Source: an uncultured Blastocatellia bacterium (lineage in GTDB: Bacteria; Acidobacteriota; Blastocatellia; HR10). Taken from it: a stretch of DNA of 64,000 bases. Under the pieces are notes generated by a model. The model saw only the letters and a program-made list of their open reading frames with translations, was not told the origin of the DNA and did no database searches. This document shows positions 1 through 64,000 of the stretch, in pieces. The stretch's first letter is position 1; each line of letters begins with the position of its first letter. The translations under genes and the position numbers were made by a program. Where the stretch lies: contig CALHAI010000005.1 in NCBI GenBank assembly GCA_937934295.1, positions 119,272 to 183,271 on the forward strand. The letters run 5' to 3'.

Positions 1-503
1 GGATTCTCGTAGCTGATGAGCTGAGGATCCGTCCGGCCTAACCGTCCATCCGCCCCCGGATATCGAATGTTCCAGGCGAACTGCTCGGCTGTGACTTCCA
101 CGAGCACGGCATCCGGAGGAGCCGGATGAAGGTAATACTTCTGCCAGATCGGAAGTCCGATCACAAGCACTCCGCCCTCGGCCACCAACGCCATGACGAT
201 CCCCGGAATGAGCGACCACAACTTCTCGGCCCGCGCGCTCGCCAGCCGATAGGTGATCCGCTCCTGCCGGCTGAACCGCCAGATGAAATACCCCAAGACC
301 ACGTGCCCGAGGATAAAAAGCGCACCCACCGTGATGAGCAGATAGTGAATCATCCGATCGATGCCGGCTCCATGCTCGGAGGCAAGCGGCGGCAGCCACC
401 GCCGCACGCCCAGTCCGATTCCCACAACGGCAATAGTGATGAGAACGAAGGCGAAGAAAAATCCCTCCAGGATTCGCTTGCGTCGCTCGTTTCCCTCATG
501 CAT
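1..503 (-). CDS. coxB: cytochrome c oxidase subunit II (N-terminal part; gene runs off window start)
   Basis: Reverse-strand translation from the ATG at 503 gives MHEGNERRKRILEGFFFAFVLITIAVVGIGLG... with two TM helices followed by ...VTAEQFAWNIRYPGADGRLG..., the typical start of the COX2 cupredoxin domain. No stop codon before position 1. Not in the ORF track because it is truncated. Confidence 0.7.
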   Translation of the reverse strand, partial: MHEGNERRKRILEGFFFAFVLITIAVVGIGLGVRRWLPPLASEHGAGIDRMIHYLLITVGALFILGHVVLGYFIWRFSRQERITYRLASARAEKLWSLIPGIVMALVAEGGVLVIGLPIWQKYYLHPAPPDAVLVEVTAEQFAWNIRYPGADGRLGRTDPQLISYEN

Positions 504-591
504 GGCGCCTTCCCTCATGCTCTTGACTTGAACCGATTCGCGATCGGTTCACCGCTGTCGGGCGAAATCTACCCCGCCTCCGGCAGCGAAA

Positions 592-611
592 GCTGTGACT
601 GAAGTCACAGC
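592..611. promoter_or_regulatory. perfect CRP/FNR-family type palindrome TGTGA-N6-TCACA (GCTGTGACT-GA-AGTCACAGC)
   Basis: Read directly: 9-bp perfect inverted arms with a 2-nt spacer. TGTGA is at 594-598 and TCACA at 605-609. It lies ~90 bp upstream of the coxB start (minus strand) in a divergent intergenic region. Confidence 0.5.
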
Positions 612-820
612 AATGCCCTCTCAGATGACATCCTCATCTGCTCGAAAATCTTTCGCACTTGCACCACACAACTGAGTGGGGCCTTCGCGACCTCACCCAT
701 GGCTTGTGCCTTAGCAAACAGCATTCCGCAACAGGAATGGGCGAGGCTCCACGGATCGAAAAGCTTCGAGAGAACAAGTACTTCGTTCGTGCGCGCGAAT
801 CTCCCGAAGACCTTCGCTGA

Positions 821-1017
821 CCCCCGATGTTGGGGGATAAGCCCCCCCATCGGGTAAAATCCCCCAACATGATTGGGTGAAATCCCTCCCATCATCGCTG
901 CAAGAAGAGGCGCCGAAGAGACAAGCGCTCGGCCCCTACCGCCTCAGCGACCTCAAATCGTCCCCGGAGCTTCTTCGGAGCCCTGAGCGAGAAGGCCCGC
1001 TATGGGTGTAATCCCCC
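821..1017. repeat. array of short G-run/AT-loop/C-run hairpin motifs (GGG-TRWAAT-CCCCC type), 4-5 copies
   Basis: CCCCC-GATGTT-GGGGG (821-836), GGGGG-ATAAG-CCCCCCC (832-848), GGG-TAAAAT-CCCCC (852-865), GGG-TGAAAT-CCCTCCC (875-890), GGG-TGTAAT-CCCCC (1004-1017). All lie in the divergent intergenic region between coxB and the multiheme operon. Confidence 0.45.
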
Positions 1018-1134
1018 ACCCGGTTCGGTTATACTTGTCTCGGTCAACCCGATCATTCTGCGAGTGATAGTCATGTTCGAGCGCGATGCTTGAGGACGGC
1101 ACGCGGCTTGCATATGCAATGCGAGTTGATTTCG

Positions 1135-3255
1135 ATGAGGAACAGAACGGGGCATGTGATCGGACCTCGTCGGCGCGAATGCGCGCGCGGTTCCTTCATT
1201 CTCATTCTCCTCGTGCTCGGCCTGCCGGCATCCGCGCAGACGGCCCGCCGCGCACCGACTCCGCGACTCAGCTCGGCCGAGTGCCTGGCTTGTCACACTG
1301 ATCCCAATCTGAGTAAGGTGGTGAACGGCCAGACCGTGAGCGTTCACGTCAGCGAGAGCGCGTTCAAGGCATCGGTGCATAGCGCCTTCGACTGCACGGA
1401 TTGTCACGCGGATGTTCGGGACTATCCGCATGAGCCGCCGCCACAGAAGGGCTCCTGCGCCACGTGCCATCCGGACGCCGAAACGGCCTATGCGCGGAGC
1501 TTGCACAGGAAGGCGGTACACGAAGGACGCGCACGGGGGGCAAGCTGCGCTGACTGCCACGGTAACGTGCATACGATCTTGCCCTCGAGCGATCCCCGCT
1601 CGAAGACGCATCGCGCGCACATCCCGCAGACGTGTGGCGCCTGCCACGGGGTACAATTCGTCGTCGAGCCGGCCGGTATCCGCGCCCAGCCATTCTTCTC
1701 CTATCAGCAGAGCGTGCACGGGCGAGCGGTCACCGCCGGCTCAACGCGTGCGGCCATTTGCACCGACTGCCACCATAGCCACGACGTGCGTTCGGCGGCC
1801 GATCCGCAATCGCCCATCTTCAAATTCAATGTGCCGGCGACCTGCGGACAGTGCCATGCGAGCATCCGCGATGAATTCTTGGAGAGCATCCACGGCCAGG
1901 CGATTCGCCGGGGGAACTGGCAAGCGCCCGTATGCACGGATTGTCATGGCATTCACCTGATCAAGCCGCACATCGATCCGACCTCTCCGGTCGCGCAACA
2001 AGCGCTCGCGCGCACGACCTGTGGGCGGTGTCATGAAGGCGTTCGCCTGACGCAGGAATTCGGCGTGCCGGGCGGACGGGTGAGCACGTACCTGGACAGC
2101 TATCATGGACGCGCCTCGCGGCTCGGCTCGACGGTCGTTGCCAACTGCGCCAGTTGTCACGGCGTTCACAACATCCTCCCCTCCTCCGATCCGCGCTCGA
2201 TGGTGCACAAGGCGAATCTCGCCCGCACCTGCGGGCAGTGCCATCCGGGCGCCAGCGAGAATTTCGCGCGTGTGAAGGTTCACGCCGAAGTTCCGGTCTC
2301 TGAAGACATCGGGAGCATCCTCAAGCATTGGGTGCGACGCATCTACCTCTGGCTCATCGCCATCACCATCGGCTTGATGGTGCTGCACAACGGCGCGATC
2401 TGGCGAAAGAAAGCCCTGGCTCGGCGCGCGCTCGAAGATCGTTCGATCCTTCGCCTGACGTCGCAACAACGGTGGCAACACCTGCTCCTTCTGGTGAGCT
2501 TCTTCACGCTCGTGCTCACGGGCTTTGCTTTGAAATATCCGGACTCTTGGCTGGCGTGGCTGCTTGGCGCTCACGAGGCCTCCCGTCGAATCGCCCACCG
2601 GGTGGCCGGCGTCTTGCTGCTCGGCATCGGGGCCTATCACCTCGTCTACATCATAGCGACGTCCGAAGGCCGGCAGGTCTGGCGCGACATGCGCCCGCAG
2701 CGGAAAGACCTCGCCGATCTCCTTCAGAACATGCGCTACTATTTTGGTCAAAGCGCTCATCGCCCGTCGTTCGGGCGATGCAGCTATATTGAGAAATTCG
2801 AGTATTGGGCGCTCGTCTGGGGGACGATCATCATGGGCGCGACGGGGCTGATCGTGTGGTTCAAGGCACAGACGACACGGTGGCTTCCGGGATGGGTCGT
2901 GGACGTCGCTCTCGCGATTCACTTCTACGAGGCCGTGCTGGCGACGCTCGCCATCTTCGTCTGGCATTTCTACCATGTCATCTTCGATCCGGATGTTTAT
3001 CCGATGAACTGGGCGTGGCTCGACGGGCGCGTCTCGGCCCTATGGTATCAGCATGAGCATCCGCTAGATTACGCGCGCCTTGTTGGGGCCGGCCCAGCGG
3101 AACCCGCCACAGCCGTTCCCCCCGATGCCGCCTCCAAAGGCACGACGGTCGCGGCGCATCCGCTCACGCCTTCCAAAGATCCCGTGGAGGCCTCGACAGG
3201 TGCCCCTGGGAATCCGCGCGCAGACGCCGACATTTCGGGAGAGGAAGTCAGATGA
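1135..3255 (+). CDS. multiheme cytochrome c (11 CxxCH, repeated dihaem modules) fused to a C-terminal HydC/FdnI-type dihaem cytochrome b membrane domain (CbcL-like architecture)
   Basis: Signal-peptide-like N-terminus (FILILLVLGLPASAQ). Eleven CxxCH motifs are arranged in repeating ~50-aa units (SxHG..C..CHG.H.ILPSSDPRS....TCGxCH). The C-terminal ~250 aa carry 4-5 TM helices with paired His residues (HRVAGVLLLGIGAYHLV, HFYEAVLATLAIFVWHFYHV). The track ORF starts at TTG 1090. ATG 1135 (or 1114) is more likely the start, but this is uncertain. Confidence 0.85.
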   Translation: MRNRTGHVIGPRRRECARGSFILILLVLGLPASAQTARRAPTPRLSSAECLACHTDPNLSKVVNGQTVSVHVSESAFKASVHSAFDCTDCHADVRDYPHEPPPQKGSCATCHPDAETAYARSLHRKAVHEGRARGASCADCHGNVHTILPSSDPRSKTHRAHIPQTCGACHGVQFVVEPAGIRAQPFFSYQQSVHGRAVTAGSTRAAICTDCHHSHDVRSAADPQSPIFKFNVPATCGQCHASIRDEFLESIHGQAIRRGNWQAPVCTDCHGIHLIKPHIDPTSPVAQQALARTTCGRCHEGVRLTQEFGVPGGRVSTYLDSYHGRASRLGSTVVANCASCHGVHNILPSSDPRSMVHKANLARTCGQCHPGASENFARVKVHAEVPVSEDIGSILKHWVRRIYLWLIAITIGLMVLHNGAIWRKKALARRALEDRSILRLTSQQRWQHLLLLVSFFTLVLTGFALKYPDSWLAWLLGAHEASRRIAHRVAGVLLLGIGAYHLVYIIATSEGRQVWRDMRPQRKDLADLLQNMRYYFGQSAHRPSFGRCSYIEKFEYWALVWGTIIMGATGLIVWFKAQTTRWLPGWVVDVALAIHFYEAVLATLAIFVWHFYHVIFDPDVYPMNWAWLDGRVSALWYQHEHPLDYARLVGAGPAEPATAVPPDAASKGTTVAAHPLTPSKDPVEASTGAPGNPRADADISGEEVR

Positions 3256-4727
3256 CCAAACGCTTGCATCTGTGGTTCTGGGACTTGATGCGCTTGGTGG
3301 GCCGAAACTGGATCACGGCCCTCGGGGGAACCCTCACGACCATCAGCGCCTTGCTCATCATCGCATTCATGATCCTCGGCTTGCTCGGCCTCTACGACAC
3401 GCCATATATCGGGATCATGGCGTTCCTCGCCCTGCCGGGGGTCTTCATCTTCGGGCTCCTGCTCATCCCCTTGGGCTTGTACTGGGAGCGAAAGCAGGCG
3501 CTGCGGCGCAACGCTTCGGCGAATCCGATGTCTCGCAAGCCATATCCGCACATTGATTTCAATCGTGCATCGGTACGCCGCACGGCCGGGATCGTGAGCG
3601 TCCTCACGCTCATCAATCTCCTCATCATCTCCCTGACGACGTACAAAGGCGTGACCTACATGGATTCGGTCGAGTTCTGCGGCACCGTGTGCCATGCCGT
3701 CATGGAGCCGGAATACACGGCCTATCTCAACTCGCCGCATTCGCGCGTGAAATGCGTCGAATGCCATATTGGTCCCGGAGCCCCCTGGTTCGTCCGCTCG
3801 AAACTCTCGGGCGTGGGACAGGTCTTCGCGACGGCGTTCAACACGTACTCGCGCCCGATTCCGACGCCGGTCGAAAACCTACGCCCCTCGCGCGATACGT
3901 GCGAGCAGTGTCATTGGCCGGAGAAATTCACCGGAGACCGCGTCAAGATCATCACCCGCTTCGCCGAAGATGAAGCGAATACGCCTCTCAAGACCGTCCT
4001 CCTCATGCACATCGGAGGTGGCGCGGCCGGTCACGGGGGCATCCACAGTTGGCACATCGCTCCGAACCGACAAACGATCTACATCGCCGCGGACAAGCAG
4101 CGGCAGATCATCCCGTGGATTCAGGTGCGCGAGGCCGATGGACGCGTCACGGAATTCATCACTCAGGACGCGCACATGGTGCCCGAGCAGCTCGCCCGCG
4201 CCGAGCGCCGCGTCATGGATTGTATTGACTGTCACAATCGTCCGACGCACATCTTCAAACTTCCGGATCAAGCGATGGATGAAGCGCTGGCGACTGGTCG
4301 CCTTGACCGTACATTGCCGTACATCAAGAAGCTTGGCGTCGAAGTCCTGCGCGCGGCCGCGGACACACCGGGGAACGCTGCCGAAGAGATCGCTCGGCGC
4401 GTCCGCGCGTTCTATGAGGAGAAGTATCCTGATCTCTTCCGCTCCCGCCGCGAGGCGATCGAAACAGCGATCCGCGAGCTGCAGGCCATCCTTCGTCGGA
4501 ACGTCTTCCCCTCGATGAGGGTGACGTGGGGGACGTATCCCGATAACATCGGGCATACGCGTTTCCCGGGCTGCTTCCGCTGTCATGATGAGCAGCATGT
4601 GAGCAAGGATGGACGGACGATCAGCCAAAGCTGCGACCTCTGTCACACGCTCCTGGCGGTCGAAGAGCCAAATCCGCCGATCCTGCAGCAGCTCAATATC
4701 CGGGAGAACGTCAACGGCACGAGGTGA
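3252..4727 (+). CDS. membrane-anchored multiheme cytochrome c (3 N-terminal TM helices; 5 CxxCH + 1 CX3CH), ImcH / NapC-NirT-like
   Basis: ATGA overlap with the upstream gene. Three hydrophobic helices in the first 130 aa. Haem motifs are CGTVCH (CX3CH), CVECH, CEQCH, CIDCH, CFRCH and CDLCH. Confidence 0.8.
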   Translation: MTKRLHLWFWDLMRLVGRNWITALGGTLTTISALLIIAFMILGLLGLYDTPYIGIMAFLALPGVFIFGLLLIPLGLYWERKQALRRNASANPMSRKPYPHIDFNRASVRRTAGIVSVLTLINLLIISLTTYKGVTYMDSVEFCGTVCHAVMEPEYTAYLNSPHSRVKCVECHIGPGAPWFVRSKLSGVGQVFATAFNTYSRPIPTPVENLRPSRDTCEQCHWPEKFTGDRVKIITRFAEDEANTPLKTVLLMHIGGGAAGHGGIHSWHIAPNRQTIYIAADKQRQIIPWIQVREADGRVTEFITQDAHMVPEQLARAERRVMDCIDCHNRPTHIFKLPDQAMDEALATGRLDRTLPYIKKLGVEVLRAAADTPGNAAEEIARRVRAFYEEKYPDLFRSRREAIETAIRELQAILRRNVFPSMRVTWGTYPDNIGHTRFPGCFRCHDEQHVSKDGRTISQSCDLCHTLLAVEEPNPPILQQLNIRENVNGTR

Positions 4728-4730
4728 ACA

Positions 4731-5762
4731 ATGACTTCGCCAACTTACACCCTTCTGCGCATGATTCGGGACCTCGGATGCGTCCGCGCCCGACCGAGCG
4801 GTCTCGCCATGCTGATCCTCGGGATCACGCTCGGCCTCCTCCTCGGCACCGAACGAACGGTTCGACCGAAGCCGAAGACGATGCCCGCAGGGATGACCCG
4901 CATCGGCACGCTGGGGGAGTCGCGCCCCTCTTCCCAGCAACCGGAGAATCCCTACGTCGGCTCCGAAACGTGCAAGATGTGCCATGAGGACCTCTACACG
5001 CACTTTGCTCGAACGGCACACTTTTTGACCCTCAGCAGTCCGAAGTACACGGAGTCGGAGAAGGGCTGCGAAGCCTGTCACGGACCGGGTCGGGAACATG
5101 TGGAGAGCGGCGGCGACGTGACGAAGATCTTCCCGTTTCGCGGACGCTCCGTCTCTGAGCAGAATGCGCGCTGCCTCACCTGCCACGAGCGGCAGGAGGA
5201 GCGCCATAATTTCCGCCAATCCGGGCACGGCCTGAACCGGGTCGCCTGCACCGATTGTCACTCCTCGCACTCGCCGGTTCTCCTCGAAGACCTCCTGGCG
5301 AAGCGCCTGCCCGAGCTGTGCTATGAGTGTCACGGCGAGATCCGTCAGGACTTCACCAAGCCCTTCCGTCATCGCGTCCACGAAGGGGGGATGAGTTGTA
5401 CGACCTGTCACAATCCCCACGGAGGGTTCAACGTGGCCCAAACGCGCGACGTCTTGGGTGGAACCGATGCCGTGTGTCTGAAATGTCATACGGATAAACA
5501 GGGACCGTTCGTCTTCGAACACGCGCCGGTGAAGCTCGAAGGCTGTGCGATCTGTCATGCTCCGCATGGCTCGAATAACCCACGACTCCTCACGCGCCCA
5601 TATGTGTACCAGCTCTGTCTCGAATGCCACACGGCTACGCCAGGAATTCTGGGATCGGAACCGCCCGCCTTTCACGACATTCGGCAACCGCGTTTTCAAA
5701 ACTGCACGACGTGCCATGTGAAGGTCCACGGCTCGAACGTCAACCGCCTCTTCTTTCAGTAG
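4731..5762 (+). CDS. periplasmic decaheme cytochrome c, MtrA/DmsE/PioA/MtoA family-like
   Basis: Ten CxxCH motifs in 343 aa (CKMCH, CEACH, CLTCH, CTDCH, CYECH, CTTCH, CLKCH, CAICH, CLECH, CTTCH). N-terminal signal/anchor. Starts 4 nt after the upstream stop. Confidence 0.85.
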   Translation: MTSPTYTLLRMIRDLGCVRARPSGLAMLILGITLGLLLGTERTVRPKPKTMPAGMTRIGTLGESRPSSQQPENPYVGSETCKMCHEDLYTHFARTAHFLTLSSPKYTESEKGCEACHGPGREHVESGGDVTKIFPFRGRSVSEQNARCLTCHERQEERHNFRQSGHGLNRVACTDCHSSHSPVLLEDLLAKRLPELCYECHGEIRQDFTKPFRHRVHEGGMSCTTCHNPHGGFNVAQTRDVLGGTDAVCLKCHTDKQGPFVFEHAPVKLEGCAICHAPHGSNNPRLLTRPYVYQLCLECHTATPGILGSEPPAFHDIRQPRFQNCTTCHVKVHGSNVNRLFFQ

Positions 5763-5771
5763 GAGGGGGAT

Positions 5772-7838
5772 ATGCCGGCTCTCATCCGTCAAGTCAGCTC
5801 TCACACCACGCCTTTGGCATCTCGATTCATATCTTCTGCGAGAATGTGGTTCAGTCTCGCCGTGCTCGTCGGCCTCTTCGGGCTGACCGCTCTTGAACCG
5901 CGCGCCCAGGAGAGCACCGCGCAACCGACGCAGGAGGGCCTTCGCTTGGGAAGAATGATCGCGCAGAGCGAGCTGGAATTCGGCTGGCGCCAGCTCTTTG
6001 TGGGGGGGAATCGCAATCTCTATCGCAGCCAGATCAATCTGGATGAGGGGCTGCGCCTGCTCGGCCTCTCCTTCACCTCTCGGTATCCGGAGAACACGGG
6101 ATCGCTCTTCGACCTCCTCACCTATAGCATGGCGAGCTGGGGCGGCGATCCGTATAACACGGTGAGCCTGCGCGTGGAGAAACGTGGCTCCTATCGCTTC
6201 GACTTCGGCTACAGCCGAATCGTGTACTACAACTTCCTGCCGACCTTCGCGAATCCGCTGCGCGAGCGCGGGGAGGAGCTCGGCCAACATAGCATGGACG
6301 CTGCGCGCCGCCGATCGGAATACCGCCTGACGCTCTTTCCCGATGCCGATTTCCGCATTCACCTCGCTTACGAGCGCACTGCGCAATTCGGATCCGCCTT
6401 CACCACGTTCCCGATCGGCTTGGATGAATTCGTGCTCCTGGATCCGCCGCGCACGACGACGGACGATTACCGCGTGGGCGTGGACGTTCGGCTCGGGCGC
6501 TTGCACCTGACGGTGGAGCAGGGCGTTCGCGCATTCAAAAACGACATCCATACGAATCAGCCCGAAGGGACGATCAACCTGGGAAACAATCGGAATCCGG
6601 CCAATCCGACCTCGGCCAATCCCCAGCAAATTTTTCTGCAGACGTTCGCGCGCGATAGTGGGATTCGCGGTCTGGTGCCGACGACGCGCCTCGGGCTGCA
6701 CGGACGCGTGCACCGCACGGTGCTGTTGAGTGGGCGCTTCGCCTACAGCGACGCCCGCATAGACTTCACGCGCCAAGAGGAAGCGACCGGCAACCTCTTC
6801 GATCTCTCCGTCCTCCGATATGTCACGACGCAAACGTCAACGAGCCTCGCCCACGCCTCGCGGCCCAATGCCCTCGCCGACGCGAGCGTGAACTATCACC
6901 CGCATCGGCGCCTCACCTTCACCAACACCGTACGATTCCAGCATTTCACGGTCGCCGGAGATGTGCGCACGCGCACCGAGCAGAAGCTCAGTGCGGACCT
7001 GCGCGGCCCCCTCCCGTCGCCCCAAACGCGCTTGGTCACAGAATGGCTCGGCGCGCGCACGTCCGTGGATTCGTTCTTCAACTACGTCGAGAGTGCTGTG
7101 GAACTCACTCCGCGCGTGGTCCTTCGCGCCGGTCATCGCTTCGCTCATCGGCGGGCCTCGCTCCACCGACCTGAGGCGGGCGAACGCGAGGAATCGGAGT
7201 TGAACGCGCACGCCGTCCTTGGCGGCCTCAGCTTTCGCGCGACTCCGACCCTTCGCCTCTTCGCCCAGATCGAACGAGGCTCCAGCGACAACGTCTTCAC
7301 CCGCGTGGCTCCGCGTCGCTTCACGCGACTCCGCACTCGCGCCCAATACCGACCGACTACTTCGCTCACGCTCGGTCTGCAGCTCCTTGTAACCGACGCG
7401 CGCAATCCAAATCCACTCGTGGACGACATGCGCCGAAATCGCGGCCTGACGCTCATGACTCTGTGGACCCCTGATGAACGCTTCGCCCTTTCGCTCAGCT
7501 ATACGCGCACGGACATCACGTCGGCGATCCTTGTTCTCCATCCGCGCCTGCGAACAATCGAGTCCTCACAATATGTGGCGAAGGACAATTTCGTGGACGG
7601 CGATCTCATCATCTCCCCGCTTCGCAACCTCCGGCTCGCCCTCGGCTACTCTGTGGTCAACGCGCAGGGGACGTTCCCCCTCAACTTCCATCAGCCGCGG
7701 GGGATGATCGCCTACACGTTCCCGAAGCGCTTCACCTGGAGCATCGGCTGGCGCTGGTACGGGTACAACCAAAAGGGATTCGCCCTAGAAGACTATCGCG
7801 CCCATACGCTGACCGGCAGCCTGAAGATCGCATTTTGA
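5772..7838 (+). CDS. outer-membrane beta-barrel porin, MtrB/PioB-like partner of the decaheme
   Basis: AGGAGG 5 nt upstream of the ATG. N-terminal signal region. 688 aa with alternating hydrophobic/polar segments rich in Y/W/G/R (RFDFGYSRIVYY, FTWSIGWRWYGY). The C-terminus ...GSLKIAF ends in an aromatic residue, typical of an OM beta-barrel signal. It sits immediately downstream of an MtrA-type decaheme. Confidence 0.7.
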   Translation: MPALIRQVSSHTTPLASRFISSARMWFSLAVLVGLFGLTALEPRAQESTAQPTQEGLRLGRMIAQSELEFGWRQLFVGGNRNLYRSQINLDEGLRLLGLSFTSRYPENTGSLFDLLTYSMASWGGDPYNTVSLRVEKRGSYRFDFGYSRIVYYNFLPTFANPLRERGEELGQHSMDAARRRSEYRLTLFPDADFRIHLAYERTAQFGSAFTTFPIGLDEFVLLDPPRTTTDDYRVGVDVRLGRLHLTVEQGVRAFKNDIHTNQPEGTINLGNNRNPANPTSANPQQIFLQTFARDSGIRGLVPTTRLGLHGRVHRTVLLSGRFAYSDARIDFTRQEEATGNLFDLSVLRYVTTQTSTSLAHASRPNALADASVNYHPHRRLTFTNTVRFQHFTVAGDVRTRTEQKLSADLRGPLPSPQTRLVTEWLGARTSVDSFFNYVESAVELTPRVVLRAGHRFAHRRASLHRPEAGEREESELNAHAVLGGLSFRATPTLRLFAQIERGSSDNVFTRVAPRRFTRLRTRAQYRPTTSLTLGLQLLVTDARNPNPLVDDMRRNRGLTLMTLWTPDERFALSLSYTRTDITSAILVLHPRLRTIESSQYVAKDNFVDGDLIISPLRNLRLALGYSVVNAQGTFPLNFHQPRGMIAYTFPKRFTWSIGWRWYGYNQKGFALEDYRAHTLTGSLKIAF

Positions 7839-7842
7839 AGCG

Positions 7843-7859
7843 CCGTCGAAGCGACGGCG
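7843..7859 (+). terminator. stem-loop GCCGTCG-AAG-CGACGGC just after the porin stop (no clear U-tract)
   Basis: Perfect 7-bp stem, 3-nt loop, 5 nt downstream of the TGA at 7836-7838. Confidence 0.35.
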
Positions 7860-8080
7860 ACCGCTCTCGCGCTCAGGCGCACGGGGACCGACCGAGGGGG
7901 ACCCGCTTCATCTGGCGAGGCGGATGAGGGTGAAACGCCAGATGGCCCCCTCTCGCACACTCACTTGGACTTCGACGCTCTCAAGGCGACGAAGCCATCA
8001 GCAGCAGGAAACAGGTCCGGGCGAGCTTTCCGCACGGGAATGGGTCTCACGCTCCGGAGAACACCTGCGCCTGAAGGACG

Positions 8081-9310
8081 TTATTTCTTCCCCTCCTTCG
8101 GCTCGACGTAGCTACGCCGGTGCTGGACTTCCAGGCGATCGTTATCGGGCTTGCCGTCGCCATCCACATCCACGAGAACCTGAATGCGGCGTCGTTTCCC
8201 CTCGCGACGAGGGTTCGTCGGCGTATAACCGAGCGTGTATTGCGTGCGCAGCATGACGGAGATGGATTCGAGCACCGAAGGCAAGGCACCCTGAAACCGG
8301 ACGCTGTAGAAGCGACCGCCGGTGACCTCGGCGAACGTCTTCAACGTGTTCTGCGCTTGCAAAAAGGTGAGACGCGATTCCGGCGGCAGCCGATGCTCGA
8401 GCAGAAGGTATGCCAACTCGCCAATGCCGATGGCATAGATGGGAACGCCCGCGTTCTCCACGATCTTGCGCGCCTCGTCGTAATTGATCTTGCTGAAGGT
8501 ATCGATCCCAATAGCGACGAGCAGAATGGCCGTGCGCCCCTCGATCTCCTCCAAGCCCGTATATTCGGCACCGTCCAGCTCTCCCCCCCGCAAGACGAAG
8601 TTCAAAGCATCGAAGAGATTGCTCTCGCTGAAAGCCGGATAGTTCCGAATGAGCACGTAGATGGCCTCGCGCAAGCGCGCCGGGCTATCGGTGAAATCCG
8701 TCAAGACAGCTGGTCGAATGTCGAAGGCGACGATGGCGATGTAATCGCCCGGTTTCACAAAGCGCGTCACAAAGAGCCCGGCCGGATTGATCACCTCCTC
8801 GCGGAACCATTCGATCTGCCGACTGTATTCGAGGAGCATCACGAGCGTGAGGGGCGACTCCTCGCCATTGAACGTCACGATCTCCTGTTTCACGCTGTCT
8901 TCCAGGACGGTGAAATTCTCCTTCCTCAATCCGGTGTATACGCGTCCCGTCTTCTTGTCGAAGACGACGACCGGTACGGTGACCAGATCGGCCTTAAGGC
9001 GAATGGGTTCGCCCTCGACCTGAACCGCTTTCTCCCGTCGAGTCGGAGGCTTCGGCTCCTGACCGGATGGCGCTGTCGAAGCCGCGGGCTTTTGTTCCTC
9101 GCCAGCAGGCTTCTCCGATGGAGGGGCTTGAGGCCGTTCGCGTCGCGGAGGGCGTCGGCCCGCTTGTTCACCCAACAGGGTTCCGCCTCCGGAAGGAGTG
9201 AAGAGGATGCCAACTAAGAACCCCACCAGGACGATCAGCGAGAGAAGTGACGTCCCACGCGATCCTCGGCTTCCCAGGGACGGTGTCGCGCTTCGTCGTA
9301 AGCTCATCAT
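8081..9310 (-). CDS. von Willebrand factor type A (VWA) domain protein, Acidobacterial-type VWFA-related
   Basis: GGAGG before the ATGATG start at 9310/9307. N-terminal TM/signal (LLSLIVLVGFLVGILF), a Pro/Lys/Glu-rich linker, then a VWA-like fold. The track ORF extends further upstream only because no in-frame stop occurs. Confidence 0.7.
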   Translation of the reverse strand: MMSLRRSATPSLGSRGSRGTSLLSLIVLVGFLVGILFTPSGGGTLLGEQAGRRPPRRERPQAPPSEKPAGEEQKPAASTAPSGQEPKPPTRREKAVQVEGEPIRLKADLVTVPVVVFDKKTGRVYTGLRKENFTVLEDSVKQEIVTFNGEESPLTLVMLLEYSRQIEWFREEVINPAGLFVTRFVKPGDYIAIVAFDIRPAVLTDFTDSPARLREAIYVLIRNYPAFSESNLFDALNFVLRGGELDGAEYTGLEEIEGRTAILLVAIGIDTFSKINYDEARKIVENAGVPIYAIGIGELAYLLLEHRLPPESRLTFLQAQNTLKTFAEVTGGRFYSVRFQGALPSVLESISVMLRTQYTLGYTPTNPRREGKRRRIQVLVDVDGDGKPDNDRLEVQHRRSYVEPKEGKK

Positions 9311-9452
9311 GGGTTCCTCCGCCGCCATAATGCTACCACCCCCGCATGGGTGCGGCAAGCAGCGAGGGCATGCTTGACTTCCAAATCCGCTCCATGCCAC
9401 TATCGGGTGCTTCGGACACGCGCGAGGTTGCCTGAGGGGGGATGCGAAGGCC

Positions 9453-10733
9453 ATGAAGGTGTTCGTCATCGGATCGGGGGGACGCGAGCATGCGATCGCA
9501 TGGACGCTGGCTCGAAGCGCGAGTGTCAGAGAGATCGTCGCGGCGCCGGGGAATGGGGGCCTGGCCGAGATCGCTCGCTGCGTGCACGCCGATGTCGGCG
9601 ATCCGGGCGAGCTGGCAGATGTAGCCGAGGCCGAAGGCGTTGCTTTGACATTCGTCGGCCCGGAGTTGCCATTGGTCCTTGGTGTCGCGGATGAGTTCTC
9701 CCGGCGTGGGCTCAAGATCATCGGCCCGGATGCGCGTGCGGCTCGCCTGGAAGGGAGCAAGGCCTTCGCCAAGGAATTCATGGCGCGGCACGGTATTCCG
9801 ACGGCGCGGTTCACGATCTGCGACTCCGCGGCCGAAGCTCGCCGCGCGATCGCTTCTCGGCGGTTCGACTTCCCCGTGGTGATCAAAGCGGACGGACTAG
9901 CCGCCGGGAAAGGCGTAAGTCTCGCGCATACGCATGAAGAGGCCGAGGCCACGATTGAGCGGCTCATGGTCGAGAGGGCGCTTGGAGCGGCGGGCGAGCG
10001 CGTCGTTCTGGAAGAATGCTTGATCGGGCGCGAATGCAGTTTCCTGCTCGTCACCGATGGGGAATTCGTCGTGCCATTGCCTCCGGCGCAAGATTACAAG
10101 CGCGCGTATGATGGCGATCAGGGGCCGAACACCGGCGGCATGGGGGCGATCTCCACGCCGCATCTTCTCGATGAGACCACCCATGAGCGCATCCTGAGGG
10201 AGATCGCTTGGCCGACGGTCCGCGCGGCGGCTCAAGAAGGCTTCCCCTATCGGGGGGTCCTCTACATCGGCCTTATGCTCACACCGAAAGGCCCGCACGT
10301 GCTCGAATACAACGTCCGCTTGGGCGACCCGGAAGCGCAAGCGATCCTACCGCGATTGGAGAGCGATCTGCTGGAGATCGGCGAAGCGCTCTTGGCTGGC
10401 GAACTCTCCCGCGTTCGCCTTCGATGGCGTGAGGATTCGACGGTCTGTCTGGTCCTGGCATCAGGCGGATACCCGGGGACCTACCAGACCGGCCACCCCA
10501 TCCGAGGCTTGGGGGAGGTGCGACGTCTTCCAGAGGTCATGGTCTTCCACGCCGGGACAACGCGCGCGCCCGATGGATCGTTCCTCACAGCCGGCGGTCG
10601 CGTCCTCAACATCGTCGCGCGCGGTCGCACCCTCGCGGAAGCGCGCCAGCGCGCTTACGCAGCCGCTTCGCTCATCACCTTCGAGCAGATGCACTACCGG
10701 CGCGATATCGGCGCGGAATGGACGCCGACGTGA
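9453..10733 (+). CDS. purD: phosphoribosylamine--glycine ligase
   Basis: MKVFVIGSGGREHAIAWTLARS... with ATP-grasp motifs. Full-length 426 aa. Confidence 0.9.
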   Translation: MKVFVIGSGGREHAIAWTLARSASVREIVAAPGNGGLAEIARCVHADVGDPGELADVAEAEGVALTFVGPELPLVLGVADEFSRRGLKIIGPDARAARLEGSKAFAKEFMARHGIPTARFTICDSAAEARRAIASRRFDFPVVIKADGLAAGKGVSLAHTHEEAEATIERLMVERALGAAGERVVLEECLIGRECSFLLVTDGEFVVPLPPAQDYKRAYDGDQGPNTGGMGAISTPHLLDETTHERILREIAWPTVRAAAQEGFPYRGVLYIGLMLTPKGPHVLEYNVRLGDPEAQAILPRLESDLLEIGEALLAGELSRVRLRWREDSTVCLVLASGGYPGTYQTGHPIRGLGEVRRLPEVMVFHAGTTRAPDGSFLTAGGRVLNIVARGRTLAEARQRAYAAASLITFEQMHYRRDIGAEWTPT

Positions 10734-10871
10734 GTCTGATCTCGTGGAAGAAGGGCGATTTCATACGCATGACCAGCGCCCGGAAGGGCGCCCAATCCGA
10801 GCATCGGACCGGGCTTGAAACCCCCTTCTGATCGGCGCGCTAGAAACTGAGCGCCGCTCGCAGAGTGATCG

Positions 10872-10893
10872 TTCGATTCCCGGTCGGGGCTCC
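10872..10893 (+). other. tRNA 3'-end-like fragment (T-loop TTCGATT + T-stem 3' CCCGG + acceptor 3' strand TCGGGGC + T + CC) with no matching 5' half
   Basis: Sequence ttcgattcccggtcggggctcc. The upstream sequence does not supply complementary T-stem or acceptor 5' strands, so this is not a complete tRNA. It may be an att-site or tRNA remnant. Confidence 0.35.
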
Positions 10894-11115
10894 GATCGCG
10901 TTGAATGCTTTGGGATGGCTCTTCAGTTTCGCTCTCGCCCGCCGTGTTGTCTTGAACGGTCTGAGGGGGAAACTCTTCGGACTCCGCCTAGTGGGAATGT
11001 GGGTGACCCACAGCATGTCAACGAACAGGGAGACGCGGGCCGCGGTGGGGTATGACCTTTTCTGAATTCGTCCCAAACCGAAGCTGGCGCCGAGATCTCG
11101 ATAAAAAGAGGCGGG

Positions 11116-12105
11116 TCACCGTCGCTGGGAGAAGCGTTCTGCTCGCCGCTTGAGGGTATGGGCGTACAAGAGGCGCGAGATCTCGGCGATGAGCCGGTTG
11201 GCGTTCCGCTCCTCGGCCACCCCGCGCGTGAGCACGACAAGCACGTAGGGTGGACCGAAGGGCGGATAGATGATCCCCGCATCGTGCGCGATTCGAGTGA
11301 TCGCTCCCGTTTTATGCGCCACGCGCACGTCCGCGGGCAGATCGGCCGGAATGCCGTCGTGGAATTCCTGATCGAGCAGAATTCGCACCATCGCCTCGCA
11401 GCTCTCGCGCGAGATGACGTGTCCTTCGAGAAGGTGCCGGAAGATCACAAGCAGCGCGCGCGCCGTCGTCGTATTATTGAGCCCGCGCTCGAAGGCTTTG
11501 CGATCCTCCACGCCTCGAAGCACGCGCATCTCATCGGCGCCTAATTCGCGCATCAGCTCTTGGACGCGCGCGGCCGTGACCCGCTCGATGAGGAGGTTCG
11601 TCGCCAGGTTGCTGCTCCGCACGATCATGGCGCGCACCAGTTCGCGGATCGTCACCGCGTGCCCGATCTTCTCATAGAGCGCGGGATCGGAATCGCTCTC
11701 CGCTGCGAGAGCGAACGCGCTGCCATCGGCGAGGCTTCGGAACTCGTTCTTGACGATGAGGCGATCATCGAGAGCGAGTCGCCCTTCTTGCGCCTGCCGG
11801 AAGACCTCCATCATCACCGGCACCTTCATCAGGCTCGCCGCATGGAACGATTCGTCCGCGCGAAGGAGTAGCTCCTCCCCGGTCATGGGATCGAAATAGG
11901 CGACGGCGACGGCCTCCGCGCCGCTGGCGGCGATCACTTCCATAAGGCGCGCCCTCACGTCAGCTTGATGAAAGAGGGTCAAGGGGGGACCCAGAGCTCC
12001 CAACAGCAGGAGAGCGATCACGCGCCGCCCAGCTCGCGAATCGGACGCGGCTCCGAAATGACGCACGGAAGAACCTCCCCCCTCACGTTCTTGCCGATCC
12101 GCCAC
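11116..12105 (-). CDS. serine hydrolase, class A beta-lactamase-like (SxxK, SxN, KTG motifs), secreted
   Basis: Signal peptide RRVIALLLLGALGPP. Motifs SLMK, SSN and HKTG at class-A-like spacing. Confidence 0.75.
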   Translation of the reverse strand: MADRQEREGGGSSVRHFGAASDSRAGRRVIALLLLGALGPPLTLFHQADVRARLMEVIAASGAEAVAVAYFDPMTGEELLLRADESFHAASLMKVPVMMEVFRQAQEGRLALDDRLIVKNEFRSLADGSAFALAAESDSDPALYEKIGHAVTIRELVRAMIVRSSNLATNLLIERVTAARVQELMRELGADEMRVLRGVEDRKAFERGLNNTTTARALLVIFRHLLEGHVISRESCEAMVRILLDQEFHDGIPADLPADVRVAHKTGAITRIAHDAGIIYPPFGPPYVLVVLTRGVAEERNANRLIAEISRLLYAHTLKRRAERFSQRR

Positions 12106-12316
12106 CGCTCAGAGGCCTTTTCGACAGGGGGGAGTGTACCACTTGTCCAAGGTATTCGTCAACGCTCCCCGCTCTCGCGCGAGGCCTCCCATACCCTTCT
12201 TTCGGGTACTCCCGCTATCCACTTTGTGCTAAACTATGCTGGCGAGTCCATCGTATGAGGGATCAAAGGGTCTCCGTATACGAGGCCCACGAAGCCTTAG
12301 GGAGGCAGAGGCGACA

Positions 12317-13084
12317 ATGTGGCAACGACTCAAACGGCTCTTACGAGCCATCTTCGGAGGGCTCATCGAACGAGCGGAGGATCCGGAGCTGATCCTGCAG
12401 CAGGTCATCCGCGATATGCGCGACAAGCTCCCTCAGATGAACGAGAACGTCGCCCAGGTCATGGCCACGCAAAAGCTCCTGGAGAAGGAGGTCGCAACTC
12501 TAGAGCGAGAGATCACCGAGTTCGATGCTAAGATCCGCGCCGCCATCAAGCAGGGACGAGATGATCTCGCGACGGCTTTCATCAGCGCGTTGCAGGAGAA
12601 ACAGGTCGCTCTGGAGCGTTCGCGTCAGCAATTGGAGGCCGCACGCCGCGCTTCGGAGCAAGCGATCCGTTTCCGCGACAACTACATCCTGCAGCTCAAG
12701 AAGCGACAGCAAGAAGCCATGCAATTGATCGCCGAGCATCGCCGCGCCCGCATTCAGGAGCAACTGGCGCAGACGATGGCGAGCTTTCAGCTCGGCGATG
12801 AAGCGGGGACGTTCGAGGAGATGCGGGAGAAAGTCGCGCGGCGCGCGGCGGCCGCTGAGGCGAAGATGGAATTGGCGGCCACGGGCGTCGAGAGCCAGAT
12901 CGTGGAGATCGAGAAGGAAGCGCTCTCGATGCAGGTCCAGGATATGCTGATCGCTTACAAGCGGCAGATGGGCTTGCTGCCTGAAGTTCCGGCCCCGGAG
13001 ACGGCTGCGCTCCCGGAGAAGACGCTCGGACCAGCCGAAGAGGAAGCGACGCGCTCTGAGCCGCTGAAGACCACCGAAGGATGA
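12317..13084 (+). CDS. pspA: PspA/IM30 (Vipp1) family protein
   Basis: GGAGG before the ATG at 12317. MWQRLKRLLRAIFGGLIERAEDPELILQQVIRDM... is the canonical PspA N-terminus, followed by long coiled coils. Confidence 0.85.
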   Translation: MWQRLKRLLRAIFGGLIERAEDPELILQQVIRDMRDKLPQMNENVAQVMATQKLLEKEVATLEREITEFDAKIRAAIKQGRDDLATAFISALQEKQVALERSRQQLEAARRASEQAIRFRDNYILQLKKRQQEAMQLIAEHRRARIQEQLAQTMASFQLGDEAGTFEEMREKVARRAAAAEAKMELAATGVESQIVEIEKEALSMQVQDMLIAYKRQMGLLPEVPAPETAALPEKTLGPAEEEATRSEPLKTTEG

Positions 13085-13100
13085 GTCGAATCCGGCACAC

Positions 13101-13118
13101 TGCTGCGCGCGCAGTTTT
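13101..13118 (+). terminator. rho-independent terminator after pspA (palindrome CTGCGCGCGCAG + TTTT)
   Basis: 12-nt perfect GC palindrome (13103-13114) followed by TTTT (13115-13118), 17 nt after the pspA stop. Confidence 0.55.
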
Positions 13119-13205
13119 CCTTCAGCCCGGGCAGTCCCTGGGCGCCTCAAGGGACGGCCGGAAGCTTCGCCGCGCTTGGCGGTGAAGACGCATGGGGATC
13201 TCACG

Positions 13206-14024
13206 ATGCCGAGAAAAATCGCTTACGTCTGGGAAGCGCTCAAAGAGCCGGTGAACCTCTGGGCGATCGTCGGCGTGCTCGCCGCCGCCATTTATGCCCC
13301 TCCGCCTCTGGAGCACATCATCCTGCTCGGCGGGGCTGTGGCCGAGGCCCTTTACCTGATGACGGTGCCGGCGACGACCGCGTATCAACGCCTGGTGGAG
13401 CGCCGGCAGCGGCAGCGCGCGACCTTGGAACGCCAACGGGCTCGCGAGGAGCTGATCAAGTCCTTCGACCCGCGCGAGCGAGAGGCTGTCGAATATCTTC
13501 GCTGGCTGAAGAAGCAGATCTACGCCAACTACATGCGCTTCACCCGCTCCAAGGATGTGCCCGCCGATATTCGCACGCTCGATGCCATGTGGGAGCGCTT
13601 CGTGGATTTCCTCGACCTCTATCGCCGCTGCAAGACACACCTTCGAGCGTTCAATCGTCAAGCCATCGCGAACCAGATCGCGCAGGCGGAGCGCCAGGTG
13701 GCCTCGGCCGATGAGAAGGCCCGCAAGGTGATCGAGAACAACCTGAACATCTTGCGCGCGCGCATGGCGGAATATGAGAGCATCGAACGGGCCACGAAGC
13801 TTCTCGAAGCGCAGCTTCAAACGATCGAGAACTTCTTTGGGTTGGTCAACGATAAAGTCATGACGATGTCCTCAGTCGAGAGCATCGCGGCGCTCGATTT
13901 CGAATCGGTGCTCTCAAGCATCGAGATGACGCGCTCGGTCCTGGAGGAGACAGCGCCGATCATGAGCGCTCTGGAGGCCCTGGAGCGCGAGCAGGCGCCG
14001 CCGCTGACGCCCGAGCGCCCATAG
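13206..14024 (+). CDS. hypothetical membrane-anchored coiled-coil protein (PspA-neighbour)
   Basis: One or two N-terminal hydrophobic helices, then ~200 aa of heptad-rich charged helix. No recognisable catalytic motif. The track start at 13176 is possibly too early. Confidence 0.5.
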   Translation: MPRKIAYVWEALKEPVNLWAIVGVLAAAIYAPPPLEHIILLGGAVAEALYLMTVPATTAYQRLVERRQRQRATLERQRAREELIKSFDPREREAVEYLRWLKKQIYANYMRFTRSKDVPADIRTLDAMWERFVDFLDLYRRCKTHLRAFNRQAIANQIAQAERQVASADEKARKVIENNLNILRARMAEYESIERATKLLEAQLQTIENFFGLVNDKVMTMSSVESIAALDFESVLSSIEMTRSVLEETAPIMSALEALEREQAPPLTPERP

Positions 14025-14028
14025 CGTC

Positions 14029-15744
14029 ATGTCGCGATCGAAGCCTTTCCTCTCGCTCGAGGAGATCGCGCGCCTGCCGCGTTGGGCGGGCGAGCTGGCG
14101 CGGAGGTATTACGCTGGCGAAGCGAGCCATTTCCTCCTCCATCACAACATCTTCGACCTCATCCCGGCGAACGGCCAATATGTGGATCTGCGCACCTTCT
14201 TGCAGCGGAAGCTGCTCGGGAACAAGAACGTCGTCTTCTACAATCGAAGCGCAGGGATCACCTTCAGCTCCTCGGAGGTGGAGCGCCAATTCCTCGCCCA
14301 CGCGCGCGTGGCCGATCCGCTCCTCAGCCGCGAGGTCCTGCGGGCGCTCCCGCGAGAGCCGAGTCGCGCTCTCCCGCTCATCGAGCGCTACCTCTTTCAC
14401 GGCGATCAGGTCGCCGTCATCCTCACCTTCCTGGAGACGCTGGTCCCAGCCGGGGAGATCGGATACCTGAATGGGGAGGATCGAAACACGCTCGTCACGC
14501 TGCAACGTTGGATCACCAGCTCGCGCTTGCTGCATTCGGACAACATCGTCATCCTCATCGCCGAGAGCCTCGCCGATGTCAATGCGCGCCTTCGGCAGAA
14601 TTCCCGTCTGGTGACGATCGAGATCCCTTATCCCGATGAAGCCGAGCGCTTCGACTTCATCCGCCACTTCCGCACGCACTATCCCCACGTGAAGATGGAA
14701 ATGGACGAGCGCCGACTCGCGCAACTCACTTCGGGCTTGAATTGCGTCCACCTCAGCGCGCTCTTGCGGAGCGCGCACTTGGACGCGCGCGGATTGACCT
14801 TCGAGGCCGTCCGATTGAAGAAGAAAGCGATCATCGAGAGCGAATGCTTCGGACTCATCGAACTCGTGACGCCAGAGCATGGGCTGGAGAGCGTCGGCGG
14901 GATGAAGAGCGCGAAAGACTTCCTCCGCAGCATCGCCGAAACGATCCGGCAAGGCCGGTGGGAGGAAGCGCCGATGGGCCTCCTCATCTCCGGGCCCGTC
15001 GGGACGGGGAAGACGTTCCTGGCCGAATGCTTCGCGAAAGATTGTGGGTTGAACGTCGTCGAGTTCAAGAATTTTCGCGAGAAGTGGGTGGGCTCGACCG
15101 AGGCGAACCTGGAGAAGATCCTCAGCTTACTGCAGACGCTGGCGCCGATCGTCGTGCTCATTGATGAAGCCGATGCCGCACTGGGGACGCGGCGCACCGA
15201 AGGCGACAGCGGCGTGAGCGCCCGCGTCTTCTCTCGGATCGCGAGCGCGATGGGCGATACGCGAAATCGAGGGCGCATCCTCTGGATCCTCATGACTTGT
15301 CGCCCAGATCTGCTCCCCATTGATTTGAAGCGGCAGGGTCGTTGCGAGGAGCACATCTCGCTCTTCTATCCGCAGAGCGAAGAGGAACGACTGGAGATCG
15401 TTCACGCCATGCTGCGGAAGAACATGATCCGGCATGCCATCGAGGATTGGTCGCCCATCACTCGGCATCCGCAGGAGCTCTCCGGCGCCGACATCGAATC
15501 CATGCTCATTCGCGCGCGCCGCTTGGCCCGACAAGCGCAGCGGGACGTCGTCCTCCCCGAAGACCTCGAACGCGTCGCCCGCGAATTCATTCCGGCACGC
15601 GATGAGCTGGCCCTGGAATACCAAACGCTCGTGGCGATCCTGGAAGCGACCTCGCGCGAGATGATTCCGCCGAAATACCGACACCTCTCCCCGACCGAGA
15701 TCAGCCGCCGCGTGGAAGAGCTGAAGATTCTCCTCGGCGAATGA
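14029..15744 (+). CDS. AAA+ ATPase (classical AAA clade; Walker A GPVGTGKT, Walker B VVLIDEADA, SRH TCRPDLL) with ~300-aa N-terminal domain
   Basis: Motifs read directly. Starts 5 nt after the upstream gene's stop. Confidence 0.85.
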   Translation: MSRSKPFLSLEEIARLPRWAGELARRYYAGEASHFLLHHNIFDLIPANGQYVDLRTFLQRKLLGNKNVVFYNRSAGITFSSSEVERQFLAHARVADPLLSREVLRALPREPSRALPLIERYLFHGDQVAVILTFLETLVPAGEIGYLNGEDRNTLVTLQRWITSSRLLHSDNIVILIAESLADVNARLRQNSRLVTIEIPYPDEAERFDFIRHFRTHYPHVKMEMDERRLAQLTSGLNCVHLSALLRSAHLDARGLTFEAVRLKKKAIIESECFGLIELVTPEHGLESVGGMKSAKDFLRSIAETIRQGRWEEAPMGLLISGPVGTGKTFLAECFAKDCGLNVVEFKNFREKWVGSTEANLEKILSLLQTLAPIVVLIDEADAALGTRRTEGDSGVSARVFSRIASAMGDTRNRGRILWILMTCRPDLLPIDLKRQGRCEEHISLFYPQSEEERLEIVHAMLRKNMIRHAIEDWSPITRHPQELSGADIESMLIRARRLARQAQRDVVLPEDLERVAREFIPARDELALEYQTLVAILEATSREMIPPKYRHLSPTEISRRVEELKILLGE

Positions 15745-15917
15745 GCGGCGAGGGCATCGTCGGCGTCCGAGCGGCTCCCGGGCGAGGATGAGGTGCTCGG
15801 CGCGATCCGTCGAGGCTTTCCATGATCTCCACCAAGGCTCCGCGCGCGGATGATCTCCTCGGTTGCTCTCGAACTCCCCTCAGCTTACAATGGGCCCCGA
15901 CGAAGGAGGGAAGGGCG

Positions 15918-17624
15918 ATGAGGAACATGGCGGTGATGAGCGCATTCTCGCTGAGCGTTCTGATGGGGATGCCCTTTTTCGCTTGGAAGAGGATCGAATC
16001 CGGCACCGCCGTTCAGGATCGATGGCAGGCGCGTTCGATGGTGATCTCGCGCCACGGCATCGTCGCGAGCGAACATCCGCTGGCGTCGCAAGTGGGCGCG
16101 ATGATCTTGGCGCGCGGAGGGCATGCTGTGGATGCCGCGATCGCGGCCAATGCCGTGATGGGGCTGGTCGCTCCGATGAGCAACGGGATTGGGGGCGATC
16201 TGTTCGCGCTCGTCTACGATGCACGAACCGGTCGGCTTCACGGATTGAATGCCAGCGGGTGGGCGCCATCGGGATTGACGATCGAAGACCTCAAACGCCA
16301 AGGGCATACGAGGATGCCCCAGCGCGGTGTCCACACGGTGACGGTCCCCGGGGCTGTAGACGGATGGGCGAAGCTGCACGCGCGCTTCGGACGCGCGAAA
16401 TGGGCCGACCTTTTCGCCGCAGCGATCCGCTATGCGGAGGAAGGCGTCCCCATCACGGAACTGGTCGCCGCGCTTTGGGCGGCCAACGAGCGCCTGCTGC
16501 GCCAGAACGAGTCGGCCGCGCGGACGTATCTGCCCGAAGGCCGCGCGCCGCGCGTCGGCGAGATCTTTCGCAATCCCGATCTCGCATGGAGCTATCGGCA
16601 GATCGCCGCGCACGGTCCTGACACCTTCTACAAGGGCGCGATCGCACGACGCCTGCTGGACACCCTTGGACGACATGGGGGGACGATGACGGCTGCCGAT
16701 CTCGCGGAGTTCTCCAGCGAATGGGTCGAACCGCTCTCGACGACGTATCGCGGGTGGACCGTCTACGAGCTTCCGCCGAATGGACAAGGCATCGCCGCCC
16801 TGATCATGCTGAACATCATGGAGCAATTCCCTCTGAGGGAATTCGGACAGAATTCGGCGTATGCCCTTCATGTCATGATCGAGGCGAAGAAACTCGCCTA
16901 CGCGGATCTGATCCGCTACGTCGCCGATCCGCGTTTCGCGCGCGTCCCCGTCTCCGGTCTTCTCTCGAAGGAGTACGCGCGCGAACGCGCTCGTCACATT
17001 GATCCCGCGAAAGCGCGTTGCGAGGTCGAACCTGGGAAGCCTGTGGACGTCGGGGATGAGACCGTGTACCTGAGCGTCGTGGATCGGGAGGGGAACATGG
17101 TCTCCCTCATCCAGAGCATCTACGAGAGCTTCGGGTCCGGACTCGTCGCCGAAGGGACGGGCTTCGCGTTGCAGAATCGCGGGGCGCTCTTCAGCTTCGA
17201 TCCGACGCATCCGAACGCTCTGGCGCCGAGAAAACGCCCCCTGCATACGATCATCCCCGCCCTCATGGAACGAGGGAGCGTGCGCATCGCCTTCGGCATC
17301 ATGGGCGGGTGGAATCAGGCGCAGGCGCACGCGCAGTTCGTCTCCCACGTTGTGGATCACGGGATGAACATCCAAGAGGCGCTCGAAGCCGCGCGCTTCA
17401 CCAAACGGACTTTCGGCGGCTGCGACGTGCAGATCGAAGCGCGCGTCCCCGAACGCGTGCGCGAGGAGCTTCAGGCTCTCGGCCATCAACTCCAGGTGCG
17501 CGGTGCCTACTCCTCGCAGATGGGGGGCGGACAGGCCGTCGCGCGGGATTTCACGACCGGGGTGAACTTCGGAGCTTCTGATCCGCGGAAAGATGGCGCC
17601 GCGGTTCCGGAACCGCCGCTATGA
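15918..17624 (+). CDS. ggt: gamma-glutamyltranspeptidase
   Basis: AAGGAGGG before the ATG at 15918. Signal peptide present. Conserved GGT regions (GGDLFALVYD, autoprocessing-site Thr region ...ETVYLSVVD..., GGWNQAQ). The track start at 15822 is probably too early. Confidence 0.85.
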   Translation: MRNMAVMSAFSLSVLMGMPFFAWKRIESGTAVQDRWQARSMVISRHGIVASEHPLASQVGAMILARGGHAVDAAIAANAVMGLVAPMSNGIGGDLFALVYDARTGRLHGLNASGWAPSGLTIEDLKRQGHTRMPQRGVHTVTVPGAVDGWAKLHARFGRAKWADLFAAAIRYAEEGVPITELVAALWAANERLLRQNESAARTYLPEGRAPRVGEIFRNPDLAWSYRQIAAHGPDTFYKGAIARRLLDTLGRHGGTMTAADLAEFSSEWVEPLSTTYRGWTVYELPPNGQGIAALIMLNIMEQFPLREFGQNSAYALHVMIEAKKLAYADLIRYVADPRFARVPVSGLLSKEYARERARHIDPAKARCEVEPGKPVDVGDETVYLSVVDREGNMVSLIQSIYESFGSGLVAEGTGFALQNRGALFSFDPTHPNALAPRKRPLHTIIPALMERGSVRIAFGIMGGWNQAQAHAQFVSHVVDHGMNIQEALEAARFTKRTFGGCDVQIEARVPERVREELQALGHQLQVRGAYSSQMGGGQAVARDFTTGVNFGASDPRKDGAAVPEPPL

Positions 17625-17670
17625 CGTCGTGCATGGGGCTCGGACTCCACGCCCCTGGAATCGAAGGGGA

Positions 17671-18822
17671 TCATTCCAGCCGCCGTCGGAAGCGCCAGAT
17701 GCTCACGCTGAAGACGGTCAGGCCAAACAGCAGCAGCGCCATCATCTGCGGCCAGAGGACGGCGATCCCCGTCCCCTTCAAAAACACCCCCCGCACGATC
17801 TCCAGGAAATACCGCACGGGATTCGCATAAGTGAGATACTGTACGGGCACGGGCATATTCCGAATCGGGAAGGCGAATCCGCTCAGCGTGAAGGCCGGCA
17901 TGAAGAAGAAGAACGAGGCGAGCATCGCCTGCTGCTGCGTCTGAGAGATCGTCGAGAGGAAGACGCCCACGCCGAGCGTCGTCATGACAAAGAGGATCGC
18001 GCTGAACAGGAGGACGACGGCGCTCCCCCGAAATGGGACGCGAAATATGAGCAGCGCCGCACTCGTCACCAGAACGACATCCACAAGACCGATGAGGGCG
18101 AACGGCGCGGTCTTCCCGAGGACGAATTCCACCGGGCGAATGGGCGTCACCAAGAGTTGTTCCATCGTCCCCAGCTCGCGTTCGCGCACGATGGCCATCG
18201 CCGTGAGGATCAACGTGACGATCGTGATGATGTTGACCAGAACACCGGGGACGAAATAGTTCCGGCTGCGAAGATCGGGATTGAACCAGACGCGCGTCCG
18301 CACGTCCAGCTCAGGAATGGCGATCGGCGCGCCGCGCTCGAAGGCGAGCGCTCTCAACGCGCGTTGTTCCCGCTCGACCATCACCTCGTCGGCATAGCGA
18401 AGGATGACACGCGTCGCGTAGGTGGTGAGGATGGAGGCCGTGTTCGAGTTCGTCCCCTCGATGAGGATCTGCACGGCGACCGTCTCGCCTCGCTTCACCT
18501 GCTCGGCGAAGCCCGGCAGCACGCGCACGAACATGAGGACGCGCCCGCGGTCCAAAAGCTCACGCCCCTCCTCCTCCCGCGCGGGCGTGGCGACCACGCG
18601 AAAATGGGGCGAGCCGTCAAACGCCGCCCGCAGGGCGCGACTGGCCGGCGTCCGATCGCCATCCATCCACGCGATTGGCGCGCGCTCCACATCCAGATTG
18701 ACGGCATAGCCGAAGATCGTGAGTTGAATCACTGGGGGCAAAAACAACAGGACGCGCATCCGCGGCTCGCGCAGCGCCTGCCGCCACTCCTTCCGAATCA
18801 TCTCTCGAATGCGAGCCCACAC
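17671..18822 (-). CDS. ABC-2 family transporter permease (YbhR/YbhS-like)
   Basis: N-terminal cytoplasmic region, one TM helix, a large periplasmic loop, then 5 TM helices: the ABC-2 topology. Confidence 0.8.
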   Translation of the reverse strand: MWARIREMIRKEWRQALREPRMRVLLFLPPVIQLTIFGYAVNLDVERAPIAWMDGDRTPASRALRAAFDGSPHFRVVATPAREEEGRELLDRGRVLMFVRVLPGFAEQVKRGETVAVQILIEGTNSNTASILTTYATRVILRYADEVMVEREQRALRALAFERGAPIAIPELDVRTRVWFNPDLRSRNYFVPGVLVNIITIVTLILTAMAIVRERELGTMEQLLVTPIRPVEFVLGKTAPFALIGLVDVVLVTSAALLIFRVPFRGSAVVLLFSAILFVMTTLGVGVFLSTISQTQQQAMLASFFFFMPAFTLSGFAFPIRNMPVPVQYLTYANPVRYFLEIVRGVFLKGTGIAVLWPQMMALLLFGLTVFSVSIWRFRRRLE

Positions 18823-18823
18823 C

Positions 18824-19957
18824 TCACGCCACTCCTCGCCGCACGCGCCGCGTGGCGAGGGCGAAGACCACTCCCGCGTACCCGATCAGAAACACCACCT
18901 CCCCCACGAGCAACTCCAGGCCGATCCCCTTCAGAAAGAGGCCACGCAAGATCACAATGAAATATCGCGCCGGGACGAGATAGGTCAGTCCTTGCACCAT
19001 CGGCGGCATGTTCTCGATGGCGAAGATGAAGCCCGAGAGCAGAAAGGCCGGCAGAAACGATGTGAGCACGCCCAGTTGATACGCGAGCACTTGCGAGCGC
19101 ACGAGCGCGGAGATGAGCACCCCCCACCCGAGCGCGCCAAACAGAAAGAGCCCCCCCATCAGGATGACCAGGAGCGGATCGCCGCGCAGCGGCACGCGGA
19201 AGAAGGCGACACCCACTACGAGCGCGATGAGCATATCGAGCAGGCCGATCGTGAAGAACGCGAGCATCTTCCCGAGCACGATCTCAGAAGCGCGCACTGG
19301 CGTCGAGAGCAATTGCTCCATCGTCCCCACCTCCCACTCGCGCGCGATGGTGAGCGAGGTGAGCAAGGCGGCAATGATCATCAGGATGATGGCGATCAAT
19401 CCGGGGACGATGTAATGGCGCGACCGCAGCTCGCTGTTATACCAGACGCGCACGCGCGGCTCCAGCGGAGGCTCCACTCTCGTCCCCGTCGCGCGCCGTA
19501 GGACCGAGATCTGCCACGCTCCGGCGTGCGCCCGCAGCACGGCCTCCGCGTAGCCGAGAGCAATCGAAGCCGTATTCGAATCGCTCCCATCGAAGAGGAG
19601 CTGGATCGAAGCGCGCTCCCCACGAAGCCATCGGCGCGAATAGTCGGAGGGGATCACCAGCGCCATCAAGCAGCGATTGCGGTCCATCTCGCGCGCGATG
19701 CTCGCTTCGTCTTCGACCATGCCGATCACGTCAAAGAAGCGCGAACCGGCGAAGCGCGCGATCAGCTCTCGACTCTGCGGGCTGTCGTCGGCATCCCGCA
19801 CGAGCATGGGGATGCGATCCACGTCCAGCCGCAGCGCATACCCGAACAGCAGGAGCAGGACCACGGGCACGGCGAGCGCCAACAGCAGGCTCCTCGGATC
19901 GCGCCGAATGTGGAGAAATTCCTTCCGAGCCATGGCCCACGTCCGCCGCCACGTCAT
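18824..19957 (-). CDS. ABC-2 family transporter permease (second copy)
   Basis: Paralogous to the downstream permease. 4-nt overlap with the upstream ATPase gene. Confidence 0.8.
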   Translation of the reverse strand: MTWRRTWAMARKEFLHIRRDPRSLLLALAVPVVLLLLFGYALRLDVDRIPMLVRDADDSPQSRELIARFAGSRFFDVIGMVEDEASIAREMDRNRCLMALVIPSDYSRRWLRGERASIQLLFDGSDSNTASIALGYAEAVLRAHAGAWQISVLRRATGTRVEPPLEPRVRVWYNSELRSRHYIVPGLIAIILMIIAALLTSLTIAREWEVGTMEQLLSTPVRASEIVLGKMLAFFTIGLLDMLIALVVGVAFFRVPLRGDPLLVILMGGLFLFGALGWGVLISALVRSQVLAYQLGVLTSFLPAFLLSGFIFAIENMPPMVQGLTYLVPARYFIVILRGLFLKGIGLELLVGEVVFLIGYAGVVFALATRRVRRGVA

Positions 19958-20916
19958 CGCTCGCTCCGCTCACTCGCTTCGATCACGGCCACGAAGACGT
20001 CTTCCATCGAGGGCGGGATGACCTCCATCCGAGAGATCGTGATCCCCCGTGCTTGCAAGAGATGTCGGATCCGCTCGCTCGCCCGATGCGGATCGCGGAT
20101 GCGAAGATGGAGGCCGGCGCCGGAGAACGCGATGTGTTCGACCGTCTCCTCTCGCTCAAGCACCTTCACGCTCTCCAGCACGTCCGAGGGTTCAACGCGC
20201 AGGAACGCCACCGAGGAGAGCGCTCGCACGAGAGCCGCCGGCGCGTCAAGCGCGATGATCCTCCCCCGATGCATGAGCGCCAGCCGATGGCAGTATTCCG
20301 CCTCGTCCATATAATGCGTCGTCACGAGGATCGTATGACCGGCTTCCGAAAGGCGCGCGATCATCTCCCAGAACTGGCGACGCGCGATCGGATCAACGCC
20401 CGAGGTCGGCTCGTCGAGAAAGAGGATCGGCGGCTCATGCACGAGCGCACAGGCGAGCGCCAATCGCTGCTTCCACCCGCCAGGGAGCACGCGCACGAGC
20501 GCGCGCCGCCGCGCGGTGAGCCCGACCATCTTCAAGACCTCTTCCAGGCGTTCGCGTCGGCGCTCGCGCGGAACGCCATAGAGGCCGCTGAAGAACTCCA
20601 CGTTCTCCTCGACGGTCAAATCCTCATAGAGGGAGAATCGCTGTGACAGATAACCGATGCGCCGCTTGACGGGTTCGGCCTGCGTCAGGACGTCGAGGCC
20701 ATCTACGCGCACGCACCCCTCCGTCGGCAGGAGCAATCCACAGAGGATGCGAATCGTCGTGGATTTGCCCGCGCCATTCGGTCCGAGGAGCCCGAAGATC
20801 TCTCCCCGCTGCACGCGAAAGCTGACGCGATCCACGGCGACGAACGGGCCGAATCGCTTGACCACCCCCTCGACCTCAATGGCCCACTTCGCCGACGTCG
20901 GTTCAGCCATACTCAC
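19954..20916 (-). CDS. ABC transporter ATP-binding protein
   Basis: Walker A GPNGAGKST, signature LSGGWKQR, Walker B ILFLDEPTSG. Confidence 0.85.
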   Translation of the reverse strand: MSMAEPTSAKWAIEVEGVVKRFGPFVAVDRVSFRVQRGEIFGLLGPNGAGKSTTIRILCGLLLPTEGCVRVDGLDVLTQAEPVKRRIGYLSQRFSLYEDLTVEENVEFFSGLYGVPRERRRERLEEVLKMVGLTARRRALVRVLPGGWKQRLALACALVHEPPILFLDEPTSGVDPIARRQFWEMIARLSEAGHTILVTTHYMDEAEYCHRLALMHRGRIIALDAPAALVRALSSVAFLRVEPSDVLESVKVLEREETVEHIAFSGAGLHLRIRDPHRASERIRHLLQARGITISRMEVIPPSMEDVFVAVIEASERSER

Positions 20917-21865
20917 CTTCGAGGCGTTCGCGCTGACGGATCAGCGCGATGAAGATGTCCTCCAAAGAGGGGAGGAGCGGCCGCACTCTCACATCGGTGA
21001 TCCCCTCCGCGCCGAGCGCGCGCTCGATAGCTTCAGGCGATATGCGTGCCGGATCGAAGAGAACGCGAAGCGTCGCGCCGAAAGGTTCGACGCTCGTGAG
21101 GCCCTCCCGGTGTCGGAGTACGCGCTGTGCTCGCGCGCGATCGGACGTCAGGACTTCGCATCCGCGCCCGGAGAACTCGCGCCGCAGCGCGTCAGCCGAC
21201 GCACATCGCAGCAGCCGCCCGCGATAGAGCAGGCCAAGGCGCACCGCTCGCTCCGCCTCACCCAGATAAGCCGTCGTGAAGACGATCGTCACCCCCTCCT
21301 TCCGCAGCTCGGTCAGGAGCGCCCAGAGATCGCGCCGCGAGATCGGATCAATGCCGGTCGTCGGCTCATCCAAAAAGAGGACCTGCGGACGATGCACGAG
21401 CGCGCAGGCCAATGCGAGCTTCTGTCGCATGCCACCGGAGAGCTGATGGGCTCGATATCGGCGAAACGACTCCAGACGCGTCACGCGCAGGAGATCGGCC
21501 GTGCGCGCTTCACGGGCTCGAGCCGGGACGCCATAGAGATCGGCGTAGAAACGCATGTTCTCCTCAACGGAGAGATCATCGTAGATGCCGGCGCGCTGGG
21601 CCACATAGCCGATGTGATCGCAGACCGCCTCCCGCTGGCGGCGCACATCGTATCCGGCCACTTCGATCTCCCCGGCATCCGGCTCCAGCAATCCGCACAA
21701 TAGGCGCAGCGTCGTCGTCTTCCCCGCTCCGTCCGGCCCCACCAAGCCGAAGATCTCCCCCCGCCGCACCTCCAGATCGAGGCGCTCCACGGCCACGCTT
21801 TCCCCGAAGCGCCGCGTCACCCCGTGCGCGCAAACGACAATGTCCGCAGAGCTCCTCCTGCTCAC
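20903..21865 (-). CDS. ABC transporter ATP-binding protein (second)
   Basis: GPDGAGKTT, LSGGMRQK, VLFLDEPTTG. The likely GTG start overlaps the HlyD stop (GTGA). The track ORF is extended upstream to 22036. Confidence 0.8.
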   Translation of the reverse strand: MSRRSSADIVVCAHGVTRRFGESVAVERLDLEVRRGEIFGLVGPDGAGKTTTLRLLCGLLEPDAGEIEVAGYDVRRQREAVCDHIGYVAQRAGIYDDLSVEENMRFYADLYGVPARAREARTADLLRVTRLESFRRYRAHQLSGGMRQKLALACALVHRPQVLFLDEPTTGIDPISRRDLWALLTELRKEGVTIVFTTAYLGEAERAVRLGLLYRGRLLRCASADALRREFSGRGCEVLTSDRARAQRVLRHREGLTSVEPFGATLRVLFDPARISPEAIERALGAEGITDVRVRPLLPSLEDIFIALIRQRERLEGEYG

Positions 21866-23043
21866 GGACGCTCCAGTAGGATCTCGGCCGTGACCGGCAT
21901 ATTCGCCTTCAACTCCAGGTTGGGATTCTCGACGTCGATCTTGATCCGGTAGACGTAGCGGACGCGCTCCTCGGGCGTTTGAATCGGCTTGGGGGTGAAC
22001 TCGGCCTCCGAAGCGATGAACGAGACGCGCCCCCAATAGATGCGGTTGGGGAAAGAATCGGTCTTCACCCGGACGCGCGCGCCGAGTTTCACGCGCCCGA
22101 GATCGCGCTCGCCGATATACGCGCGCACCCAGGGACGTCGCAGATCGCCCAAGGTGAGCACCGTAGCACCGGCGGCCACGACTTCTCCGACCTCCGCCGC
22201 TTTCGTCAAGACGATGCCATCGAAGGGGGCGGTGACGACGGTCTCCCGTACTGCGGTCTCGCTCAGCGCCAGCTCCGCGCGCGCGCGTTCGCGCTCGGCC
22301 TCGCGCATCGCCAATTCTTGCTCGCGGCGACGCAGCTCCAGATGCTGCGCCTGGGCCTGGCGCAAGGCCGCGCGCGCTCGCGCGACCTGCGCGCGCGCGG
22401 CTTCGATGTGCTCCCGTCGCGGCCCCTCCAGCAAAAGGGTCAGTCGTTGCTCAGCTTGCTGAAGTTGAGCGCTCGCTTGCTCATAGCGCGCCCGCGCCTG
22501 ATCGTACTGCGCCATCGAGATCTCATCGCGCTCGTACAGCATCTGGGCGCGCTCCCAATCCCGCTGCGCGCGCTCTTGTTCGGCGCGCGCCGCCTGTACG
22601 GCCGCGCGCGCGTGCGCGATCTCCGGCGCGCGTGATCCCGCGAGCAACTCCCGGAGCTGCGCTTCAGCCTGTTCGAGCGCGGCCTGCCGCTCGATGATCT
22701 GCGCCTCGACGATCTCGCGCAGGTGAGCGATCGCCGTGCGCAGTTGTGCCACCTGCGATTCGGCGACGCGCACGGCCGCCGCCGCGCGATCCCGCTGCCG
22801 TTCCAGAGATTCGCGATCGAGTCGCGCGAGCACGGCTCCCCGTCTCACCATCTCCCCCTCGCGCACAGGAAGCTCCACGATCCGCCCCGAGACCTTGAAA
22901 GCGATCTCCACCTCCGTCACCTCGATGTTCCCAAAGACGAGGATCCGATCCTCCGGCTCGTGTCCGCGCCACATCAAGAGTCCACCAATGACCCCCCCGC
23001 CGCCGAGTCCCATCAGAAGCAGGATGAGCCATCGCCGCCTCAT
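21862..23043 (-). CDS. HlyD-family membrane fusion protein
   Basis: N-terminal TM helix, long coiled-coil (ER/QA-rich) region, C-terminal beta-barrel/lipoyl-like segments. Confidence 0.8.
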   Translation of the reverse strand: MRRRWLILLLMGLGGGGVIGGLLMWRGHEPEDRILVFGNIEVTEVEIAFKVSGRIVELPVREGEMVRRGAVLARLDRESLERQRDRAAAAVRVAESQVAQLRTAIAHLREIVEAQIIERQAALEQAEAQLRELLAGSRAPEIAHARAAVQAARAEQERAQRDWERAQMLYERDEISMAQYDQARARYEQASAQLQQAEQRLTLLLEGPRREHIEAARAQVARARAALRQAQAQHLELRRREQELAMREAERERARAELALSETAVRETVVTAPFDGIVLTKAAEVGEVVAAGATVLTLGDLRRPWVRAYIGERDLGRVKLGARVRVKTDSFPNRIYWGRVSFIASEAEFTPKPIQTPEERVRYVYRIKIDVENPNLELKANMPVTAEILLERP

Positions 23044-23097
23044 ACCGATGACGCGTCCTCAAAACTCTCCATCGGACGACTCACGATGAGCGCCCCT

Positions 23098-24954
23098 TCA
23101 TCTCTTCTCGGCGGCCCGCCCCACCATCTGGCGATATTGCCGGCGATAGAGTCGAGCGTAGAGGCCATCTCGCCTCATCAGCTCCGCATGCGTGCCGATC
23201 TCCCGCACCCGCCCCTTATGCAACACGATGATCCGATCGGCCCGTTGGATCGTCGAGAGCCGATGCGCGATGATCAAGCTCGTGCGTCCGCCCAGGAGCA
23301 CCTCCAGAGCTTCGTGAATGAGCCCCTCCGTATGCGGGTCCACGCTGGCCGTCGCTTCATCCAAAATGAGGATCGGCGAATCGAAACAGAGGGCGCGGGC
23401 GAAGGCGAGCAGTTGCTTCTGCCCTGTGGAGAGCCGCGCGCCACGCTCGCCGACTTCCGCGTGATACCCCCCCGGTAAGCGTTCGATGAACTCATGCGCG
23501 TGAACATGGCGCGCGGCTTCTCGCACGCGCTCCTCGGAAAAGGCCACCTCGCCCAAGCGAATGTTGGTCGCGATGTCGCCCGAGAAGAGAAAGATGTCTT
23601 GCGGCACCAGCGCGAAGGCGCGTCGCAGAGCGCGAAGATCCCATTCACGAAGATCCACCCCATCGAGAAGGATCGCCCCTCGCGATACATCATAGAAGCG
23701 GAGCAGCAGATGCGCGAGCGTCGTCTTGCCCGCTCCCGTCGGCCCGACGAGGGCGACCGCCTCTCCAGGAAGCACCTCGAAGGAGACGTCGCGCAAGACC
23801 CACTCCTCCCCCTCATAGGCAAACCAGACGTGACGGAATTCGAGATGTCCCCGCACGCGCTGGGGCCGATACTCCCCCCGCGAAGCGATCCCCACAGGCG
23901 TGTCAAGCAGTGCGAAGATGCGCTCGGAGGCCGCCATCGCCGATTGCAGGATGTTATACTTCTCGCTCAGATCAGAGATTGGGTGGAAGAACCGCTGCGA
24001 GAGCTGCACGAATCCGATCAGCGCACCGAGCGTCACCTGCCCGGCCAAGACCTGATGCCCGCCGTACCAGATGATGAGGGCGATCCCGATGGCGCTCACC
24101 AGCTCCACGGCTGGGAAGAAGATGGCGTAGTAGAAGATCGTCTCCAGATTGGCTTGACGATGATCGGCATTGAGCCGGTCGAAACGCTCGAAGCTCCGTC
24201 GTTCCTCATTGAAGAGCTGAACGGTCGCCATGCCCGTGATGTGCTCTTGCAAGAACGCGTTGATGCGGGCGATGCGCGCGCGCACTTCGCGATAGGCCCG
24301 ACGCGCGTTCGCCCGAAACCACACCATCACAAGGAGGAGCAGGGGGAGGACCAGGAAGGCGACCAGCGCCAATCGCCAGTTCAAGTAGAACATGAGACCG
24401 ACGATCCCCAGCAGCAGAAAGATGTCCTGAACGAAAGCGACCACTCCGGCTGTGAACAGCTCGTTCAGCGCATCGACGTCCGTCGTCAGGCGCGTCATCA
24501 GCCGGCCCACCGGATTGCGATCGTAAAACCGCACATCCACGCGCTGCAGGTGATCGAAGAGCTGCTCTCGGAGATCGAACATGAGCCGCTGCCCGAGCGA
24601 TTGCACGAGCACCGTCTGGCCGTAGGTGAGCGCGAACTGGGCAAAGAGAGAGACGAGGAAGAGTCCGCCGATCAGATGCAGGCCTTCAAGCGGAGAGGGC
24701 GACCATCCGAGCGCGCGCAGCAGGCGTTCGGCAAGCGCCGCGACAGGACTCACCGCCGGGCGAGGATGAATGAAAAGATCCACGGCGATGACCGTCAGCG
24801 CGGGTCCGACAAGTTGAATGGGCGACGCCAAAATGATGAGGCAGATCGCCAGCAGCAGCGTCCGCCGATGTGGCCGAAGGTAACCGAGAAGCCGTCGCAG
24901 CAACTGGGCATCATACGCTCGACCGAGGATCTCCTCTTCATGAAGGACTTCCAT
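23098..24954 (-). CDS. ABC exporter, fused permease/ATP-binding (MsbA/ABCB-like)
   Basis: Six TM helices followed by an NBD with GPTGAGKTT, LSTGQKQLLAFARAL and ILILDEATASVD. Confidence 0.85.
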   Translation of the reverse strand: MEVLHEEEILGRAYDAQLLRRLLGYLRPHRRTLLLAICLIILASPIQLVGPALTVIAVDLFIHPRPAVSPVAALAERLLRALGWSPSPLEGLHLIGGLFLVSLFAQFALTYGQTVLVQSLGQRLMFDLREQLFDHLQRVDVRFYDRNPVGRLMTRLTTDVDALNELFTAGVVAFVQDIFLLLGIVGLMFYLNWRLALVAFLVLPLLLLVMVWFRANARRAYREVRARIARINAFLQEHITGMATVQLFNEERRSFERFDRLNADHRQANLETIFYYAIFFPAVELVSAIGIALIIWYGGHQVLAGQVTLGALIGFVQLSQRFFHPISDLSEKYNILQSAMAASERIFALLDTPVGIASRGEYRPQRVRGHLEFRHVWFAYEGEEWVLRDVSFEVLPGEAVALVGPTGAGKTTLAHLLLRFYDVSRGAILLDGVDLREWDLRALRRAFALVPQDIFLFSGDIATNIRLGEVAFSEERVREAARHVHAHEFIERLPGGYHAEVGERGARLSTGQKQLLAFARALCFDSPILILDEATASVDPHTEGLIHEALEVLLGGRTSLIIAHRLSTIQRADRIIVLHKGRVREIGTHAELMRRDGLYARLYRRQYRQMVGRAAEKR

Positions 24955-24999
24955 ACGCGCGCCCAGGATGATGAGGGTATCAACCCGACGGAGCGCGCG

Positions 25000-25956
25000 T
25001 CAAGCGCGAGGTGCACCCACCTCAGGGGCAGCCCATTGTCTCACAGCGGCCGAGAAGAGGATGAGCGTGGGGATCTCCACGACCGGTTCGACCAATTGGC
25101 TGAGCGCGATGATCGGATGCTCGGGGAAGAGCACCACGGCAAGCGGTAGGACCAGCGGCGAATTCCGCGCCATCACCGTGCAGGCCAAGGCCAGCGCGCG
25201 CTCTCGCGGAAAGCGAAGGCCGCGCGCCACAACCTGCGAGAGCGCGAGCGCGAGGACATAGAACAGCAGAAACGGCGGGGCCAGCCGCAGAAAGAGCGTG
25301 GGATGAGCTAGGGCGATCCGCCCGTGGCTGACGAACATCGCGAAGACGACAAGCGCGAGCGCCCAAAATCCAAGGCGCGCTAGGATGGGTTTCTCCCCCC
25401 ACCGCCACCGAAAGAGCTGCGCGGCCACAAGCGGGAGGACGGCATAGGCGAGCAATGCCCGCCCGATCTCTCCCATGTCCAGCGGTAGCCACGCCGACGT
25501 GAAGAGCCAAAGATACACGGGGAGGAGCGCCACCTGCAAGACCAGATTCCAAGGCAACACGGCGAGATTGCGCGCCACATCCCCGCCGACCAGATGCGTG
25601 AAGATCAAATACCAATCCGTGCACGGCGTCAGCAGGGCCAGGAAGAGCCCGACACGCAACTCCGGCACATCCGGCAGAAGGAGGCTCCCCAGCAGAACGG
25701 CGAGCACGGGGGCACTCCCGAAATTCAGCCCGATGACCGTGAGCATATACGGCCCATCGCGCGCCGCTTCGCGGAGCTGCCCCAGCGATACGCGCGCGAA
25801 GACGGTGAAGAGGACGCCCACCAGCAGCGGCGTGATCGCGCGCGCGACCGTCGAAGCCCCACTCGGCCATTCCCAAGAAACGAACGCGCCCATGCCGGCG
25901 GCGCCAAGCAGCATCGCCGGCTCTTTCAAATCCCACCACAGGGGCGATCGCCTCAC
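25000..25956 (-). CDS. AEC (auxin efflux carrier / malate permease-like) family membrane transporter
   Basis: ~10 hydrophobic helices, ~318 aa, Pro/Leu-rich pattern typical of the AEC family. Confidence 0.65.
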   Translation of the reverse strand: MRRSPLWWDLKEPAMLLGAAGMGAFVSWEWPSGASTVARAITPLLVGVLFTVFARVSLGQLREAARDGPYMLTVIGLNFGSAPVLAVLLGSLLLPDVPELRVGLFLALLTPCTDWYLIFTHLVGGDVARNLAVLPWNLVLQVALLPVYLWLFTSAWLPLDMGEIGRALLAYAVLPLVAAQLFRWRWGEKPILARLGFWALALVVFAMFVSHGRIALAHPTLFLRLAPPFLLFYVLALALSQVVARGLRFPRERALALACTVMARNSPLVLPLAVVLFPEHPIIALSQLVEPVVEIPTLILFSAAVRQWAAPEVGAPRA

Positions 25957-26119
25957 CGTCTCATCCTCGCGGCCCTTGATTCTAGAGGACGATCGCCTTG
26001 CCCATCAAGCGAGCGCTCCGCCCTACAACCCGAAGGTGCCTTCCCAGAGAGCGCTGCCGTAGAAGTCTCTCTCCCCAAACGGCTTCTCCACCTCGGAGAG
26101 AGTGAGAGGGAGGCGGACG

Positions 26120-26278
26120 ATGAACCGACGGGCAGCCGAACGCTGCGAGCAGATCGGGTTCTCCGAAATCGCGCGGATTCGAAAGCGCATCTTGGAACTC
26201 GGTCCCGAGTCGCCGCTCCACCCTCTTCACGGAGGGAAGCCATTTTTGAGACGCCATGGGTTCGGAGCGGTCCCTTGA
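26120..26278 (+). CDS. small ORF (52 aa) with strong RBS in a 520-bp intergenic gap; hypothetical
   Basis: GAGGGAGG 6 nt before the ATG. Encodes MNRRAAERCEQIGFSEIARIRKRILELGPESPLHPLHGGKPFLRRHGFGAVP. Below the track's length cut-off. Confidence 0.25.
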   Translation: MNRRAAERCEQIGFSEIARIRKRILELGPESPLHPLHGGKPFLRRHGFGAVP

Positions 26279-26480
26279 AAATCGCCCTTTTTGCCGGTGT
26301 AGCGTTGGCCTCGTTAGGTTCGCAAGGCCACCAAATTGTCGCACTAATCATTCCGTCCAAAACTCCCCCCGTCCCTCAAGCCTTAACCTGCAGAGAGAGC
26401 AGAGTTCAAAGCCCCTCCCATCCGGCGCGCTGGCCGAAGCGGCGGGATGGGGTCACGGACGCGCCTTCCGCATCGCGCGC

Positions 26481-27116
26481 TCAGCTTGGCTGGCCAATGT
26501 CGCGCGATCGCCCCACAAGTACGCGCCTTCCTTCGATGCGATAGTTCCCACTGAGGACGAGCGCGACAGCGTGCACGTACAGCCGGTGCTCTTCGGCCAG
26601 AATGCGCGCCGAGAGCGTCTCCACAGTATCGTCATCGTACACGGGGACGACCGCTTGCACGATGATCGGGCCGTGATCCATCTTCTCGTCTACGAAATGG
26701 ACGGTGCAGCCGGAGAACTTGACGCCGTATTCGAGGGCCTGGCGCTGCGCTTCCAGCCCCGGGAAAGCGGGCAAAAGCGACGGATGGATGTTCAGGACGC
26801 GCCCGGGGAATTCGCTGAGGAAATACGGGCTCAGCAATCGCATATATCCCGCCAAACAGACGAGTTCGACCCGACGCTTCTTCAACTCGGCCACAAGACG
26901 CCGCTCGTGCTCCTCGCGACTCAACCCCTTGTGGCTGATGACGAGCGCCTCGACGCCATGCGCGCGCGCCTTCTCCAATCCCGGAGCACCTGCGACATTG
27001 CTGATGACGACGGCGACCTCCGCGTCCAATTCTCCGCGCTCGGTCGCCTCAATCAGCGCGAGCATGTTCGATCCGCGACCGGAGATCAAGATGCCGATCT
27101 TCTTCTTCTCGCCCAT
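26481..27116 (-). CDS. purN: phosphoribosylglycinamide formyltransferase
   Basis: MGEKKKIGILISGRGSNMLALIEA... with the formyl-transferase fold. 211 aa. Confidence 0.9.
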   Translation of the reverse strand: MGEKKKIGILISGRGSNMLALIEATERGELDAEVAVVISNVAGAPGLEKARAHGVEALVISHKGLSREEHERRLVAELKKRRVELVCLAGYMRLLSPYFLSEFPGRVLNIHPSLLPAFPGLEAQRQALEYGVKFSGCTVHFVDEKMDHGPIIVQAVVPVYDDDTVETLSARILAEEHRLYVHAVALVLSGNYRIEGRRVLVGRSRDIGQPS

Positions 27117-27119
27117 ACG

Positions 27120-28157
27120 TCAGGAGAAGCAGATCACGACGTTTCGCTCACCCGCCATGACGCGCCCGATCACGTATCCGGGCTCCCCCACTTGGCGGAG
27201 ATATTCGAGGACCGCCGGGACGTCCATGGCGGCGACGATCACGATCATGCCGATCCCCATGTTGAACGTGCGATACATCTCTTGCCGCTCAATATTCCCC
27301 AAGCGCTGGAGCACGCGGAAGACAGGAAGGATCGGCCACCCCCCCTCCTCGATTTCCACGACGCAGCCCTCAGGCAGAAGGCGCGGGATATTCTCCAGAA
27401 AGCCGCCACCCGTGATGTGCACGAGCCCCTTCACGATCTCCTTCTCCAGAAGGCCGACGAGCACGGGAAGATAATTCCGATGCGGTTTGAGCAATTCGTC
27501 GCCGACAGTTCCCCCTAACTCCCCGACATACGTGTCGAGCGTCCATCCGGCGACTTCGAAGAAGAGCTTTCGGGCCAAGCTGTAGCCATTCGTATGGAGG
27601 CCAGACGAGGCGAGGCCGAGCACGACATCTCCGGGCTCGATGCGCCGACCGTCGAGAAGGCGCTCGCGCTCGACGACCCCCACGATGAATCCGACCAGAT
27701 CATACTCACCGGGGGCGTAGACGCCCGGCATCTCGGCCGTCTCCCCCCCCACGAGCGCACAACCGGATTCGTGACATCCCCGCACGATCCCCTCGACGAT
27801 CTGCACGACGACGTCCGGCACGAGTTTCCCCATGGCGATGTAATCTAGGAAAAAGAGCGGTCGCGCCCCGTGTACAAGAATGTCGTTCACGCAATGGGCC
27901 ACAATATCGTATCCGACCGAGTCATGCCGCCCGGCCAGAGCGGCGATCTTCAGCTTCGTTCCCACGCCATCCACGCTGGAGACGAGGACGGGATCGCGAT
28001 ACGCCGAGAGATCGGCGCGGAAGAGGGCGCCGAATCCCCCGATGTCCATCAAGACCTGGGGGGTGAACGTCGTTCGGGCAAGCCGCTTGATGGCCTCTTT
28101 CGCCGCGCGCGCGGCCTCGATGTCCACGCCGGCCTCGCGATACGTGATCCGTCGCAT
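27120..28157 (-). CDS. purM: phosphoribosylformylglycinamidine cyclo-ligase (AIR synthetase)
   Basis: MRRITYREAGVDIEAARAAKEAIKRL... is the PurM N-terminus. 345 aa. Confidence 0.9.
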   Translation of the reverse strand: MRRITYREAGVDIEAARAAKEAIKRLARTTFTPQVLMDIGGFGALFRADLSAYRDPVLVSSVDGVGTKLKIAALAGRHDSVGYDIVAHCVNDILVHGARPLFFLDYIAMGKLVPDVVVQIVEGIVRGCHESGCALVGGETAEMPGVYAPGEYDLVGFIVGVVERERLLDGRRIEPGDVVLGLASSGLHTNGYSLARKLFFEVAGWTLDTYVGELGGTVGDELLKPHRNYLPVLVGLLEKEIVKGLVHITGGGFLENIPRLLPEGCVVEIEEGGWPILPVFRVLQRLGNIERQEMYRTFNMGIGMIVIVAAMDVPAVLEYLRQVGEPGYVIGRVMAGERNVVICFS

Positions 28158-28235
28158 GGAGGAAACCTTAACATATTGTCGAGACGTTCACCAAGCGGGC
28201 GCCCGGAGGTCGCCGCCGCGCTCGATCCGGGCCCA

Positions 28236-28264
28236 ATTGCGCCAAGGCTGTGAGGATGGTATAC
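28236..28264 (+). promoter_or_regulatory. sigma70-like promoter TTGCGC-N17-(TGg)TATACT upstream of slyD leader
   Basis: -35 TTGCGC at 28236-28241, 17-nt spacer, extended -10 TGgTATACT at 28256-28264. Confidence 0.4.
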
Positions 28265-28295
28265 TCTCGCCCGGTCATAACCGTTGCGGGTTTTG

Positions 28296-28335
28296 AGTGA
28301 AATCCGGCTCATCACCCTCGACGGGTATGAGCCGA
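28296..28335 (+). terminator. leader hairpin + U-tract (CGGCTCAT...ATGAGCCG then TTTTTCTTT) between promoter and slyD; attenuator or small-RNA terminator candidate
   Basis: 8-bp stem (28296-28303 / 28318-28325) followed by a T-run at 28327-28335. A second perfect hairpin GACGCTC-cga-GAGCGTC follows, and the slyD RBS is ~20 nt further on. Confidence 0.4.
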
Positions 28336-28383
28336 TTTTTCTTTGACGCTCCGAGAGCGTCGAGAGCAAAGGAGAGGTGAAGG

Positions 28384-28815
28384 ATGGGCCAAAGAGCCGA
28401 AAAAGGAAACATCGTGCGCGTCCACTATACGGGGCGCCTACGTGACGGGTTCGTCTTCGATTCCTCGGAGGGGGGCGAGCCCCTGGAGTTCGTCATCGGC
28501 ACCGGCATGGTGATCCCCGGCTTCGAGCGCGCCGTCATCGGCATGCAGGTCGGAGAGAAGAAGACCGTCGAGATCCCTCCCGAGGAAGCCTATGGGGCCT
28601 ACATTGAGGAGTTCGTCAAGGAGGTGCCGCGCTCGGAGCTGCACGTGGATTTCGAGCTGGTGGAGGGCATGACCCTGGAATTGCACACGGAATCCGGGCG
28701 AGTGATCCCCATCACGGTAGCGAAACTCACCGAGGATACGGTGACACTCGACGCCAATCATCCCCTCGCAGGGCAAACGCTCATCTTCGACATCGAGCTG
28801 GTCTCGATCGCCTGA
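28384..28815 (+). CDS. slyD: FKBP-type peptidyl-prolyl cis-trans isomerase (SlyD/FkpB-like)
   Basis: VRVHYTGRLRDGFVFDSS...LEFVIGTGMVIPGFERAVIGM shows FKBP motifs with an IF-like insert. Confidence 0.85.
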   Translation: MGQRAEKGNIVRVHYTGRLRDGFVFDSSEGGEPLEFVIGTGMVIPGFERAVIGMQVGEKKTVEIPPEEAYGAYIEEFVKEVPRSELHVDFELVEGMTLELHTESGRVIPITVAKLTEDTVTLDANHPLAGQTLIFDIELVSIA

Positions 28816-28836
28816 AGACGGAGTGGTCGCTTTACA

Positions 28837-28916
28837 GGGGGCGCACGATGGGGACGCCCCCTCGTCATTCGCTCCAGGGCCGCTTCTTCACTGCCGGGAG
28901 GGGGGCGCCCCCTTTG
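28837..28916. terminator. bidirectional terminator region between convergent slyD and thiL (two GC hairpins; second followed by TTT)
   Basis: GGGGGCG-N11-CGCCCCC at 28837-28861. GGGGGCGCCCCC palindrome at 28901-28912 followed by TTT. Confidence 0.45.
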
Positions 28917-28925
28917 ACGGGAAGG

Positions 28926-29927
28926 TCAATCGTATCGGAGCGAGAAATGATTGTATCCGCGCGGGGCGAGCGGTTCCCGATGTCCGGCATGCTCCAGGTA
29001 CACCTGACCGGGATCTGAGATCGTGCGCCCGATGCAGGTCAGTGGGAGATCGGGGAATCGCATACGTGCTTCCTCAAGACACGGCGTGTGTTCTTCCCTC
29101 ACGGTGAAGAGCAGCTCGTAATCCTCTCCTCCATGCAGGGCGAGCGTCAAGGGATCAGCGCCCAATGCGCTCGCTTCCGCGACCACCGGGAGCGCCTCGG
29201 CGCGGAGCACAGCCCCCACGTGACTCTCCTCGCACAGACGGCGGAGGTCGGAAGAAAGACCATCGCTCAGATCGATCATCGCGCGAGCCACGCCTTCCTC
29301 AGCCAGATACTGAGCGAGCGAGAGCCGCGGCTCCGGCGCCAGATGCGCCAGGATCGGACGGCGCAGATGTTCCGGCAGCTCGTCGCTCAACCGATACCCG
29401 GCATCCAGAAGCCGCAATCCCAGGGCCGAGAGCCCGAGTTGCCCGGTGACGTAGATCGCCTCTCCGGGCATGGCACCATCGCGGCGCACGGCCCGATGCG
29501 CGGCGCACTCGCCGATGAGGGTCACGTGCACACTGAGCCCTAGGGGCGACGCCGCGAGATTCCCACCAATGAGGATCACAGCGTATCGGTCGGCTGTCGC
29601 CACGATCCCCTCCAGAAGGCCCTCCAGATACGCGTCCTCGAGGTCCCCGGGGACGGCGAGGGAGAGCACGAAGAACCGAGGCCGTCCCCCCATCGCGGCG
29701 ATGTCGCTCAGATTCACGACGAGCGCCTTGTGGCCGAGCAGCCGCGCCGGCGTGTACTCACGGCGAAAGTGAACGCCTTCGATGAGGGCGTCCGTCGTCA
29801 CCAACCACCACTTCCCTGGAGAACGCTTGAGGATCGCCGCATCATCGCCAATCCCCATGACGATCTCGGGAGCGAAGCGGCGCGCCATCTCCCGAATCCG
29901 GCGGACCCATTGGAGTTCACTCCTCAT
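28926..29927 (-). CDS. thiL: thiamine-monophosphate kinase
   Basis: GIGDDAAILKRSPGKWWLVTTDALIEGVHF... has the AIR-synthase-related fold typical of ThiL. Confidence 0.85.
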   Translation of the reverse strand: MRSELQWVRRIREMARRFAPEIVMGIGDDAAILKRSPGKWWLVTTDALIEGVHFRREYTPARLLGHKALVVNLSDIAAMGGRPRFFVLSLAVPGDLEDAYLEGLLEGIVATADRYAVILIGGNLAASPLGLSVHVTLIGECAAHRAVRRDGAMPGEAIYVTGQLGLSALGLRLLDAGYRLSDELPEHLRRPILAHLAPEPRLSLAQYLAEEGVARAMIDLSDGLSSDLRRLCEESHVGAVLRAEALPVVAEASALGADPLTLALHGGEDYELLFTVREEHTPCLEEARMRFPDLPLTCIGRTISDPGQVYLEHAGHREPLAPRGYNHFSLRYD

Positions 29928-31323
29928 GCGACGCTCCTACGGAACGGCCTCCGCGCAGGGCGGATTCCAGCGGGATCTGGTACTTTTGAAGCTTGCGATA
30001 GAGCGTGCGCCGATCAATACCGAGGATCTCCGCAGCCTTCGCATGATTCCCTCCCGTCTCCTCAAGGACGCGCAAGATGTGCCGCTTCTCCACCTCCGCG
30101 AGGGTGCGGGGCTCGCGCTCCGGAGGCGCCGACCGTTCCATGGGGGCGATCCCGCTCAGGTGCGGGGGAAGATCACGAATCGTGAGGACGGGCTCGCTGC
30201 TCATGGTGAGCGCGTATTCGACGGCGTTTTGCAGCTCGCGCACATTTCCCGGCCACGAATAACTCATCAGCAGCCGCATGGCTTCGGTGGAGAATCGCCG
30301 CACCGGCTGCCCGTTCTCAAGGGCGTAGCGCGTCAAGAAATGCTCGACCAAAAGCGGGATGTCCTCGCGCCGCTCGCGCAGCTCGGGCAGATAGAGCGTG
30401 ACGACGTTGAGCCGATAGTAGAGGTCCTCGCGAAACTCGCCGCGACGTACGGCCTCCTCCAGGTCCCGATTCGTCGCCGCGATGATGCGCACGTCCACGG
30501 GGATGTTCTCTCGCCCCCCCACGCGGCGGATGACCTTCTCCTGCAGCGCGCGCAAGAGCTTCACTTGCAGGTCGGGCTTGAGCGCGTCCACCTCATCGAG
30601 AAAGAGCGTGCCTCCATGCGCGACCTCGAACAACCCGGGCCTTGACTCGGTCGCCCCGGTGAACGCCCCGCGCACGTGGCCGAAGAGTTCGCTCTCCAGC
30701 AGTTCCGTCGGCAACGCCCCACAGTTGATGTCCACAAACGGCCCATTCGCTCGAGGGCTGTTGTAGTGAATGGCGCGAGCGACCAACTCCTTCCCCGTCC
30801 CCGTGCGCCCGACAATCAAGACGGTCGCCGATGAGCGCGCCACGCGCTCCAAGATGCGGAACAACTCCTGCATCGGTTTGCTCTTGCCGATGATGTTGCC
30901 GAAGCGATAGCGCTCGGTGAGCTGCTGTTGAAGATCGGCCACGCGTGCTTGCAGCCGCCGTCGTTCCAAGGCGCGCTCAATCCGCATCTTCACATCATCC
31001 AGTTGCAGCGGCTTACTCAGATAATCATCCGCCCCCAGGCGCACGGCCTCCACGGCCGAATCGATCGAGCTGAAGGCCGTCATCATGAGGATGATCGTCT
31101 GCGGGAAAGCCCGTTTGATTTCTTGAAGGACCTCGATGCCGGAACGGTCCGGGAGCCGAATATCGCTCAGGACGATGTCGAAGACGCGCGCGAACATCTT
31201 CTGGAGGGCTATCCCAGCCTCGGTCGCCGTCTCGACCTCAAACCCCTGCCGTCGCAAAAAGCGGGCGAGCACCTCCGCCAGTTGCCCATCGTCCTCGATG
31301 ATGAGCACGCTCAATCGCTCCAT
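29917..31323 (-). CDS. sigma-54-dependent response regulator (NtrC family: receiver + AAA+ with GAFTGA + HTH)
   Basis: Receiver domain begins MERLSVLIIEDD. Walker A GRTGTGKE, GAFTGA, C-terminal Fis-type HTH. The track ORF is extended 28 codons upstream. Confidence 0.85.
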   Translation of the reverse strand: MERLSVLIIEDDGQLAEVLARFLRRQGFEVETATEAGIALQKMFARVFDIVLSDIRLPDRSGIEVLQEIKRAFPQTIILMMTAFSSIDSAVEAVRLGADDYLSKPLQLDDVKMRIERALERRRLQARVADLQQQLTERYRFGNIIGKSKPMQELFRILERVARSSATVLIVGRTGTGKELVARAIHYNSPRANGPFVDINCGALPTELLESELFGHVRGAFTGATESRPGLFEVAHGGTLFLDEVDALKPDLQVKLLRALQEKVIRRVGGRENIPVDVRIIAATNRDLEEAVRRGEFREDLYYRLNVVTLYLPELRERREDIPLLVEHFLTRYALENGQPVRRFSTEAMRLLMSYSWPGNVRELQNAVEYALTMSSEPVLTIRDLPPHLSGIAPMERSAPPEREPRTLAEVEKRHILRVLEETGGNHAKAAEILGIDRRTLYRKLQKYQIPLESALRGGRSVGASHEE

Positions 31324-31458
31324 ACCCCCATCTGGAAAGTGTGCGCACATCGCGCGCGCGAGCGCAAGGTGCGCGCTTCCACCGCCTGTTCCGAACGCTC
31401 CCGACACCGTTCGCGTTGGTTGGGACGCCCTTCGAGCGAGGATATCCTCCAGAGAGGC

Positions 31459-33018
31459 TCACCCGGACTCGCTCGCCCCAAGGCCCGCGGATTCCGCCCG
31501 AAGGGGGAATCGGAGGCGAAAGCGCGTCCCCTTCCCCGGCGCACTCTCCACCTCGATCGTCCCCTCATGCGCTTCGACGATCTGGCGCACGATAGCCAAG
31601 CCCAACCCCGTGCCCCCGCGATCCGCGCGCGTGGTGAAGAAGAAGTCGAAGATGCGCGGGAGATATTCCGGCGGAATGCCCGTGCCCGTATCCTCGACCG
31701 TGAGGTGAATCGGTTTGGGCGTGCCCGCGAGCATCTCCGTGCGCACGATCAAGCGCCCCCCTTCCGGCATGGCATGAATGGCGTTCGTGAACAGGTTCAG
31801 CAAGACGTGTTGCAGTTGCCCTTCATCGGCCCATAACGGCGGCAACGCGGGATCCAGATGCGTGACGACTTCGATGCGCGCGGCGCGGAAACTATGGCGC
31901 AGCAGCGCGAGCGTCTCCGTAATGAGGGCGTTCGCATCAAGCGGGCGAAACGTCGGCGGTGCCTGGCGCACGAAGTCCAATAACCGACGCAGCATCTCCG
32001 CGATGCGCCGTGCCTGCGCCGCGATGCTCCGCACGTCGGCCGCCATCGGACTGTCCGGTGGGATATCCAGGAGCAAGGCCTCCGCGAGATTCGCGATGAC
32101 CGAGAGCGGCGTGGCCGCTTCGTGGGCGATGCCCGAGACGATCTGTCCGGCCAACACCATGCGCTCCGCGTGGCGCGCTTGCCATTCCAGATGCCGCTCT
32201 ACCGTGACATCGCGGAAGCTGTGCACGAGCCCTAAGATCTCCCCGCGCACCGACTTCACCGGCATGATGAGGACGCGAAACGTGCGTCCTGTCGCCGCCT
32301 CGTGCACCTCCTCCTCATGCGGCGCGCCGGTGCTCAGGACCCGCTCATGACCGCATAGGCCGCGTTGTCCGAATCGCTCCCACACGCGGTGGCAGGATTG
32401 CCCTAACCAGTGCTCGCGCTCCAGACCGAAAAGTCGCGCGAACGCTTCGTTCACGTGCTCGAGGATCCCCTCGGGCGTCGTGAGCACCAACCCATCGGTG
32501 ATGGCATTGAAGGTCGCTTCCCAGCGTGCGCGCGCGGCCCGCATCTCATCGAGCAAAAGCCCCTGTCCCGAGAGCGCGCGTTCGAGCAGATCCGTCCGCT
32601 CGGCGACCTTCGCCTCGAGGAGCCGTTCCCATCGCGCGCTGGTCGCTGCCCAAACCCTCACGCGACAGGCCCATTCGGCTTCATCCTCGATCGGGAGGAC
32701 ATCATCGACCTCAAGGTAAACCCGTTCGCACTCGGAGAGACCGTGAAGAAGGATGGGCGCGAGCGTCACCCGACTCCGCACGCGCTCGATCCAAGATCGA
32801 ACGCGATCGGGAGAAGCCCGCCCATCCACGAGAATGAGGCGCACGTTCGAGAACGGAGGTTCCGACTCCTCCGTTTGATCCGCCGCGATATCCCATCGAA
32901 TCGCCGAGAACCCGAGCCGTTGCAAGCGTGCGCAGAGTCGCTCGCCTTCGACCGGATCCGCCGCGATGACGAGCGCAGATGCCCGTTCGATCGCTTCGTG
33001 ATCCTTCATGAGAGACAT
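31459..33018 (-). CDS. sensor histidine kinase with N-terminal receiver-like domain, PAS, HisKA and HATPase_c
   Basis: H-box ...SGIAHEAATPLSVI..., N/G1/G2 boxes (NLFTNAIHA, DTGTGIP, GGTGLGLAIV). Confidence 0.8.
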   Translation of the reverse strand: MSLMKDHEAIERASALVIAADPVEGERLCARLQRLGFSAIRWDIAADQTEESEPPFSNVRLILVDGRASPDRVRSWIERVRSRVTLAPILLHGLSECERVYLEVDDVLPIEDEAEWACRVRVWAATSARWERLLEAKVAERTDLLERALSGQGLLLDEMRAARARWEATFNAITDGLVLTTPEGILEHVNEAFARLFGLEREHWLGQSCHRVWERFGQRGLCGHERVLSTGAPHEEEVHEAATGRTFRVLIMPVKSVRGEILGLVHSFRDVTVERHLEWQARHAERMVLAGQIVSGIAHEAATPLSVIANLAEALLLDIPPDSPMAADVRSIAAQARRIAEMLRRLLDFVRQAPPTFRPLDANALITETLALLRHSFRAARIEVVTHLDPALPPLWADEGQLQHVLLNLFTNAIHAMPEGGRLIVRTEMLAGTPKPIHLTVEDTGTGIPPEYLPRIFDFFFTTRADRGGTGLGLAIVRQIVEAHEGTIEVESAPGKGTRFRLRFPLRAESAGLGASESG

Positions 33019-33076
33019 CGCGGGAGCCGCACGACGTGGAGACGACGAGACCCTCTGCGCACCCGAGCGCGCGTCT

Positions 33077-33853
33077 TCACTTTCGCAAGAATTCCGCTAT
33101 GCCGCGCGCGAAATCTTCGGTCAATCGCGCCAGGACGTTCACATCCACCGCCGTGCGCAGTGCCGTCTCGAAACTCAAGCCATCAAGGTGATACAAGATC
33201 TGCTTGGTCAGCCGCATCGCTTGAGGGCCTTGCCGAGCCAGCTCAGCGAGAAAGGCCTCAGACTCTTGCTCGAAGGCCTCATCGGGGAAGACGAACGTGA
33301 CGAGGCCGAGACGTTCCGCTTCGGCCGCCGTGATTCGACGCCCGCTCAGCATCAGCTCCGCCGCCTTCTTCTCCCCCACCGAGCGCCGCAAGAGCACGCT
33401 GACAATGGCTGGGACGAAGCCGATCCGAACCTCCGGGTATCCGAATTGCGCGCTCTCGGCTGCCAGGACGATATCGCACGCCGTCGCCAAGCCGCAGCCA
33501 CCGCCTAGCGCGCGCCCGCGCACCAACGCCACAATCGGCTTCGTCAATCGCCGCATCAGGAGGAAGAGCCGAACCAGGCGTTCGGCATCCCGCATCTTCT
33601 CGAACACGGCCGGATCGGCGGTCGGCTGTAAGGTCGTCACATCGAGCCCTGCGCAGAAATCTGTCCCGGCCGCTTCGAGCGTGACGACTCTCACCGCCGC
33701 ATCATCTTCCGCACGCGCGAAGGCCTGCGGGAGCTCCTCCAACATCTGCGGATCGAGCGCATTGCGCTTCTCTGGCCGATTCAACGTGATGCGCGCAATG
33801 GCTCCGTCCACCGTATACAGGATGCGCTCGAAAGACAGCGGCGCAGACATCAC
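33077..33853 (-). CDS. enoyl-CoA hydratase/isomerase family protein
   Basis: Crotonase-fold motifs (AALNGPAIGGG-like: ALVRGRALGGGCGLATACD). Confidence 0.85.
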   Translation of the reverse strand: MMSAPLSFERILYTVDGAIARITLNRPEKRNALDPQMLEELPQAFARAEDDAAVRVVTLEAAGTDFCAGLDVTTLQPTADPAVFEKMRDAERLVRLFLLMRRLTKPIVALVRGRALGGGCGLATACDIVLAAESAQFGYPEVRIGFVPAIVSVLLRRSVGEKKAAELMLSGRRITAAEAERLGLVTFVFPDEAFEQESEAFLAELARQGPQAMRLTKQILYHLDGLSFETALRTAVDVNVLARLTEDFARGIAEFLRK

Positions 33854-34209
33854 TCCCCCTCCATGTCCAGTAATCCCAGGCGCCGCGCTTGCTCCTCCTC
33901 CACCTCGATCTCCATGCGCAAGAGCGCCGTGCTCAAGGTCTTCCCTTGAGCATCGAGTCGCAGCGAGACCGTCCCTCCACCTCCGAGCGCGCGATGCAAG
34001 AGGAAGTTGAGCGCATGGAGATTCGGCAGCTCGAAGCGCTCCACCGGACCGTGACAGATCCCGCGAAAATGTTCCTTCACGCGGTCGGCCGTGACATGTT
34101 CGACAAGGAGCGGATAGTACTCGGGCTTGTAGGCGATGAGCCCGATATTCGCCGTATCCCCCTTGTCGCCCGAGCGCGCGTGGGCCAATTTGTAGAGCGG
34201 TACTCTCAC
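33850..34209 (-). CDS. hypothetical conserved small protein (possibly DUF4387-like)
   Basis: 119 aa, MRVPLYKLAHARSGDKGDTANIGL.... ATGA overlap with the downstream enoyl-CoA hydratase. Confidence 0.45.
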   Translation of the reverse strand: MRVPLYKLAHARSGDKGDTANIGLIAYKPEYYPLLVEHVTADRVKEHFRGICHGPVERFELPNLHALNFLLHRALGGGGTVSLRLDAQGKTLSTALLRMEIEVEEEQARRLGLLDMEGE

Positions 34210-34478
34210 TGTCGCTGCGCCCCTGACAGTCTATTATACACCCATGCCAGGAGCGCTCCCGCCACGAACCCGTAGATCACGCTCCAGACGAACCCGATCA
34301 CGCTCCCCCAATACGTCACGCGATAGCCCGGATAGAGGAGACCCAAGCGGCCGAGATGCTCCCCTCCTGTGCCCTTGATCGTGACGGCGAGCGTCACACC
34401 CAGGATGATGATCCCCCACACCAGGCCGACGGCGAAACCAAAGGCCCGCACTTGAAGCAGCATCGCTCTCCTCCTCAC
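34206..34478 (-). CDS. small integral membrane protein, hypothetical
   Basis: 90 aa with two to three hydrophobic helices. 4-nt overlap with the downstream gene. Confidence 0.4.
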   Translation of the reverse strand: MRRRAMLLQVRAFGFAVGLVWGIIILGVTLAVTIKGTGGEHLGRLGLLYPGYRVTYWGSVIGFVWSVIYGFVAGALLAWVYNRLSGAQRQ

Positions 34479-34620
34479 GCGTAATCGAGGGAGGAGGACA
34501 CGCCCCTCCCGCCGGTCGCTACGATACCATCCTCGTCCGAGGGGGTGTCAAGCGATGAGACGCGCTCGTTGCCGCTTCGCTCCCGGAGCTTGCCCCGCCG
34601 ATATCGGCCTCATTCGCATA

Positions 34621-34650
34621 TTGCCAAAGATCGACGCGATCGAGTAAGAT
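34621..34650 (+). promoter_or_regulatory. candidate sigma70 promoter TTGCCA-N18-TAAGAT upstream of aminotransferase gene
   Basis: Read directly; no other support, so weak. Confidence 0.25.
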
Positions 34651-34795
34651 GATGAGCCACCATGGAAGCTTTCGCGCATAAGTTCACGCCGACCATGCAG
34701 CGAACGAACCTGTTTGCGGGCTGAGGCCGATTCGGCCTCTTGCCTTCTCCGAACGGCGCCTTGACGCACCATCTTTTCTCCAGAAGGAGGAGCGT

Positions 34796-36139
34796 ATGGA
34801 CATCAAGCTTCCGCAGATCAAGACTGAACTTCCGGGGCCGAAGGCTCGGGAGATCGTCGAGAAAGACGCACGATATGTCTCCCCTTCCTACACGCGGCCT
34901 TATCCACTCGTCATTCGGCGGGGATTTGGAGCGATCATCGAGGACGTGGACGGGAACTACTTCCTCGATTTCAATGCCGGGGTCGCCGTCTGCAATACGG
35001 GCCACGCGCATCCGAAGATTGTCGAAGCGATCGTGCGACAGGCGGCGGAGTTCATTCATCTGGCCTCGGCCGATTACTACTACCCGCATCTGGTGCACCT
35101 TGCGGAGAAGCTCGAGCAGGTCACGCCCGGCAATTTCCCCAAACGGGTGCATTTCGGAAATTCTGGGGCGGAAGCCATCGAGGGGGCTTTGAAGGTCGCC
35201 CGCTATGCGACGCGGCGCGACAGATTCATCGCCTTCTACGGCGGCTTTCATGGCCGTACGCTCGGCGCGCTCTCGCTGACCTGCAGCAAGACGACGCAGC
35301 GGCGAGGATTCGGACGCCAGCTCCTCGATGTCACGCATGTGCCGTATCCCAACCCCCTCCGGTATCCCTACAAGACGGATGGGGAAGATGTGGGACAGGC
35401 ATGCATCCGCTTCATCGAGGAGGTCGTCTTCAAGACGGCTGTCCCCCCAGAGGAAGTCGCCGCCATCGTCGTCGAACCGATCCAAGGGGAGGGGGGGTAT
35501 ATCGTCCCGCCCCGCAGCTTCTTCGAGGGCTTGAACCGCCTGCGCGAGCAGTACGGCATCCTCATCATCGCCGATGAGGTGCAGTCGGGAATGGGACGCA
35601 CGGGCCGGATGTGGGCGTGCGAGCATTTCGATTTCGTCCCCGATATCATGACGATCGCCAAGGGCATTGCCTCGGGCTTACCCCTCGGAGTCACGGTCGC
35701 GCGTGCCGATGTGATGGAGTGGCATGTGGGGGCGCACGCTTCGACCTTCGGCGGCAATCCGGTGGCGATCGCTGCGGCGCTCGCGACGTTCGAGCTGCTG
35801 GAGAACGGGCTCATCGAGAACGCACGCCTGATGGGGGAGCGCTTGAAGCGCGGGCTCGAGCAGGTCGCCGAGCGACACGCCGACTGCATCGCTGAGGTGC
35901 GCGGCCTCGGCCTGATGCTCGGCGTCGAGATCGTGAAGGATCGGCAGACGCTCGCTCCAGATGTCGAGTTGCGCGACCGCATCATCCAGGAATGCTTCCG
36001 GCGCGGGCTCGTGCTCCTCGGTTGCGGCGAGACGGCCATCCGCTTCTCCCCACCCCTGGTCGTGGATGCCGAACAGGTGGATTTCGCCGTCCGCACCTTT
36101 GAGGAGGCTGTCGCCAGCGCGAAAGCGACCGTGAGCTAG
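34796..36139 (+). CDS. class III (omega) aminotransferase, 4-aminobutyrate/ornithine-type, PLP-dependent
   Basis: AGGAGG before the ATG. GGFHGRTLGALSLT, the PLP-lysine region DEVQSGMGRTGRMWA...TIAKGIASG. Confidence 0.9.
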   Translation: MDIKLPQIKTELPGPKAREIVEKDARYVSPSYTRPYPLVIRRGFGAIIEDVDGNYFLDFNAGVAVCNTGHAHPKIVEAIVRQAAEFIHLASADYYYPHLVHLAEKLEQVTPGNFPKRVHFGNSGAEAIEGALKVARYATRRDRFIAFYGGFHGRTLGALSLTCSKTTQRRGFGRQLLDVTHVPYPNPLRYPYKTDGEDVGQACIRFIEEVVFKTAVPPEEVAAIVVEPIQGEGGYIVPPRSFFEGLNRLREQYGILIIADEVQSGMGRTGRMWACEHFDFVPDIMTIAKGIASGLPLGVTVARADVMEWHVGAHASTFGGNPVAIAAALATFELLENGLIENARLMGERLKRGLEQVAERHADCIAEVRGLGLMLGVEIVKDRQTLAPDVELRDRIIQECFRRGLVLLGCGETAIRFSPPLVVDAEQVDFAVRTFEEAVASAKATVS

Positions 36140-36665
36140 CTCACCGAGCGCGTGACGCGCCCGACTTCTCCTTCTGATCACGTGAGCCTCCGGGACGGAG
36201 AGCTTCCCGGTTGCTCAGGGGATGGGAAGTTCGCATCCCGAGTCGGGCGATGGCCTCGTTCAACATGGTCGTTTCTCCAAATTCGGCGTGGACTGGGCAG
36301 TTCGTTTTGCAGCTGCCCGGGGACGTTGAGGAAGCGCCTCCTGTTGAGCTGGGGCATTGGGGAATGGAATCCATGTCTCGCGCTCCCCCGTAAGCCTGAG
36401 CTCGCCTACGATGCTGGCCATGGTAGCATCTTCGCGATTGATGAGCTCGGGCAGACGAGGTATCAGCTCCACAAGATCGAAATGGGGTCCGCCTCTGTGG
36501 ATATGCTCGCCCTCCGCCGAAACGTGCCCAGCCAACCAGAGCAGAGGTCCTTGAAGGTCCAAAGGATGGCCGCTGGGCCCGGAGTGATGGCAAAGGGGGT
36601 CATTGCCCCGAGCGCAGGAAGTGTGATACCTTAGCTCGTTGATAGTCAAGGAGGGGAGGTCAGCG

Positions 36666-38168
36666 ATGAGGCCGAACGTCGTGATCCTGGCGGCCGGGTT
36701 AGGAACGCGGATGCGGTCGCGGCGGGCGAAGGTTCTGCACGAGCTGGCCGGACGCCCGCTCATCGCCTATGTCGTGCGGGCAGCGCTTGGCGTTCATCCG
36801 GCCCGCCTGGTCGTCGTCCTCGGGCATCAGGCGGAGGAGGTGCGGCGTGTCGTCGAGCGAGAAGTCGCGCGAAGCGTCGGTGAGGAGAGCCTAAGGCCGC
36901 GCCTTCTGTTTGCCCTTCAGCAGGAGCCGCTCGGGACCGGACATGCAGCCCTGGTAGCGCTGGAAGCGCTGAGCGCCGAAGAGGGGCCGCCGTATCCCCC
37001 CATCTCCGTTGACGAAGGCGAAGCGCTTGAGCAGTGGCAGAGATGGGAGGAGCCTTCGCTCTGGCGAGAACCGCTGGTGCTCCTTTATGGAGACATGCCG
37101 CGCGTGCGCGCGGAGACAATCGCCTGGCTGGTCGCGGCACATCTTGAGGGGCACGCCGCGGCGACGTTGGTGACGATGCAGCTGGAGGATCCAAGAGGAT
37201 ACGGGCGAATCGTGCGCGATGCTCAGGGCGAGGTCGTGCGGATCGTAGAGGAGACGGAGGCGGGACCTGAAGAGCGCGCGATTCGGGAGGTCAATGCCGG
37301 ACTCTACTGCTTCGATCCGAAACCCCTCTTTGGGGCGTTGCGGCGATTGAAGCCGGAGAATCAAAAGGGGGAATACTATCTGACGGATGTCGTGGGCGGG
37401 CTCACGAGCGTCGGGTATCGCGTTCGGGCGATCCGGAGCGAACATTCGGAGGAACTCTGGGGGGTCAATACGCGTCCGGATTTGGCGCGACTCGAAGCTG
37501 AGCTGCGGCGGGAGATTTGTGCGCGGTGGATGCGCGAGGGGGTGACAATCCGCGATCCGGACACAACCTGGATTGATGCCGATGTCGTCATCGGGGCGGA
37601 GACCGTCGTACATCCACACGTACACCTGGAGGGAGAGACGCGCATCGGGGAGGCTTGCGAGATCCACGCCTGGACGCGGATCGTGAATTCGCAGCTCGGA
37701 GATCGCGTGGTCGTTCGGAATTTCACAGTGATCCAGGAGAGTCGAATCGGCAACGATGTACGGATCGGGCCGTTTGCTCATTTACGGGGGGAGGTGGAGC
37801 TGGCCGATGAGGTGGCCATCGGCAATTTCGTGGAGGTGAAGAAGTCGTGGATCGGGCGGGGGAGCAAGGCGATGCATTTGGCGTATTTGGGAGATGCGAC
37901 CGTGGGGGAGCGGGTGAACGTGGGAGCGGGGACGATCACGTGCAATTACGATGGGAAGCGGAAGCATCCGACGATCATCGAGGACGATGTGAAGCTCGGC
38001 AGCGACACGATGCTGGTGGCGCCGGTGCGGGTGGGGCGCGGGGCGATGACGGGGGCGGGGGCGGTCGTCATTCGCGACGTGCCGGAGCACACGCTGGTGG
38101 TGGGTGTCCCGGCCGTGGAGAAGAAGAGGCTCAAAGAGGACGCCGAGGGCTCTTCATCGGCAAGGTGA
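36666..38168 (+). CDS. glmU: bifunctional UDP-N-acetylglucosamine pyrophosphorylase / glucosamine-1-phosphate N-acetyltransferase
   Basis: AAGGAGGGG before the ATG at 36666. N-terminus VVILAAGLGTRMRS. C-terminal left-handed beta-helix hexapeptide repeats. Confidence 0.9.
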   Translation: MRPNVVILAAGLGTRMRSRRAKVLHELAGRPLIAYVVRAALGVHPARLVVVLGHQAEEVRRVVEREVARSVGEESLRPRLLFALQQEPLGTGHAALVALEALSAEEGPPYPPISVDEGEALEQWQRWEEPSLWREPLVLLYGDMPRVRAETIAWLVAAHLEGHAAATLVTMQLEDPRGYGRIVRDAQGEVVRIVEETEAGPEERAIREVNAGLYCFDPKPLFGALRRLKPENQKGEYYLTDVVGGLTSVGYRVRAIRSEHSEELWGVNTRPDLARLEAELRREICARWMREGVTIRDPDTTWIDADVVIGAETVVHPHVHLEGETRIGEACEIHAWTRIVNSQLGDRVVVRNFTVIQESRIGNDVRIGPFAHLRGEVELADEVAIGNFVEVKKSWIGRGSKAMHLAYLGDATVGERVNVGAGTITCNYDGKRKHPTIIEDDVKLGSDTMLVAPVRVGRGAMTGAGAVVIRDVPEHTLVVGVPAVEKKRLKEDAEGSSSAR

Positions 38169-38171
38169 GCG

Positions 38172-40052
38172 ATGTCGGGGATTATCGGATATGTCGGGCC
38201 GCGGCAGATCGTCCCCATCTTGCTGCATGGCTTGCGGCGGTTAGAGTATCGCGGCTATGACTCAGCCGGATTAGCCGTCGTGGACGAAGGCCGATTGGAG
38301 GTGCGCCGTGCGGCGGGTAAGCTGCGGCAATTGGAAGAGCTGATTCGCTTGCAGCCGCTCGATGGCACCTACGGAATCGGGCACACGCGATGGGCGACGC
38401 ACGGACGACCGACGACGGAGAACGCCCATCCCCATTGTGATTGCTCCGGGCGCCTGGCCGTCGTTCACAACGGCATCGTGGAGAACTATCTCGCGCTGAG
38501 GAGTCGGCTCACCGAAGAGGGGCACGCGTTTCGAACGGAGACGGACACGGAGGTCATCGCCCATCTGATCGAGAAGCATCTGCAGGAGCTGGCGACAAGC
38601 GCGCTCGATCCCGATGTTCGGTTGGAGAAAGCCGCGCGCGCGGCCGTGCGCGACATGACGGGGGTCTTCGCCGTAGCCCTCATCTCGGCGGATGTGCCGG
38701 AGACGATCGTCGCCGTCCGGCAAGGACCGCCGGTGGTGATCGGCATTGGCCGCGAGGAATATTTCGTCGCATCAGACGTGCTGGCCCTGCTCTACTACAC
38801 GCGCGAAGTGTGTTTCTTGGAGGATGGGCAGATCGCCGTCCTCATGCGCCGGGGGGTACGTATTCGCGATCTGGAGGGGAATGCGGTGACCCCTCGCTTG
38901 GAGCGCATCGGATGGGAGCCCATCTTGGTCGAGAAGGGGGGGTTCCCGCACTTCATGCTCAAAGAGATCTACGAGCAACCGCGTGCGCTCCGCGAGTTGC
39001 TCAAGGCACATACCGCGGCGGATGGCCGGAGCGTTCGCTTCGAGGAGATCGAGATGGACAAGGAGCAAATCCGGCAGATCCGCACCCTTCGGCTCGTCGG
39101 CTGTGGGGGAAGCTGGCACGCGGCGTTGGCCGGGGAGTTTCTGATCGAACATCTGGCGCGCCTGCCGACGGAAGTGGACTATTCGAGCGAATTTCGGTAT
39201 CGCGATCCGATCCTCGATGAAGGGACATTAGTGGTCGCGCTCAGCCAATCGGGGGAGACGGCCGATACGTTGGCGGCTGTTCGCGAGGCGCGGCGTCACC
39301 GGGCGCCGGTGCTCGCCCTTTGTAACGGGCGTGGGGCCACGCTCACGCGCGAAGCGCAGGGTACGATCTTCCTCCATGCGGGGCCGGAGATCGGCGTCGC
39401 TTCGACCAAGGCCTTCACGGCCGAGTTGATGGCCCTGTATCTGCTGGCCGTCTATTTGGGCGAGCAGCGGGGGACGCTCGCGGCCGAGCAACGGGAGCGG
39501 TTGCTCCGCGAGGCGTGGATGATCCCGGAGAAGCTCGAACGCGTGCTCGCCAAAGATGATGACGTTCGCGAGCTCGCCCGTCAGTTCGCTCGCGCGCCCG
39601 CGGCATTTTTCTTGGGACGCGGCCTCTATTATCCGATCGCCTTGGAAGGCGCCTTGCTGCTGAAAGAACTGGCCTACGTGTACGCCGAGGGGTATCCGGC
39701 CGGGGAGATGAAGCACGGGCCGAACGCTCTCATTGACGAGCATCTCCCCATTGTCGTGATCAACGCTCGCGATCCCGAGTCTCCGCTCTCACAACTCCTC
39801 TACGAGAAGACGTTGGCCAACATCATCGAGGCGAAGGCGCGCGAGGGGCGCGTCTTGGGGATCGTCACCGAAGGCGATGTGGAAGTCCGTCAGGTCGCCG
39901 ATGGCCTGCTGGAGATTCCGGTCGCGAGCTACTGGCTCTCGCCCATCCTCGCCACCGTTCCGCTCCAATTGCTCGCCTATCATACGGCCGTCCTCAAGGG
40001 CTGCGATGTGGATCAACCCCGCCATCTGGCGAAATCGGTGACCGTGGAATGA
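38172..40052 (+). CDS. glmS: glutamine--fructose-6-phosphate aminotransferase (isomerising); note Ser instead of catalytic Cys at position 2
   Basis: MSGIIGYVGPRQIVPILLHGLRRLEYRGYDSAGLAVVD aligns with the GlmS N-terminus (MCGIVG...). Two SIS domains in the C-terminal half. Starts 3 nt after the glmU stop. Confidence 0.9.
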   Translation: MSGIIGYVGPRQIVPILLHGLRRLEYRGYDSAGLAVVDEGRLEVRRAAGKLRQLEELIRLQPLDGTYGIGHTRWATHGRPTTENAHPHCDCSGRLAVVHNGIVENYLALRSRLTEEGHAFRTETDTEVIAHLIEKHLQELATSALDPDVRLEKAARAAVRDMTGVFAVALISADVPETIVAVRQGPPVVIGIGREEYFVASDVLALLYYTREVCFLEDGQIAVLMRRGVRIRDLEGNAVTPRLERIGWEPILVEKGGFPHFMLKEIYEQPRALRELLKAHTAADGRSVRFEEIEMDKEQIRQIRTLRLVGCGGSWHAALAGEFLIEHLARLPTEVDYSSEFRYRDPILDEGTLVVALSQSGETADTLAAVREARRHRAPVLALCNGRGATLTREAQGTIFLHAGPEIGVASTKAFTAELMALYLLAVYLGEQRGTLAAEQRERLLREAWMIPEKLERVLAKDDDVRELARQFARAPAAFFLGRGLYYPIALEGALLLKELAYVYAEGYPAGEMKHGPNALIDEHLPIVVINARDPESPLSQLLYEKTLANIIEAKAREGRVLGIVTEGDVEVRQVADGLLEIPVASYWLSPILATVPLQLLAYHTAVLKGCDVDQPRHLAKSVTVE

Positions 40053-40065
40053 GGACCGCAGCGGC

Positions 40066-40494
40066 TCAACGCAGAATTTCGAGCATTCCCTGGATGTGAT
40101 GGCGGAGGATTTGAATGAGGAGCGCTGCCGTCACCGGGATGCGCCGGAGCTTGACGCGCGGCCCGCGCTCGCACGCCGCGGCCTCGCGCACGGACCAGTG
40201 CCCCTCTCGGGCAGGGAGCTCTTCCTGGAGAGGCTCACCGAGCGGCCAATACTCGAATCGCTCATCTTCGCGCAGCAGAGCCAGGAGCTCGGCGAACGTC
40301 GGCGGAGACATCCACGGGCATTCCTGTTGGAGTCGCACCCAGAGCTTGCGTACGGGGACGAGCACCTGCGGATCCTCCTCCACCATCCGTTCGACGCGAT
40401 CCAAAAGCTCCTTCGTGCGACTCGAGCGCTCCATGGCCCTCGCTCTCGCGAGCCAGATTATACCCCGCTTGCTGCGGGGCAGCAACTGATCCAT
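40066..40494 (-). CDS. hypothetical protein
   Basis: 142-aa ORF convergent with glmS, no recognisable motif. Confidence 0.3.
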   Translation of the reverse strand: MDQLLPRSKRGIIWLARARAMERSSRTKELLDRVERMVEEDPQVLVPVRKLWVRLQQECPWMSPPTFAELLALLREDERFEYWPLGEPLQEELPAREGHWSVREAAACERGPRVKLRRIPVTAALLIQILRHHIQGMLEILR

Positions 40495-40571
40495 CGGATA
40501 TTCCCGCGTCGAAGGAGCGGAGTTCGGCCCTCTTGCCCCACGAAATGCCCCATTGGTATCTTTGGCCCGTT

Positions 40572-41336
40572 ATGCACCACTCGGATGCGGTCATCTTGCG
40601 CGTGTACGAGCTGACGAAGGAATTCGATGGGATCGTCGCGGTGGATCACGTGAGCTTCGCGATCTCGCGCGGAGAGATCGTCGGGCTGTTAGGGGCCAAT
40701 GGCGCGGGGAAGACGACGACGTTGCAACTCATCCTCGGCCTCATTCGGCCCACATCGGGTCGCATTGAGATCTTCGGCCAGGATCTCGAATGCCATCGGA
40801 TCGAGATCCTCCGCCGGATGAACTTCTCCTCGGTCGGCGTGAATCTCCCGCCAAATCTCACCGTATGGGAGAATCTGTGGCTCTTCGCCCAACTCTACGC
40901 CGTGCCGCACGCTGAGGAGCGCATCGCCGCCGTGCTCGATCTTCTGGAGATCGCGCACCTTCGGAACGCGCGCACGGGACGCCTCTCCAGCGGCGAGATG
41001 ACGCGCGTGAATCTCTGCAAGGCGTTGCTCAACGATCCGGAATTATTGCTGTTGGATGAACCGACGGCCAGCCTCGATCCCAACATTGCTGATAAGGTGC
41101 GACGCTTGCTCCGTCAAATCCAACGCGAGCGGCAGATCGCCATGCTCTATACTTCGCATAACATGCGCGATATCGAGGAAGTGTGCGACCGCATCCTCTT
41201 CCTTCACCGCGGACGCATCATCGCCGAGGGATCCCCGCGAGAGATCCTGCGGCACTTCCGCACACGAACGCTGGAGGAGGTCTTCATTCGCATCGCGCGG
41301 AGCGGCGAGATTCTCGTCGGACCAGAAGAGCGATGA
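40572..41336 (+). CDS. ABC transporter ATP-binding protein
   Basis: GANGAGKTT, LSSGEMTRV, LLLLDEPTASLD. The track start at 40533 is probably too early. Confidence 0.85.
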   Translation: MHHSDAVILRVYELTKEFDGIVAVDHVSFAISRGEIVGLLGANGAGKTTTLQLILGLIRPTSGRIEIFGQDLECHRIEILRRMNFSSVGVNLPPNLTVWENLWLFAQLYAVPHAEERIAAVLDLLEIAHLRNARTGRLSSGEMTRVNLCKALLNDPELLLLDEPTASLDPNIADKVRRLLRQIQRERQIAMLYTSHNMRDIEEVCDRILFLHRGRIIAEGSPREILRHFRTRTLEEVFIRIARSGEILVGPEER

Positions 41337-42130
41337 ACCTGCGGCGCGTGGGCATTCTGGTACTCCGGTATGTCTTCGTCTACCGGCGGAGCGTCATTCG
41401 ATTGGTGGAGGTGTGGTTTTGGCCGACGATGGAGCTGTTGCTGTGGGGCTACGTCACCCTCTTTCTGCAGCGCGTGGGCGAAGGAGCGGTGCCTCGTCTG
41501 GTCACTTTTCTGATCGGGGCGATGATCCTATGGGACGTGCTCTATCGCGCACAGCAAGGGATCACGCTCTCGTTCCTCGAAGACGTCTGGGTGCGCAATC
41601 TGCTCAACATCTTCTGCGCGCCGGTTCGGCTGAGCGAATACATTGCGGCAACCTTCCTCTTCGGGCTGGTGCGCGTCGGCGTGACGCTCGTGTCCTTGGC
41701 GGCCCTCGCCTGGGCCTTGTATCGCTTCGATCTGTTCGAGATGGGATTCGCCCTTCTCCCGTTCATAGCGAACTTGCTGATCCTGGGATTGGCTTTGGGC
41801 ATCCTCACGACGGCCATCATCTTGCGCTTCGGGCAAGCGGCGGAAGCGCTCGCGTGGGCTGTGCCCTTTCTCCTCCAACCCTTTGCCGCCGTCTTCTATC
41901 CGGTCAGCGTCCTCCCGCCGAGTTTGCAAGCGATCGCGCGCGCGATCCCCTGCACGTATGTCTTCGAAGGCATGCGCGAAGTCCTGCGCTCTGGGGCATT
42001 CCGTTGGGATCACTTCGGGTGGGCGCTCGGCTTAAACCTCCTCTATCTGGCGTTCGGCATCTGGCTGCTCGTGCGCATGTTTGAGCTGGCGCGCGAGCGT
42101 GGCCTGCTTGGTCGCCTGACCATGCAGTGA
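41333..42130 (+). CDS. ABC-2 type transporter permease
   Basis: ATGA overlap with the ATPase stop. Six hydrophobic helices. The track ORF 41183 is an upstream extension in the same frame. Confidence 0.8.
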   Translation: MNLRRVGILVLRYVFVYRRSVIRLVEVWFWPTMELLLWGYVTLFLQRVGEGAVPRLVTFLIGAMILWDVLYRAQQGITLSFLEDVWVRNLLNIFCAPVRLSEYIAATFLFGLVRVGVTLVSLAALAWALYRFDLFEMGFALLPFIANLLILGLALGILTTAIILRFGQAAEALAWAVPFLLQPFAAVFYPVSVLPPSLQAIARAIPCTYVFEGMREVLRSGAFRWDHFGWALGLNLLYLAFGIWLLVRMFELARERGLLGRLTMQ

Positions 42131-42145
42131 ACCGCCCTCTCCGCA

Positions 42146-44368
42146 ATGGCTTCGGCGAGCGAAGAGATGGTACAATCAAGCGCAATGCGGACACGGCATA
42201 GAGCCCGGCAAGATCTACGCGCGCGTCTTCGCACTGAATTGAAGAGTCGGCGGCGAGCCTCCTGGGGGGTCGGAATCGCGCTCCTTCTCTTTCTCGGCGT
42301 CGCCGAAGCGGGACCGGCGCTTGGCCATGCGGATTCCCCGGCGTTCGCGCGTTCGCCTCAGTCCTTCCCGGTTCTGGATGTGGTGCACTACAAGGTCGAA
42401 GCGGAGGTGGATCCTACCGAGTTCTCGCTGACGGCCCGTGCGACCGTCACGCTGCGTGTGGGTGCGGCCACGCGCTCGGTCGTTCTGGAGCTGAACGGTT
42501 CGCTCATCGTCTCTCGCGTGCAGGAGGTCGAGACCGGTGCCGCCCTCACGTTCCTTCAGGACCGGTTCGATCAACTCAACGTGCGCGTGGACTTGGGGAA
42601 GATGGTCGAGGCGGGCACGCAGCTGACGCTCCTTTTCGAGTACGCGGGCGCGCTTCGCGGGCCCGAAGGAGGACCGATCCCTGATCGGCGCTTGGCGTAC
42701 ATCGGCCCAGAAGGCGGCTATCTCTTCTACGCGGCGCGCTGGCTTCCCTTCTACAATTATGCCGCCGACTGTGCGAGCTACGAAATCACGTTGCGGGTGC
42801 CGCAGGGGATGGTGCTCGCCGGCTACAGCGAACAGCCGCTTCTGGCTCAACCGGTTGTGGAGCGGCCGACGCCCGCGCCGGCGCGAGGATCGCGCCGCCT
42901 GACAGGGCCGGCGGAACCGCCTCCCCCGCGAACGCCTCGGGTCGCCTACACGCTCGTCTCGACGCGACCGGTGCTCGTCGGCTCGCTCGCCTTCTCGAAG
43001 TACATCACCAAAGAAGTGCGCACATCCGCTGGCTTCACCATCGAATTGTTCATGAAACCTGGCGATGAAGAGCGCATGGAAGGATTGGCCGATCCCATCG
43101 GGCGTATGCTCGAGATCTATCACGCCCGATTCGGCCCGTATGCCTTCGGCGACCGCCTGCGAGTGATCGAGATCGATGACGATTCCTTGGAGTATTACGT
43201 CGGCCCGGGGACGCTCTTCCTCGCGCCGCGCGTGCTGGCTGGCGATCGCGCCTTCGACGTGGGGCGATTGGCCCGCGAGGTCGCCTTTCAATGGTGGGGG
43301 CAGGCCGTCGCCTTGGGGAACTTCGACGATGCATGGATCTCGCAGGGGCTCGCGCAATACAGCGCCCTTTTGTTCCGCGAATTTGCGGGATCGCGCGCCG
43401 AATATGAACAGGCCGTTCGCGAGGTGCTCGAGCGCGCATTGGCGTTCGAGTCGGCGACCTCGATCGCGCGCGCGCCGCGCGAATTGTACGATCTCTCGCC
43501 GAGTTACCAGGCCATCGTCTACGACAAGGGCGCCTTCGTCTTCCGCATGCTCCGTGCTGTGCTCGGCGATGAGAAGTTCTTCGCCCTGCTGAAGACCTTT
43601 TACCAGACCTATGCGGGCAAGAACGCGCATATTGCCGACTTCGAAGAACTGGCTAGCCGAGTCGCCGGACGCAGCTTGCGGAGCTTCTTTGGCCTTTGGG
43701 TGGATTCGACGGGCGTGCCGGAATTCCGCGTCGAATACATGATCCTGCGCACGCGCGACGGACGCTTCAAAGCGCGCGGGACCGTCAAGCAGACGCTTGA
43801 GCTGTTCGACATGCCCGTGGATTTGCTCCTGCGCGCCGAAGGGGATCGCACCGAGCGGATCACGATCCCCATGAAGGGGACGGAGGCGAGTTTCGAAATC
43901 CCCTCCGAGACGCTCCCCCGCGAGATCGTGGTGGATCCGGACTTTCGGATCCTCCACCTCACGGAGACGATTCGCATCGCTGTCGTTGTTCGACGCGGGA
44001 TCGAGCATCTCAAGAACCGCGAGTATCCGGAAGCGGAGCAACAATTCCGAGCGGCCTTGGAGCTGGACGCGCTCAGCTCATGGGCGCACTACAACCTGGG
44101 GCTGTTGTACTTCGAGCAGCGGAATTTCCAACGGGCGCTGGATGTGTTCACCGATGCCCTCAATGGGGATAAACGTCCGCCCTGGATCGTCGTCTGGAGC
44201 CACATCTATCGCGGGAATTGCTATGATGCGCTCGGCGAACGCGAGCGCGCCGTCGCCGAATATCAAAAGGCTTTGGAGACCAAGGACGACTATAACGGCG
44301 CACAAGACCTCGCCCGCCACTACCTGAATCACCCGTACGCACCGACCCGCACGCGCGCTAGCCGGTGA
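42146..44368 (+). CDS. secreted M1 (aminopeptidase N / LTA4 hydrolase) family homolog with C-terminal TPR repeats; zinc-binding HExxH...E replaced (RExxF...Q) - probable pseudo-peptidase
   Basis: Signal peptide present. The region LAREVAFQWWGQAVALGNFDDAWISQGLAQY aligns with the M1 motif [32 protein letters not shown], with H->R, H->F and E->Q at the three zinc ligands. C-terminal TPR-like repeats (EAEQQFRAALELDALSSWAHYNLGLLYFEQ...). Confidence 0.8.
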   Translation: MASASEEMVQSSAMRTRHRARQDLRARLRTELKSRRRASWGVGIALLLFLGVAEAGPALGHADSPAFARSPQSFPVLDVVHYKVEAEVDPTEFSLTARATVTLRVGAATRSVVLELNGSLIVSRVQEVETGAALTFLQDRFDQLNVRVDLGKMVEAGTQLTLLFEYAGALRGPEGGPIPDRRLAYIGPEGGYLFYAARWLPFYNYAADCASYEITLRVPQGMVLAGYSEQPLLAQPVVERPTPAPARGSRRLTGPAEPPPPRTPRVAYTLVSTRPVLVGSLAFSKYITKEVRTSAGFTIELFMKPGDEERMEGLADPIGRMLEIYHARFGPYAFGDRLRVIEIDDDSLEYYVGPGTLFLAPRVLAGDRAFDVGRLAREVAFQWWGQAVALGNFDDAWISQGLAQYSALLFREFAGSRAEYEQAVREVLERALAFESATSIARAPRELYDLSPSYQAIVYDKGAFVFRMLRAVLGDEKFFALLKTFYQTYAGKNAHIADFEELASRVAGRSLRSFFGLWVDSTGVPEFRVEYMILRTRDGRFKARGTVKQTLELFDMPVDLLLRAEGDRTERITIPMKGTEASFEIPSETLPREIVVDPDFRILHLTETIRIAVVVRRGIEHLKNREYPEAEQQFRAALELDALSSWAHYNLGLLYFEQRNFQRALDVFTDALNGDKRPPWIVVWSHIYRGNCYDALGERERAVAEYQKALETKDDYNGAQDLARHYLNHPYAPTRTRASR

Positions 44369-44455
44369 ATGCCCGCCTTCTTCTGTCGGCCAGGGATGCG
44401 GTACAATGACCTTGAATGAGGGCGGGGCAGATCGGGCTGTGAAGGAGGCGGTCAC

Positions 44456-46219
44456 ATGAATTATCGATGGGTGTTGCGCGCGTGCGCGGAAGATGTGGCG
44501 GCGACGCTCAGTCGCGAACTCGGGCTCCCGCATTCGATCGCTCGACTCTTGAGCGCGCGGGGGGTGACGACGCCGAAAGCGGCCGAGCGTTTCCTCTGGC
44601 CGCGACGTGATGACCTCCACGATCCCTATCGCATGGCGGGCATGGGCGAAGCGGTCGAGCGCATCTGGGGTGCCATCGCGCGTGGCGAACCCATCGTCAT
44701 CTATGGCGATTATGACGTGGACGGCGTGACGAGTCTCGTCCTGCTCAAGAAGACGCTCGCGTGGCTGGGCGCCCACGTCTTCTGCTACGTCCCGGAGCGA
44801 TGGCGCAAGGGGTATGGGATGCACGCCGAAGCCATTGAGGGGCTGGCCGCTCAGGGCGGACGCTTGCTCATCAGTGTGGATTGTGGGATTCGCGCACACG
44901 AGGTCATCGAGCGGGCGAAAGCGTTGGGCATGGAGACCATCGTGACCGATCATCATCTCCCCGAAGCGGAACTGCCGCGCGCGGTGGCCGTGTTGAATCC
45001 GAGGCGTCCCGATTGCGCCTATCCCGAGAAAAACCTGGCGGGCGTGGGTGTGGCGTTGAAACTCGCGCAGGCGCTCCTTGCGCGAAGCGGTCGGAGCGCG
45101 GAGCTCACGCGACTGCTGCCGCTGGCGGCCCTTGGCACGATCGCCGACGTGGCGCCGCTGGTGGGGGAGAATCGGGTGATCGCGCGCCTGGGGTTGGAGC
45201 AAATTTGGGCTCCCGAGCAGGTCGGGCTGCGCGCGCTCGCGGAAGCGGCCGGACTCGCCCCGGATCGTCCGGTGACGAGCGAGGACGTCGCTTTTCGCTT
45301 GGCACCGCGCTTAAACGCCGCCGGTCGGTTGAGCACGGCGCAGCCGGCGATCGAGCTGCTCCTGACGGAAGATGCGGAGACCGCGCGACGGTTGGCGGCT
45401 CACCTCAACGAGCACAATGCGCGCCGTCAACGCGAGGAGCAAGCTGTTCTCGCCGAGATCGAAGCGATGCTCGCCGAAGATCCGACGCTGCGCGCACAGA
45501 AAGTGCTCGTGCTCGCTCGTGAGGGGTGGCATCGAGGCGTCCTCGGTTTGGTCGCTTCCAAAATCGTGGAACGATTCGCGCGACCCGCGATCCTCCTTGC
45601 TCTGGAGGACCAGTGGGCGCATGGATCAGGTCGGAGCATCCCGGCCTTCCATCTGTTGCAGGGACTCACCGCGTGCGCCGATCTCTTCGAACGATACGGA
45701 GGACATGCTCAGGCCGCGGGCCTCCTCCTCCGACGCGACCGCCTCGAAGAATTCCGCGAGCGCCTCAACGCCGAGGCCGAACGCGTGCTGACGCCCCATG
45801 ATCTCATCCCAACGCTTGCGCTCGATGGGACGCTGACGCTCTCGGGGGTGACGTTTGAATTCTGGCAACAGCTGGCGCGTCTGGAGCCTTTTGGCGTGGG
45901 GAATCTGCGCCCGATCTTCCTCTTCGCGAACGTGCGCCTAGAGGGCGAGCCGCAGATCCTGAAAGACCGACACCTCAAGCTTCGTCTCCGACAGATGGAC
46001 AAGAGTGTGGAGGCGCTCTGGTGGAACGGGGTCGGGCGGCTTGACGGGCGCGCGTCGGGCTCTGGCCTCTGGCTCGCGGCGAGCATCGGGGAATCGTTCT
46101 ATGGGGGACTCCTTCGGATCCATCTCGTGATCAAGGACCTGTCCGAAGAGCCGCCGCAGGTCATCCCCGAAGCCCCTTTCTCATCCGCGGCGGTCGGAGG
46201 AGGCGATGAAGTGGCCTGA
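44456..46219 (+). CDS. recJ: single-stranded-DNA-specific exonuclease RecJ
   Basis: DHH motifs (YGDYDVDGVTS, VTDHH), DHHA1 domain, C-terminal OB region. Confidence 0.9.
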   Translation: MNYRWVLRACAEDVAATLSRELGLPHSIARLLSARGVTTPKAAERFLWPRRDDLHDPYRMAGMGEAVERIWGAIARGEPIVIYGDYDVDGVTSLVLLKKTLAWLGAHVFCYVPERWRKGYGMHAEAIEGLAAQGGRLLISVDCGIRAHEVIERAKALGMETIVTDHHLPEAELPRAVAVLNPRRPDCAYPEKNLAGVGVALKLAQALLARSGRSAELTRLLPLAALGTIADVAPLVGENRVIARLGLEQIWAPEQVGLRALAEAAGLAPDRPVTSEDVAFRLAPRLNAAGRLSTAQPAIELLLTEDAETARRLAAHLNEHNARRQREEQAVLAEIEAMLAEDPTLRAQKVLVLAREGWHRGVLGLVASKIVERFARPAILLALEDQWAHGSGRSIPAFHLLQGLTACADLFERYGGHAQAAGLLLRRDRLEEFRERLNAEAERVLTPHDLIPTLALDGTLTLSGVTFEFWQQLARLEPFGVGNLRPIFLFANVRLEGEPQILKDRHLKLRLRQMDKSVEALWWNGVGRLDGRASGSGLWLAASIGESFYGGLLRIHLVIKDLSEEPPQVIPEAPFSSAAVGGGDEVA

Positions 46220-48464
46220 GCCCAAATGGCCGATCGCGGTTCGCCTCATGGCCATCGCGCTTTTCGTCACCGTCGGAGCGGCGATCTTCCTCTCCTCTTG
46301 GCAGCAGCAGGGCGTCCTCCGACGTCGGAGCGCAGAGATGAAGCACGCGCCCTTAAGCGCGCGCCTGCTCTCGGTGAGTGAGCACATCCGTCATCTTCAA
46401 GTTCAAGGCGGGCGTCCGCTCTTCCTCCTCACGGCGGCTCGCGATGAAATCTACGATGATGGGCATCATGAGCTGAGTGACGTGAGCGTGACGCTCTATG
46501 CCGCGGATGCGAGTGAGCGCGCGCGCATCACGGCCCGTCGCGCCATCTCCTATCAAACGTCCGGGCTCATCATCTTCGCCACCGATGTCCGAGTCTGGAC
46601 GCGCGAAGGCCTGCGCTTCCGAACGGAGGAATTGCGGTACGATCAAGCGAACGAGGTCTTGCGCACGGAGCGACCGGTGACGTTCGAACACGCGCGCGGA
46701 TGGGGAGAGAGCCAAGGGGCTGAAGTGCATCTGCCGCACGATCGACGAAATCGCGTCGTTCTGCATGCCGTGCGATTCGCCGTTGCGCCGAAAGCCCCTG
46801 GCCCGAATGAGCACTGGAGCGTGCGCGCTGCTGCCGCCACGTTCGAGAGCGAGACGCTCGCCCTCCGACTCATCGGAGATGTCGTGCTCATGCGGGACAC
46901 GGACACGCTGCGCGCGGATCGGCTCGATGGCGTCCTCGACCGTGCGCATCGGATCCGGCAGATCACGGCCGATGGGAACGTACGGTTTCACGCGCGGGCC
47001 GAATATCGGGCCGTGGAGATCGCCAGCGAGAGCCTGACCCTCGTTTTCACCGAACGGCAGGACGTCTCGCGCGCGATCGCGATGGGATCGGTCGTCGCTC
47101 GCTTTCGGGATCGAGCGGAAGAACAAGAATTGCGGGGTCCTCGCGTGGATATCACCTTCGCCGCCTCGCACGGCGCACTCGCCCCTCGCTTCGCGCGGGC
47201 GGAGGGCGGACGCGTGAGCCTCACGCTCCGAGATGGATCGCGCGATCGGCGCGCCGTCGAGCGGCAGCTGGAGGCCAATGGCCTGGAGGCGTTTTTCCAA
47301 ACGGGGACGCGCGCGCTTCAAAGGCTGCGCGCCTCGGGCAACGTTCGCATGGAGATCCTCCCGACCCCTTCGGCGAAGACGGCGGAGAGGACGAGGATCT
47401 GGGCGCAGGAAGCGGAGCTGATGTTCGACGGGGAGAAGGATCACGTGACGACCGGTCGCGCGAGCGGCGACGTCCGCGTTGAGGTCGAACCGATGGGGGC
47501 ATCGGCGGCGCACTCTCGACGCGTGACGATGAGCGCCGCCTTGTTCGTCGAGTTCGACCCGAAGACGCATGGGATTGCGCGTCTGCTGCAGTCCGGGAGG
47601 TTCCGCTATGTGGAGGGCGAGCGGTACGCCGAGAGCGAGCGAGCGATCTATGAGGCCGATTCCGGATGGATCCGCTTGCGCGGGGGTACCCCGACCGTAG
47701 GGGATGCGCGCGGGAGGACGCGCGCGGAGGAAGTGGACGTGAACCCGCGCGAGGAGCGGAGCGTCGCTCGAGGCCGCGTGGTGACGACCGTTCTCCCTCG
47801 CGAGGCGATGGCGCGCGCGTTGCCGTTCGCTGAGCGCGACGCCCCCATCTTCATCGCTGCCGATCGGCTGGAGGCGGATCACCGCGCGCGACGTGCACGC
47901 TACACGGGCGCCGTGCGCGCGTGGCAGCAGGACACGTATCTGGCGGCCGAGGAACTGGAACTCGACGAAGCGGAACGCACGCTCGTAGCGCGTGGGCGCG
48001 TGCGCTCGTTCCTCTTCCGCACCCCTCGCGTCGCAGGAGCATCGGCGGAAGCTCTCCCCATCTTCGTTTCCGCAGCGCGCCTCATCTATCGCGAAGCCGA
48101 ACGGAAGATCGTCTACGAGGGGGAAGTGAGCCTGCAGCGCGGCGCGCAGCGCTTGCTGGCGGAATCGCTCACGACCTTCGTGAGCTCGGACGTTGCGGAG
48201 ATCGAACGCGCTCTCGCGGAGCGGAAGGTCATCCTCAAAGATCCCGAACGCCGCGCCTATGCCGAGCGCGCCACCTATGACGCCGCCAGCGAGAGAATCG
48301 TCCTCGAAGGCGCTCCGGCACGCGTGGAGGATGATCGGCAGGGCGTGCGGCAGCAGGGCGCTCGATTGACTTTCTTAGATCGGGGTGATACAGTCTTGGT
48401 TGAGGGGAGCGAAGGGGCGCGCCGGGTGAAGACCGTGAGGACGATCCCGAGGGGGAAACAGTGA
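46206..48464 (+). CDS. LptC-like N-terminal anchor fused to multiple tandem LptA/OstA-like beta-jellyroll repeats (752 aa)
   Basis: N-terminal TM helix. Repeated ~120-aa units with LptA-like patterns (ADRLxx....GNVR, ...[11 protein letters not shown]). Sits immediately upstream of lptB-rpoN-hpf. Confidence 0.7.
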
Positions 48465-49264
48465 GCGCTCTGATCACAGAGATGAAGGAGACAGCCCTCG
48501 GCTCCAGGCCCTCACCGCTTCGCGCCTGGCCTCATCGGGATGAAACGGTCCTCCGAGCCTCGGGATTGACGAAATACTATCGAGGGCGCTGCGTGCTTCG
48601 GGATGTCTCGCTGGAAGTGCATCCGGGGGAGATCGTCGGTTTACTTGGACCCAATGGAGCGGGAAAGACGACGACCTTTCGCCTTCTCGTTGGGATTGAG
48701 ATGCCCGATCGCGGCGCCGTGTTCTTGGATGGCTGCGAGATCACGGGCTTGCCGATGTATCTTCGCGCGCGGCGAGGACTGGTGTATCTCCCGCAGGAGC
48801 CTTCGATCTTCCGCCGTCTGACGGTGGAGGAGAACATCCTCGCCGTTCTGGAACGGCGGAAACTCAGCCGCGCGGAGCGGGAGCGCCGACTGGAGGGGGT
48901 GATGGAAGATCTCGGCCTGACGTCGGTGCGTCACGTCAAAGGCTATGCCCTCTCGGGCGGAGAACGGCGACGGGCGGAGATCGCGCGCGCTCTGGTCATG
49001 GAGCCGCGATTTCTGCTCTTGGATGAGCCCCTGACGGGGATCGATCCGCTCGCCGTGGCTGATCTGCAGCGGATCATCGTGCATTTGAAAGAGCGGGGCA
49101 TCGGGATCCTGATCACGGATCACAACGTGCGGGAGATGCTGCGAATCACGGATCGCGCGTACCTCCTCAGCGAGGGAGGCATCTTTCGCGCCGGCACACC
49201 GGAAGCGTTGACCGAGGATCCGGAGGTCCGGCGCGTCTATTTGGGGGAACACTTCCGGCTGTGA
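48461..49264 (+). CDS. lptB: LPS export ABC transporter ATP-binding protein
   Basis: [43 protein letters not shown]. Conserved position before rpoN. Confidence 0.9.
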
Positions 49265-49267
49265 CCT

Positions 49268-50734
49268 ATGCCGCCGGTGAAGATCACACAGGGACTGACG
49301 CAGCGCCTGGCGCTGACGCCGCAGCTCAAGCAACGCATTGATCTGCTGGCCATGACGAAACTGGAGCTGCTCACCGTCATCCGGCAGGAGCTGCGGGAGA
49401 ACCCGGTGCTGGAGGAAGTGATCGAGCCCGTCCCCTCGGCCGAGATGGTGCTCCGCAATACGGAGCGCGAATCCCACGCCGTGGCGTCGGAATCGGCGCA
49501 CGTCGAACCGAAGCCGAAAGATCCCTTCGAGGAGGTGGATTTCGAGGATTTCTTTCAGAACTATCTCGATCCAACCCCACAGACGATGTGGGCGGAACCT
49601 CCGCCGGAAGATGAGGCCTCGTTGTTGGAGAAGCTGACGCCGAGTCGCCCCTCTCTCTACGAGGCCTTGCTGGAGCAACTCCGTTTGATCGCCCCCAAGG
49701 AAGAGGATGTGCGACAGGCCGCGGAAGCGATCATCGGATGCCTCAATAGCGATGGCTATCTGGAGGCGACGCTCGAGGAGATCAAGGCCCTGGGGGGATG
49801 GTCCGATGAGGTCGTCGAGCGCGCGCTCGCCCTCGTGCACAGTCTCGATCCTCCGGGCATCGGCGCGCGCGATCTGCAAGAATGCTTGCTGCTGCAGCTG
49901 CGCGCGCGGGGGTGGGAGGATCGCCTGGCGGCCCGCCTGATCCGGGAGCATCTGTGGGAGTTACAGCCGCATCGGTTGCCGGAGTTAGCCCAGCGACTCA
50001 ACCTCCCTCTGGAGATGCTGCGCGAGGAGCTGAAGGTGATTCGACAGTTGGACCCGCGTCCGGGGCGAAACCTGGGGACGGCGCCTCCGACCTACATCGT
50101 GCCCGAGGCGAGCATCGTGAAAGTGGACGATCGGTACGTCATCCTCTTCAATGAGGAAGGCTTGCCACAGCTTCGGATCAGCGCCTCTTATCGGCGGCTG
50201 CTCAAAAACGAACACCTGCCCAAGGAGACGCGAGATTTCGTGCGCGAGCGTTTCCGCTCGGCGGTCGAACTCTTGAAGAACATCGAGCATCGTCGGCGCG
50301 CGATCTATCGCGTCTGCGAAGCGATCGTCCGGCGGCAGCGCGACTTCCTCGACTATGGCCCGGAGCATTTGAAGCCGATGCTGCTGAAAGATATCGCCGC
50401 CGAATTGGGTCTCTCGCTGTCGACCGTCAGTCGCATCGTGAGCAACAAGTACATTGACACCCCACAGGGCCTCATCGAGTTGCGCCGCTTCTTCACCGAA
50501 GGCGTGAGGAAGGAGAACGGCGAGCAGATTTCGACGCGTGTCCTCAAGCTGCGCCTTCAAAAGCTCATCGAGCAGGAGGATCCGCGAGCGCCGCTGACCG
50601 ATGAGGATCTCGTGCACTTGCTGGAGCGGGAGGGGATCCGGCTCTCTCGCCGCACGGTGACGAAGTATCGGAAGCAGTTGGGCATTCCCAGCTCGCGGGA
50701 TCGCTTGCTGCTCGCCGCAGGGAGGGAGAGATGA
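49268..50734 (+). CDS. rpoN: RNA polymerase sigma-54 factor
   Basis: N-terminal activator-interacting region (LTPQLKQRIDLL), C-terminal RpoN box ARRTVTKYR. Confidence 0.9.
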   Translation: MPPVKITQGLTQRLALTPQLKQRIDLLAMTKLELLTVIRQELRENPVLEEVIEPVPSAEMVLRNTERESHAVASESAHVEPKPKDPFEEVDFEDFFQNYLDPTPQTMWAEPPPEDEASLLEKLTPSRPSLYEALLEQLRLIAPKEEDVRQAAEAIIGCLNSDGYLEATLEEIKALGGWSDEVVERALALVHSLDPPGIGARDLQECLLLQLRARGWEDRLAARLIREHLWELQPHRLPELAQRLNLPLEMLREELKVIRQLDPRPGRNLGTAPPTYIVPEASIVKVDDRYVILFNEEGLPQLRISASYRRLLKNEHLPKETRDFVRERFRSAVELLKNIEHRRRAIYRVCEAIVRRQRDFLDYGPEHLKPMLLKDIAAELGLSLSTVSRIVSNKYIDTPQGLIELRRFFTEGVRKENGEQISTRVLKLRLQKLIEQEDPRAPLTDEDLVHLLEREGIRLSRRTVTKYRKQLGIPSSRDRLLLAAGRER

Positions 50735-51246
50735 ATCTGGAACTCACGACGCGAAATGTGACGCTCACGCCCGCGATCGAGAAGCGCCTGCGACGAGCTT
50801 TGGAGAAGCTCGGCCGTGTCCTCGATGACGCGGCCAAGATCCACGTCATCCTGGGCGCGGAGAAGCATCGTTTCCTGACGGAGATCCTCGTCACCTGGCG
50901 GGATCATCAACTCACCGGAACGGCCGAGACGGAAGATGTCTATAGCTCCGTCACCGAGGCCATCGATCGCATCCTGCGACAGACGCTCAAGCAGAAGGAG
51001 AAATTCACGGCGCGACGGCGCGCGACGCGCAAGCTGGTGAAGATCTTGCCCGTCGAGTCACCGGCGTCGGAGGTGCGTATCATTCGCACGCCGCGATATT
51101 CGGTGAAGCCCTTGACGCCGGATGAGGCTGCCGAACTGCTGCTGAAATCGAGCGATCACTTCCTCGTCTTTCGCAACTCGGAGACCGATCGCGTGGCCGT
51201 CCTCTACAGGCGGAGTGACGGCCACCTCGGGTTGATCGAGCCGTGA
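50731..51246 (+). CDS. hpf: ribosome hibernation promoting factor (long form)
   Basis: MNLELTTRNVTLTPAIEKRLRRALEKL... with a C-terminal dimerisation domain. Confidence 0.85.
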   Translation: MNLELTTRNVTLTPAIEKRLRRALEKLGRVLDDAAKIHVILGAEKHRFLTEILVTWRDHQLTGTAETEDVYSSVTEAIDRILRQTLKQKEKFTARRRATRKLVKILPVESPASEVRIIRTPRYSVKPLTPDEAAELLLKSSDHFLVFRNSETDRVAVLYRRSDGHLGLIEP

Positions 51247-51253
51247 ACATGCG

Positions 51254-52216
51254 ATGACCGCTTCCTTCACCCCGGAGATCACCGTCGCCGAACTGCTGGC
51301 CCAGGCGCCTTCGGAGCTCGATCTGCGAGTGATCGCCGGCGCGGCGGGCGTGGCGAACGTGATCCGCTCGCCACGGATCCAAAAGCTCGGGCTGGCGCTC
51401 GCCGGATTCCCGCACTATGTTCACCAAGGGCGCGTTCAAATCCTGGGGCAGAGCGAAGTGACCTTCCTGCAGCATCTCTCCCCTTCGGACCGCCAGCAGG
51501 CCGTCGAACGCCTCCCCTGGAGGGAGATCACGTGCGTGCTTGTGACGAAGGGGCTCACGCCCCCGCCGGAATTCCTGGACGCGGCCGAACGGGAGCGTGT
51601 CCCCGTGCTCGTCTCCGTGCTCCTCAGCTCGGTGGCGATCCTGAAACTCACGGAATTCCTGCAACGGACGCTCGCTCCGCGCGAGTGGATTCACGGCGTC
51701 ATGGTGGAGGTCTTCGGCGTCGGCGTGCTGTTGCTCGGCGAATCCGGATTGGGCAAGAGCGAATGCGCGCTCGATCTCATTCAACGTGGGCATCGGCTCG
51801 TCTCCGATGATATCGTCGAGGTGCGCGCGCTCGGCTCGGACCGAGTGATCGGGCGAGCGCCGGAGCGCGCGCGGGGGCACATGGAGATTCGCGGACTGGG
51901 CATCCTCGACATCCGGGAATTGTTCGGCGTCGCTGCGCTCGCCGAAGAAGCGCTGCTTGAGCTGGCCATCGCCTTCGAGCGCTGGGATCCGCAGCGCGAG
52001 TATGATCCCCTGGGATTGCAGGAGGAGACGCTTCACGTGCTCGACGTCGCGATCCCTCTGCTCCGCCTCCCCGTCACGTCCTGGCGCAACCTCACGACGT
52101 TGGTGGAAGTCGCCGTGCGGAATCACTTGCTGAGACGCCGCGGCATTGATGCGATGCGCCGGTTCGTGCGCGCGCACGATGCGCTGGTCGCGGGTGAGGC
52201 TCAGGACTCGCGGTGA
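51254..52216 (+). CDS. hprK: HPr kinase/phosphorylase
   Basis: Walker A GESGLGKSE. The signature DLIQRGHRLVSDDIVEV. Confidence 0.9.
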   Translation: MTASFTPEITVAELLAQAPSELDLRVIAGAAGVANVIRSPRIQKLGLALAGFPHYVHQGRVQILGQSEVTFLQHLSPSDRQQAVERLPWREITCVLVTKGLTPPPEFLDAAERERVPVLVSVLLSSVAILKLTEFLQRTLAPREWIHGVMVEVFGVGVLLLGESGLGKSECALDLIQRGHRLVSDDIVEVRALGSDRVIGRAPERARGHMEIRGLGILDIRELFGVAALAEEALLELAIAFERWDPQREYDPLGLQEETLHVLDVAIPLLRLPVTSWRNLTTLVEVAVRNHLLRRRGIDAMRRFVRAHDALVAGEAQDSR

Positions 52217-52228
52217 GCGAACGCCACT

Positions 52229-53104
52229 ATGGCTTCCCCCTCTCCGCAACTCCTCATCCTCACGGGCTTGAGCGGCTCGGGGAAGACCTCAGCGGTCAAG
52301 GCCTTCGAGGACCTGGGCTACTTCTGCGTGGATAATCTGCCGATCCATCTCCTCCCCCCTTTTGTCGAGCTGTGCGAGCGTTCCCTGGAGACGCTCAAAC
52401 GCGCGGTCATCGTCATCGACATTCGCGAGCGACAGTTCCTGCCGGACTTCCCTCGCCTGTATGAGGAGCTGCGGCGACAGGGGACGAATGTGAAGATCGT
52501 CTTCTTTGAGGCGAGCCCCGAGGTTCTGCTCCGCCGTTTCTCCGAGACGCGCCGTCCGCATCCGCTGGCCGATACGGAGACGGACCTCCCGACGGCCATC
52601 GCGCGCGAGCGAGAGTTGCTCGCGGAGATTCGCGCTCGCGCCGATCTGGTCATTGATACGTCCGAGCATACGGTCCACACGCTGCGCCGCCACGTGATCG
52701 AGCGCTTCGGCACGGCCGATGCGCTGCTGGAGATGACGGTCACGCTCCTGAGCTTCGGATTCAAACACGGCGTTCCGCCCGGATTGGATTTGCTCTTCGA
52801 CGTGCGCTTTCTCCCGAATCCCCACTTCGTGCCGGAGCTGCGGGAGCGGACCGGTCAAGACGCTGAAGTCATCGCCTTCATGCGCGCACAGCCGGATACT
52901 GCCGAGCTGATCGCCCACCTGGAGAATCTCCTCCGCTTCCTCCTGCCGCGCTATCAGCGCGAAGGCCGCAGCTACGTGACGATTGGAATTGGGTGCACGG
53001 GAGGCCGCCATCGCTCGGTGATGATCGTCGAGGAGCTGGCTCGCACGTTGCGGCGCGAGGGATACAAGATTCGCGTCGCGCATCGAGACGTGGACAAGCT
53101 CTGA
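52229..53104 (+). CDS. rapZ: RNase adapter protein RapZ (YhbJ) family
   Basis: LTGLSGSGKTSAVKAFEDLGYFCVDNLP and the C-terminal motif GCTGGRHRSV. Confidence 0.9.
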   Translation: MASPSPQLLILTGLSGSGKTSAVKAFEDLGYFCVDNLPIHLLPPFVELCERSLETLKRAVIVIDIRERQFLPDFPRLYEELRRQGTNVKIVFFEASPEVLLRRFSETRRPHPLADTETDLPTAIARERELLAEIRARADLVIDTSEHTVHTLRRHVIERFGTADALLEMTVTLLSFGFKHGVPPGLDLLFDVRFLPNPHFVPELRERTGQDAEVIAFMRAQPDTAELIAHLENLLRFLLPRYQREGRSYVTIGIGCTGGRHRSVMIVEELARTLRREGYKIRVAHRDVDKL

Positions 53105-53239
53105 GCGCGCCGCTCCCTTCGTTGAGGACGGAAACGCGCGCTGTGATGTACAATAGGAGAGCGCGCAGGAGGGAACGTGGCGCGCTGAGAAGGCGAAGGG
53201 GTTGCCCCAGGGGGCTCCCCGCCGTGAGAGGAGGCACCA

Positions 53240-53653
53240 ATGGGACGCATCGGAGGCGTCGTCATCACGCATGGGCAGTTGGCCACCGAGCTGGTGAACG
53301 CCGCCGAGATGATTGTCGGCGAGATCAGCCACATCACGGCCGTCTCCATCGGTTGGCATGACGATGTCGAGGTCGCGCGCGAGACGATCCACCAGGCGAT
53401 TGCGCGCGTCAACAGTGGGCGTGGCGTGCTCTTGCTGACGGATATGTTCGGCGGGACGCCGACCAATATCGCCGCCACCTTCTTGGGGGTCGAACCGGTG
53501 GAGATCGTCACCGGCGTCAATCTGCCCATGATCCTCAAGCTCGCCAATCAGGACCCGAACGACGATCTCCTCACGGTAGCGCGGAAGGTCAAAGAGCAGG
53601 GGCAGAAGAACATCTATCTGGCCAGCGAGATTCTCACGCCCACCAAACGTTAG
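53240..53653 (+). CDS. PTS EIIA component, mannose/fructose/sorbose family
   Basis: GVVITHGQLATELVNAAEMIVGE; the His of THG is the phosphorylation site. 137 aa. Confidence 0.8.
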   Translation: MGRIGGVVITHGQLATELVNAAEMIVGEISHITAVSIGWHDDVEVARETIHQAIARVNSGRGVLLLTDMFGGTPTNIAATFLGVEPVEIVTGVNLPMILKLANQDPNDDLLTVARKVKEQGQKNIYLASEILTPTKR

Positions 53654-53659
53654 CCGAGG

Positions 53660-53947
53660 ATGCAGCGACGAACCGTGCAAGTGATCAATCGTCTGGGACT
53701 CCACGCGCGAGCGGCCGCTAAGCTCGTGCATGTGGCTAACCGCTTCCAGAGCACGATCGCGCTCGCTCGGTGCGATAACGGGCAGACCGTAGATGCGAAG
53801 AGCATTCTCGGCGTCCTGCTGTTGGCCGCTTCCGCGGGGACGCGCCTAGACATCATCGCCTCAGGAGAGGACGAGGCGGAAGCAGTTGAGGCCATCTGCC
53901 GGTTGATCGAATCGAGATTCGGCGAGGAGGAAGGAGCGACATCGTGA
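53660..53947 (+). CDS. ptsH: phosphocarrier protein HPr
   Basis: VINRLGLHARAAAKLV (His15 region) and the Ser46-region KSILGVL. Confidence 0.85.
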   Translation: MQRRTVQVINRLGLHARAAAKLVHVANRFQSTIALARCDNGQTVDAKSILGVLLLAASAGTRLDIIASGEDEAEAVEAICRLIESRFGEEEGATS

Positions 53948-55812
53948 CGGTGAATCGTGCGACGCGTTCCGGGCTCGTCCTGCGCGGATTGGGGGTCTCG
54001 CCGGGAATCGGGCTGGGCCCAGCCGTGCCCCTGCCGTGGCGCGGGCGTTTGATCTTTCGACGACCGCTCGCCCCCCAGGAGATCGAAGCGGAGGTGGCGC
54101 GGTTCCACGCAGCCGTGAACATCGCTCGCGAACAGCTTCAAGCGCTGCGACAGCGCATGGAGCAAGCCTTGGGAATGGAACACGCCTACATCCTGGACGC
54201 ACAACGATTGATGTTGGAAGATGTGGGCATCCTCGGCGAGATCGAGACGCTCATCCGCACAAGCGCGATCAATGCGGAATGGGCCGTGAAGTTGGTCACC
54301 GATCGTATCCTGGCCATCTACGCGGAGATCAAGGATGCGTATTTGCGCGAGCGCGGGAGCGACATCGAGGATGTCGCCCACCGGTTGCTCACGGCGCTTG
54401 CCGGAGATCGCACCTCGTGCGCCTTTCCGAAAGGCGCAGTCCTCGTGGGCGAAACTCTTCCGCCGAGCCTCCTTGGAGAACTCGACCCGCAGCGCGTCGC
54501 CGGTCTGGTCATCGGCACAGGGGGATGGACCTCACACGCGGCCATTCTCGCGCGCGGCTTGGGCATTCCGGCCGTCTCCGGCATTCACGGTGCGCTCGCC
54601 CTTATCGAAGACCAAGCGCTCCTTCTCGTGGATGGGACTCAAGGGCTCGTCTTCGTGCACCCAGCGCCGGAGGTCATTCAACGATACGAGGAGCAGAAGA
54701 AGGAGCGCGAACGCCGCTGGCACCTTCTGCGCGAACGCGCACCGCTGCCGACGATGACGCGCGATGGCGTGCCGATCACCGTTCGCGCCAACATCGAGCG
54801 GCTCTCGGAACTGGAGGACGCTCGGCACTTCGGCGCGTGTGGCATCGGACTGCTGCGCACGGAATTCCTCTTCCTGCAGGCGGCCCCGGAGTTGCCCTCA
54901 GAAGAGGTGCAATGGCAGGCGTATCGCCAAGTGGCTGAAGCCGCCGGGCCCGAGGGCGCCGTTGTTCGCACGGTGGATTGGGATGAGAATCAGATGGCGG
55001 CGCTTGGCAGCCTGCAGGCGTTCCACGATGAACACCTGGCGACGACGGGGATGGGTGATCGGGAACCATGGATCCCCGAACGCAATCCCGCGCTCGGTCT
55101 TCGCGCCATTCGCTTCTCGCTTTGCAGGCCGCAGGTCTTGAAGACGCAACTGCGCGCCATCGTGCGCGCCGCGGCCTTCGGGAATCTCCGCATCGTCCTG
55201 CCGCTCATCACGAGTTTGGAGGAAGTGTACGAAGTGCGTCGCCAGCTCGATGCCGTGTGTCAGGAGCTGCGCGCCGAAGGGGTCGAGGTTCCCTATCGCA
55301 TCCCATTGGGCGTGATGATTGAGACGCCAGCGGCTGTATGGCTTGCGGAAGAACTCGCGGCGGCGGCCGATTTCCTGAGTCTTGGGACGAACGATCTCAT
55401 CCAGTACGTCCTGGCGGTAGATCGCGACAACGATCGCGTCGCGCATCTCTACGATCCGTTCCACCCAGCTGTGCTGCGCGCCGTGAATCACGTCATGCGC
55501 GTGGCCGAACGTGCGGGCCGCGCTCTTGAAGTCTGTGGCGAGATGGCCGCGCATCCGCTCCATGTGCTCGTGCTGCTTGGTCTGGGAGCCCGCGTCCTGA
55601 GCATGCGCCCGCGTGCTATCCCCTTCATCCGGGATCTCATTCGACGCTGCCAGTTGGCGCCTGTGCGCGACCTCGTACAGAGGGCGCTCACGGCCTCGCG
55701 CGGCTATGAGGTGCGGCAGCTCCTGCTTCGAGGTTTTGAGGAGATGCGCCTGGAAGTTCTCGACGAGGCGCTGCTGAACGGGAGCGCTCCGCCCCTTCGA
55801 AACGCTCGATGA
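53944..55812 (+). CDS. ptsI: phosphoenolpyruvate--protein phosphotransferase (Enzyme I)
   Basis: Phospho-His region GGWTSHAAILARGLGIPAV and the PEP-utilising C-terminal domain. Confidence 0.9.
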   Translation: MTVNRATRSGLVLRGLGVSPGIGLGPAVPLPWRGRLIFRRPLAPQEIEAEVARFHAAVNIAREQLQALRQRMEQALGMEHAYILDAQRLMLEDVGILGEIETLIRTSAINAEWAVKLVTDRILAIYAEIKDAYLRERGSDIEDVAHRLLTALAGDRTSCAFPKGAVLVGETLPPSLLGELDPQRVAGLVIGTGGWTSHAAILARGLGIPAVSGIHGALALIEDQALLLVDGTQGLVFVHPAPEVIQRYEEQKKERERRWHLLRERAPLPTMTRDGVPITVRANIERLSELEDARHFGACGIGLLRTEFLFLQAAPELPSEEVQWQAYRQVAEAAGPEGAVVRTVDWDENQMAALGSLQAFHDEHLATTGMGDREPWIPERNPALGLRAIRFSLCRPQVLKTQLRAIVRAAAFGNLRIVLPLITSLEEVYEVRRQLDAVCQELRAEGVEVPYRIPLGVMIETPAAVWLAEELAAAADFLSLGTNDLIQYVLAVDRDNDRVAHLYDPFHPAVLRAVNHVMRVAERAGRALEVCGEMAAHPLHVLVLLGLGARVLSMRPRAIPFIRDLIRRCQLAPVRDLVQRALTASRGYEVRQLLLRGFEEMRLEVLDEALLNGSAPPLRNAR

Positions 55813-55822
55813 GATTCCGTGT

Positions 55823-57127
55823 ATGCGCCTCGGAGATCGAAGCGAGGAGCCACGATCCGCTCGCCTGACAAGAGGCGCCGAGGCACCGATCCGCATCGCG
55901 CGCGTCCTCTCCCGACTGAACATCGGCGGACCTTCACGGCACGTCATCCTGCTGACGGCTGGACTCAACGACGAGTGCTTCCGTTCCACACTCATCGTCG
56001 GCCGCGAGAATGCCCGCGAAGGGCATCTCTTTGAGAAGGCGCGCGCGCACGGCGTGGAACCGATCCGGCTCGCCTCACTGCAGCGCGACGTGCACCCCCT
56101 GGATGACGGGCGAGCGTTCCTTCATCTCTTTCGCCTCTTCCGCCGACTGCGTCCGCAGATCGTTCACACCCACGCCTCGAAGGCCGGAGCCTTAGGCCGA
56201 CTCGCCGCCCGATGCGCTGGCGTCCCAATCGTCGTGCACACGTTTCATGGGCATACGTTCCATTCGTACTTCCATCCGCTTCTCTCCTCTCTCCTCCGCG
56301 CGCTCGAACGCACCCTGGCGCGCTGGACGACGCGCATCATCACGCTCAGTCCGACACTCAAAGAGGAATTGATTCGCTATCGGATCGCCCCGGCTGAGAA
56401 GATCGACGTCATCCCGCTCGGTTTGGAACTCGAGCACTTCGCCGAGAGCGATCGCTTTCGCGGCGAGCTCCGTCGCCAACTCGGTTTGGACGAAGCCATC
56501 CCCCTCGTCTGCTCGGTCGGTCGACTCGTGCCGGTGAAGAATCATATGCTGCTTCTTCAGGCCTTCGATCGAGTCCTGCAACACCGACCCGAGGCGCATC
56601 TCCTTCTGGTCGGAGACGGCGAACTGCGTCCTCGCCTTGAAGCGATGAGCGACCGCCCCCCTCTTCGCGGACATCTCTCGTTCCTCGGCTGGCGGGAGGA
56701 TCTGGAGCGCATCTACGCCGATGCGGATCTCGTCGTGAACAGCTCGCTCAACGAAGGAACGCCCGTCGCCGTGATCGAAGCCATGGCAGCGGCTCGGCCC
56801 GTCATCGCGACGGCGGTCGGGGGCGTGCCCGATCTCATTCGCCATGGGGAGACCGGATGGCTCGTCCCACCGATGGACCCGGAGGCGCTGGCCGCGCAGA
56901 TCCTCTATGTCCTCGACCATCCCGAGGAGGCCGCGCATGTCGCTCGGGCGGCACAAGCCTTCGCTCTCGCTCACTTCCGAGCTGACCAGCTCATCCAGCG
57001 TATGCGAGAACTGTATCTGACCCTCCTCGCATCGCGAGAAGGCGAGCACACGCCCCTTGTCCACGCATCCGATGACTCGCCCAGGACAAGTCGCACGATC
57101 TCACCGACTCGGCGAAGGCAATCCTGA
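55823..57127 (+). CDS. glycosyltransferase family 4 (GT-B fold)
   Basis: C-terminal E-x7-E-like motif region (NSSLNEGTPVAVIEAMAAARPVIAT), GGVPDLI. The start is approximate. Confidence 0.75.
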   Translation: MRLGDRSEEPRSARLTRGAEAPIRIARVLSRLNIGGPSRHVILLTAGLNDECFRSTLIVGRENAREGHLFEKARAHGVEPIRLASLQRDVHPLDDGRAFLHLFRLFRRLRPQIVHTHASKAGALGRLAARCAGVPIVVHTFHGHTFHSYFHPLLSSLLRALERTLARWTTRIITLSPTLKEELIRYRIAPAEKIDVIPLGLELEHFAESDRFRGELRRQLGLDEAIPLVCSVGRLVPVKNHMLLLQAFDRVLQHRPEAHLLLVGDGELRPRLEAMSDRPPLRGHLSFLGWREDLERIYADADLVVNSSLNEGTPVAVIEAMAAARPVIATAVGGVPDLIRHGETGWLVPPMDPEALAAQILYVLDHPEEAAHVARAAQAFALAHFRADQLIQRMRELYLTLLASREGEHTPLVHASDDSPRTSRTISPTRRRQS

Positions 57128-57973
57128 AGACTGGCCCTCGCATGAAGGACGACACCTTCCCCGAAGGAAATCTGTACTCGACAGAGAAGTGCTTTGTCGA
57201 GCGATCTCCAAGACTTGCCGCCTTTCTGGAAACAGCAGTATCTTCAGCTGTCAAGCCTTAACCGGCTCTGCCTCCCAAGCCGCGACCCCCACAGACAGCA
57301 GCACGCCAAGCCCCTCTCATCCCAACCCTCACGCATCTCTATCCCCCTCACCATCCTCTCCAACCTCCTGGCCTTCACCTCTTCGCCAAAAAGTTGCTTG
57401 AAGGCAGAAAAGAAACTCCTCCTCTCCACCCCCCCATAGCCAAGCCTCTCCTTCCACCCCAAGGGATCTTTTCCATATGCCCTGACCACTTCCTCCCTTT
57501 CCCCTCCACATCTTCCCCTCACCTTGGATCCCCACCTCTATCCCATTCCTCCCTCTCCCTAAGCCTGGAGCCCAGATCGGGGTCAGGCTGACTCGGGTAT
57601 CTTCAGGGAGAGGATGCTGTGGGGCAAAGAGGGAGATAAGCTGGCTCAAACCCCTTGCTAACCCCTCATGCTGCCGATACGGCCCCCCCTCCGGATCCCC
57701 CAAAATCACATCAGGCCGTGAGGATAGCGAAAGAGACGCCCATTCTTTTTCTCCCCTTGCCGGTCTGAGAGGCGTCCAACGGCTAAGAGGATTTCCCCCG
57801 TCGGACATGATGCTCGCTGTACTCGTTCCAGTTCCTTTCAGGCTTTCTCCCCTTTATTGTATCCCCTCGTCTTCATCCTGACCAAGACCAGGCCGCCGCA
57901 AGCCCCTGGCTTGAGCCACGGGGATAAGGCGGCCGGTTTTCAATAGGTGGCCGCGGGATGGTATACTTGGCTT

Positions 57974-58069
57974 ATGCCGCAGTACACAGCGGAATGCAAG
58001 TTGAACAACGTCTCAAAGAAGCCTCTTTCCCAGCGCATCCACGCCTGTGAGTGTGGCGTGGAGATGTAA
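57974..58069 (+). pseudogene. decayed C-terminal remnant of an IS200/IS605-family TnpB (zinc-finger region), flanked by in-frame stops
   Basis: MPQYTAECKLNNVSKKPLSQRIHACECGVEM* resembles the TnpB hallmark K.LS.R...C..CG preceding DRD.NAA.NI (here CxC with one residue lost; the downstream frame reads RNLYLAFLA). An in-frame stop lies 30 nt upstream and the remainder of TnpB is absent. Confidence 0.35.
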
Positions 58070-58440
58070 CGCAATCTCTACTTGGCGTTTCTGGCGTGGT
58101 GCGTGAAGGAGAATGGTTTGCTCCACGCAGATCTGGCGCGCGAGCGTTGGTCGGGTGCGGCAGCGGCTCCTGCGGGCGGCGTGGAGCCGTGCCACCCAAC
58201 CTGCGAGTGCGAGGGCGTTTCGCCCTTCCTCCTTCGGGGTGTATCCCCGGAGTCGGAGCGGGTCGCCCGCGCAAGAGGGGATAGCCAAAACCGAGGTCCG
58301 GGATGGTGTAGCGGAGGTGCCGACCTCTGGCGAGAGCCCGGAAGAGGTTGCGGTGGTTCCCCTCAGAACCCCCCGGCTCGAGCCGTGGGGAGGTTCAGAC
58401 CCCAGCTGCAGGTTATGCAATACAGCACAGAGGAGCACAT

Positions 58441-58468
58441 CCCCCGCGCGAGGTGAATCGCGCGGGGG
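58441..58468. terminator. very stable GC hairpin CCCCCGCGCGA-GGTGAA-TCGCGCGGGGG 12 nt beyond the stop of the minus-strand gene at 58480 (terminator and/or IS-end hairpin)
   Basis: 11-bp perfect stem, 6-nt loop. No clear U-tract on either strand. Confidence 0.4.
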
Positions 58469-58479
58469 ACGAGTGGGCC

Positions 58480-59301
58480 TCACGGATGCGGCGTGTGGCA
58501 TTGCACGCAGTTCATCTTGGCCTTCACATTGTCCATGCCCTTATCGCCGTGACACGTGAGACAGGTGGCGAGGGATTCCGGCGGAACATAAATGCCCCGG
58601 AACTGTCCATCGGCCCATTGATTCAGAAGCTCGACGGCGCGAGCTGCGACATCCCCCGTGAGCCGGCCGCATCGCTCCTTTCGCTCAAGCGATGAGGCGC
58701 GGAATCCCGAATGTTCGCACCACTTGGTCACTGAGATGTGGCATAAGGGAGACCCCGAAGCGTTCTGCGGCAGTGGCTGCGTATACTTCTGGACGAAGAA
58801 CTGTCCGGTTTGGGCGTACTGATTGCTGATGTCCGAGGGCAGGAGCGCTTGCGTGTACCACCCCTGCAATTCGTGGATGAGCTGATCGGCCGTCTGCTTA
58901 TCGCACACGAGATTGATGGCTGCACAGGCGCCTAGGAGTGCCCCGCACGACCCACCCCATCCGACGACGCCACCATGTCCCCAGATCATCATCTCGGGCG
59001 GGATGAGCGTGTACGGGTATCCAACGGCCTCGCGCAGCGCGACGACGATCGCGCGAAACGCGCCATAGGCGCACCCGTAGCCCTTCTCCCAATACCCTTG
59101 GTGACCGAGCTTGCGCACGTACTCGGGATCGAGCTTCTTATAGGGCCATGGCCAGGGGGGAAGCTCCACCTGGGCTTTCCCCTCGCGGCCGATGAGGCTC
59201 ATTCCGACTACACCCGCCGCAGCACAGGCGGCACATTGGGTCGTCAGCGTCAGAAATTCCTTCCGCGTAAGTTTCCGCTTCATAGCGCTTCCCTCCATCA
59301 T
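58480..59301 (-). CDS. C_GCAxxG_C_C family redox protein with C-terminal dihaem c-type cytochrome extension (two CxxCH), exported
   Basis: Signal with Tat-like RKEFL motif followed by AACAAAGVVG. The region ...GYGCAYGAF...SCGALLGACAAINLVCDKQ... matches the C-x-GCAxxG-x-C-x-C family pattern. C-terminal CLTCH and CVQCH. Confidence 0.7.
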   Translation of the reverse strand: MMEGSAMKRKLTRKEFLTLTTQCAACAAAGVVGMSLIGREGKAQVELPPWPWPYKKLDPEYVRKLGHQGYWEKGYGCAYGAFRAIVVALREAVGYPYTLIPPEMMIWGHGGVVGWGGSCGALLGACAAINLVCDKQTADQLIHELQGWYTQALLPSDISNQYAQTGQFFVQKYTQPLPQNASGSPLCHISVTKWCEHSGFRASSLERKERCGRLTGDVAARAVELLNQWADGQFRGIYVPPESLATCLTCHGDKGMDNVKAKMNCVQCHTPHP

Positions 59302-59411
59302 GGCTTTCGCCTTACTTTATTAGCAAGTGGCGTGCCAAGACAAGCATTCTTGATTCTCCCAGAGTTAGCGCGCCGATGGCGCGGCCACCTGCTGAAAAAC
59401 GCAACAGGTCC

Positions 59412-59493
59412 GTTGAATTCCTCAACATGGCTAAGCGCGCCAAGCGCCACAACTTCCCACATTCACCGCCCACCTCGTGTTGAGGAATTCAAC
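59412..59493. promoter_or_regulatory. two copies of 15-bp palindrome GTTGA-attcc-TCAAC (second inverted: GTTGAggaatTCAAC), centres 67 bp apart, in divergent promoter region
   Basis: 59412-59426 and 59479-59493. The extended 16-nt match is TGTTGAGGAATTCAAC. Confidence 0.5.
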
Positions 59494-59631
59494 AGTTCGT
59501 GCCGAAGGACACTCCCATCGGCCAGGTGCGGGTGCACATCCCCCTGATGATCAACGACTTCCCGAGCATTGGGAGAAGAATGCGGTACGGCACTCCGATT
59601 GCATATATCTTCGGCTGAGGGAGGACATCCG

Positions 59632-60651
59632 ATGAAGATGAAGAGCGCCGACAAGTGGCTGAGAGAGCGACCCACAGAAGCGATGGCCTCTTCCCCCCTC
59701 TCGGTCGTCTCCGAAGGCGAACGCGCTTCTTCTCCGCTCAAATGCGTGTGGATGCTCGCTGGAGTCGTGGATTACAAGCTCTGTGATAGGGATTATGAAT
59801 GTGAGCAGTGCCCATTCGACCGCGCCCTTCGGGAATGGGCGGCGATTGGTGAACGAGAAGCTCGACGACCCCTTGCCGAACAAGCGAAGGAAGACCGCAC
59901 CAAGGATCATGGGCTCGTCGGATGCCCGCTCTGCAGAGAGCTTGAAGGCTGCTCTCAGGAGCCCATCTCGGCACGCGAGCGTGTCCGCGTCAAAAGGGGA
60001 TTCCGCATAGCGGAGGCGCTCTTCTACCATCCGGCGCATCTCTGGGTGCGTGTCGAGTGGCGAGGGCAGGTGCGCATCGGATTGGACGATTTCGGGCAGT
60101 GGCTTCTCGGGCGCATCTATCACGTGAGATTCCCCGATGTCGGCGCGCGGGTGATCGCTGGACATCCGTGCGGCGAGCTGGCATATCACGCGGGAGAGAT
60201 CGCCCTGCCCGCGCCGGTGACGGGGATGATCCACCAACTCAACGAGAAGCTCATGCGGTACCCCTCTCTTGTCAACCACGATCCCTATGGCGAAGGATGG
60301 ATGATGATCTTTCAACCGGAGCACCTGCATGAGGATTTGCAGCAGCTGCTGTACGGGGAGCAAGCGCTGGCATGGTATGCACGAGAGATCGCGAGGTTGC
60401 ATCAGGAGATCCACATCGCTTTGTGCGCCATGGGAACGTCCCCGGAAGCCCTCGCCGGCCGCACGCTCCAAGACGGGGGCGTTCCCGTTTCTCCCTCTTC
60501 TGAGTGCGAGCTCATGGCGTCCACCACGAGGAAGTCGCTCACCGAGCGGCTCAACCCCACGTGGTGGGCAGAGGTGATCGCGCAGTTTTTGCAACCGCAA
60601 GCCGGGCGCTCCAGAAGTGCGCCCGAGAGGGAAACTCGGCACAGGAGGTGA
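59632..60651 (+). CDS. GcvH-fold (glycine-cleavage H / lipoyl-like hybrid barrel) protein with N-terminal Cys-rich region; lipoyl-lysine absent
   Basis: RBS GAGGGAGG before the ATG at 59632. N-terminal CVWMLAGVVDYKLCDRDYECEQC and GCPLCRELEGC. The core HLWVRVEW...IGLDDFGQ...VRFPDVGARV...PVTGMIHQLNEKL...NHDPYGEGWMMIF matches the GcvH pattern, but the lysine position is H/A. The track start at 59569 is probably too early. Confidence 0.65.
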   Translation: MKMKSADKWLRERPTEAMASSPLSVVSEGERASSPLKCVWMLAGVVDYKLCDRDYECEQCPFDRALREWAAIGEREARRPLAEQAKEDRTKDHGLVGCPLCRELEGCSQEPISARERVRVKRGFRIAEALFYHPAHLWVRVEWRGQVRIGLDDFGQWLLGRIYHVRFPDVGARVIAGHPCGELAYHAGEIALPAPVTGMIHQLNEKLMRYPSLVNHDPYGEGWMMIFQPEHLHEDLQQLLYGEQALAWYAREIARLHQEIHIALCAMGTSPEALAGRTLQDGGVPVSPSSECELMASTTRKSLTERLNPTWWAEVIAQFLQPQAGRSRSAPERETRHRR

Positions 60652-60654
60652 GCT

Positions 60655-61359
60655 ATGGTCGCCTTCTTCGTCATTCTCACGATCATCGGGTTCATCCTCG
60701 TGGACTCCTTCGTCCAATGGGTCGAAGCCCGACAGGGGCTGACCTTGAGGCGAACGGCGCCGCGTCCCGAGCTTGTCCCGGCACTCGCGTTGGAAACCAT
60801 CTCCGTTCCCGCCGGCCTCTTCCTGGACGAGGGCCACACGTGGGTCCGCCTGGAGCCGAGCGGACGGACGCTGATCGGCATGGATGAGTTCGTGCGTCGA
60901 GCGATCGGTCGCGTGGACGCCGTGGAGTTGCCGAACGTCGGCTCCGTCGTTCGACGCGGCGATCCGCTGTTCACCGTCACACAAAATGGCCGACGGGCCG
61001 TTTTCCGCGCACCGCTCACTGGCGTCGTGAGCGCCGTCAACGAGAACCTCGCGCGCCTTCCTGAAACGGGACGGATGGACCCATATGAAGAAGGATGGGT
61101 GTGCGCACTGAAGCCGAAAGACCTGGCGGTGCATCTGCGTCATCTTTTCATCGCCGAGGAAGCACGGGCATGGCTTCGGTGGGAGACCGAACGCTTCAAG
61201 GAGTTCTTGACTCGGTGTCCGATGCCGCAGTCGGCTCTCGGACAGGTCTTGCAAGACGGCGGGCAGTGGGCCGAAGGCATTTTGGAGATGCTCGATGAAG
61301 CCGGCTGGGAGGAATTCGCGCGAACGTTCCTGCAAAGCCCGCGTTCTTCGGCAGAATAA
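60655..61359 (+). CDS. membrane-anchored GcvH-fold protein (second paralogue), lipoyl-lysine absent
   Basis: Starts 3 nt after the upstream stop. N-terminal TM helix MVAFFVILTIIGFILV. Core HTWVRLEP...IGMDEFV...VELPNVGSVV...PLTGVVSAVNENL...RMDPYEEGWVCAL. Confidence 0.65.
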   Translation: MVAFFVILTIIGFILVDSFVQWVEARQGLTLRRTAPRPELVPALALETISVPAGLFLDEGHTWVRLEPSGRTLIGMDEFVRRAIGRVDAVELPNVGSVVRRGDPLFTVTQNGRRAVFRAPLTGVVSAVNENLARLPETGRMDPYEEGWVCALKPKDLAVHLRHLFIAEEARAWLRWETERFKEFLTRCPMPQSALGQVLQDGGQWAEGILEMLDEAGWEEFARTFLQSPRSSAE

Positions 61360-61640
61360 GGAGGGCGGTCAAAGGCGCGGCTTCTGGCATTGGCGGCGGA
61401 GCGCGCGCCGACCGCTCCCTTTGTGTCCGAAATCAGTCACTGGCGGGCTCTGGTCCGTTGCACCTAGGAAGCGGCTCTCGATGGGGGATTTGCCCCACCT
61501 CAGCTTCTCGACAGCAGGAGCGATGCCATCGTGGTGCTGTAAGTGCTTGAAGTTAAGCCTTTCGGAAGCGGGCCTGCGAAAGGCACGAGGAGCTGGCCTG
61601 TGGCATGGAAATTGCATCCCTACGAAAAGGGGGGGCGCGT

Positions 61641-62447
61641 ATGGGCGACAAAAGGGGCCTTCTCTTCGACGCGACCTTGTGCATCGGATGCGGGGCGTGC
61701 TACGAGGCGTGCAAAGAGCGAAACCAGCTCCCACGGACGGCGGCACACTTTCTGGATGATCGGCTTTCGGATCAAACCTACACGGTTGTGAAGAGACGTG
61801 GAGGGCGATTCGTCCGCCAGCTCTGTATGCATTGCGAGGTTCCGACGTGTGTTTCCGTGTGTCCGGTCGGCGCGCTGGAGAAGACGGCCACAGGTCCGGT
61901 CATCTATCACGAGGCGCGCTGCATCGGATGCCGGTATTGCATGCTCGCGTGTCCCTTCGGCATCCCGAAGTACGAGTGGAGGAAGATCTTGCCTCGCGTC
62001 CGAAAGTGCGATCTCTGTGCGGATCGCCTCGCGGCCGGGCGCCCTCCGGCGTGCGCTGAGGTCTGCCCGACGGGAGCGACACGATTTGGCGATCGCCAGG
62101 CGCTGATCGAAGAAGCGCGCGCGCGAATCCGCACCCATCCTCAAAAGTATGTGCCGAGGATTTACGGCCTGGAGGAAGTCGGCGGTACATCGGTGCTGCT
62201 CCTCTCGGACATCCCCTTCGAGCGCCTCGGCTATCGGACCGATCTGCTGTCGGAGCCCTTGCCACTGTTGACGTGGCAGGTCTTGCAGAAGATCCCCAAT
62301 TTCGTCGCTGTCGGCAGCGTGTTGTTGGGAGGCATTTGGTGGATCACGAATCGGCGTCGAGAGGTCCAACTCCGAGAGCGCCAGCAGCGGGAGGTTCGCG
62401 AGCCCTCGGCGCCTGAATCCGCCGATCCATCGCATGAAGAGCCATGA
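61641..62447 (+). CDS. 4x[4Fe-4S] ferredoxin-type iron-sulfur subunit with C-terminal TM anchor (FdnH/HybA/PsrB-like), no N-terminal signal peptide
   Basis: AAGGGGGGG before the ATG at 61641. Four Cys clusters (CIGCGACYEAC, CMHCEVPTCVSVCP, CIGCRYCMLACP, CDLCADRL...CAEVCP). C-terminal hydrophobic helix FVAVGSVLLGGIWWI. Confidence 0.85.
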   Translation: MGDKRGLLFDATLCIGCGACYEACKERNQLPRTAAHFLDDRLSDQTYTVVKRRGGRFVRQLCMHCEVPTCVSVCPVGALEKTATGPVIYHEARCIGCRYCMLACPFGIPKYEWRKILPRVRKCDLCADRLAAGRPPACAEVCPTGATRFGDRQALIEEARARIRTHPQKYVPRIYGLEEVGGTSVLLLSDIPFERLGYRTDLLSEPLPLLTWQVLQKIPNFVAVGSVLLGGIWWITNRRREVQLRERQQREVREPSAPESADPSHEEP

Positions 62448-62487
62448 TCCCCCGCGCGTCGGGCGCGCGGGAGAGGTGGGGACGAAT

Positions 62488-64000
62488 ATGATGCGCTGGA
62501 GCTTTCGCCGACCGGGTTTTTGGCAACTCGTATTTGCGCTCATCCTGGGCGTTGGCCTCTATAGCACGGTCGTCCGGTTCACCGGCGGCCTGGGAGCGAG
62601 CACGGCCTTGAGCGATGCCTTCCCCTGGGGATTGTGGATCGGCTTCGATGTGCTCTGCGGAGTAGCCCTGGCAGCCGGGGGATTCACCCTCAGCGCCGTC
62701 GTCTACATCTTCAATGTCGAGCGGTTTCGACCGATCATTCGTCCGACGATCCTCACGGCGTTCCTCGGCTACGCGCTCGTCATCGTGGCCTTGCTCTTCG
62801 ACCTGGGACGCCCCTATCGCATCTGGCACCCATTGGTGATGTGGAACCCGCACTCGGTGATGTTCGAAGTGGCGTGGTGTGTCATGCTCTACACGACGGT
62901 GCTCGCGCTGGAATTCAGCCCGATGGTATTCGAACGCTTGAGGCTCGAGCGGCCGCTGCGAATCCTTCACGCGCTGACGGTGCCGCTGGTCATCCTCGGC
63001 GTCATCCTCTCGACGCTTCATCAGTCCTCGCTCGGATCGCTCTACTTGATTGTCCCGGAGAAACTGCATCCGCTCTGGTATTCGCCGCTTTTGCCCATCT
63101 TCTTCTTCATCTCGGCGATCGCGCTCGGTTGCGCGATGCCCATCTTCGAGTCATTTCTGAGCTATCGGGCATTCCGAAAACGGCTGGAGATTGAGCTGCT
63201 CGCCGATTTGGGGAAGGTGATCGTCGTCACATTGGCCGTATATCTGGTCCTGAAAATCCAGGACTTGGCCGGACGGGGCGTGCTCTCCCGCATTGTCGAA
63301 CCAACATACGAGGGGCGAATGTTCCTGGCCGAGATGCTGCTCGGCGTGATCGGTCCGATCCTGTTGCTCAGCCTCCGTCGCATTCGGACGGATCACTTCG
63401 GCCTCTTCGTCTCCGCCGTTCTGGTCGTTCTCGGTTTCATTATGAATCGGCTCAATGTGAGCATCACGGGGATGGAAGCGTCTTCCGGCGTGTCCTACTT
63501 CCCGAGCTGGACGGAGCTTTCGGTGACGCTGATGATCGTCGCCCTGGGGTTCGCGCTCTTTGGCGCGGCAGCGAAATATCTCCCCGTCTTCCCGGAGAAG
63601 GAGCGTCTTCCGGCACCCACCTTGGTGGAGCCTCCAGCGGTGGCTGTCCTGCGGCGACCGTGGATTGGCACGACGCCCCTGGTGTTGATCCTCGGCGGGC
63701 TCTTCTTCATCGGCGCCATGGGATCGGCCTATAGCGGCCTTCAGCATCGCGAACGAGCACTCGCCACCGCTCCGGCCAGCGAGGAGAGCGAACCCGAGAT
63801 CGCCGACGGCTTAGAGCGCTTTGAAGTCCCTCCGGACGTCACATTCCCTCAGGGAGAGGCCAGTCCCGGACCGGTTACATTCCGACACGCCTCGCACCTC
63901 AATTGGGAGAGGCCCAATTGCACGATCTGTCATCACGAGCCGTTCCGCATGTTGAAGGCATTCGGGAGCGTGACCGCATCGCCCGCCCGCGATTTGCATG
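62488..64000 (+). CDS. NrfD/PsrC/HybB-family polysulfide-reductase-type membrane subunit with extra C-terminal TM helices and a fused cytochrome c7/c3-like haem domain (partial; continues beyond window)
   Basis: Not in the ORF track because there is no stop in the window. Read in frame from ATG 62488: MMRWSFRRPGFWQLVFALILGVGLYSTVVRFTGGLGAS...NRLNVSITGMEAS... (8+ TM helices), then ...FEVPPDVTFPQGEASPGPVTFRHASHLNWERPNCTICHHEPF.... The last stretch matches the c7 pattern V.F.H..H......C..CH. Confidence 0.8.
   Translation, partial: MMRWSFRRPGFWQLVFALILGVGLYSTVVRFTGGLGASTALSDAFPWGLWIGFDVLCGVALAAGGFTLSAVVYIFNVERFRPIIRPTILTAFLGYALVIVALLFDLGRPYRIWHPLVMWNPHSVMFEVAWCVMLYTTVLALEFSPMVFERLRLERPLRILHALTVPLVILGVILSTLHQSSLGSLYLIVPEKLHPLWYSPLLPIFFFISAIALGCAMPIFESFLSYRAFRKRLEIELLADLGKVIVVTLAVYLVLKIQDLAGRGVLSRIVEPTYEGRMFLAEMLLGVIGPILLLSLRRIRTDHFGLFVSAVLVVLGFIMNRLNVSITGMEASSGVSYFPSWTELSVTLMIVALGFALFGAAAKYLPVFPEKERLPAPTLVEPPAVAVLRRPWIGTTPLVLILGGLFFIGAMGSAYSGLQHRERALATAPASEESEPEIADGLERFEVPPDVTFPQGEASPGPVTFRHASHLNWERPNCTICHHEPFRMLKAFGSVTASPARDLH

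What the first reader, a model, noticed from the sequence alone, without database searches (positions are those of the whole stretch)
1090..7838. Complete inner-membrane-to-outer-membrane multiheme electron conduit in a single operon (CbcL-like + ImcH-like + MtrA-type decaheme + MtrB-like porin)
Seen: four co-directional genes that are translationally coupled (ATGA overlap at 3252, 4-nt gap at 4731, AGGAGG before 5772). Product 1 has 11 CxxCH in repeated dihaem modules fused to a His-paired 4-5 TM cytochrome b domain. Product 2 has three TM helices plus six haem motifs. Product 3 has ten CxxCH in ~340 aa. Product 4 is a 688-aa protein with a beta-barrel-type C-terminus (...LKIAF). Established: in Geobacter, the quinol-oxidising CbcL (c-haem/b-haem fusion) and ImcH (membrane heptahaem) are encoded at separate loci from the porin-cytochrome conduits; in Shewanella, CymA is separate from mtrCAB. 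Inference: here the quinol-oxidase-type modules and an MtrAB/PioAB-type conduit are fused into one transcription unit, and no outer-surface MtrC/OmcB-like cytochrome is adjacent. This points to a compact extracellular electron transfer pathway (metal reduction or Fe(II) oxidation; direction cannot be told from sequence) in a non-model high-GC lineage. It sits next to an oxidase gene with a CRP-type site, which hints at redox-responsive regulation.
Basis: partly seen in the sequence, partly recalled or inferred. Interest (0 to 1): 0.75.

Follow-up and report, generated by a model that had tools for sequence, protein, structure and literature searches.

The report
Acidobacterial CbcL-ImcH-MtrAB electron conduit operon
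A hot-spring acidobacterium packs two quinone-linked inner-membrane multihaem cytochromes, a ten-haem cytochrome and its outer-membrane barrel into one four-gene operon; this is a compact new arrangement of a known kind of cross-envelope electron wire, not a new kind of system.

Summary

The host is a thermophilic Blastocatellia lineage. The four-gene order recurs in three relatives. More distant Acidobacteriota link the same families in other arrangements, with a genuine MtrC gene before mtrA. MtrC is absent here.

The novelty claim is overstated. CbcL-type (MtoC/MtrH) and CymA genes are already known inside mtoAB/mtrAB clusters, and Mtr-like clusters in Acidobacteriota were described in 2026. 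What looks new is imcH next to mtrAB, which a 2018 survey did not find.

The operon probably has its own sigma-54 promoter. The CRP-type site lies nearer the divergent aa3 oxidase operon. The direction of electron flow is unresolved.

Verdict: new variant of a known kind, moderate interest.

The parts
1..518 (-). 5' part of cytochrome c oxidase subunit II (cut by the window edge), transcribed divergently from the operon
   Evidence: The translation matches COX2_TM. The start codon is at 518. In the syntenic locus L002 the full operon is COX2-COX1-COX3-COX3-COX4, and COX2 carries the CuA motif CAELCGFGHFQM.
592..611 (.). Perfect palindrome GCTGTGAC-TGAA-GTCACAGC holding a CRP/FNR-type TGTGA-N6-TCACA core (594-609). 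It also fits TGT-N10-ACA.
   Evidence: It is the only match in the window (0.03 expected). It is conserved at the same relative position in L002, L003 and L005, and is seen as inverted repeat I13. It lies about 83 bp upstream of the oxidase ATG.
827..1018 (.). Repeated motif GGGT(A/G)(A/T)AATCCC(C/T)C at 852-866, 875-889 and 1004-1018, with an inverted copy at 831-845. There is also a 12-nt perfect inverted repeat at 827-838/859-870. These are candidate regulator (enhancer-binding protein) sites.
   Evidence: Repeat families D1, I3 and I4. The core columns are invariant in the four-genome alignment A2. The function is inferred, not tested.
1098..1112 (+). Candidate sigma-54 promoter (-24 GGCAC / -12 TTGCA)
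   Evidence: There are 3 matches in the window against 0.21 expected. The match is exact in L002 and has one mismatch each in L003 and L005. rpoN itself is in the window at 49268-50734.
1135..3255 (+). Product 1, CbcL/MtoC/MtrH-type inner-membrane cytochrome: signal peptide, 11 CXXCH periplasmic domain, one linker TM helix and a four-helix FdnI-type dihaem cytochrome b. The ORF is open from TTG 1090.
   Evidence: Pfam Ni_hydr_CYTB 46.1 bits (cut-off 30.1), Cytochrome_C7 and Paired_CXXCH_1. FdnI alignment matches all four His ligands (H464, H503, H611, H626 in 1090 numbering). Internal duplication is shown.
3252..4727 (+). Product 2, ImcH-type inner-membrane cytochrome: 3 TM helices, an NrfH/NapC-like quinol module with CX3CH, and 5 further CXXCH
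   Evidence: Pfam Cytochrom_NNT 36.9 bits (cut-off 24.1). Spacing is within 1 residue of GSU3259 (Table S3 of PMC6295460). All six motifs and Met151 are invariant in 36 homologues. Residues 121-221 align with NrfH 2J7A_C.
4731..5762 (+). Product 3, MtrA/DmsE-family periplasmic decahaem cytochrome
   Evidence: TIGR03508 253 bits (cut-off 192). 10 CXXCH. Full-length alignment to chain A of the Mtr complex 6R2Q, E 7.6e-35.
5772..7838 (+). Product 4, MtrB-like outer-membrane beta-barrel sheath (688 aa, no Cys, C-terminal ...LKIAF)
7841..7859 (+). GC-rich hairpin (8 bp stem, 3 nt loop) 3 nt after the stop codon; possible terminator without a U-tract
   Evidence: Fold. It is not stronger than shuffled sequence (z -0.76), so this is weak evidence. 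The next gene is convergent (8081 onward, minus strand).

Best explanation
The region is one operon, probably sigma-54-dependent, of a thermophilic Blastocatellia bacterium. It encodes the membrane-bound parts of a multihaem electron path from the menaquinone pool to the cell surface.

Two inner-membrane quinone-interacting cytochromes come first:
- A CbcL-type protein. Its FdnI-like dihaem b domain should place the quinone site near the cytoplasmic face and pass electrons across the membrane to an 11-haem periplasmic chain.
- An ImcH-type protein with an NrfH-like quinol site on the periplasmic face.

They are followed by an MtrA-type decahaem cytochrome, which is threaded through an MtrB-like barrel in the outer membrane.

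No MtrC-type surface cytochrome is encoded here. The outer end of the MtrA homologue would therefore exchange electrons with soluble or small redox partners (chelated Fe(III), humic or quinone-like shuttles, Fe(II)). Alternatively it could use a partner encoded elsewhere.

I consider outward flow (anaerobic respiration of extracellular acceptors) the more likely primary direction, with reversibility possible.

Shown: gene order, family and fold assignments, ligand conservation, synteny. Inferred: complex formation, topology, direction, substrates, regulation.
For: - Gene packing: -4, +3 and +9 nt junctions with Shine-Dalgarno sequences.
- Product 1: Ni_hydr_CYTB above cut-off plus 11 CXXCH; all four FdnI His ligands conserved.
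- Product 2: Cytochrom_NNT above cut-off. TM and haem-motif spacing is 24/49/107/117/20, against 24/49/106/117/20 in G. sulfurreducens ImcH. Geothrix fermentans, an Fe(III)-reducing acidobacterium, has the same six-motif form.
- Product 3: DmsE family above cut-off and E 7.6e-35 to solved MtrA.
- The mtrA-like/barrel pair is adjacent in all 15 loci examined.
- The full four-gene order is conserved in L002, L003 and L005.
- In more distant Acidobacteriota and a Hydrogenedentes contig, the cbcL/imcH pair lies within a few kb of a cluster ordered mtrC-like, mtrA-like, barrel. There the upstream decahaem is a genuine OmcA/MtrC family member (499-580 bits against cut-off 209).
- For outward flow: ImcH has so far been implicated only in quinol oxidation, according to PMC6295460. 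Related Mtr-like clusters of Acidobacteriota are transcribed in anoxic peat (bioRxiv 10.64898/2026.05.27.727921).
Against: - No MtrC-like gene and no small periplasmic cytochrome occur in the operon or anywhere in the 64 kb window. The path is therefore not demonstrably complete.
- An MtrC-less MtrAB pair next to a cytochrome c oxidase is the layout of Fe(II)-oxidising Mto/Pio systems, which argues against outward flow.
- Product 4 misses the Pfam MtrB_PioB cut-off. Its family profile finds no PDB sequence.
- ImcH homologues can stand alone, away from any cytochrome cluster (L015). The inner-membrane modules therefore need not be dedicated to this conduit.
- There are no transcript, protein or physiological data. 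All close relatives are uncultured MAGs.
Confidence: 0.6

Rival explanations
1. The same proteins run mainly inward, as an MtoAB/PioAB-type Fe(II) (or other extracellular donor) oxidation system. The MtrA homologue takes electrons at the cell surface. They then pass downhill to the adjacent CuA-containing aa3 oxidase. They also pass into the menaquinone pool through the CbcL-type protein, whose FdnI-like module natively works in the quinone-reducing, proton-motive direction, and through the ImcH-type protein.
For: - MtrC is absent here and in the three closest syntenic relatives, as in MtoAB and PioAB.
- The operon is divergently paired with an aa3-type cytochrome c oxidase operon. This pairing and the intergenic palindrome are conserved.
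- CbcL homologues (MtoC) sit in mtoAB clusters of Fe(II) oxidisers, and PMC6295460 considers the family most likely able to both oxidise quinol and reduce quinone.
- PioAB homologues have been reported in Acidobacteria (PMC10654088).
Against: - ImcH has so far been linked only to quinol oxidation.
- Related clusters in other Acidobacteriota carry a true MtrC, which is typical of reducers.
- No periplasmic carrier of the MtoD or HiPIP type is encoded.
- No carbon-fixation or other lithotrophy genes were seen in the window. Most of the genome, however, is unseen.
Confidence: 0.25
2. The MtrAB-like pair is a generic trans-outer-membrane wire feeding a surface or extracellular terminal reductase encoded elsewhere, as DmsEF feeds DmsAB. 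Alternatively it serves a non-respiratory role such as detoxifying or reducing soluble metals, iodate or peroxide.
For: The best NCBIfam hit of product 3 is the DmsE family, not an MtrA-specific model. No surface cytochrome is adjacent. MtrCAB and DmsEFAB are reported to act on iodate and H2O2 in Shewanella (abstract of PMC9732548).
Against: There are no molybdoenzyme or other reductase genes next to the operon here or in any of the related loci. Relatives instead carry MtrC.
Confidence: 0.1
3. The two halves are only neighbours. CbcL/ImcH would serve a periplasmic electron hub unrelated to the outer-membrane pair, and the tight packing would reflect genome compaction rather than a shared pathway.
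For: ImcH occurs alone in L015. CbcL and ImcH family hits each saturated the 8000-candidate limit of their searches, whereas the same kind of search with the barrel found only 26 proteins.
Against: Linkage of the two halves recurs in different arrangements and lineages, which is hard to explain without a functional tie. With a profile search the barrel family is also large: 2372 representatives.
Confidence: 0.05

Closest known systems
MtoAB with MtoC (CbcL homologue) or CymA in Fe(II) oxidisers (Dechloromonas aromatica RCB, Gallionella capsiferriformans ES-2, Sideroxydans lithotrophicus ES-1), and the mtrABC-mtrH-cymA cluster of Rhodoferax ferrireducens
   Same: An inner-membrane quinone-interacting cytochrome (a CbcL-type c/b fusion or a NapC/NirT type) is encoded in the same cluster as a decahaem/barrel pair. 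In the Mto systems there is no MtrC (PMC6295460).
   Different: Here both a CbcL-type and an ImcH-type gene are present and translationally coupled. The CbcL-type protein has 11 haem motifs, not 9. There is no MtoD-like carrier. The barrel is too divergent for the Pfam MtrB_PioB cut-off. The host phylum is Acidobacteriota.
Shewanella MtrCAB (structure 6R2Q) with CymA
   Different: There is no MtrC. The barrel has about 14% identity to MtrB, no detectable sequence-profile match to it, and no Cys, so it lacks the N-terminal CXXC known from Shewanella-type MtrB (own knowledge). The inner-membrane partner is not CymA and is encoded in the same operon.
Geobacter sulfurreducens ImcH (GSU3259) and CbcL (GSU0274)
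   Same: - ImcH: three TM helices, a CX3CH next to the membrane and the same inter-motif spacing.
- CbcL: a periplasmic multihaem domain fused to a HydC/FdnI-type dihaem b. The spacing of the last five haem motifs is 30/29/42/28 here, against 29/28/43/28 in CbcL.
   Different: - In Geobacter the two genes are unlinked to each other and to the porin-cytochrome clusters.
- Geobacter ImcH has a 7th haem that is missing here.
- CbcL has 9 haems rather than 11.
- ImcH and CbcL homologues with consecutive protein accession numbers, which suggests adjacent genes, are reported for Desulfuromonas acetexigens (PMC12133095).
Mtr-like porin-cytochrome cluster 'EET2' of Bryobacterales and other porin-multihaem clusters of peat Acidobacteriota (Fiorito et al., bioRxiv 10.64898/2026.05.27.727921)
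   Same: Both are sequence-divergent Mtr-like conduits in Acidobacteriota. A Bryobacteraceae locus (L011) carries a barrel 29% identical to product 4.
   Different: That study describes surface, periplasmic and porin components. In the text searched it mentions neither ImcH or CbcL nor any inner-membrane partner. Identity of EET2 with this family was not tested directly.
Rhodopseudomonas palustris PioAB(C)
   Same: An MtrC-less decahaem plus barrel pair.
   Different: PioC (HiPIP) is the periplasmic carrier there and no quinone-linked cytochrome is in that operon. PioA has a long N-terminal extension (own knowledge) that is absent here.

Membership tests
CbcL/MtoC/MtrH inner-membrane cytochromes | N-terminal periplasmic multihaem c domain (9 CXXCH in G. 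sulfurreducens CbcL) | tested here: met
   11 CXXCH between residues 65 and 381. The spacing of the five membrane-proximal motifs matches GSU0274 within 1 residue. The extra haems come from a tandem duplication.
CbcL/MtoC/MtrH inner-membrane cytochromes | C-terminal HydC/FdnI-type membrane domain with four His ligands for two b haems | tested here: met
   Ni_hydr_CYTB 46.1 bits against cut-off 30.1. The alignment to FdnI 1KQF_C matches His18, His57, His155 and His169.
CbcL/MtoC/MtrH inner-membrane cytochromes | Quinol oxidase or quinone reductase activity feeding extracellular electron transfer | not testable with these tools
   Needs biochemistry or genetics.
ImcH | Three N-terminal transmembrane helices | tested here: met
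   Hydropathy segments lie at about 20-45, 49-79 and 108-132. The AlphaFold2 model has helices 20-45, 51-88 and 106-137. GSU3259 has 13-35, 45-67 and 100-122.
ImcH | Atypical CX3CH next to the third helix, followed by 5-9 CXXCH at conserved spacing | tested here: met
   CGTVCH at 143, then CXXCH at 168, 217, 324, 441 and 461. Spacing is 24/49/107/117/20, against 24/49/106/117/20 in GSU3259. All motifs are invariant in 36 homologues.
ImcH | Seventh, C-terminal haem motif of Geobacter ImcH | tested here: not met
   The protein ends at residue 491, before the expected position. The same six-motif form is listed for Geothrix, Geoalkalibacter and Geopsychrobacter ImcH homologues, so the published family definition (5-9 CXXCH) is still met.
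ImcH | NapC/NirT (NrfH)-like quinol dehydrogenase region | tested here: met
   Cytochrom_NNT 36.9 bits against cut-off 24.1. Residues 121-221 align with NrfH 2J7A_C residues 20-120, with the CX3CH on NrfH haem 1 and a conserved Met.
MtrA/DmsE decahaem cytochromes | About 300-350 aa, ten CXXCH, match to TIGR03508 above cut-off | tested here: met
   343 aa, 10 CXXCH. 253.1 bits against cut-off 192.2. E 7.6e-35 over residues 76-336 to 6R2Q chain A.
MtrB/PioB outer-membrane sheath | Sequence match to Pfam PF11854 at the gathering threshold | tested here: not met
   17.7 bits against 23. 6 of 43 wider family members give weak hits, best E 1e-6. The family profile finds no PDB sequence.
MtrB/PioB outer-membrane sheath | Large (about 26-strand) plug-less barrel of MtrB fold | tested here: met
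MtrB/PioB outer-membrane sheath | Gene immediately downstream of the decahaem gene | tested here: met
   9 nt gap here. The two are adjacent in all 15 related loci.
MtrB/PioB outer-membrane sheath | Physical insertion of the decahaem into the barrel | not testable with these tools
   Only single-chain prediction was available. This needs multimer modelling with haems or biochemistry.
Complete MtrCAB-type conduit | Adjacent OmcA/MtrC-family surface decahaem | tested here: not met
   There is no further multihaem ORF in the 64 kb window. More distant relatives do have one directly upstream of mtrA (TIGR03507 499-580 bits).
Sigma-54-dependent operon | GG-N10-GC promoter at the right distance, rpoN present, cognate enhancer-binding protein | tested here: inconclusive
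   The element at 1098-1112 is enriched and conserved in the close clade. rpoN and one NtrC-type regulator are in the window. The cognate activator and the transcription start are unknown.

The most novel reading that the evidence does not exclude
CbcL-type and ImcH-type cytochromes form a co-translated inner-membrane unit. Its 11-haem periplasmic arm docks directly on the MtrA homologue. This would give a hard-wired, shuttle-free and MtrC-free conduit that can run in both directions between the menaquinone pool, the neighbouring aa3 oxidase and external Fe or humic substrates. This linked module, in varying gene orders, would be a core and so far unrecognised respiratory trait of Acidobacteriota.
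Probability: 0.15. Interest if true: 0.7.

Novelty: new variant of a known kind. Interest (0 to 1): 0.4.

Why it matters
Acidobacteriota are among the most abundant soil and sediment bacteria, yet how they respire without oxygen is poorly known.

This operon and its relatives show that the two inner-membrane cytochrome families that set the redox 'gears' of Geobacter are genetically tied to an Mtr-type outer-membrane wire in this phylum. A 2018 survey did not see that link for ImcH. The 2026 description of acidobacterial Mtr-like clusters does not mention an inner-membrane partner in the text searched.

The window version is the most compact of the arrangements examined here: four genes, one promoter, from a thermophile. 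That makes it a practical cassette for heterologous tests. Such tests could ask whether CbcL and ImcH feed MtrA directly, and in which direction such MtrC-less conduits run.

Tried and rejected
1. A Foldseek search of the AlphaFold2 model of product 2 against the PDB gave no match better than E 0.4. No solved ImcH-like fold was found, and haem-free models of cytochromes compare poorly, so this added nothing.
2. The sequence profile of the barrel family found nothing among PDB sequences. Homology to MtrB therefore rests on fold and gene context.
3. The afdb50 fold library was unavailable.
4. Rfam found nothing in 1-9000, so no riboswitch or known sRNA lies in the long leader region.
5. The promoter/terminator consensus scan found no sigma-70-type promoter, and terminator-like sites were not above chance. 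The hairpin after the stop codon is not stronger than shuffled sequence.
6. I compared the window's NtrC-type regulator with the one near imcH in L017. They are 40% identical, which is ordinary for paralogues and no evidence of a conserved cognate activator.
7. The exact sigma-54 pattern is absent from the more distant loci. That regulation may be specific to the close clade.
8. The look-up of P0104 found no record, and the P0143 contig had no DNA, only a gene table.
9. Shi et al. 2014 (PMC4245776) and Baker et al. 2022 (PMC8805035) do not mention Acidobacteria.
10. I considered that the long antisense ORFs (1741-2976, 3879-6833) might be genes. I rejected this on codon-position GC.

Full report
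**What is in the sequence**

Four co-directional ORFs lie at 1090-3255, 3252-4727, 4731-5762 and 5772-7838. They have the codon-position GC signature of real genes in this 62% GC window; the long antisense ORFs do not.

The junctions are as follows:
- an ATGA overlap at 3252-3255;
- a 3-nt gap (not 4) between the stop at 4725-4727 and the ATG at 4731;
- a 9-nt gap containing AGGAGG before 5772.

Haem motifs are 11 CXXCH in product 1, 5 CXXCH plus one CX3CH in product 2, 10 CXXCH in product 3 and none in product 4, which ends LKIAF. No other multihaem ORF exists in the 64 kb window.

**Product 1**

Pfam gives Ni_hydr_CYTB above its cut-off, together with cytochrome c7, c3 and Paired_CXXCH hits. 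The membrane domain aligns with E. coli FdnI (1KQF_C, E 1.4e-7). FdnI His18, His57, His155 and His169 are all matched by His residues: H464, H503, H611 and H626 when counted from 1090.

Hydropathy shows a signal-peptide-like segment, one linker helix after the last haem motif, and four helices corresponding to FdnI. By analogy with FdnI, the quinone site would lie near the cytoplasmic face. This is inference.

The haem domain contains a tandem duplication of a four-haem unit (36% identity over 142 aa). The five motifs nearest the membrane are spaced 30/29/42/28, against 29/28/43/28 in Geobacter CbcL. It is therefore a CbcL/MtoC/MtrH-type protein with 11 rather than 9 haems.

**Product 2**

Cytochrom_NNT is above its cut-off. 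The three helices, the CX3CH next to the third helix and the five following CXXCH reproduce the layout tabulated for ImcH in PMC6295460. The spacings are 24/49/107/117/20, against 24/49/106/117/20 in GSU3259.

The seventh Geobacter motif is missing. The same is true of the ImcH homologue of the acidobacterium Geothrix fermentans.

Residues 121-221 align with NrfH. The CX3CH falls on NrfH haem 1, and a Met three residues after the His is invariant. The predicted structure found no solved counterpart.

**Products 3 and 4**

Product 3 scores 253 bits on the DmsE-family decahaem model (cut-off 192). It aligns end to end with chain A (MtrA) of the Mtr complex 6R2Q at E 7.6e-35.

Product 4 has no family above threshold: MtrB_PioB gives 17.7 bits against 23. 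An AlphaFold2 model built on 22 homologues is a large barrel with pLDDT 79. Its best structural match is MtrB (6R2Q_B) by two methods:
- Foldseek: TM 0.63/0.66, with the next hit at 0.41;

The protein has no cysteine.

A word-indexed search found only 26 relatives, and those that carry a taxonomic label are Acidobacteriota or Blastocatellia. A full profile search found 2372 cluster representatives, 624 of them below 1e-30. In a sample of 43 of these, MtrB_PioB is the only recurrent, though weak, Pfam hit. Product 4 is best described as a divergent sister of MtrB/PioB.

**Organism and synteny**

The closest relatives are MAGs labelled Blastocatellia or Acidobacteriota, mainly from hot-spring or hot-subsurface sources.
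- The order cbcL-like, imcH-like, mtrA-like, barrel is conserved in L002, L003 and L005.
- The mtrA-like/barrel pair is adjacent in every locus examined.
- In more distant Acidobacteriota (L001, L007, L009, L010, L012, L013, L017) a 570-750 aa decahaem lies directly upstream of mtrA. Three of these were scanned, and all three are clear OmcA/MtrC family members (499-580 bits, cut-off 209).
- In L012, L013, L014, L017, the P0143 contig and a Hydrogenedentes contig (L016), cbcL-like and imcH-like genes lie within a few kb of that cluster. Their orientation varies.
- One ImcH homologue stands alone (L015).

The window therefore shows the most compact form of a recurrent linkage. In this form MtrC is missing, and imcH occupies the place directly before mtrA.

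**Regulation and neighbours**

Upstream and divergent lies cytochrome c oxidase subunit II (start at 518). In L002 the whole operon is COX2-COX1-COX3-COX3-COX4 with a CuA motif, that is, an aa3-type cytochrome c oxidase.

The palindrome TGTGACTGAAGTCACA (594-609) is unique in the window and conserved in the three syntenic genomes. It is about 83 bp from the oxidase start and about 530 bp from the operon.

Immediately before a conserved ATG at 1135 lies GGCACGCGGCTTGCA, a sigma-54-type -24/-12 element. There are 3 such elements in the window against 0.21 expected. It is conserved, with at most one change, in the close clade only. rpoN and an NtrC-type regulator are in the window. Conserved GGGTNNAATCCCCC repeats between 827 and 1018 are candidate activator sites.

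Downstream, a hairpin follows the stop codon, and the next gene is convergent. Rfam finds nothing in the region.

**Comparison with the literature**

PMC6295460 documents the following:
- CbcL homologues (MtoC, MtrH) and CymA occur inside mtoAB/mtrAB clusters.
- ImcH homologues have three helices, a CX3CH and 5-9 CXXCH.
- No mtrAB/mtoAB was found next to imcH.

ImcH and CbcL homologues of Desulfuromonas acetexigens carry consecutive accession numbers (PMC12133095). PioAB homologues have been reported in Acidobacteria (PMC10654088). A 2026 preprint describes an Mtr-like cluster in Bryobacterales without mentioning inner-membrane partners in the text searched.

The kind of system is therefore known. 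The imcH-cbcL-mtrAB operon is a new arrangement.

**Mechanism and verdict**

The most likely reading is a path from the menaquinone pool to the cell surface: two alternative inner-membrane entry points and an MtrAB-type outer-membrane wire, acting on soluble or small redox partners because MtrC is absent.

I favour outward flow (confidence 0.6 for the whole statement). The reasons are the known role of ImcH and the MtrC-bearing relatives. An Mto/Pio-like inward role coupled to the neighbouring oxidase remains a serious rival (0.25).

Complex formation, direction and substrates are all inferred. Nothing here is categorically new. I rate interest as moderate (0.4).

Noticed in passing
window 49268-50734 (+), with 46206-49264 and 50731-52216: rpoN (sigma-54) sits in a cluster with an LptC/LptA-like fusion ORF, an ABC ATPase (lptB-like), a hibernation factor and HPr kinase. 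The LptC-plus-LptD_N/LptA domains appear in one 752-aa ORF.
   Followed up: partly
window 29917-33018 (-): A PAS histidine kinase and an NtrC-type sigma-54 response regulator lie 22 kb from the operon. A similar pair lies 4-7 kb from imcH in L017, but the regulators are only 40% identical, so no conserved link is shown.
   Followed up: partly
window 59322-59336 (-) and 59589-59603 (+): Two further sigma-54-type -24/-12 matches. The first lies just upstream of 58480-59301 (-), a C_GCAxxG_C_C putative redox protein with two CXXCH motifs.
   Followed up: no
window 61605-64000 (+): A Fer4_11 four-cluster protein is followed by an NrfD-type membrane subunit (a Psr- or ACIII-like quinone-interacting module), cut by the window edge.
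   Followed up: no
window 827-1018: Conserved repeats GGGT(A/G)(A/T)AATCCC(C/T)C occur three times plus one inverted copy, with a perfect 12-nt inverted repeat, in the long intergenic region. They may be regulator-binding sites.
   Followed up: partly
window 3933-4163 (product 2 residues about 228-304): The AlphaFold2 model of the ImcH-type protein has a beta-rich, haem-free insertion between haem motifs 3 and 4, modelled with high confidence in parts. Neither it nor the whole model matches any PDB fold.
   Followed up: partly
L005 (CAZTMT010000003.1): The record is titled 'uncultured Clostridia bacterium', yet it carries all four genes at 72-84% identity to the acidobacterial ones, plus the same oxidase operon and palindrome. 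The bin label is probably wrong.
   Followed up: no
L009 10133-12786; L007 5504-8145: Downstream of the mtrCAB-like cluster in these Blastocatellia relatives lie a 9-haem, two-TM cytochrome and a 5-haem protein with weak similarity to Geobacter ExtKL. Both are absent from the window.
   Followed up: no
window 8081-9400 (-): The convergent downstream gene encodes a secreted or anchored protein with no Pfam match at E 1e-5. The listed 657-aa ORF overlaps purD (9453-10733) and is probably shorter in reality.
   Followed up: no

What the first reader, a model, noticed from the sequence alone, without database searches (positions are those of the whole stretch)
12317..15744. PspA/Vipp1 (bacterial ESCRT-III) followed by a membrane coiled-coil protein and a classical-clade AAA+ ATPase
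Seen: pspA (with its own strong terminator at 13101-13118), then 85 nt later a membrane-anchored, almost purely coiled-coil 270-aa protein, then 5 nt later a 571-aa classical AAA ATPase (GPVGTGKT / VVLIDEADA / TCRPDLL SRH) with an unknown ~300-aa N-domain. Established: PspA/Vipp1 are ESCRT-III superfamily members, and in archaea and eukaryotes ESCRT-III polymers are remodelled by the Vps4 AAA ATPase, whose AAA module belongs to this same classical clade. Inference: the trio may be a membrane-remodelling/repair module with a Vps4-like disassembly ATPase. The coiled-coil middle protein has no recognisable family.
Basis: partly seen in the sequence, partly recalled or inferred. Interest (0 to 1): 0.55.

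Follow-up and report, generated by a model that had tools for sequence, protein, structure and literature searches.

The report
PspA operon with tandem AAA ATPase
Three co-directional genes for a PspA membrane-repair protein, a membrane-anchored helical protein and a two-domain AAA ATPase form a module conserved in several bacterial phyla; it is the best current candidate for the ATP-driven remodeller that bacterial PspA is thought to lack, but it was already predicted computationally in 2024 and the ATPase is Cdc48-like, not Vps4.

Summary
pspA (12317-13084), a 272-aa membrane-hairpin helical protein (13206-14024) and a 571-aa AAA ATPase (14029-15744) lie head to tail. The "unknown" N-domain of the ATPase is a degenerate AAA module, so the protein is a tandem D1(dead)-D2(active) AAA. 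Its closest profile is CDC48, not Vps4/CdvC, and it has no MIT domain.

The linkage is conserved. In Blastocatellia, 63 of 72 loci with enough flank carry pspA, the middle gene and the ATPase. In a second clade, 27 of 30 loci carry pspA (ATPase ~42%, PspA ~38%, middle protein ~22% identical). Four of those loci could be named: Balneola, Myxococcales (two) and Ca. Acidoferrum. Extra genes are often inserted, such as an ABC transporter cassette or a TonB_C protein.

This matches the operon of Ravi et al. 2024 (PspA ... "TM+Snf7" -> "inactive-AAA+AAA"). I could not reproduce the Snf7 assignment of the middle protein. The PspAs carry a conserved C-terminal [E/D/Q]KT[L/I][G/A] tail motif.

Verdict: a new member, in minimal three-gene form, of a predicted but untested system. 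Functional coupling is well supported. A Vps4-like mechanism is plausible by analogy, not by orthology.

The parts
12317..13084 (+). pspA: PspA/IM30 (bacterial ESCRT-III superfamily) protein, 255 aa. It has an N-terminal amphipathic helix (MWQRLKRLLRAIFGGL) and a ~40-aa C-terminal tail that E. coli PspA lacks.
   Evidence: Pfam PF04012, 1.9e-28, 100 bits, residues 2-216. 58 distinct Blastocatellia homologues were aligned. E. coli PspA is 222 aa and has no tail.
13016..13030 (+). Conserved tail motif EKTLG (PspA residues 234-238; family pattern [E/D/Q]KT[L/I][G/A]). It is a candidate docking or engagement motif for the ATPase or the membrane adaptor; that role is an inference.
   Evidence: A strict regular expression ending in G matches 58 of 59 Blastocatellia PspAs and 15 of 28 PspAs in the second clade. 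By eye, nearly all of the remaining second-clade PspAs carry EKTIA or KT[LV]G. The motif sits within an otherwise variable tail.
13099..13115 (+). Weak terminator-like hairpin after pspA (5-bp stem, then TTTTCC). It may be a partial terminator that sets a high ratio of PspA to downstream products.
   Evidence: Found by the consensus scan, which gave 5 sites against 3.2 expected. Fold z-score is -0.78. A hairpin of different sequence and without a U-tract occurs in relatives.
13206..14024 (+). Middle gene: 272-aa inner-membrane protein. A conserved N-terminal motif (Y..EA.KEP.N) is followed by two hydrophobic helices and then a ~215-aa all-helical cytoplasmic domain. It is homologous to the gene directly upstream of the ATPase in the six-gene operons, which the literature labels 'SIG+TM+Snf7'.
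   Evidence: 3350 homologues at E<=1e-3, none of the 120 listed with a Pfam domain. Alignment A2. AF2 model. An HMM of this family hits the gene upstream of the ATPase in 47 of 67 second-clade loci, E 1e-22 to 1e-33.
13254..13370 (+). Membrane hairpin of the middle protein (residues 17-31 and 37-55). It contains invariant E47, Y50 and P55 and is followed by an Arg-rich stretch, so both termini are predicted to be cytoplasmic.
   Evidence: Invariant columns in A2. AF2 helices 15-30 and 35-53. Topology follows the positive-inside rule and is an inference.
14029..15744 (+). Tandem AAA ATPase, 571 aa: a conserved N-terminal helix (LP.WA...Y.AG), a degenerate D1, an active D2 and two extra C-terminal helices.
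14062..14853 (+). D1: degenerate AAA module (residues ~12-275). FLLHHNIFD replaces Walker A and VAVILTFLETLVP sits in the Walker B position. It is probably a scaffold for hexamerisation and partner binding.
   Evidence: hhalign of D1 against D2 of the same family: probability 94.2%, E = 1.1e-7, 177 columns. Motif positions.
14884..15588 (+). D2: active classical AAA module. Walker A is at 14992-15015, pore loop 1 (KWVG) at 15082-15093, Walker B at 15151-15177, and the SRH with R435/R438 at 15295-15354.
   Evidence: These motifs are invariant in alignment A1. Coordinates. Best PDB hits are p97/CDC48 D2, 6e-41.

Best explanation
The region encodes the minimal three-gene core of a conserved bacterial envelope module.

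Shown:
1. The first gene is a PspA of the ESCRT-III superfamily.
2. The second is an inner-membrane protein anchored by a helical hairpin, with a large helical domain predicted to face the cytoplasm.
3. The third is a tandem AAA ATPase. Its first AAA domain has lost the nucleotide-binding motifs. Its second keeps Walker A, Walker B, arginine fingers and an aromatic pore loop.
4. The three genes stay linked across several phyla.

Inferred mechanism:
- PspA polymerises on stressed or damaged inner membrane.
- The hairpin protein marks the site and recruits the ATPase hexamer to the membrane. It plays the role that MIT-MIM contacts play for Vps4.
- The active D2 ring engages a PspA subunit, possibly through the conserved flexible C-terminal tail bearing the EKT(L/I)G motif. 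It then threads or pulls that subunit out of the polymer.
- This disassembles, recycles or reshapes PspA assemblies at the cost of ATP.

The ATPase would therefore be a functional analogue of Vps4, built from a Cdc48-like tandem AAA rather than from a Vps4 orthologue. In larger versions of the operon, an ABC transporter cassette with an OmpA-fused binding protein, or a TonB_C protein, couples this to the cell wall or periplasm.
For: Gene identities.

Tandem AAA with a dead D1:
- hhalign of D1 against D2 gives 94% probability, E = 1e-7.
- D2 catalytic and pore-loop residues are invariant in 19 homologues.

Synteny:
- 63 of 82 Blastocatellia loci, and 63 of the 72 with at least 6 kb of upstream sequence, have pspA -> middle gene -> ATPase.
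- In a second clade 27 of 30 loci have pspA and 24 of 30 have both pspA and the middle gene. The middle gene is directly adjacent to the ATPase in 40 of 67 loci.
- Between the clades the ATPase is ~42% identical, PspA ~38% and the middle protein ~22%.
- Source names were recovered for four second-clade loci: Balneola, Myxococcales (two) and Ca. Acidoferrum.
- The linkage survives different insertions: an ABC cassette, a TonB_C gene, ECH plus CNNM, and a MacB-type ABC.

Other support:
- A conserved tail motif is present in the linked PspAs and absent from E. coli PspA.
- Ravi et al. 2024 reached the same contextual inference.
- Reviews state that how PspA polymers are disassembled is unknown.
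Against: - There is no experimental evidence for any step.
- The substrate of the ATPase is unknown.
- No MIT or other known ESCRT-III-binding domain is present.
- The ATPase family is much wider than the PspA link. Relatives at 30-40% identity sit next to unrelated genes (L083, L084 and Paenibacillaceae megaplasmids).
- 9 of 72 Blastocatellia loci, including Chloracidobacterium, have the ATPase without pspA within 7 kb.
- PspA from Synechocystis has its own weak ATPase activity (PMC11746142), so an external motor is not obligatory.
- The role of the tail motif is pure inference, with a single-protein negative control.
Confidence: 0.5

Rival explanations
1. Membrane-protein quality control. 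The tandem AAA is a Cdc48/Msp1-like extractase that pulls damaged or mis-inserted proteins out of the inner membrane, guided by the hairpin protein. PspA is only co-expressed to seal the resulting lesions and is not the substrate.
For: - The closest profiles and structures are Cdc48/p97, Pex1/6, Rix7 and FtsH-type unfoldases.
- One distant relative lies directly after an M50/PDZ membrane protease and near HSP20 genes (L084).
- The ATPase family occurs without PspA in many contexts.
Against: - The recurrent, order-preserving linkage is specifically with pspA across phyla, despite variable inserted genes.
- The linked PspAs carry a conserved extra tail motif.
- No protease partner is encoded in the window operon.
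Confidence: 0.2
2. Assembly chaperone for a trans-envelope complex. The ATPase and the hairpin protein assemble or energise an envelope-spanning apparatus (ABC transporter with OmpA-fused binding protein, a TonB_C protein, or a MacB-type ABC), with PspA as a sub-membrane scaffold. The window carries a reduced remnant of this system.
For: - Most second-clade operons insert an SBP-OmpA / permease / ABC ATPase cassette between pspA and the middle gene.
- All 44 loci among the 63 complete Blastocatellia operons that have a ~1.0-1.4 kb gap between the middle gene and the ATPase carry a homologue of the L054 TonB_C gene.
- L166 has a MacB/FtsX ABC instead.
- Ravi et al. propose a chaperone-like assembly role.
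Against: The envelope components are variable and dispensable. 19 Blastocatellia loci, the window itself and L125 have only the three core genes. The conserved core is therefore PspA plus the hairpin protein plus the ATPase.
Confidence: 0.15
3. The ATPase is a true bacterial Vps4 orthologue, and the trio is an ESCRT-III/Vps4 system inherited or transferred from archaea. This is the strong reading of the first reader's idea.
Against: - There is no MIT or Vps4_C domain.
- The architecture is a tandem AAA.
- CdvC scores 46 bits against a cut-off of 650 and is below CDC48, PAN and FtsH. The ranking is the same in 5 other members, one of which has no CdvC hit at all.
- The SRH is of the R-x-G-R type.
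Confidence: 0.03
4. There is no functional link: the adjacency reflects inherited gene order within one lineage, or the genes belong to an anti-phage defence island.
For: - The terminator-like hairpin and 121-nt gap after pspA could mean separate transcription.
- The ATPase shows weak generic similarity to the IetA/IteA defence ATPases.
Against: - The linkage recurs in a second clade with named members from other phyla, with rearranged intervening genes.
- Flanking genes differ between loci while the trio stays together.
- PADLOC hits are only generic AAA similarity, 52 bits, and no partner protein is found.
Confidence: 0.05

Closest known systems
PspA-associated 'inactive classical AAA + classical AAA' operons with a membrane-anchored 'divergent Snf7' (Ravi et al. 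2024, mSystems, PMC11237479; examples AEY64320/AEY64321 in Clostridium sp. BNL1100 and OGG56892.1 in Ca. Handelsmanbacteria)
   Same: - The ATPase has the same architecture, with the N-terminal AAA inactive.
- It is adjacent to PspA in the same way.
- The window's middle protein is homologous to the gene occupying the 'SIG+TM+Snf7' position in operons with exactly the published gene order: PspA -> PBPb+OmpA -> permease -> ABC ATPase -> TM protein -> tandem AAA (L123).
   Different: - The window has only the three core genes, with no ABC cassette.
- It comes from thermophilic Blastocatellia, a lineage not named in the passages of the paper that I read.
- I could not retrieve the paper's example sequences for direct comparison.
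- I could not reproduce the Snf7 assignment of the middle protein.
ESCRT-III / Vps4 (CdvB / CdvC) of archaea and eukaryotes
   Same: An ESCRT-III-superfamily polymer gene is linked to a classical-clade AAA ATPase with an aromatic pore loop. The proposed logic is the same: ATP-driven extraction of subunits through a flexible C-terminal tail.
   Different: - There is no MIT domain, Vps4_C domain or beta-domain.
- The ATPase is a tandem AAA with a dead D1.
- The SRH is of the RxGR type.
- The CdvC profile scores far below its cut-off and below CDC48.
- The polymer is PspA, not Snf7/CdvB.
- An extra membrane-hairpin partner is present.
Cdc48/p97/VAT, Pex1-Pex6, Rix7/NVL and NSF (type II tandem AAA unfoldases)
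   Same: - One ring is degenerate, as in Pex1/6 D1 or NSF D2.
- D2 gives the best sequence match to p97 D2 (6e-41).
   Different: - There is no double-psi barrel N-domain.
- D1 has lost Walker A entirely.
- The TIGR01243 score is 96 bits against a cut-off of 803.
- At 571 aa the protein is much shorter.
- The genomic context is specific to PspA.
PspF-PspA of Proteobacteria
   Same: An AAA+ protein is genetically linked to PspA and controls its state.
   Different: PspF is an NtrC-type enhancer-binding protein with a Fis-type HTH, divergently transcribed from pspA. It regulates sigma-54 transcription and is inhibited by PspA. The protein here has no HTH, belongs to the classical AAA clade and lies in the same transcriptional direction.
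Haloarchaeal Vps4-like ATPase with a Cdc48/VAT-type N-domain next to a PspA-like gene (Makarova et al. 2024, PMC10936438/PMC11188069)
   Same: A non-MIT, Cdc48-flavoured AAA ATPase is encoded beside a PspA-like ESCRT-III gene.
   Different: It is archaeal, has a single AAA module with a VAT-type N-domain, and is accompanied by winged-helix proteins. Homology to the present family was not tested.
LiaI-LiaH, PspB/C-PspA and Rv2743c-Rv2744c membrane anchors
   Same: A small inner-membrane protein is encoded next to a PspA homologue and presumably positions it.
   Different: There is no sequence similarity. The middle protein has a much larger conserved cytoplasmic helical domain and co-varies with an ATPase.

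Membership tests
PspA/IM30 (ESCRT-III superfamily) | Match to the PspA_IM30 profile above the curated threshold, over the full helical core | tested here: met
   PF04012: 100 bits against a cut-off of 33.9, residues 2-216 on profile positions 3-216 of 220. The equivalog TIGR02977 scores only 60 bits against 243, so this is not the proteobacterial PspA orthologue.
PspA/IM30 (ESCRT-III superfamily) | Formation of rods, rings or carpets, and membrane binding through the N-terminal amphipathic helix | not testable with these tools
   The N-terminal MWQRLKRLLRAIFGG is conserved, but polymerisation requires experiment.
Classical AAA ATPase (PF00004) | Walker A GxxGxGK[ST], Walker B hhhhDE, second region of homology with arginine fingers, and an aromatic pore loop | tested here: met
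   GPVGTGKT at 322-329, VVLIDEAD at 375-382, KWVG at 352-355, RPD...KRQGR at 425-438, all invariant in 19 homologues. PF00004 at 1.5e-26.
Vps4/CdvC (meiotic-clade AAA) | N-terminal MIT domain that binds ESCRT-III MIM motifs | tested here: not met
   No MIT hit in Pfam at E<=1. The N-terminal 275 residues are a degenerate AAA domain.
Vps4/CdvC (meiotic-clade AAA) | Single AAA module with a Vps4_C helix, and best similarity to Vps4/CdvC profiles | tested here: not met
   CdvC NF041006 scores 45.8 bits against a cut-off of 650 and ranks below CDC48, PAN and FtsH. CDC48 is also top in 5 further members, with CdvC lower or absent. No Vps4_C hit. A formal phylogeny was not possible.
Vps4/CdvC (meiotic-clade AAA) | SRH of the R-R-F/L type rather than R-P-G-R-F-D (pattern recalled from my own knowledge of the families, not checked here) | tested here: not met
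   The window reads KRQGRCEE and the wider family reads RPGRFD.
CDC48/p97/VAT family | Double-psi barrel N-domain plus two active AAA modules, with a score above the TIGR01243 cut-off | tested here: not met
   96 bits against 802.65. No CDC48_N-type hit. D1 lacks Walker A.
PspA-linked 'inactive AAA + AAA' family (Ravi et al. 2024) | Two AAA modules in one polypeptide, the N-terminal one inactive | tested here: met
   [not shown]
PspA-linked 'inactive AAA + AAA' family (Ravi et al. 2024) | Conserved neighbourhood with PspA, with or without a membrane-anchored helical protein and an ABC/PBPb-OmpA cassette | tested here: met
   63 of 72 loci in the first clade and 27 of 30 in the second. L123 reproduces the published six-gene order.
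PspA-linked 'inactive AAA + AAA' family (Ravi et al. 2024) | Direct sequence homology to the paper's examples (AEY64320.1, OGG56892.1 and neighbours) | not testable with these tools
   Those accessions could not be retrieved. Equivalence is inferred from identical architecture and gene order.
Snf7/ESCRT-III (for the middle protein) | Detectable profile similarity to Snf7 or PspA | tested here: not met
   0 of 28 and 0 of 9 members hit Snf7 or PspA in Pfam at E<=1 and E<=10 respectively. hhalign against the co-encoded PspA family gives 0.5% and 0.16% probability. The profile search of PDB sequences found nothing. No Snf7 profile was available for a direct profile-profile test.
Snf7/ESCRT-III (for the middle protein) | ESCRT-III fold: a long alpha1-alpha2 hairpin with packed alpha3-alpha5 | tested here: inconclusive
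   [not shown]

The most novel reading that the evidence does not exclude
Some bacteria possess a dedicated ATP-driven disassembly and remodelling machine for their ESCRT-III protein. A Cdc48-like tandem AAA hexamer is docked at the inner membrane by a hairpin-anchored helical adaptor. It recognises a conserved C-terminal EKT(L/I)G tail motif in PspA and threads subunits out of the polymer. This would be an independent, or very ancient, solution equivalent to Vps4-MIT/MIM. It would contradict the current textbook statement that bacteria lack such an ATPase. If its fold is confirmed, the adaptor might itself be a membrane-tethered ESCRT-III relative that co-polymerises with PspA.
Probability: 0.35. 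Interest if true: 0.8.

Novelty: new member of a known kind. Interest (0 to 1): 0.5.

Why it matters
- How bacterial PspA/Vipp1 polymers are disassembled and recycled is an open question. A 2025 review states that a Vps4-like ATPase 'appears absent in bacteria' (PMC7619361). Structural work suggests that unknown chaperones may do the job (PMC11746142).
- This module is the most concrete genomic candidate for that activity.
- The window offers its simplest form: three genes from a thermophilic lineage, whose proteins are likely to suit biochemistry and cryo-EM.
- The conserved PspA tail motif and the membrane-hairpin adaptor give specific, mutable handles for testing recruitment.
- If the prediction holds, ATP-driven ESCRT-III remodelling would not be an archaeal/eukaryotic invention. 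It would have arisen at least twice from different AAA lineages.
- The idea is not new. It was published as a computational prediction (bioRxiv DOI 10.1101/2020.09.24.301986; mSystems 2024).

Tried and rejected
2. **Formal AAA phylogeny with Vps4, katanin, spastin, FtsH and Cdc48.** No reference sequences could be fetched with the tools. I used profile-score ranking, PDB ranking, architecture and the SRH signature as proxies.
3. **The search for related loci with a 20-sequence N-domain alignment.** A 6-sequence alignment worked, but it returned only Blastocatellia.
4. **A third protein search with a diverse profile.** It again listed mostly Blastocatellia. The two distant hits looked up have no PspA nearby.
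5. **afdb50 fold search.** The library was not available.
6. **Anti-phage defence.** PADLOC found only generic AAA similarity to IetA, so I rejected this.
7. **Plasmid search for control PspAs.** There was no match at 1e-8. Only E. coli PspA served as a control for the tail motif.
8. **Structured RNA in or around the operon.** There is no Rfam match at E<=0.1, and the intergenic fold is not unusual.
9. **Sigma-70 promoter in front of the middle gene.** None was found on the + strand.

Full report
**1. What is in the sequence**

The six-frame ORF list shows three co-directional genes on the + strand.

- **PspA, 12317-13084 (255 aa).** It matches Pfam PspA_IM30 at 100 bits against a cut-off of 33.9, across residues 2-216. 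It scores far below the proteobacterial PspA equivalog. GGGAGG lies 11 nt before the ATG.
- **Middle gene, 13206-14024 (272 aa).** An alignment of 28 homologues fixes the start at MPRKIAY.
- **ATPase, 14029-15744 (571 aa).** It starts 4 nt after the middle gene's stop. It carries GPVGTGKT, KWVG, VVLIDEADA and TCRPDLLPIDLKRQGR at residues 322-329, 352-355, 375-383 and 423-438. PF00004 hits residues 318-444.

The window holds only one copy of each gene.

The scan finds such sites at close to the chance rate. The 121-nt spacer folds no better than shuffled sequence (z = -0.78). Close relatives have a different hairpin without a U-tract at the same place. A partial terminator or stabiliser is therefore possible but weak. 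No Rfam family matches the region.

**2. The ATPase is a tandem AAA with a dead first domain**

- The AF2 model (pLDDT 77.6) shows an alpha/beta domain plus a helical lid in residues ~30-275. A second such unit occupies residues 290-520.
- I built profiles from 73 family members (72 representatives plus the window). The N-terminal half aligns to the C-terminal AAA half with 94% probability (E = 1e-7, 177 columns). VAVILTFLETLVP falls on Walker B, and the lid helices are in register.
- FLLHHNIFD stands where the P-loop should be.

It is not a MIT domain.

The N-domain alone retrieves 1193 50%-identity clusters at E<=1e-3, most of them 560-620 aa. This is a large family.

**3. Which AAA lineage**

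- NCBIfam ranks the window protein as CDC48 (96 bits) > PAN (91) > FtsH (67) > CdvC (46). All are far below their cut-offs.
- CDC48 is also the top profile for five diverse family members. CdvC is lower in four and absent in one.
- The top sixty PDB sequence hits are p97/CDC48 D2, AFG2, NVL and Rix7, followed by a proteasomal Rpt. The best E-value is 6e-41.
- The second region of homology reads KRQGRCEE here and RPGRFD in most of the wider family. From my own knowledge, that is the Cdc48/FtsH/proteasomal pattern. The R-R-F/L pattern of Vps4, katanin and spastin is absent.
- I could not build a formal tree because reference sequences were not retrievable.

On these proxies the protein forms its own classical-AAA lineage. 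It is nearest to Cdc48 D2 and is not a Vps4 orthologue.

**4. The middle protein**

- It has 3350 homologues at E<=1e-3, and none of the 120 listed carries a Pfam domain.
- Conserved features are:
  - an N-terminal Y..EA.KEP.N motif;
  - two hydrophobic helices with invariant E47, Y50 and P55;
  - an Arg-rich stretch;
  - FDPREREAVEYLRW;
  - a conserved C-terminal helical region.
- AF2 (pLDDT 76) predicts the hairpin (helices 15-30 and 35-53) followed by helices 58-85, 89-113, 120-148, 151-167, 170-219 and 232-263.
- No member hits Snf7 or PspA in Pfam: 0 of 28 at E<=1 and 0 of 9 at E<=10.
- A family profile finds nothing relevant in PDB sequences.
- hhalign against the co-encoded PspA family gives 0.5% probability. 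With deeper alignments it gives 0.16%.
- Foldseek finds nothing significant.

The published label 'divergent Snf7' is therefore neither confirmed nor excluded.

**5. Conservation of the neighbourhood**

*Blastocatellia clade.* A genome scan with the N-domain returned 80 loci, all Blastocatellia or Acidobacteriota MAGs. The closest, at 92-99% amino-acid identity, is JAUQQC010000004.1; Bacterium HR08 is also close.

- Together with two further loci, 63 of 82 carry pspA -> middle gene -> ATPase in that order.
- Among the 72 loci with at least 6 kb upstream, 63 have the trio and 9 have neither partner. Chloracidobacterium is among those 9.
- Nineteen have the compact form seen in the window.
- Forty-four have one more gene between the middle gene and the ATPase. 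In L054 it encodes a 345-aa protein with a hydrophobic N-terminus and a TonB_C domain, and homologues of it are present in all 44.
- Flanking genes differ between loci.

*Second clade.* I scanned metagenomes with a different sub-clade of the ATPase family. It is ~42% identical to the window ATPase, its PspA ~38% and its middle protein ~22%.

- Of 30 loci with at least 5.5 kb upstream, 27 have pspA and 24 have both partners.
- Of 67 loci with at least 1 kb upstream, 47 have the middle gene, and in 40 it is directly adjacent to the ATPase.
- The commonest layout (L123) is PspA -> NMT1-type binding protein fused to OmpA -> permease -> ABC ATPase -> middle protein -> tandem AAA.
- Variants include a bare trio (L125) and PspA -> small coiled-coil protein -> middle protein -> enoyl-CoA hydratase -> CNNM/CorC -> ATPase (L130). 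L166 has PspA -> 508-aa protein -> ABC ATPase -> FtsX/MacB -> ATPase with no middle gene.
- Source names attach four of these loci to Balneola sp., Myxococcales (two) and Ca. Acidoferrum.

*Limits of the linkage.* More distant ATPase relatives have no PspA nearby. These include L083, L084 (next to an M50/PDZ protease and HSP20 genes) and Paenibacillaceae megaplasmids. The link is therefore specific to part of the family.

**6. A conserved PspA tail motif**

The linked PspAs extend ~35-40 residues beyond the Pfam domain. Inside a variable linker they share [E/D/Q]KT[L/I][G/A], which is EKTLG at residues 234-238 in the window.

- A strict regular expression ending in G matches 58 of 59 Blastocatellia sequences and 15 of 28 second-clade sequences. 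By eye, nearly all of the remaining second-clade sequences carry EKTIA or KT[LV]G.
- E. coli PspA (222 aa) has no such tail. This is a single control.
- A plasmid search for more controls found nothing.

The motif is a candidate recruitment or engagement site, by analogy with MIM motifs. This is inference only.

**7. Literature**

- Ravi et al. [quoted passage not shown] They infer ATP-dependent membrane remodelling comparable to Snf7-Vps4.
- Their Handelsmanbacteria example has the same gene order as L123.
- A 2025 review still states that a Vps4-like ATPase appears absent in bacteria.
- Structural work on PspA rods invokes unknown chaperones for disassembly.
- I found no experimental study of this ATPase.

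**8. Interpretation**

*Shown:*
- the identities of the three genes;
- the tandem architecture with a dead D1 and an intact D2;
- the conserved linkage across phyla despite variable insertions;
- the conserved tail motif.

*Inferred:*
- The hairpin protein tethers or recruits the ATPase hexamer at the inner membrane.
- D2 threads PspA subunits, perhaps starting from the tail. This would disassemble or remodel the polymer.

I give the mechanism about 0.5 confidence. Functional coupling of the three genes is much more secure. The rivals, in order of likelihood, are a membrane-protein extractase with PspA as a co-induced sealant, and an assembly chaperone for a trans-envelope complex. A true Vps4 orthologue and chance or defence-island adjacency are disfavoured.

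**9. Verdict**

The Vps4 kinship is not supported: the ATPase is analogous, not orthologous.

The window adds a minimal three-gene form in thermophilic Blastocatellia, a four-gene TonB_C variant in related Blastocatellia, and the tail motif.

- Novelty: new member of a known (predicted, untested) kind.
- Interest: 0.5. It bears directly on an open question, but it is not new.

Noticed in passing
L054:5737-6774 and the equivalent gap in 44 of the 63 complete Blastocatellia operons (e.g. L020, L052, L061): Most Blastocatellia relatives have a four-gene version. In L054 a ~345-aa protein with a hydrophobic N-terminus and a C-terminal TonB_C domain is inserted between the middle gene and the ATPase, and homologues are present in all 44 gap loci. 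The window and its closest relatives lack it.
   Followed up: partly
window 13016-13030 (PspA residues 234-238); A short motif, [E/D/Q]KT[L/I][G/A], is conserved in the otherwise variable C-terminal tail of PspAs linked to this ATPase, in two clades only 38% identical to each other. E. coli PspA has no tail. It may be a recruitment motif.
   Followed up: partly
L130:3446-3901, L103:3416-3886, L144:3436-3903: In the Balneola-type operons a ~150-aa protein lies between pspA and the middle gene. It gives a weak hit to the PspA HMM (E 1e-4 to 5e-6) and has no significant Pfam domain. It may be a truncated second PspA-like or coiled-coil partner.
   Followed up: no
L166:3445-6943: One second-clade locus links PspA and the tandem AAA through a 508-aa protein of unknown family plus a MacB/FtsX-type ABC transporter, and has no middle gene. 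This suggests interchangeable membrane partners.
   Followed up: no
L085, L086, L087 (Paenibacillus, Aneurinibacillus and Brevibacillus megaplasmids): Full-length homologues of the tandem AAA (~30% identity) sit among small hypothetical genes, ArdA, DUF262, SLT and NrnB in conjugative-type plasmid regions, with no PspA. The family evidently has other, unrelated roles.
   Followed up: no
L084:6024-9707: A distant family member (40% identity in the N-domain) starts 13 nt after an M50 peptidase with PDZ domains, and two HSP20 genes lie nearby. This hints at a proteostasis role for that branch.
   Followed up: no
L078, L079, L081 (Chloracidobacterium sp. and relatives), match 7001-8026: These ATPases carry an insertion of ~57 residues in the degenerate D1 (628 aa in total) and are not linked to pspA or the middle gene within 7 kb.
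   Followed up: no
window 8081-12105 and 15822-20916: The flanking genes look unrelated to the module. On one side are a VWA-like protein (-), purD (9453-10733, +) and a class A beta-lactamase-like gene (11116-12105, -). On the other are a gamma-glutamyltranspeptidase-like gene (15822-17624, +), two ABC-2 permeases and an ABC ATPase (17671-20916, -). These assignments come from reading the translations only.
   Followed up: no
record titles (e.g. L004, L010, L045, L077): Several MAG contigs that clearly encode the Blastocatellia-type trio are labelled 'uncultured Clostridia', 'Heliobacteriaceae' or 'Heliomicrobium' in their records. These are probably binning or taxonomy-label errors.
   Followed up: no

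What the first reader, a model, noticed from the sequence alone, without database searches (positions are those of the whole stretch)
57128..58479. 1.35-kb non-coding, compositionally atypical (AT-richer, CT-skewed) block containing a decayed TnpB C-terminal remnant and a strong terminal hairpin
After the glycosyltransferase stop there is no credible ORF for ~1.35 kb. The first ~500 nt are pyrimidine-rich low-complexity sequence with GC far below the window average. At 57974-58069 a short frame encodes ...KKPLSQRIHACECGVEM*, resembling the K.LS.R...C..CG zinc-finger hallmark of IS200/IS605 TnpB just before the RuvC-III DRD.NAA.NI motif (degenerate here), with an in-frame stop 30 nt upstream. 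At 58441-58468 there is an 11-bp perfect GC hairpin. Together this looks like the scar of an IS200/IS605-type (TnpB/omegaRNA) element or other insertion, and it immediately precedes the unusual redox module. The block could also host a non-coding RNA.
Basis: partly seen in the sequence, partly recalled or inferred. Interest (0 to 1): 0.5.

Follow-up and report, generated by a model that had tools for sequence, protein, structure and literature searches.

The report
Gutted IS200/IS605 transposon keeping its guide RNA
The gap holds a 516-bp internally deleted IS200/IS605 (tnpA+tnpB) transposon whose two ends and TnpB guide-RNA scaffold are still intact, next to 710 bases of unexplained C-rich DNA, all inside an insertion specific to this lineage; this is an ordinary, already described kind of transposon relic.

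Summary
Window 57128-58479 has no credible gene.

- **Lineage-specific insertion.** Four related Blastocatellia lineages have only 107-220 nt between the same two genes. About 1.26 kb (57169 to about 58427) is therefore specific to this lineage.
- **Transposon relic.** 57883-58398 (516 bp) is an internal-deletion derivative of an IS200/IS605 element. It keeps the left-end hairpin, the first 12 tnpA codons, and the last 123 codons of tnpB (E 7e-44 to an intact relative; one stop, one frameshift). It ends at the exact right end, ...GGTTCAG.
- **Guide RNA.** Its 3' 200 nt form a covariation-supported omegaRNA scaffold. All 39 consensus pairs are kept, and a covariance model scores it 157 bits.
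- **Trans factors.** No tnpA or tnpB is intact in the 64 kb.
- **The GC hairpin.** The hairpin at 58440-58469 is not part of the element. All relatives that lack the insertion have it, about 10 nt after the stop of the convergent C_GCAxxG_C_C gene. It is a native terminator-like hairpin.
- **The C-rich DNA.** 57169-57878 has the most extreme GC skew in the window. No homologue, repeat or fold signal was found, and it stays unexplained.
- **HMM test.** Pfam and NCBIfam do not hit the remnant. It lies almost wholly in a C-terminal extension outside the TnpB models.

Verdict: a PATE-like non-autonomous derivative, a new member of a known kind, of low interest.

The parts
57128..57168 (.). Native intergenic DNA just after the glycosyltransferase stop. 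Homology with related lineages ends at ...CCTTCCCCGAAGG.
   Evidence: Alignments to L045 and L048.
57169..57878 (+). Orphan C-rich DNA of 710 nt, the left part of the lineage-specific insertion. GC is 0.564 and GC skew reaches -0.63. No coding, repeat or RNA-structure signal was found, and its origin is unknown.
   Evidence: Absent from lineages B-E. Composition. Its 159-aa ORF has no homologue. No tandem repeats. Fold z is -1.7 and -1.2 on the two strands. No Rfam hit of note. No exact or similar DNA in viral, metagenome, plasmid or phage collections.
57879..57882 (+). TGAC, the inferred target or transposon-adjacent motif (TAM) immediately 5' of the left end.
   Evidence: All 8 left-end-bearing copies share TGACC(A/G), preceded by unrelated sequence. 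Reading it as the TAM is an inference.
57883..58398 (+). The whole non-autonomous IS200/IS605 derivative, 516 bp. It equals the 2039-bp intact element minus about 1523 bp of internal sequence.
   Evidence: Left-end and right-end alignments to L001-L009.
57891..57934 (+). Compound left-end hairpin: an outer GGCCGCC/GGCGGCC stem and an inner CCCCTGGC/GCCACGGGG stem, followed by GGTTTT. The inner palindrome 57904-57923 resembles the right-end palindrome.
   Evidence: I4; 3 matches against 0.27 expected. Fold is -35.9 kcal/mol, z -4.5. Conserved in 8 loci.
57959..57967 (+). TGgTATACT, an extended -10-like box 6 nt before the tnpA ATG. It is conserved as TGGTATAAT or TGGTATGAT in relatives.
   Evidence: Read from the alignments. 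Promoter function is inferred.
57974..58009 (+). The first 12 codons of tnpA (MPQYTAECKLNN). The deletion junction lies at 58009/58010.
   Evidence: DNA alignment to the tnpA starts of L001 and L005. P0004 begins MPRYTVEYKSHNN. The L001 tnpA matches Y1_Tnp and NF033573.
58010..58379 (+). The last 123 codons of tnpB (aa 450-572 of L001): the second half of the zinc finger, the RuvC-III motif and the C-terminal extension. It is broken by TAA at 58067-58069, a D-to-N change in QRD, and a +1 nt insertion within 58160-58166.
   Evidence: tblastn E 7e-44, 77-82% identity in two frames. Homologues carry PF07282.
58199..58398 (+). omegaRNA-like scaffold. Helices are 58199-58204/58258-58263, the long stem 58275-58364, and the 3' hairpin 58370-58390, which is also the right-end palindrome. 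It ends at ...GGTTCAG.
   Evidence: RNAalifold gives 39 pairs, 16 of them compensatory. 95.7% of cells are paired against 44-57% in slid controls. The window keeps 39/39 pairs. The single-sequence fold agrees. The covariance model scores it 157.4 bits.
58399..58427 (+). Right part of the lineage-specific insertion. Its first 16-20 nt (ACCCCAGCTGCAGGTTATGC) would be the omegaRNA guide.
   Evidence: All loci diverge immediately after TTCAG. Not homologous to lineages B-E. No metagenome hit.
58440..58469 (-). Native GC-rich hairpin (12-bp perfect stem, 6-nt loop), 10 nt after the stop of the minus-strand C_GCAxxG_C_C gene. It is terminator-like and not part of the IS.
   Evidence: The stem is conserved with variable loops in L045, L048, L055 and L057, which lack the insertion. 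It was not flagged as a canonical terminator because it has no U-run.

Best explanation
**What the block is.** Window 57128-58479 is a short native intergenic region between two convergent genes. These are a GT4 glycosyltransferase (+) and a C_GCAxxG_C_C redox protein (-), with a terminator-like hairpin. An uncultured Blastocatellia lineage acquired about 1.26 kb of foreign DNA in this region.

**The transposon-derived part.** 516 bp of it (57883-58398, + strand) is a PATE-like, non-autonomous internal-deletion derivative of an IS200/IS605 element that originally carried tnpA (a Y1 transposase) and tnpB. A single deletion of about 1.5 kb joined tnpA codon 12 to tnpB codon about 450. It removed all catalytic capacity but left every cis-acting part:
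- the TGAC target motif;
- the left-end hairpin and the tnpA promoter-like -10 box;
- the right-end hairpin and the exact right terminus;
- the roughly 200-nt omegaRNA scaffold that overlaps the tnpB 3' end.

**Likely mechanism (inferred from the established biology of the family, not shown here).** The element can no longer move or defend itself on its own. If an intact copy elsewhere in the genome supplies TnpA, the element could be excised and re-inserted as single-stranded DNA through its hairpins. If TnpB is supplied in trans, its omegaRNA, with guide ACCCCAGCTGCAGGTT... read from the flank, could direct cleavage of the empty TGAC-plus-flank site and so favour its retention. If no such copy exists, it is an inert relic.

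**The rest of the block.** The C-rich 710 nt to its left is unrelated orphan DNA. It is probably the remainder of the foreign segment into which the IS inserted, or with which it arrived. The GC hairpin is the host's own terminator-like structure.
For: **Insertion status.**
- Lineages B (L038-L047), C (L048-L051), D (L055) and E (L057) share the flanking genes. Lineages B and C were measured at 87-94% nt identity to the window.
- These lineages have only 107-220 nt where the window has 1352 nt.

**IS identity.**
- A repaired 143-aa translation finds 14 homologues at 51-73% identity, several carrying PF07282.
- 33 genomic loci were found, including intact elements.
- L001 encodes a TnpA (Y1_Tnp 151.6 bits; NF033573 154.7 bits) and a TnpB (PF07282 39.6 bits; NF040570 106 bits against a cutoff of 100).
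- tblastn of that TnpB places aa 450-499 at 58010-58159 and aa 502-572 at 58167-58379, E 7e-44.

**Ends.**
- Every copy ends at GGTTCAG and diverges right after it. In the window this is 58398.
- Eight left ends begin with TGACC after unrelated DNA.
- The left-end and right-end palindromes are similar: 3 matches against 0.27 expected.

**omegaRNA.**
- 39 consensus pairs, 16 with compensatory changes. 95.7% of cells are paired against 44-57% in slid controls, and 0 of 500 shuffles reach the observed values.
- The window keeps 39 of 39 pairs, and the covariance model gives 157.4 bits.

**Recurrence of deletion derivatives.** L004 (793 bp) and L009 (931 bp) keep both ends, and L014 has a different tnpA-omegaRNA junction.

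Against: - No intact tnpA or tnpB occurs anywhere in the 64-kb window, and there is no second copy of the element or its omegaRNA. Trans-mobilisation and trans-guiding are therefore untested.
- I could not search the rest of the 590-kb source contig or genome.
- The remnant itself gets no Pfam or NCBIfam hit.
- TGAC as the TAM is inferred from 8 boundaries, not from an empty site.
- No expression data exist.
- The intact RNA pairs may simply reflect a recent deletion rather than selection.
- The origin of the 710-nt and 29-nt orphan DNA flanking the element is unexplained.
Confidence: 0.9

Rival explanations
1. The IS-derived piece is a dead scar. It is neither mobilisable nor a source of functional omegaRNA, and its intact-looking ends only reflect a recent deletion.
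For: - Only a single copy is seen in 64 kb, with no tnpA or tnpB nearby.
- The coding remnant has already picked up a stop, a frameshift and a catalytic D-to-N change.
- The higher conservation of the omegaRNA part (87.5% against 78% identity to L001) is a family-wide property, not specific to this copy.
Against: - All 39 consensus RNA pairs are kept, and the invariant left-end and right-end positions are intact.
- Logan assemblies of two samples both break at window 58103, inside the remnant. This suggests that other, similar copies exist in the same communities.
- This rival differs from the best explanation only in present-day activity, not in identity.
Confidence: 0.5
2. The whole 1.26-kb insertion (57169-58427) is one composite mobile or recombined unit. 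The C-rich 710 nt would be part of a larger unknown element, or a novel non-coding RNA gene, with the IS derivative only a passenger.
For: - Both flanks of the IS (57169-57878 and 58399-58427) are foreign to the locus in four related lineages. The IS therefore did not insert directly into native intergenic DNA.
- The segment has the most extreme strand composition in the window.
- It begins with a 10-bp hairpin at 57177-57201.
Against: - No terminal inverted or direct repeats or target duplication bound the block (and reading of the junctions).
- No homologue was found in any searched collection, and there is no Rfam family.
- Fold energies are not distinguishable from shuffles (z -1.7 and -1.2).
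- There is no second copy in the window.
Confidence: 0.08
3. The GC hairpin at 58440-58469 is the transposon's terminal (right-end) hairpin.
For: It is a very stable perfect 12-bp stem lying close to the remnant.
Against: - The family's right end is at 58398, where 30 or more copies end.
- The hairpin is present at the same distance from the C_GCAxxG_C_C stop in lineages B, C, D and E, which have no IS. Its stems are conserved, its loops vary, and one lineage has a compensatory extra C-G pair.
Confidence: 0.02

Closest known systems
PATE-like non-autonomous IS200/IS605 derivatives that retain an omegaRNA (described for Geobacillus stearothermophilus by Meers et al., PMC10055086)
   Same: It has no intact protein gene and keeps the left-end and right-end hairpins of the parent family. 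It also keeps the omegaRNA scaffold at the right end, which would need TnpB supplied in trans.
   Different: It still contains recognisable tnpA (12 codons) and tnpB (123 codons) fragments that show exactly how it arose. Only one copy is visible, so amplification as a MITE-like family is not shown. The host is an acidobacterium (Blastocatellia), whereas the closest intact relatives are in thermophilic Bacillota and candidate phyla.
Autonomous IS605-group elements (tnpA plus tnpB), e.g. IS608 of Helicobacter pylori and ISDra2 of Deinococcus radiodurans
   Same: The parent architecture matches. It has subterminal hairpins instead of inverted repeats and inserts 3' of a short conserved motif (here TGAC). 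It carries a Y1 transposase followed by tnpB, and the omegaRNA overlaps the tnpB 3' end and stops at the right end (here ...TTCAG).
   Different: The parent clade's TnpB (about 510-525 aa) has a C-terminal extension of about 100 aa beyond the NF040570 model, coincident with the omegaRNA. No solved structure is detectable by sequence. The window copy lacks about 75% of the element.
IS200 left-end stem-loop acting as a transcription terminator (from my own knowledge of the IS200 literature; not checked here)
   Same: The conserved left-end hairpin is followed by GGTTTT, upstream of the tnpA promoter-like box.
   Different: Terminator activity was not tested. In this family the same hairpin is also the presumed TnpA recognition site.

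Membership tests
IS200/IS605 family (IS605 group, tnpA + tnpB) | Subterminal imperfect palindromes at both ends and no terminal inverted repeats | tested here: met
   The left-end hairpin 57891-57934 and the right-end hairpin 58370-58390 share the motif CCCYGGCTYGAGCCRYGGGG. Both are conserved in related loci and both are stable folds.
IS200/IS605 family (IS605 group, tnpA + tnpB) | Y1 (HUH) transposase TnpA encoded in the element | tested here: not met
   Only 12 codons remain (57974-58009), and tblastn with the L001 TnpA finds nothing else in the window. The intact relative L001 has Y1_Tnp at 151.6 bits and NF033573 at 154.7 bits. The window copy is therefore a derivative, not an autonomous member.
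IS200/IS605 family (IS605 group, tnpA + tnpB) | TnpB (RuvC plus zinc ribbon) recognisable by family HMMs | tested here: not met
   The repaired remnant has no Pfam or NCBIfam hit. Homology is shown indirectly instead: E 7e-44 to the L001 TnpB, which passes NF040570 (106 bits, cutoff 100) and PF07282. The remnant covers aa 450-572, mostly outside the HMM span.
IS200/IS605 family (IS605 group, tnpA + tnpB) | Insertion 3' of a conserved short target motif, with no target-site duplication | tested here: inconclusive
   TGAC precedes all 8 left ends and unrelated DNA lies upstream of it. No empty site was found to confirm the exact boundary.
TnpB omegaRNA (right-end RNA) | Conserved structured RNA overlapping the tnpB 3' end, ending at the transposon right end and followed by a flank-derived guide | tested here: met
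   There are 39 pairs, 16 of them compensatory. 95.7% of cells are paired against at most 57% in slid controls. The window keeps 39/39 pairs and the covariance model gives 157.4 bits. Sequence conservation stops exactly at 58398. Transcription and TnpB binding cannot be tested here, and there is no Rfam family.
PATE / MITE-like non-autonomous derivative | No intact ORF but both transposon ends retained | tested here: met
PATE / MITE-like non-autonomous derivative | Several copies of the same short derivative in one genome (evidence of trans-mobilisation) | tested here: inconclusive
   There is no second copy in the 64-kb window. Logan contigs from two samples both break at window 58103, which hints at related copies in the community.
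Intrinsic (rho-independent) terminator, for the hairpin 58440-58469 | GC-rich stem-loop followed by a U-run, just downstream of a stop codon | tested here: inconclusive
   The stem is very stable (-37 kcal/mol, z -5.7) and lies 10 nt after the minus-strand stop. It is conserved in 4 other lineages. The tail (UGUGCUCCUCUGUGCUGUAUU) is only U-rich, and the scanner did not call it.

The most novel reading that the evidence does not exclude
The most novel reading not excluded has two alternative forms.

1. The omegaRNA of this gutted element is kept by selection and is used in trans by a TnpB encoded elsewhere. It might even be co-opted by the host as a guide or regulatory RNA at this locus. Support is limited to this: all 39 pairs are intact while the ORF has decayed.
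2. The adjacent 710-nt, extremely C-skewed orphan segment is a new kind of non-coding gene or mobile DNA, rather than junk.
Probability: 0.07. Interest if true: 0.55.

Novelty: new member of a known kind. Interest (0 to 1): 0.2.

Why it matters
**Annotation.** The result explains a 1.35-kb 'empty' gap. It removes a suspected link between the gap and the neighbouring redox gene cluster. It also reassigns the conspicuous hairpin to the host genes.

**Method.** It shows that HMM scans can miss a genuine TnpB remnant when only a clade-specific C-terminal extension survives. Comparison with intact elements and with insertion-free relatives settles such cases.

**Biology.** It adds an acidobacterial example to a thermophile-associated IS200/IS605 clade. 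That clade repeatedly produces internal-deletion derivatives and solo right-end/omegaRNA fragments. This fits the published idea that omegaRNA-bearing non-autonomous elements depend on TnpA and TnpB supplied in trans. It does not open a new question.

Tried and rejected
- **Rfam.** The scan at gathering thresholds over the whole window found nothing. The permissive scan of 56900-58700 gave only two chance-level hits (a trypanosomatid snoRNA and a flavivirus frameshift element).
- **tRNA/tmRNA.** None in the window.
- **HMM scans of the remnant.** Pfam and NCBIfam on the repaired translations gave no TnpB hit.
- **C-rich segment as a gene.** The 159-aa ORF matches only itself, and the other frames are full of stops.
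- **C-rich segment as a tandem repeat.** Only a 2.4-copy 9-mer was found.
- **C-rich segment as a structured RNA.** z is -1.7 and -1.2 on the two strands.
- **C-rich segment as a copy of something else.** No blastn hit in the window or in the 53 loci fetched by then. No exact 24-29-mers in viral or JGI metagenome contigs. No plasmid or phage similarity.
- **Other carriers of the right flank / empty site.** A 25-mer from the right flank (iii) had no metagenome hit.
- **A second relic in 57128-57878.** tblastn with TnpA and TnpB found nothing there.
- **Group I or group II intron (IStron-like) reading of the left segment.** Rejected: no Rfam signal, and the segment lies outside the left end.
- **Exact-protein look-up of the 273-aa minus-strand ORF.** It failed because of a different start call.
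- **Solved-structure sequence search with the parent TnpB.** No hit.
Full report
**1. What is in the sequence.**
- Between the stop of a GT4 glycosyltransferase (55823-57127, +; Pfam Glycos_transf_1 and Glyco_transf_4) and the stop of a convergent C_GCAxxG_C_C gene (58480-59301, -) there are 1352 nt with no credible ORF.
- The only long ORF is 57329-57808(-), 159 aa. It is low-complexity and has no homologue other than itself.
- The whole window averages GC 0.632 (sd 0.029 for 300-nt windows). Segment 57169-57876 has GC 0.564.
- The 300-nt window starting at 57251 has GC skew -0.63 and 69% pyrimidines. Both are the most extreme values in the window.
- So the strand skew is real and striking, while the drop in GC is modest.
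- Rfam finds nothing at gathering thresholds and only two chance-level hits at permissive thresholds. There are no tRNAs.

**2. The TnpB clue extends much further than reported.**
- The frame that reads ...KKPLSQRIHACECGVEM* continues past the TAA (58067-58069) as RNLYLAFLAWCVKENGLLHADLARERWSG.
- After a +1 nt insertion in 58160-58166 it continues in the next frame as LLRAAWSRATQPAS...VAVVPLRTPRL.
- A repaired 143-aa translation gets no Pfam or NCBIfam TnpB hit.
- It does find 14 proteins at 51-73% identity, several carrying PF07282, the TnpB/Cas12f zinc-ribbon domain. All 14 are themselves fragments (98-234 aa).
- One of them (P0004) is a TnpA N-terminus fused to a TnpB C-terminus, and two others are TnpB N- and C-termini fused.

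**3. Intact relatives and delimitation.**
- A genome scan returned 33 loci, mostly in thermophile MAGs. These include Ca. Fervidifonticultor, Bacillota, Symbiobacterium, Thermaerobacter, Caldatribacterium, Moorellaceae, Ammonifex, Desulfofundulus and Pyrinomonas.
- L001 holds a complete element. Its tnpA scores Y1_Tnp 151.6 bits and NF033573 154.7 bits. Its tnpB scores PF07282 39.6 bits and NF040570 106 bits against a cutoff of 100.
- tblastn of the L001 TnpB places aa 450-499 at 58010-58159 and aa 502-572 at 58167-58379, E 7e-44. It finds no other TnpA or TnpB in the window.
- The NF040570 match ends near residue 413 of the 510-aa protein. The remnant therefore lies almost entirely in a C-terminal extension outside the family models. 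This explains the negative HMM scans.
- At the DNA level, more than 30 copies share the last 119 nt and all end at ...GGGGAGGTTCAG, after which they diverge. In the window this right end is 58398.
- Eight copies share the left end. Each begins TGACC(A/G) after unrelated sequence, and in the window TGAC is 57879-57882.
- By analogy with IS608 and ISDra2, TGAC is the inferred target motif or TAM. The element proper is then 57883-58398, 516 bp, against 2039 bp for L001.
- The 12 codons MPQYTAECKLNN (57974-58009) align with the start of tnpA, so one deletion of about 1523 bp joined tnpA codon 12 to tnpB codon about 450.
- The left-end hairpin (57891-57934; -35.9 kcal/mol, z -4.5) and the right-end hairpin (58370-58390) share a palindromic motif, found 3 times against 0.27 expected.
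- L004 (793 bp) and L009 (931 bp) are independent deletion derivatives that keep both ends. L014 has yet another tnpA-to-omegaRNA junction.

**4. The non-coding RNA.**
- An alignment of the last 240 nt of 25 copies gives a consensus structure of 39 pairs, 16 with compensatory changes.
- 95.7% of cells are paired, against 44-57% when partners are slid by 1-3 columns. The covariation score is 0.243 against at most 0.068, and no shuffle out of 500 reaches the observed values.
- The window copy forms all 39 pairs, as do the intact elements L001-L003.
- Folding 58270-58418 alone reproduces the long stem plus the 3' hairpin.
- A covariance model built from 21 copies scores the window copy at 157.4 bits and finds no other copy in the window.
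- This anatomy is that of a TnpB omegaRNA: the scaffold overlaps the tnpB 3' end and stops at the right end, and the guide is read from the flank (here ACCCCAGCTGCAGGTT..., unique in the window).
- The omegaRNA part is more conserved than the coding-only part (87.5% against 78% identity to L001).

**5. The block is a lineage-specific insertion, and the hairpin is native.**
- The window is identical to ENA ERZ6863514 contig c_000000052173 (590 kb). A near-identical strain (L034) and two Logan assemblies carry the same left part.
- PtsI places the host among uncultured Blastocatellia; the nearest named hit is 86% identical.
- Four related lineages were examined: B (L038-L047), C (L048-L051), D (L055) and E (L057). 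The flanking genes of B and C are 87-94% identical to the window at nucleotide level; D and E were reached through PtsI homologues 86% identical in protein sequence.
- These lineages have only 119, 114, 220 and 107 nt between the glycosyltransferase (a remnant of it in lineage C) and the C_GCAxxG_C_C gene.
- Homology with the window stops at 57168 and resumes at about 58428. About 1.26 kb is therefore inserted, replacing roughly 27-50 nt.
- The perfect hairpin 58440-58469 is present in all four lineages at the same place. Stems are conserved, loops differ, and lineage D has one extra C-G pair.
- It is therefore the host's terminator-like hairpin for the convergent genes, 42 nt outside the IS. 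It lacks a canonical U-run.

**6. What remains unexplained.**
- Segment 57169-57878 and the 29 nt at 58399-58427 flank the IS derivative and are foreign to the locus.
- They have no homologue, repeat, RNA family, significant fold or similar DNA in any collection I could search.
- No terminal repeats or target duplication bound the 1.26-kb block.
- Most likely the IS inserted into, or arrived with, a piece of foreign DNA that is now non-functional. This is an inference.

**7. Mechanism and comparison.**
- *Shown:* identity, boundaries, the deletion architecture, RNA structure conservation, insertion status and the native nature of the hairpin.
- *Inferred from the known biology of IS200/IS605, TnpB and omegaRNA (PMC10055086, PMC8612924):* the element could be mobilised by a TnpA and its omegaRNA loaded by a TnpB supplied in trans.
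- Meers et al. explicitly describe PATEs that encode omegaRNAs and need TnpB in trans.
- No trans source is visible in the 64 kb. The breaks of two Logan assemblies at window 58103 only hint at other copies in the community.
- I therefore file it as a PATE-like non-autonomous derivative of a known family. It is a new member of a known kind, with low general interest (0.2).

Noticed in passing
window 58858 (L034 position 9036): In the near-identical strain L034 (ENA ERZ6864471) a single C-to-T change on the + strand turns W148 of the C_GCAxxG_C_C redox protein into a stop (TGG to TAG on the coding strand). The gene next to the block is therefore a pseudogene or truncated in that strain.
   Followed up: partly
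L048-L051, about 2176-2700 (corresponds to window 55823-57127): In lineage C the glycosyltransferase is internally deleted: only nt 1-197 and 992-1305 remain. The PtsI to C_GCAxxG interval is thus a hot spot for rearrangement in these Blastocatellia.
   Followed up: partly
L001 2840-4372, and window 58080-58379: This TnpB clade has a C-terminal extension of about 100 aa beyond the NF040570 model. It coincides with the omegaRNA scaffold. Its apparent protein conservation (e.g. GESxGEAAVVPLRTPRL) may be driven largely by the RNA. The family stop codon TAG sits in the loop of the right-end hairpin and is lost (GAG) in the window copy.
   Followed up: partly
window 57959-57976; L001, L004, L005 and L017 left ends: A conserved extended -10-like box (TGGTATAAT, TGGTATGAT or TGgTATACT) lies only about 6-10 nt before the tnpA start codon. 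This suggests a leaderless tnpA mRNA. The left-end hairpin is followed by GGTTTT, so it looks like a terminator.
   Followed up: no
L022, L027-L033 (e.g. L029 and L030, uncultured Pyrinomonas): Many loci retain only the last 70-110 nt of the element, that is the right end and 3' omegaRNA, at 83-93% nucleotide identity. These may be solo right-end fragments, but most lie at the very start of the fetched locus and could be cut off there. They occur across distant thermophile genomes, including another Blastocatellia member.
   Followed up: no
L036 and L037 (Logan ERR9287632 and ERR9287617), contig ends at window 58103: Two independent short-read assemblies stop at exactly the same base inside the tnpB remnant. 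This suggests that a related repeat or variant is present in those metagenomes.
   Followed up: no
window 57177-57201, and 57337-57361 with 57607-57631: A 10-bp hairpin sits 8 nt inside the left junction of the orphan DNA. There is also a 25-nt, 84%-complementary long-range inverted repeat with 245 nt between its arms. Neither gives a significant overall fold signal.
   Followed up: partly
window 59569-63100: Downstream are two tandem GCV_H-like genes, a 4Fe-4S (Fer4_11) protein and an NrfD/cytochrome c7 fusion. All five lineages conserve them with the C_GCAxxG_C_C gene, and in lineages B and C a sigma54-dependent two-component system follows.
   Followed up: no
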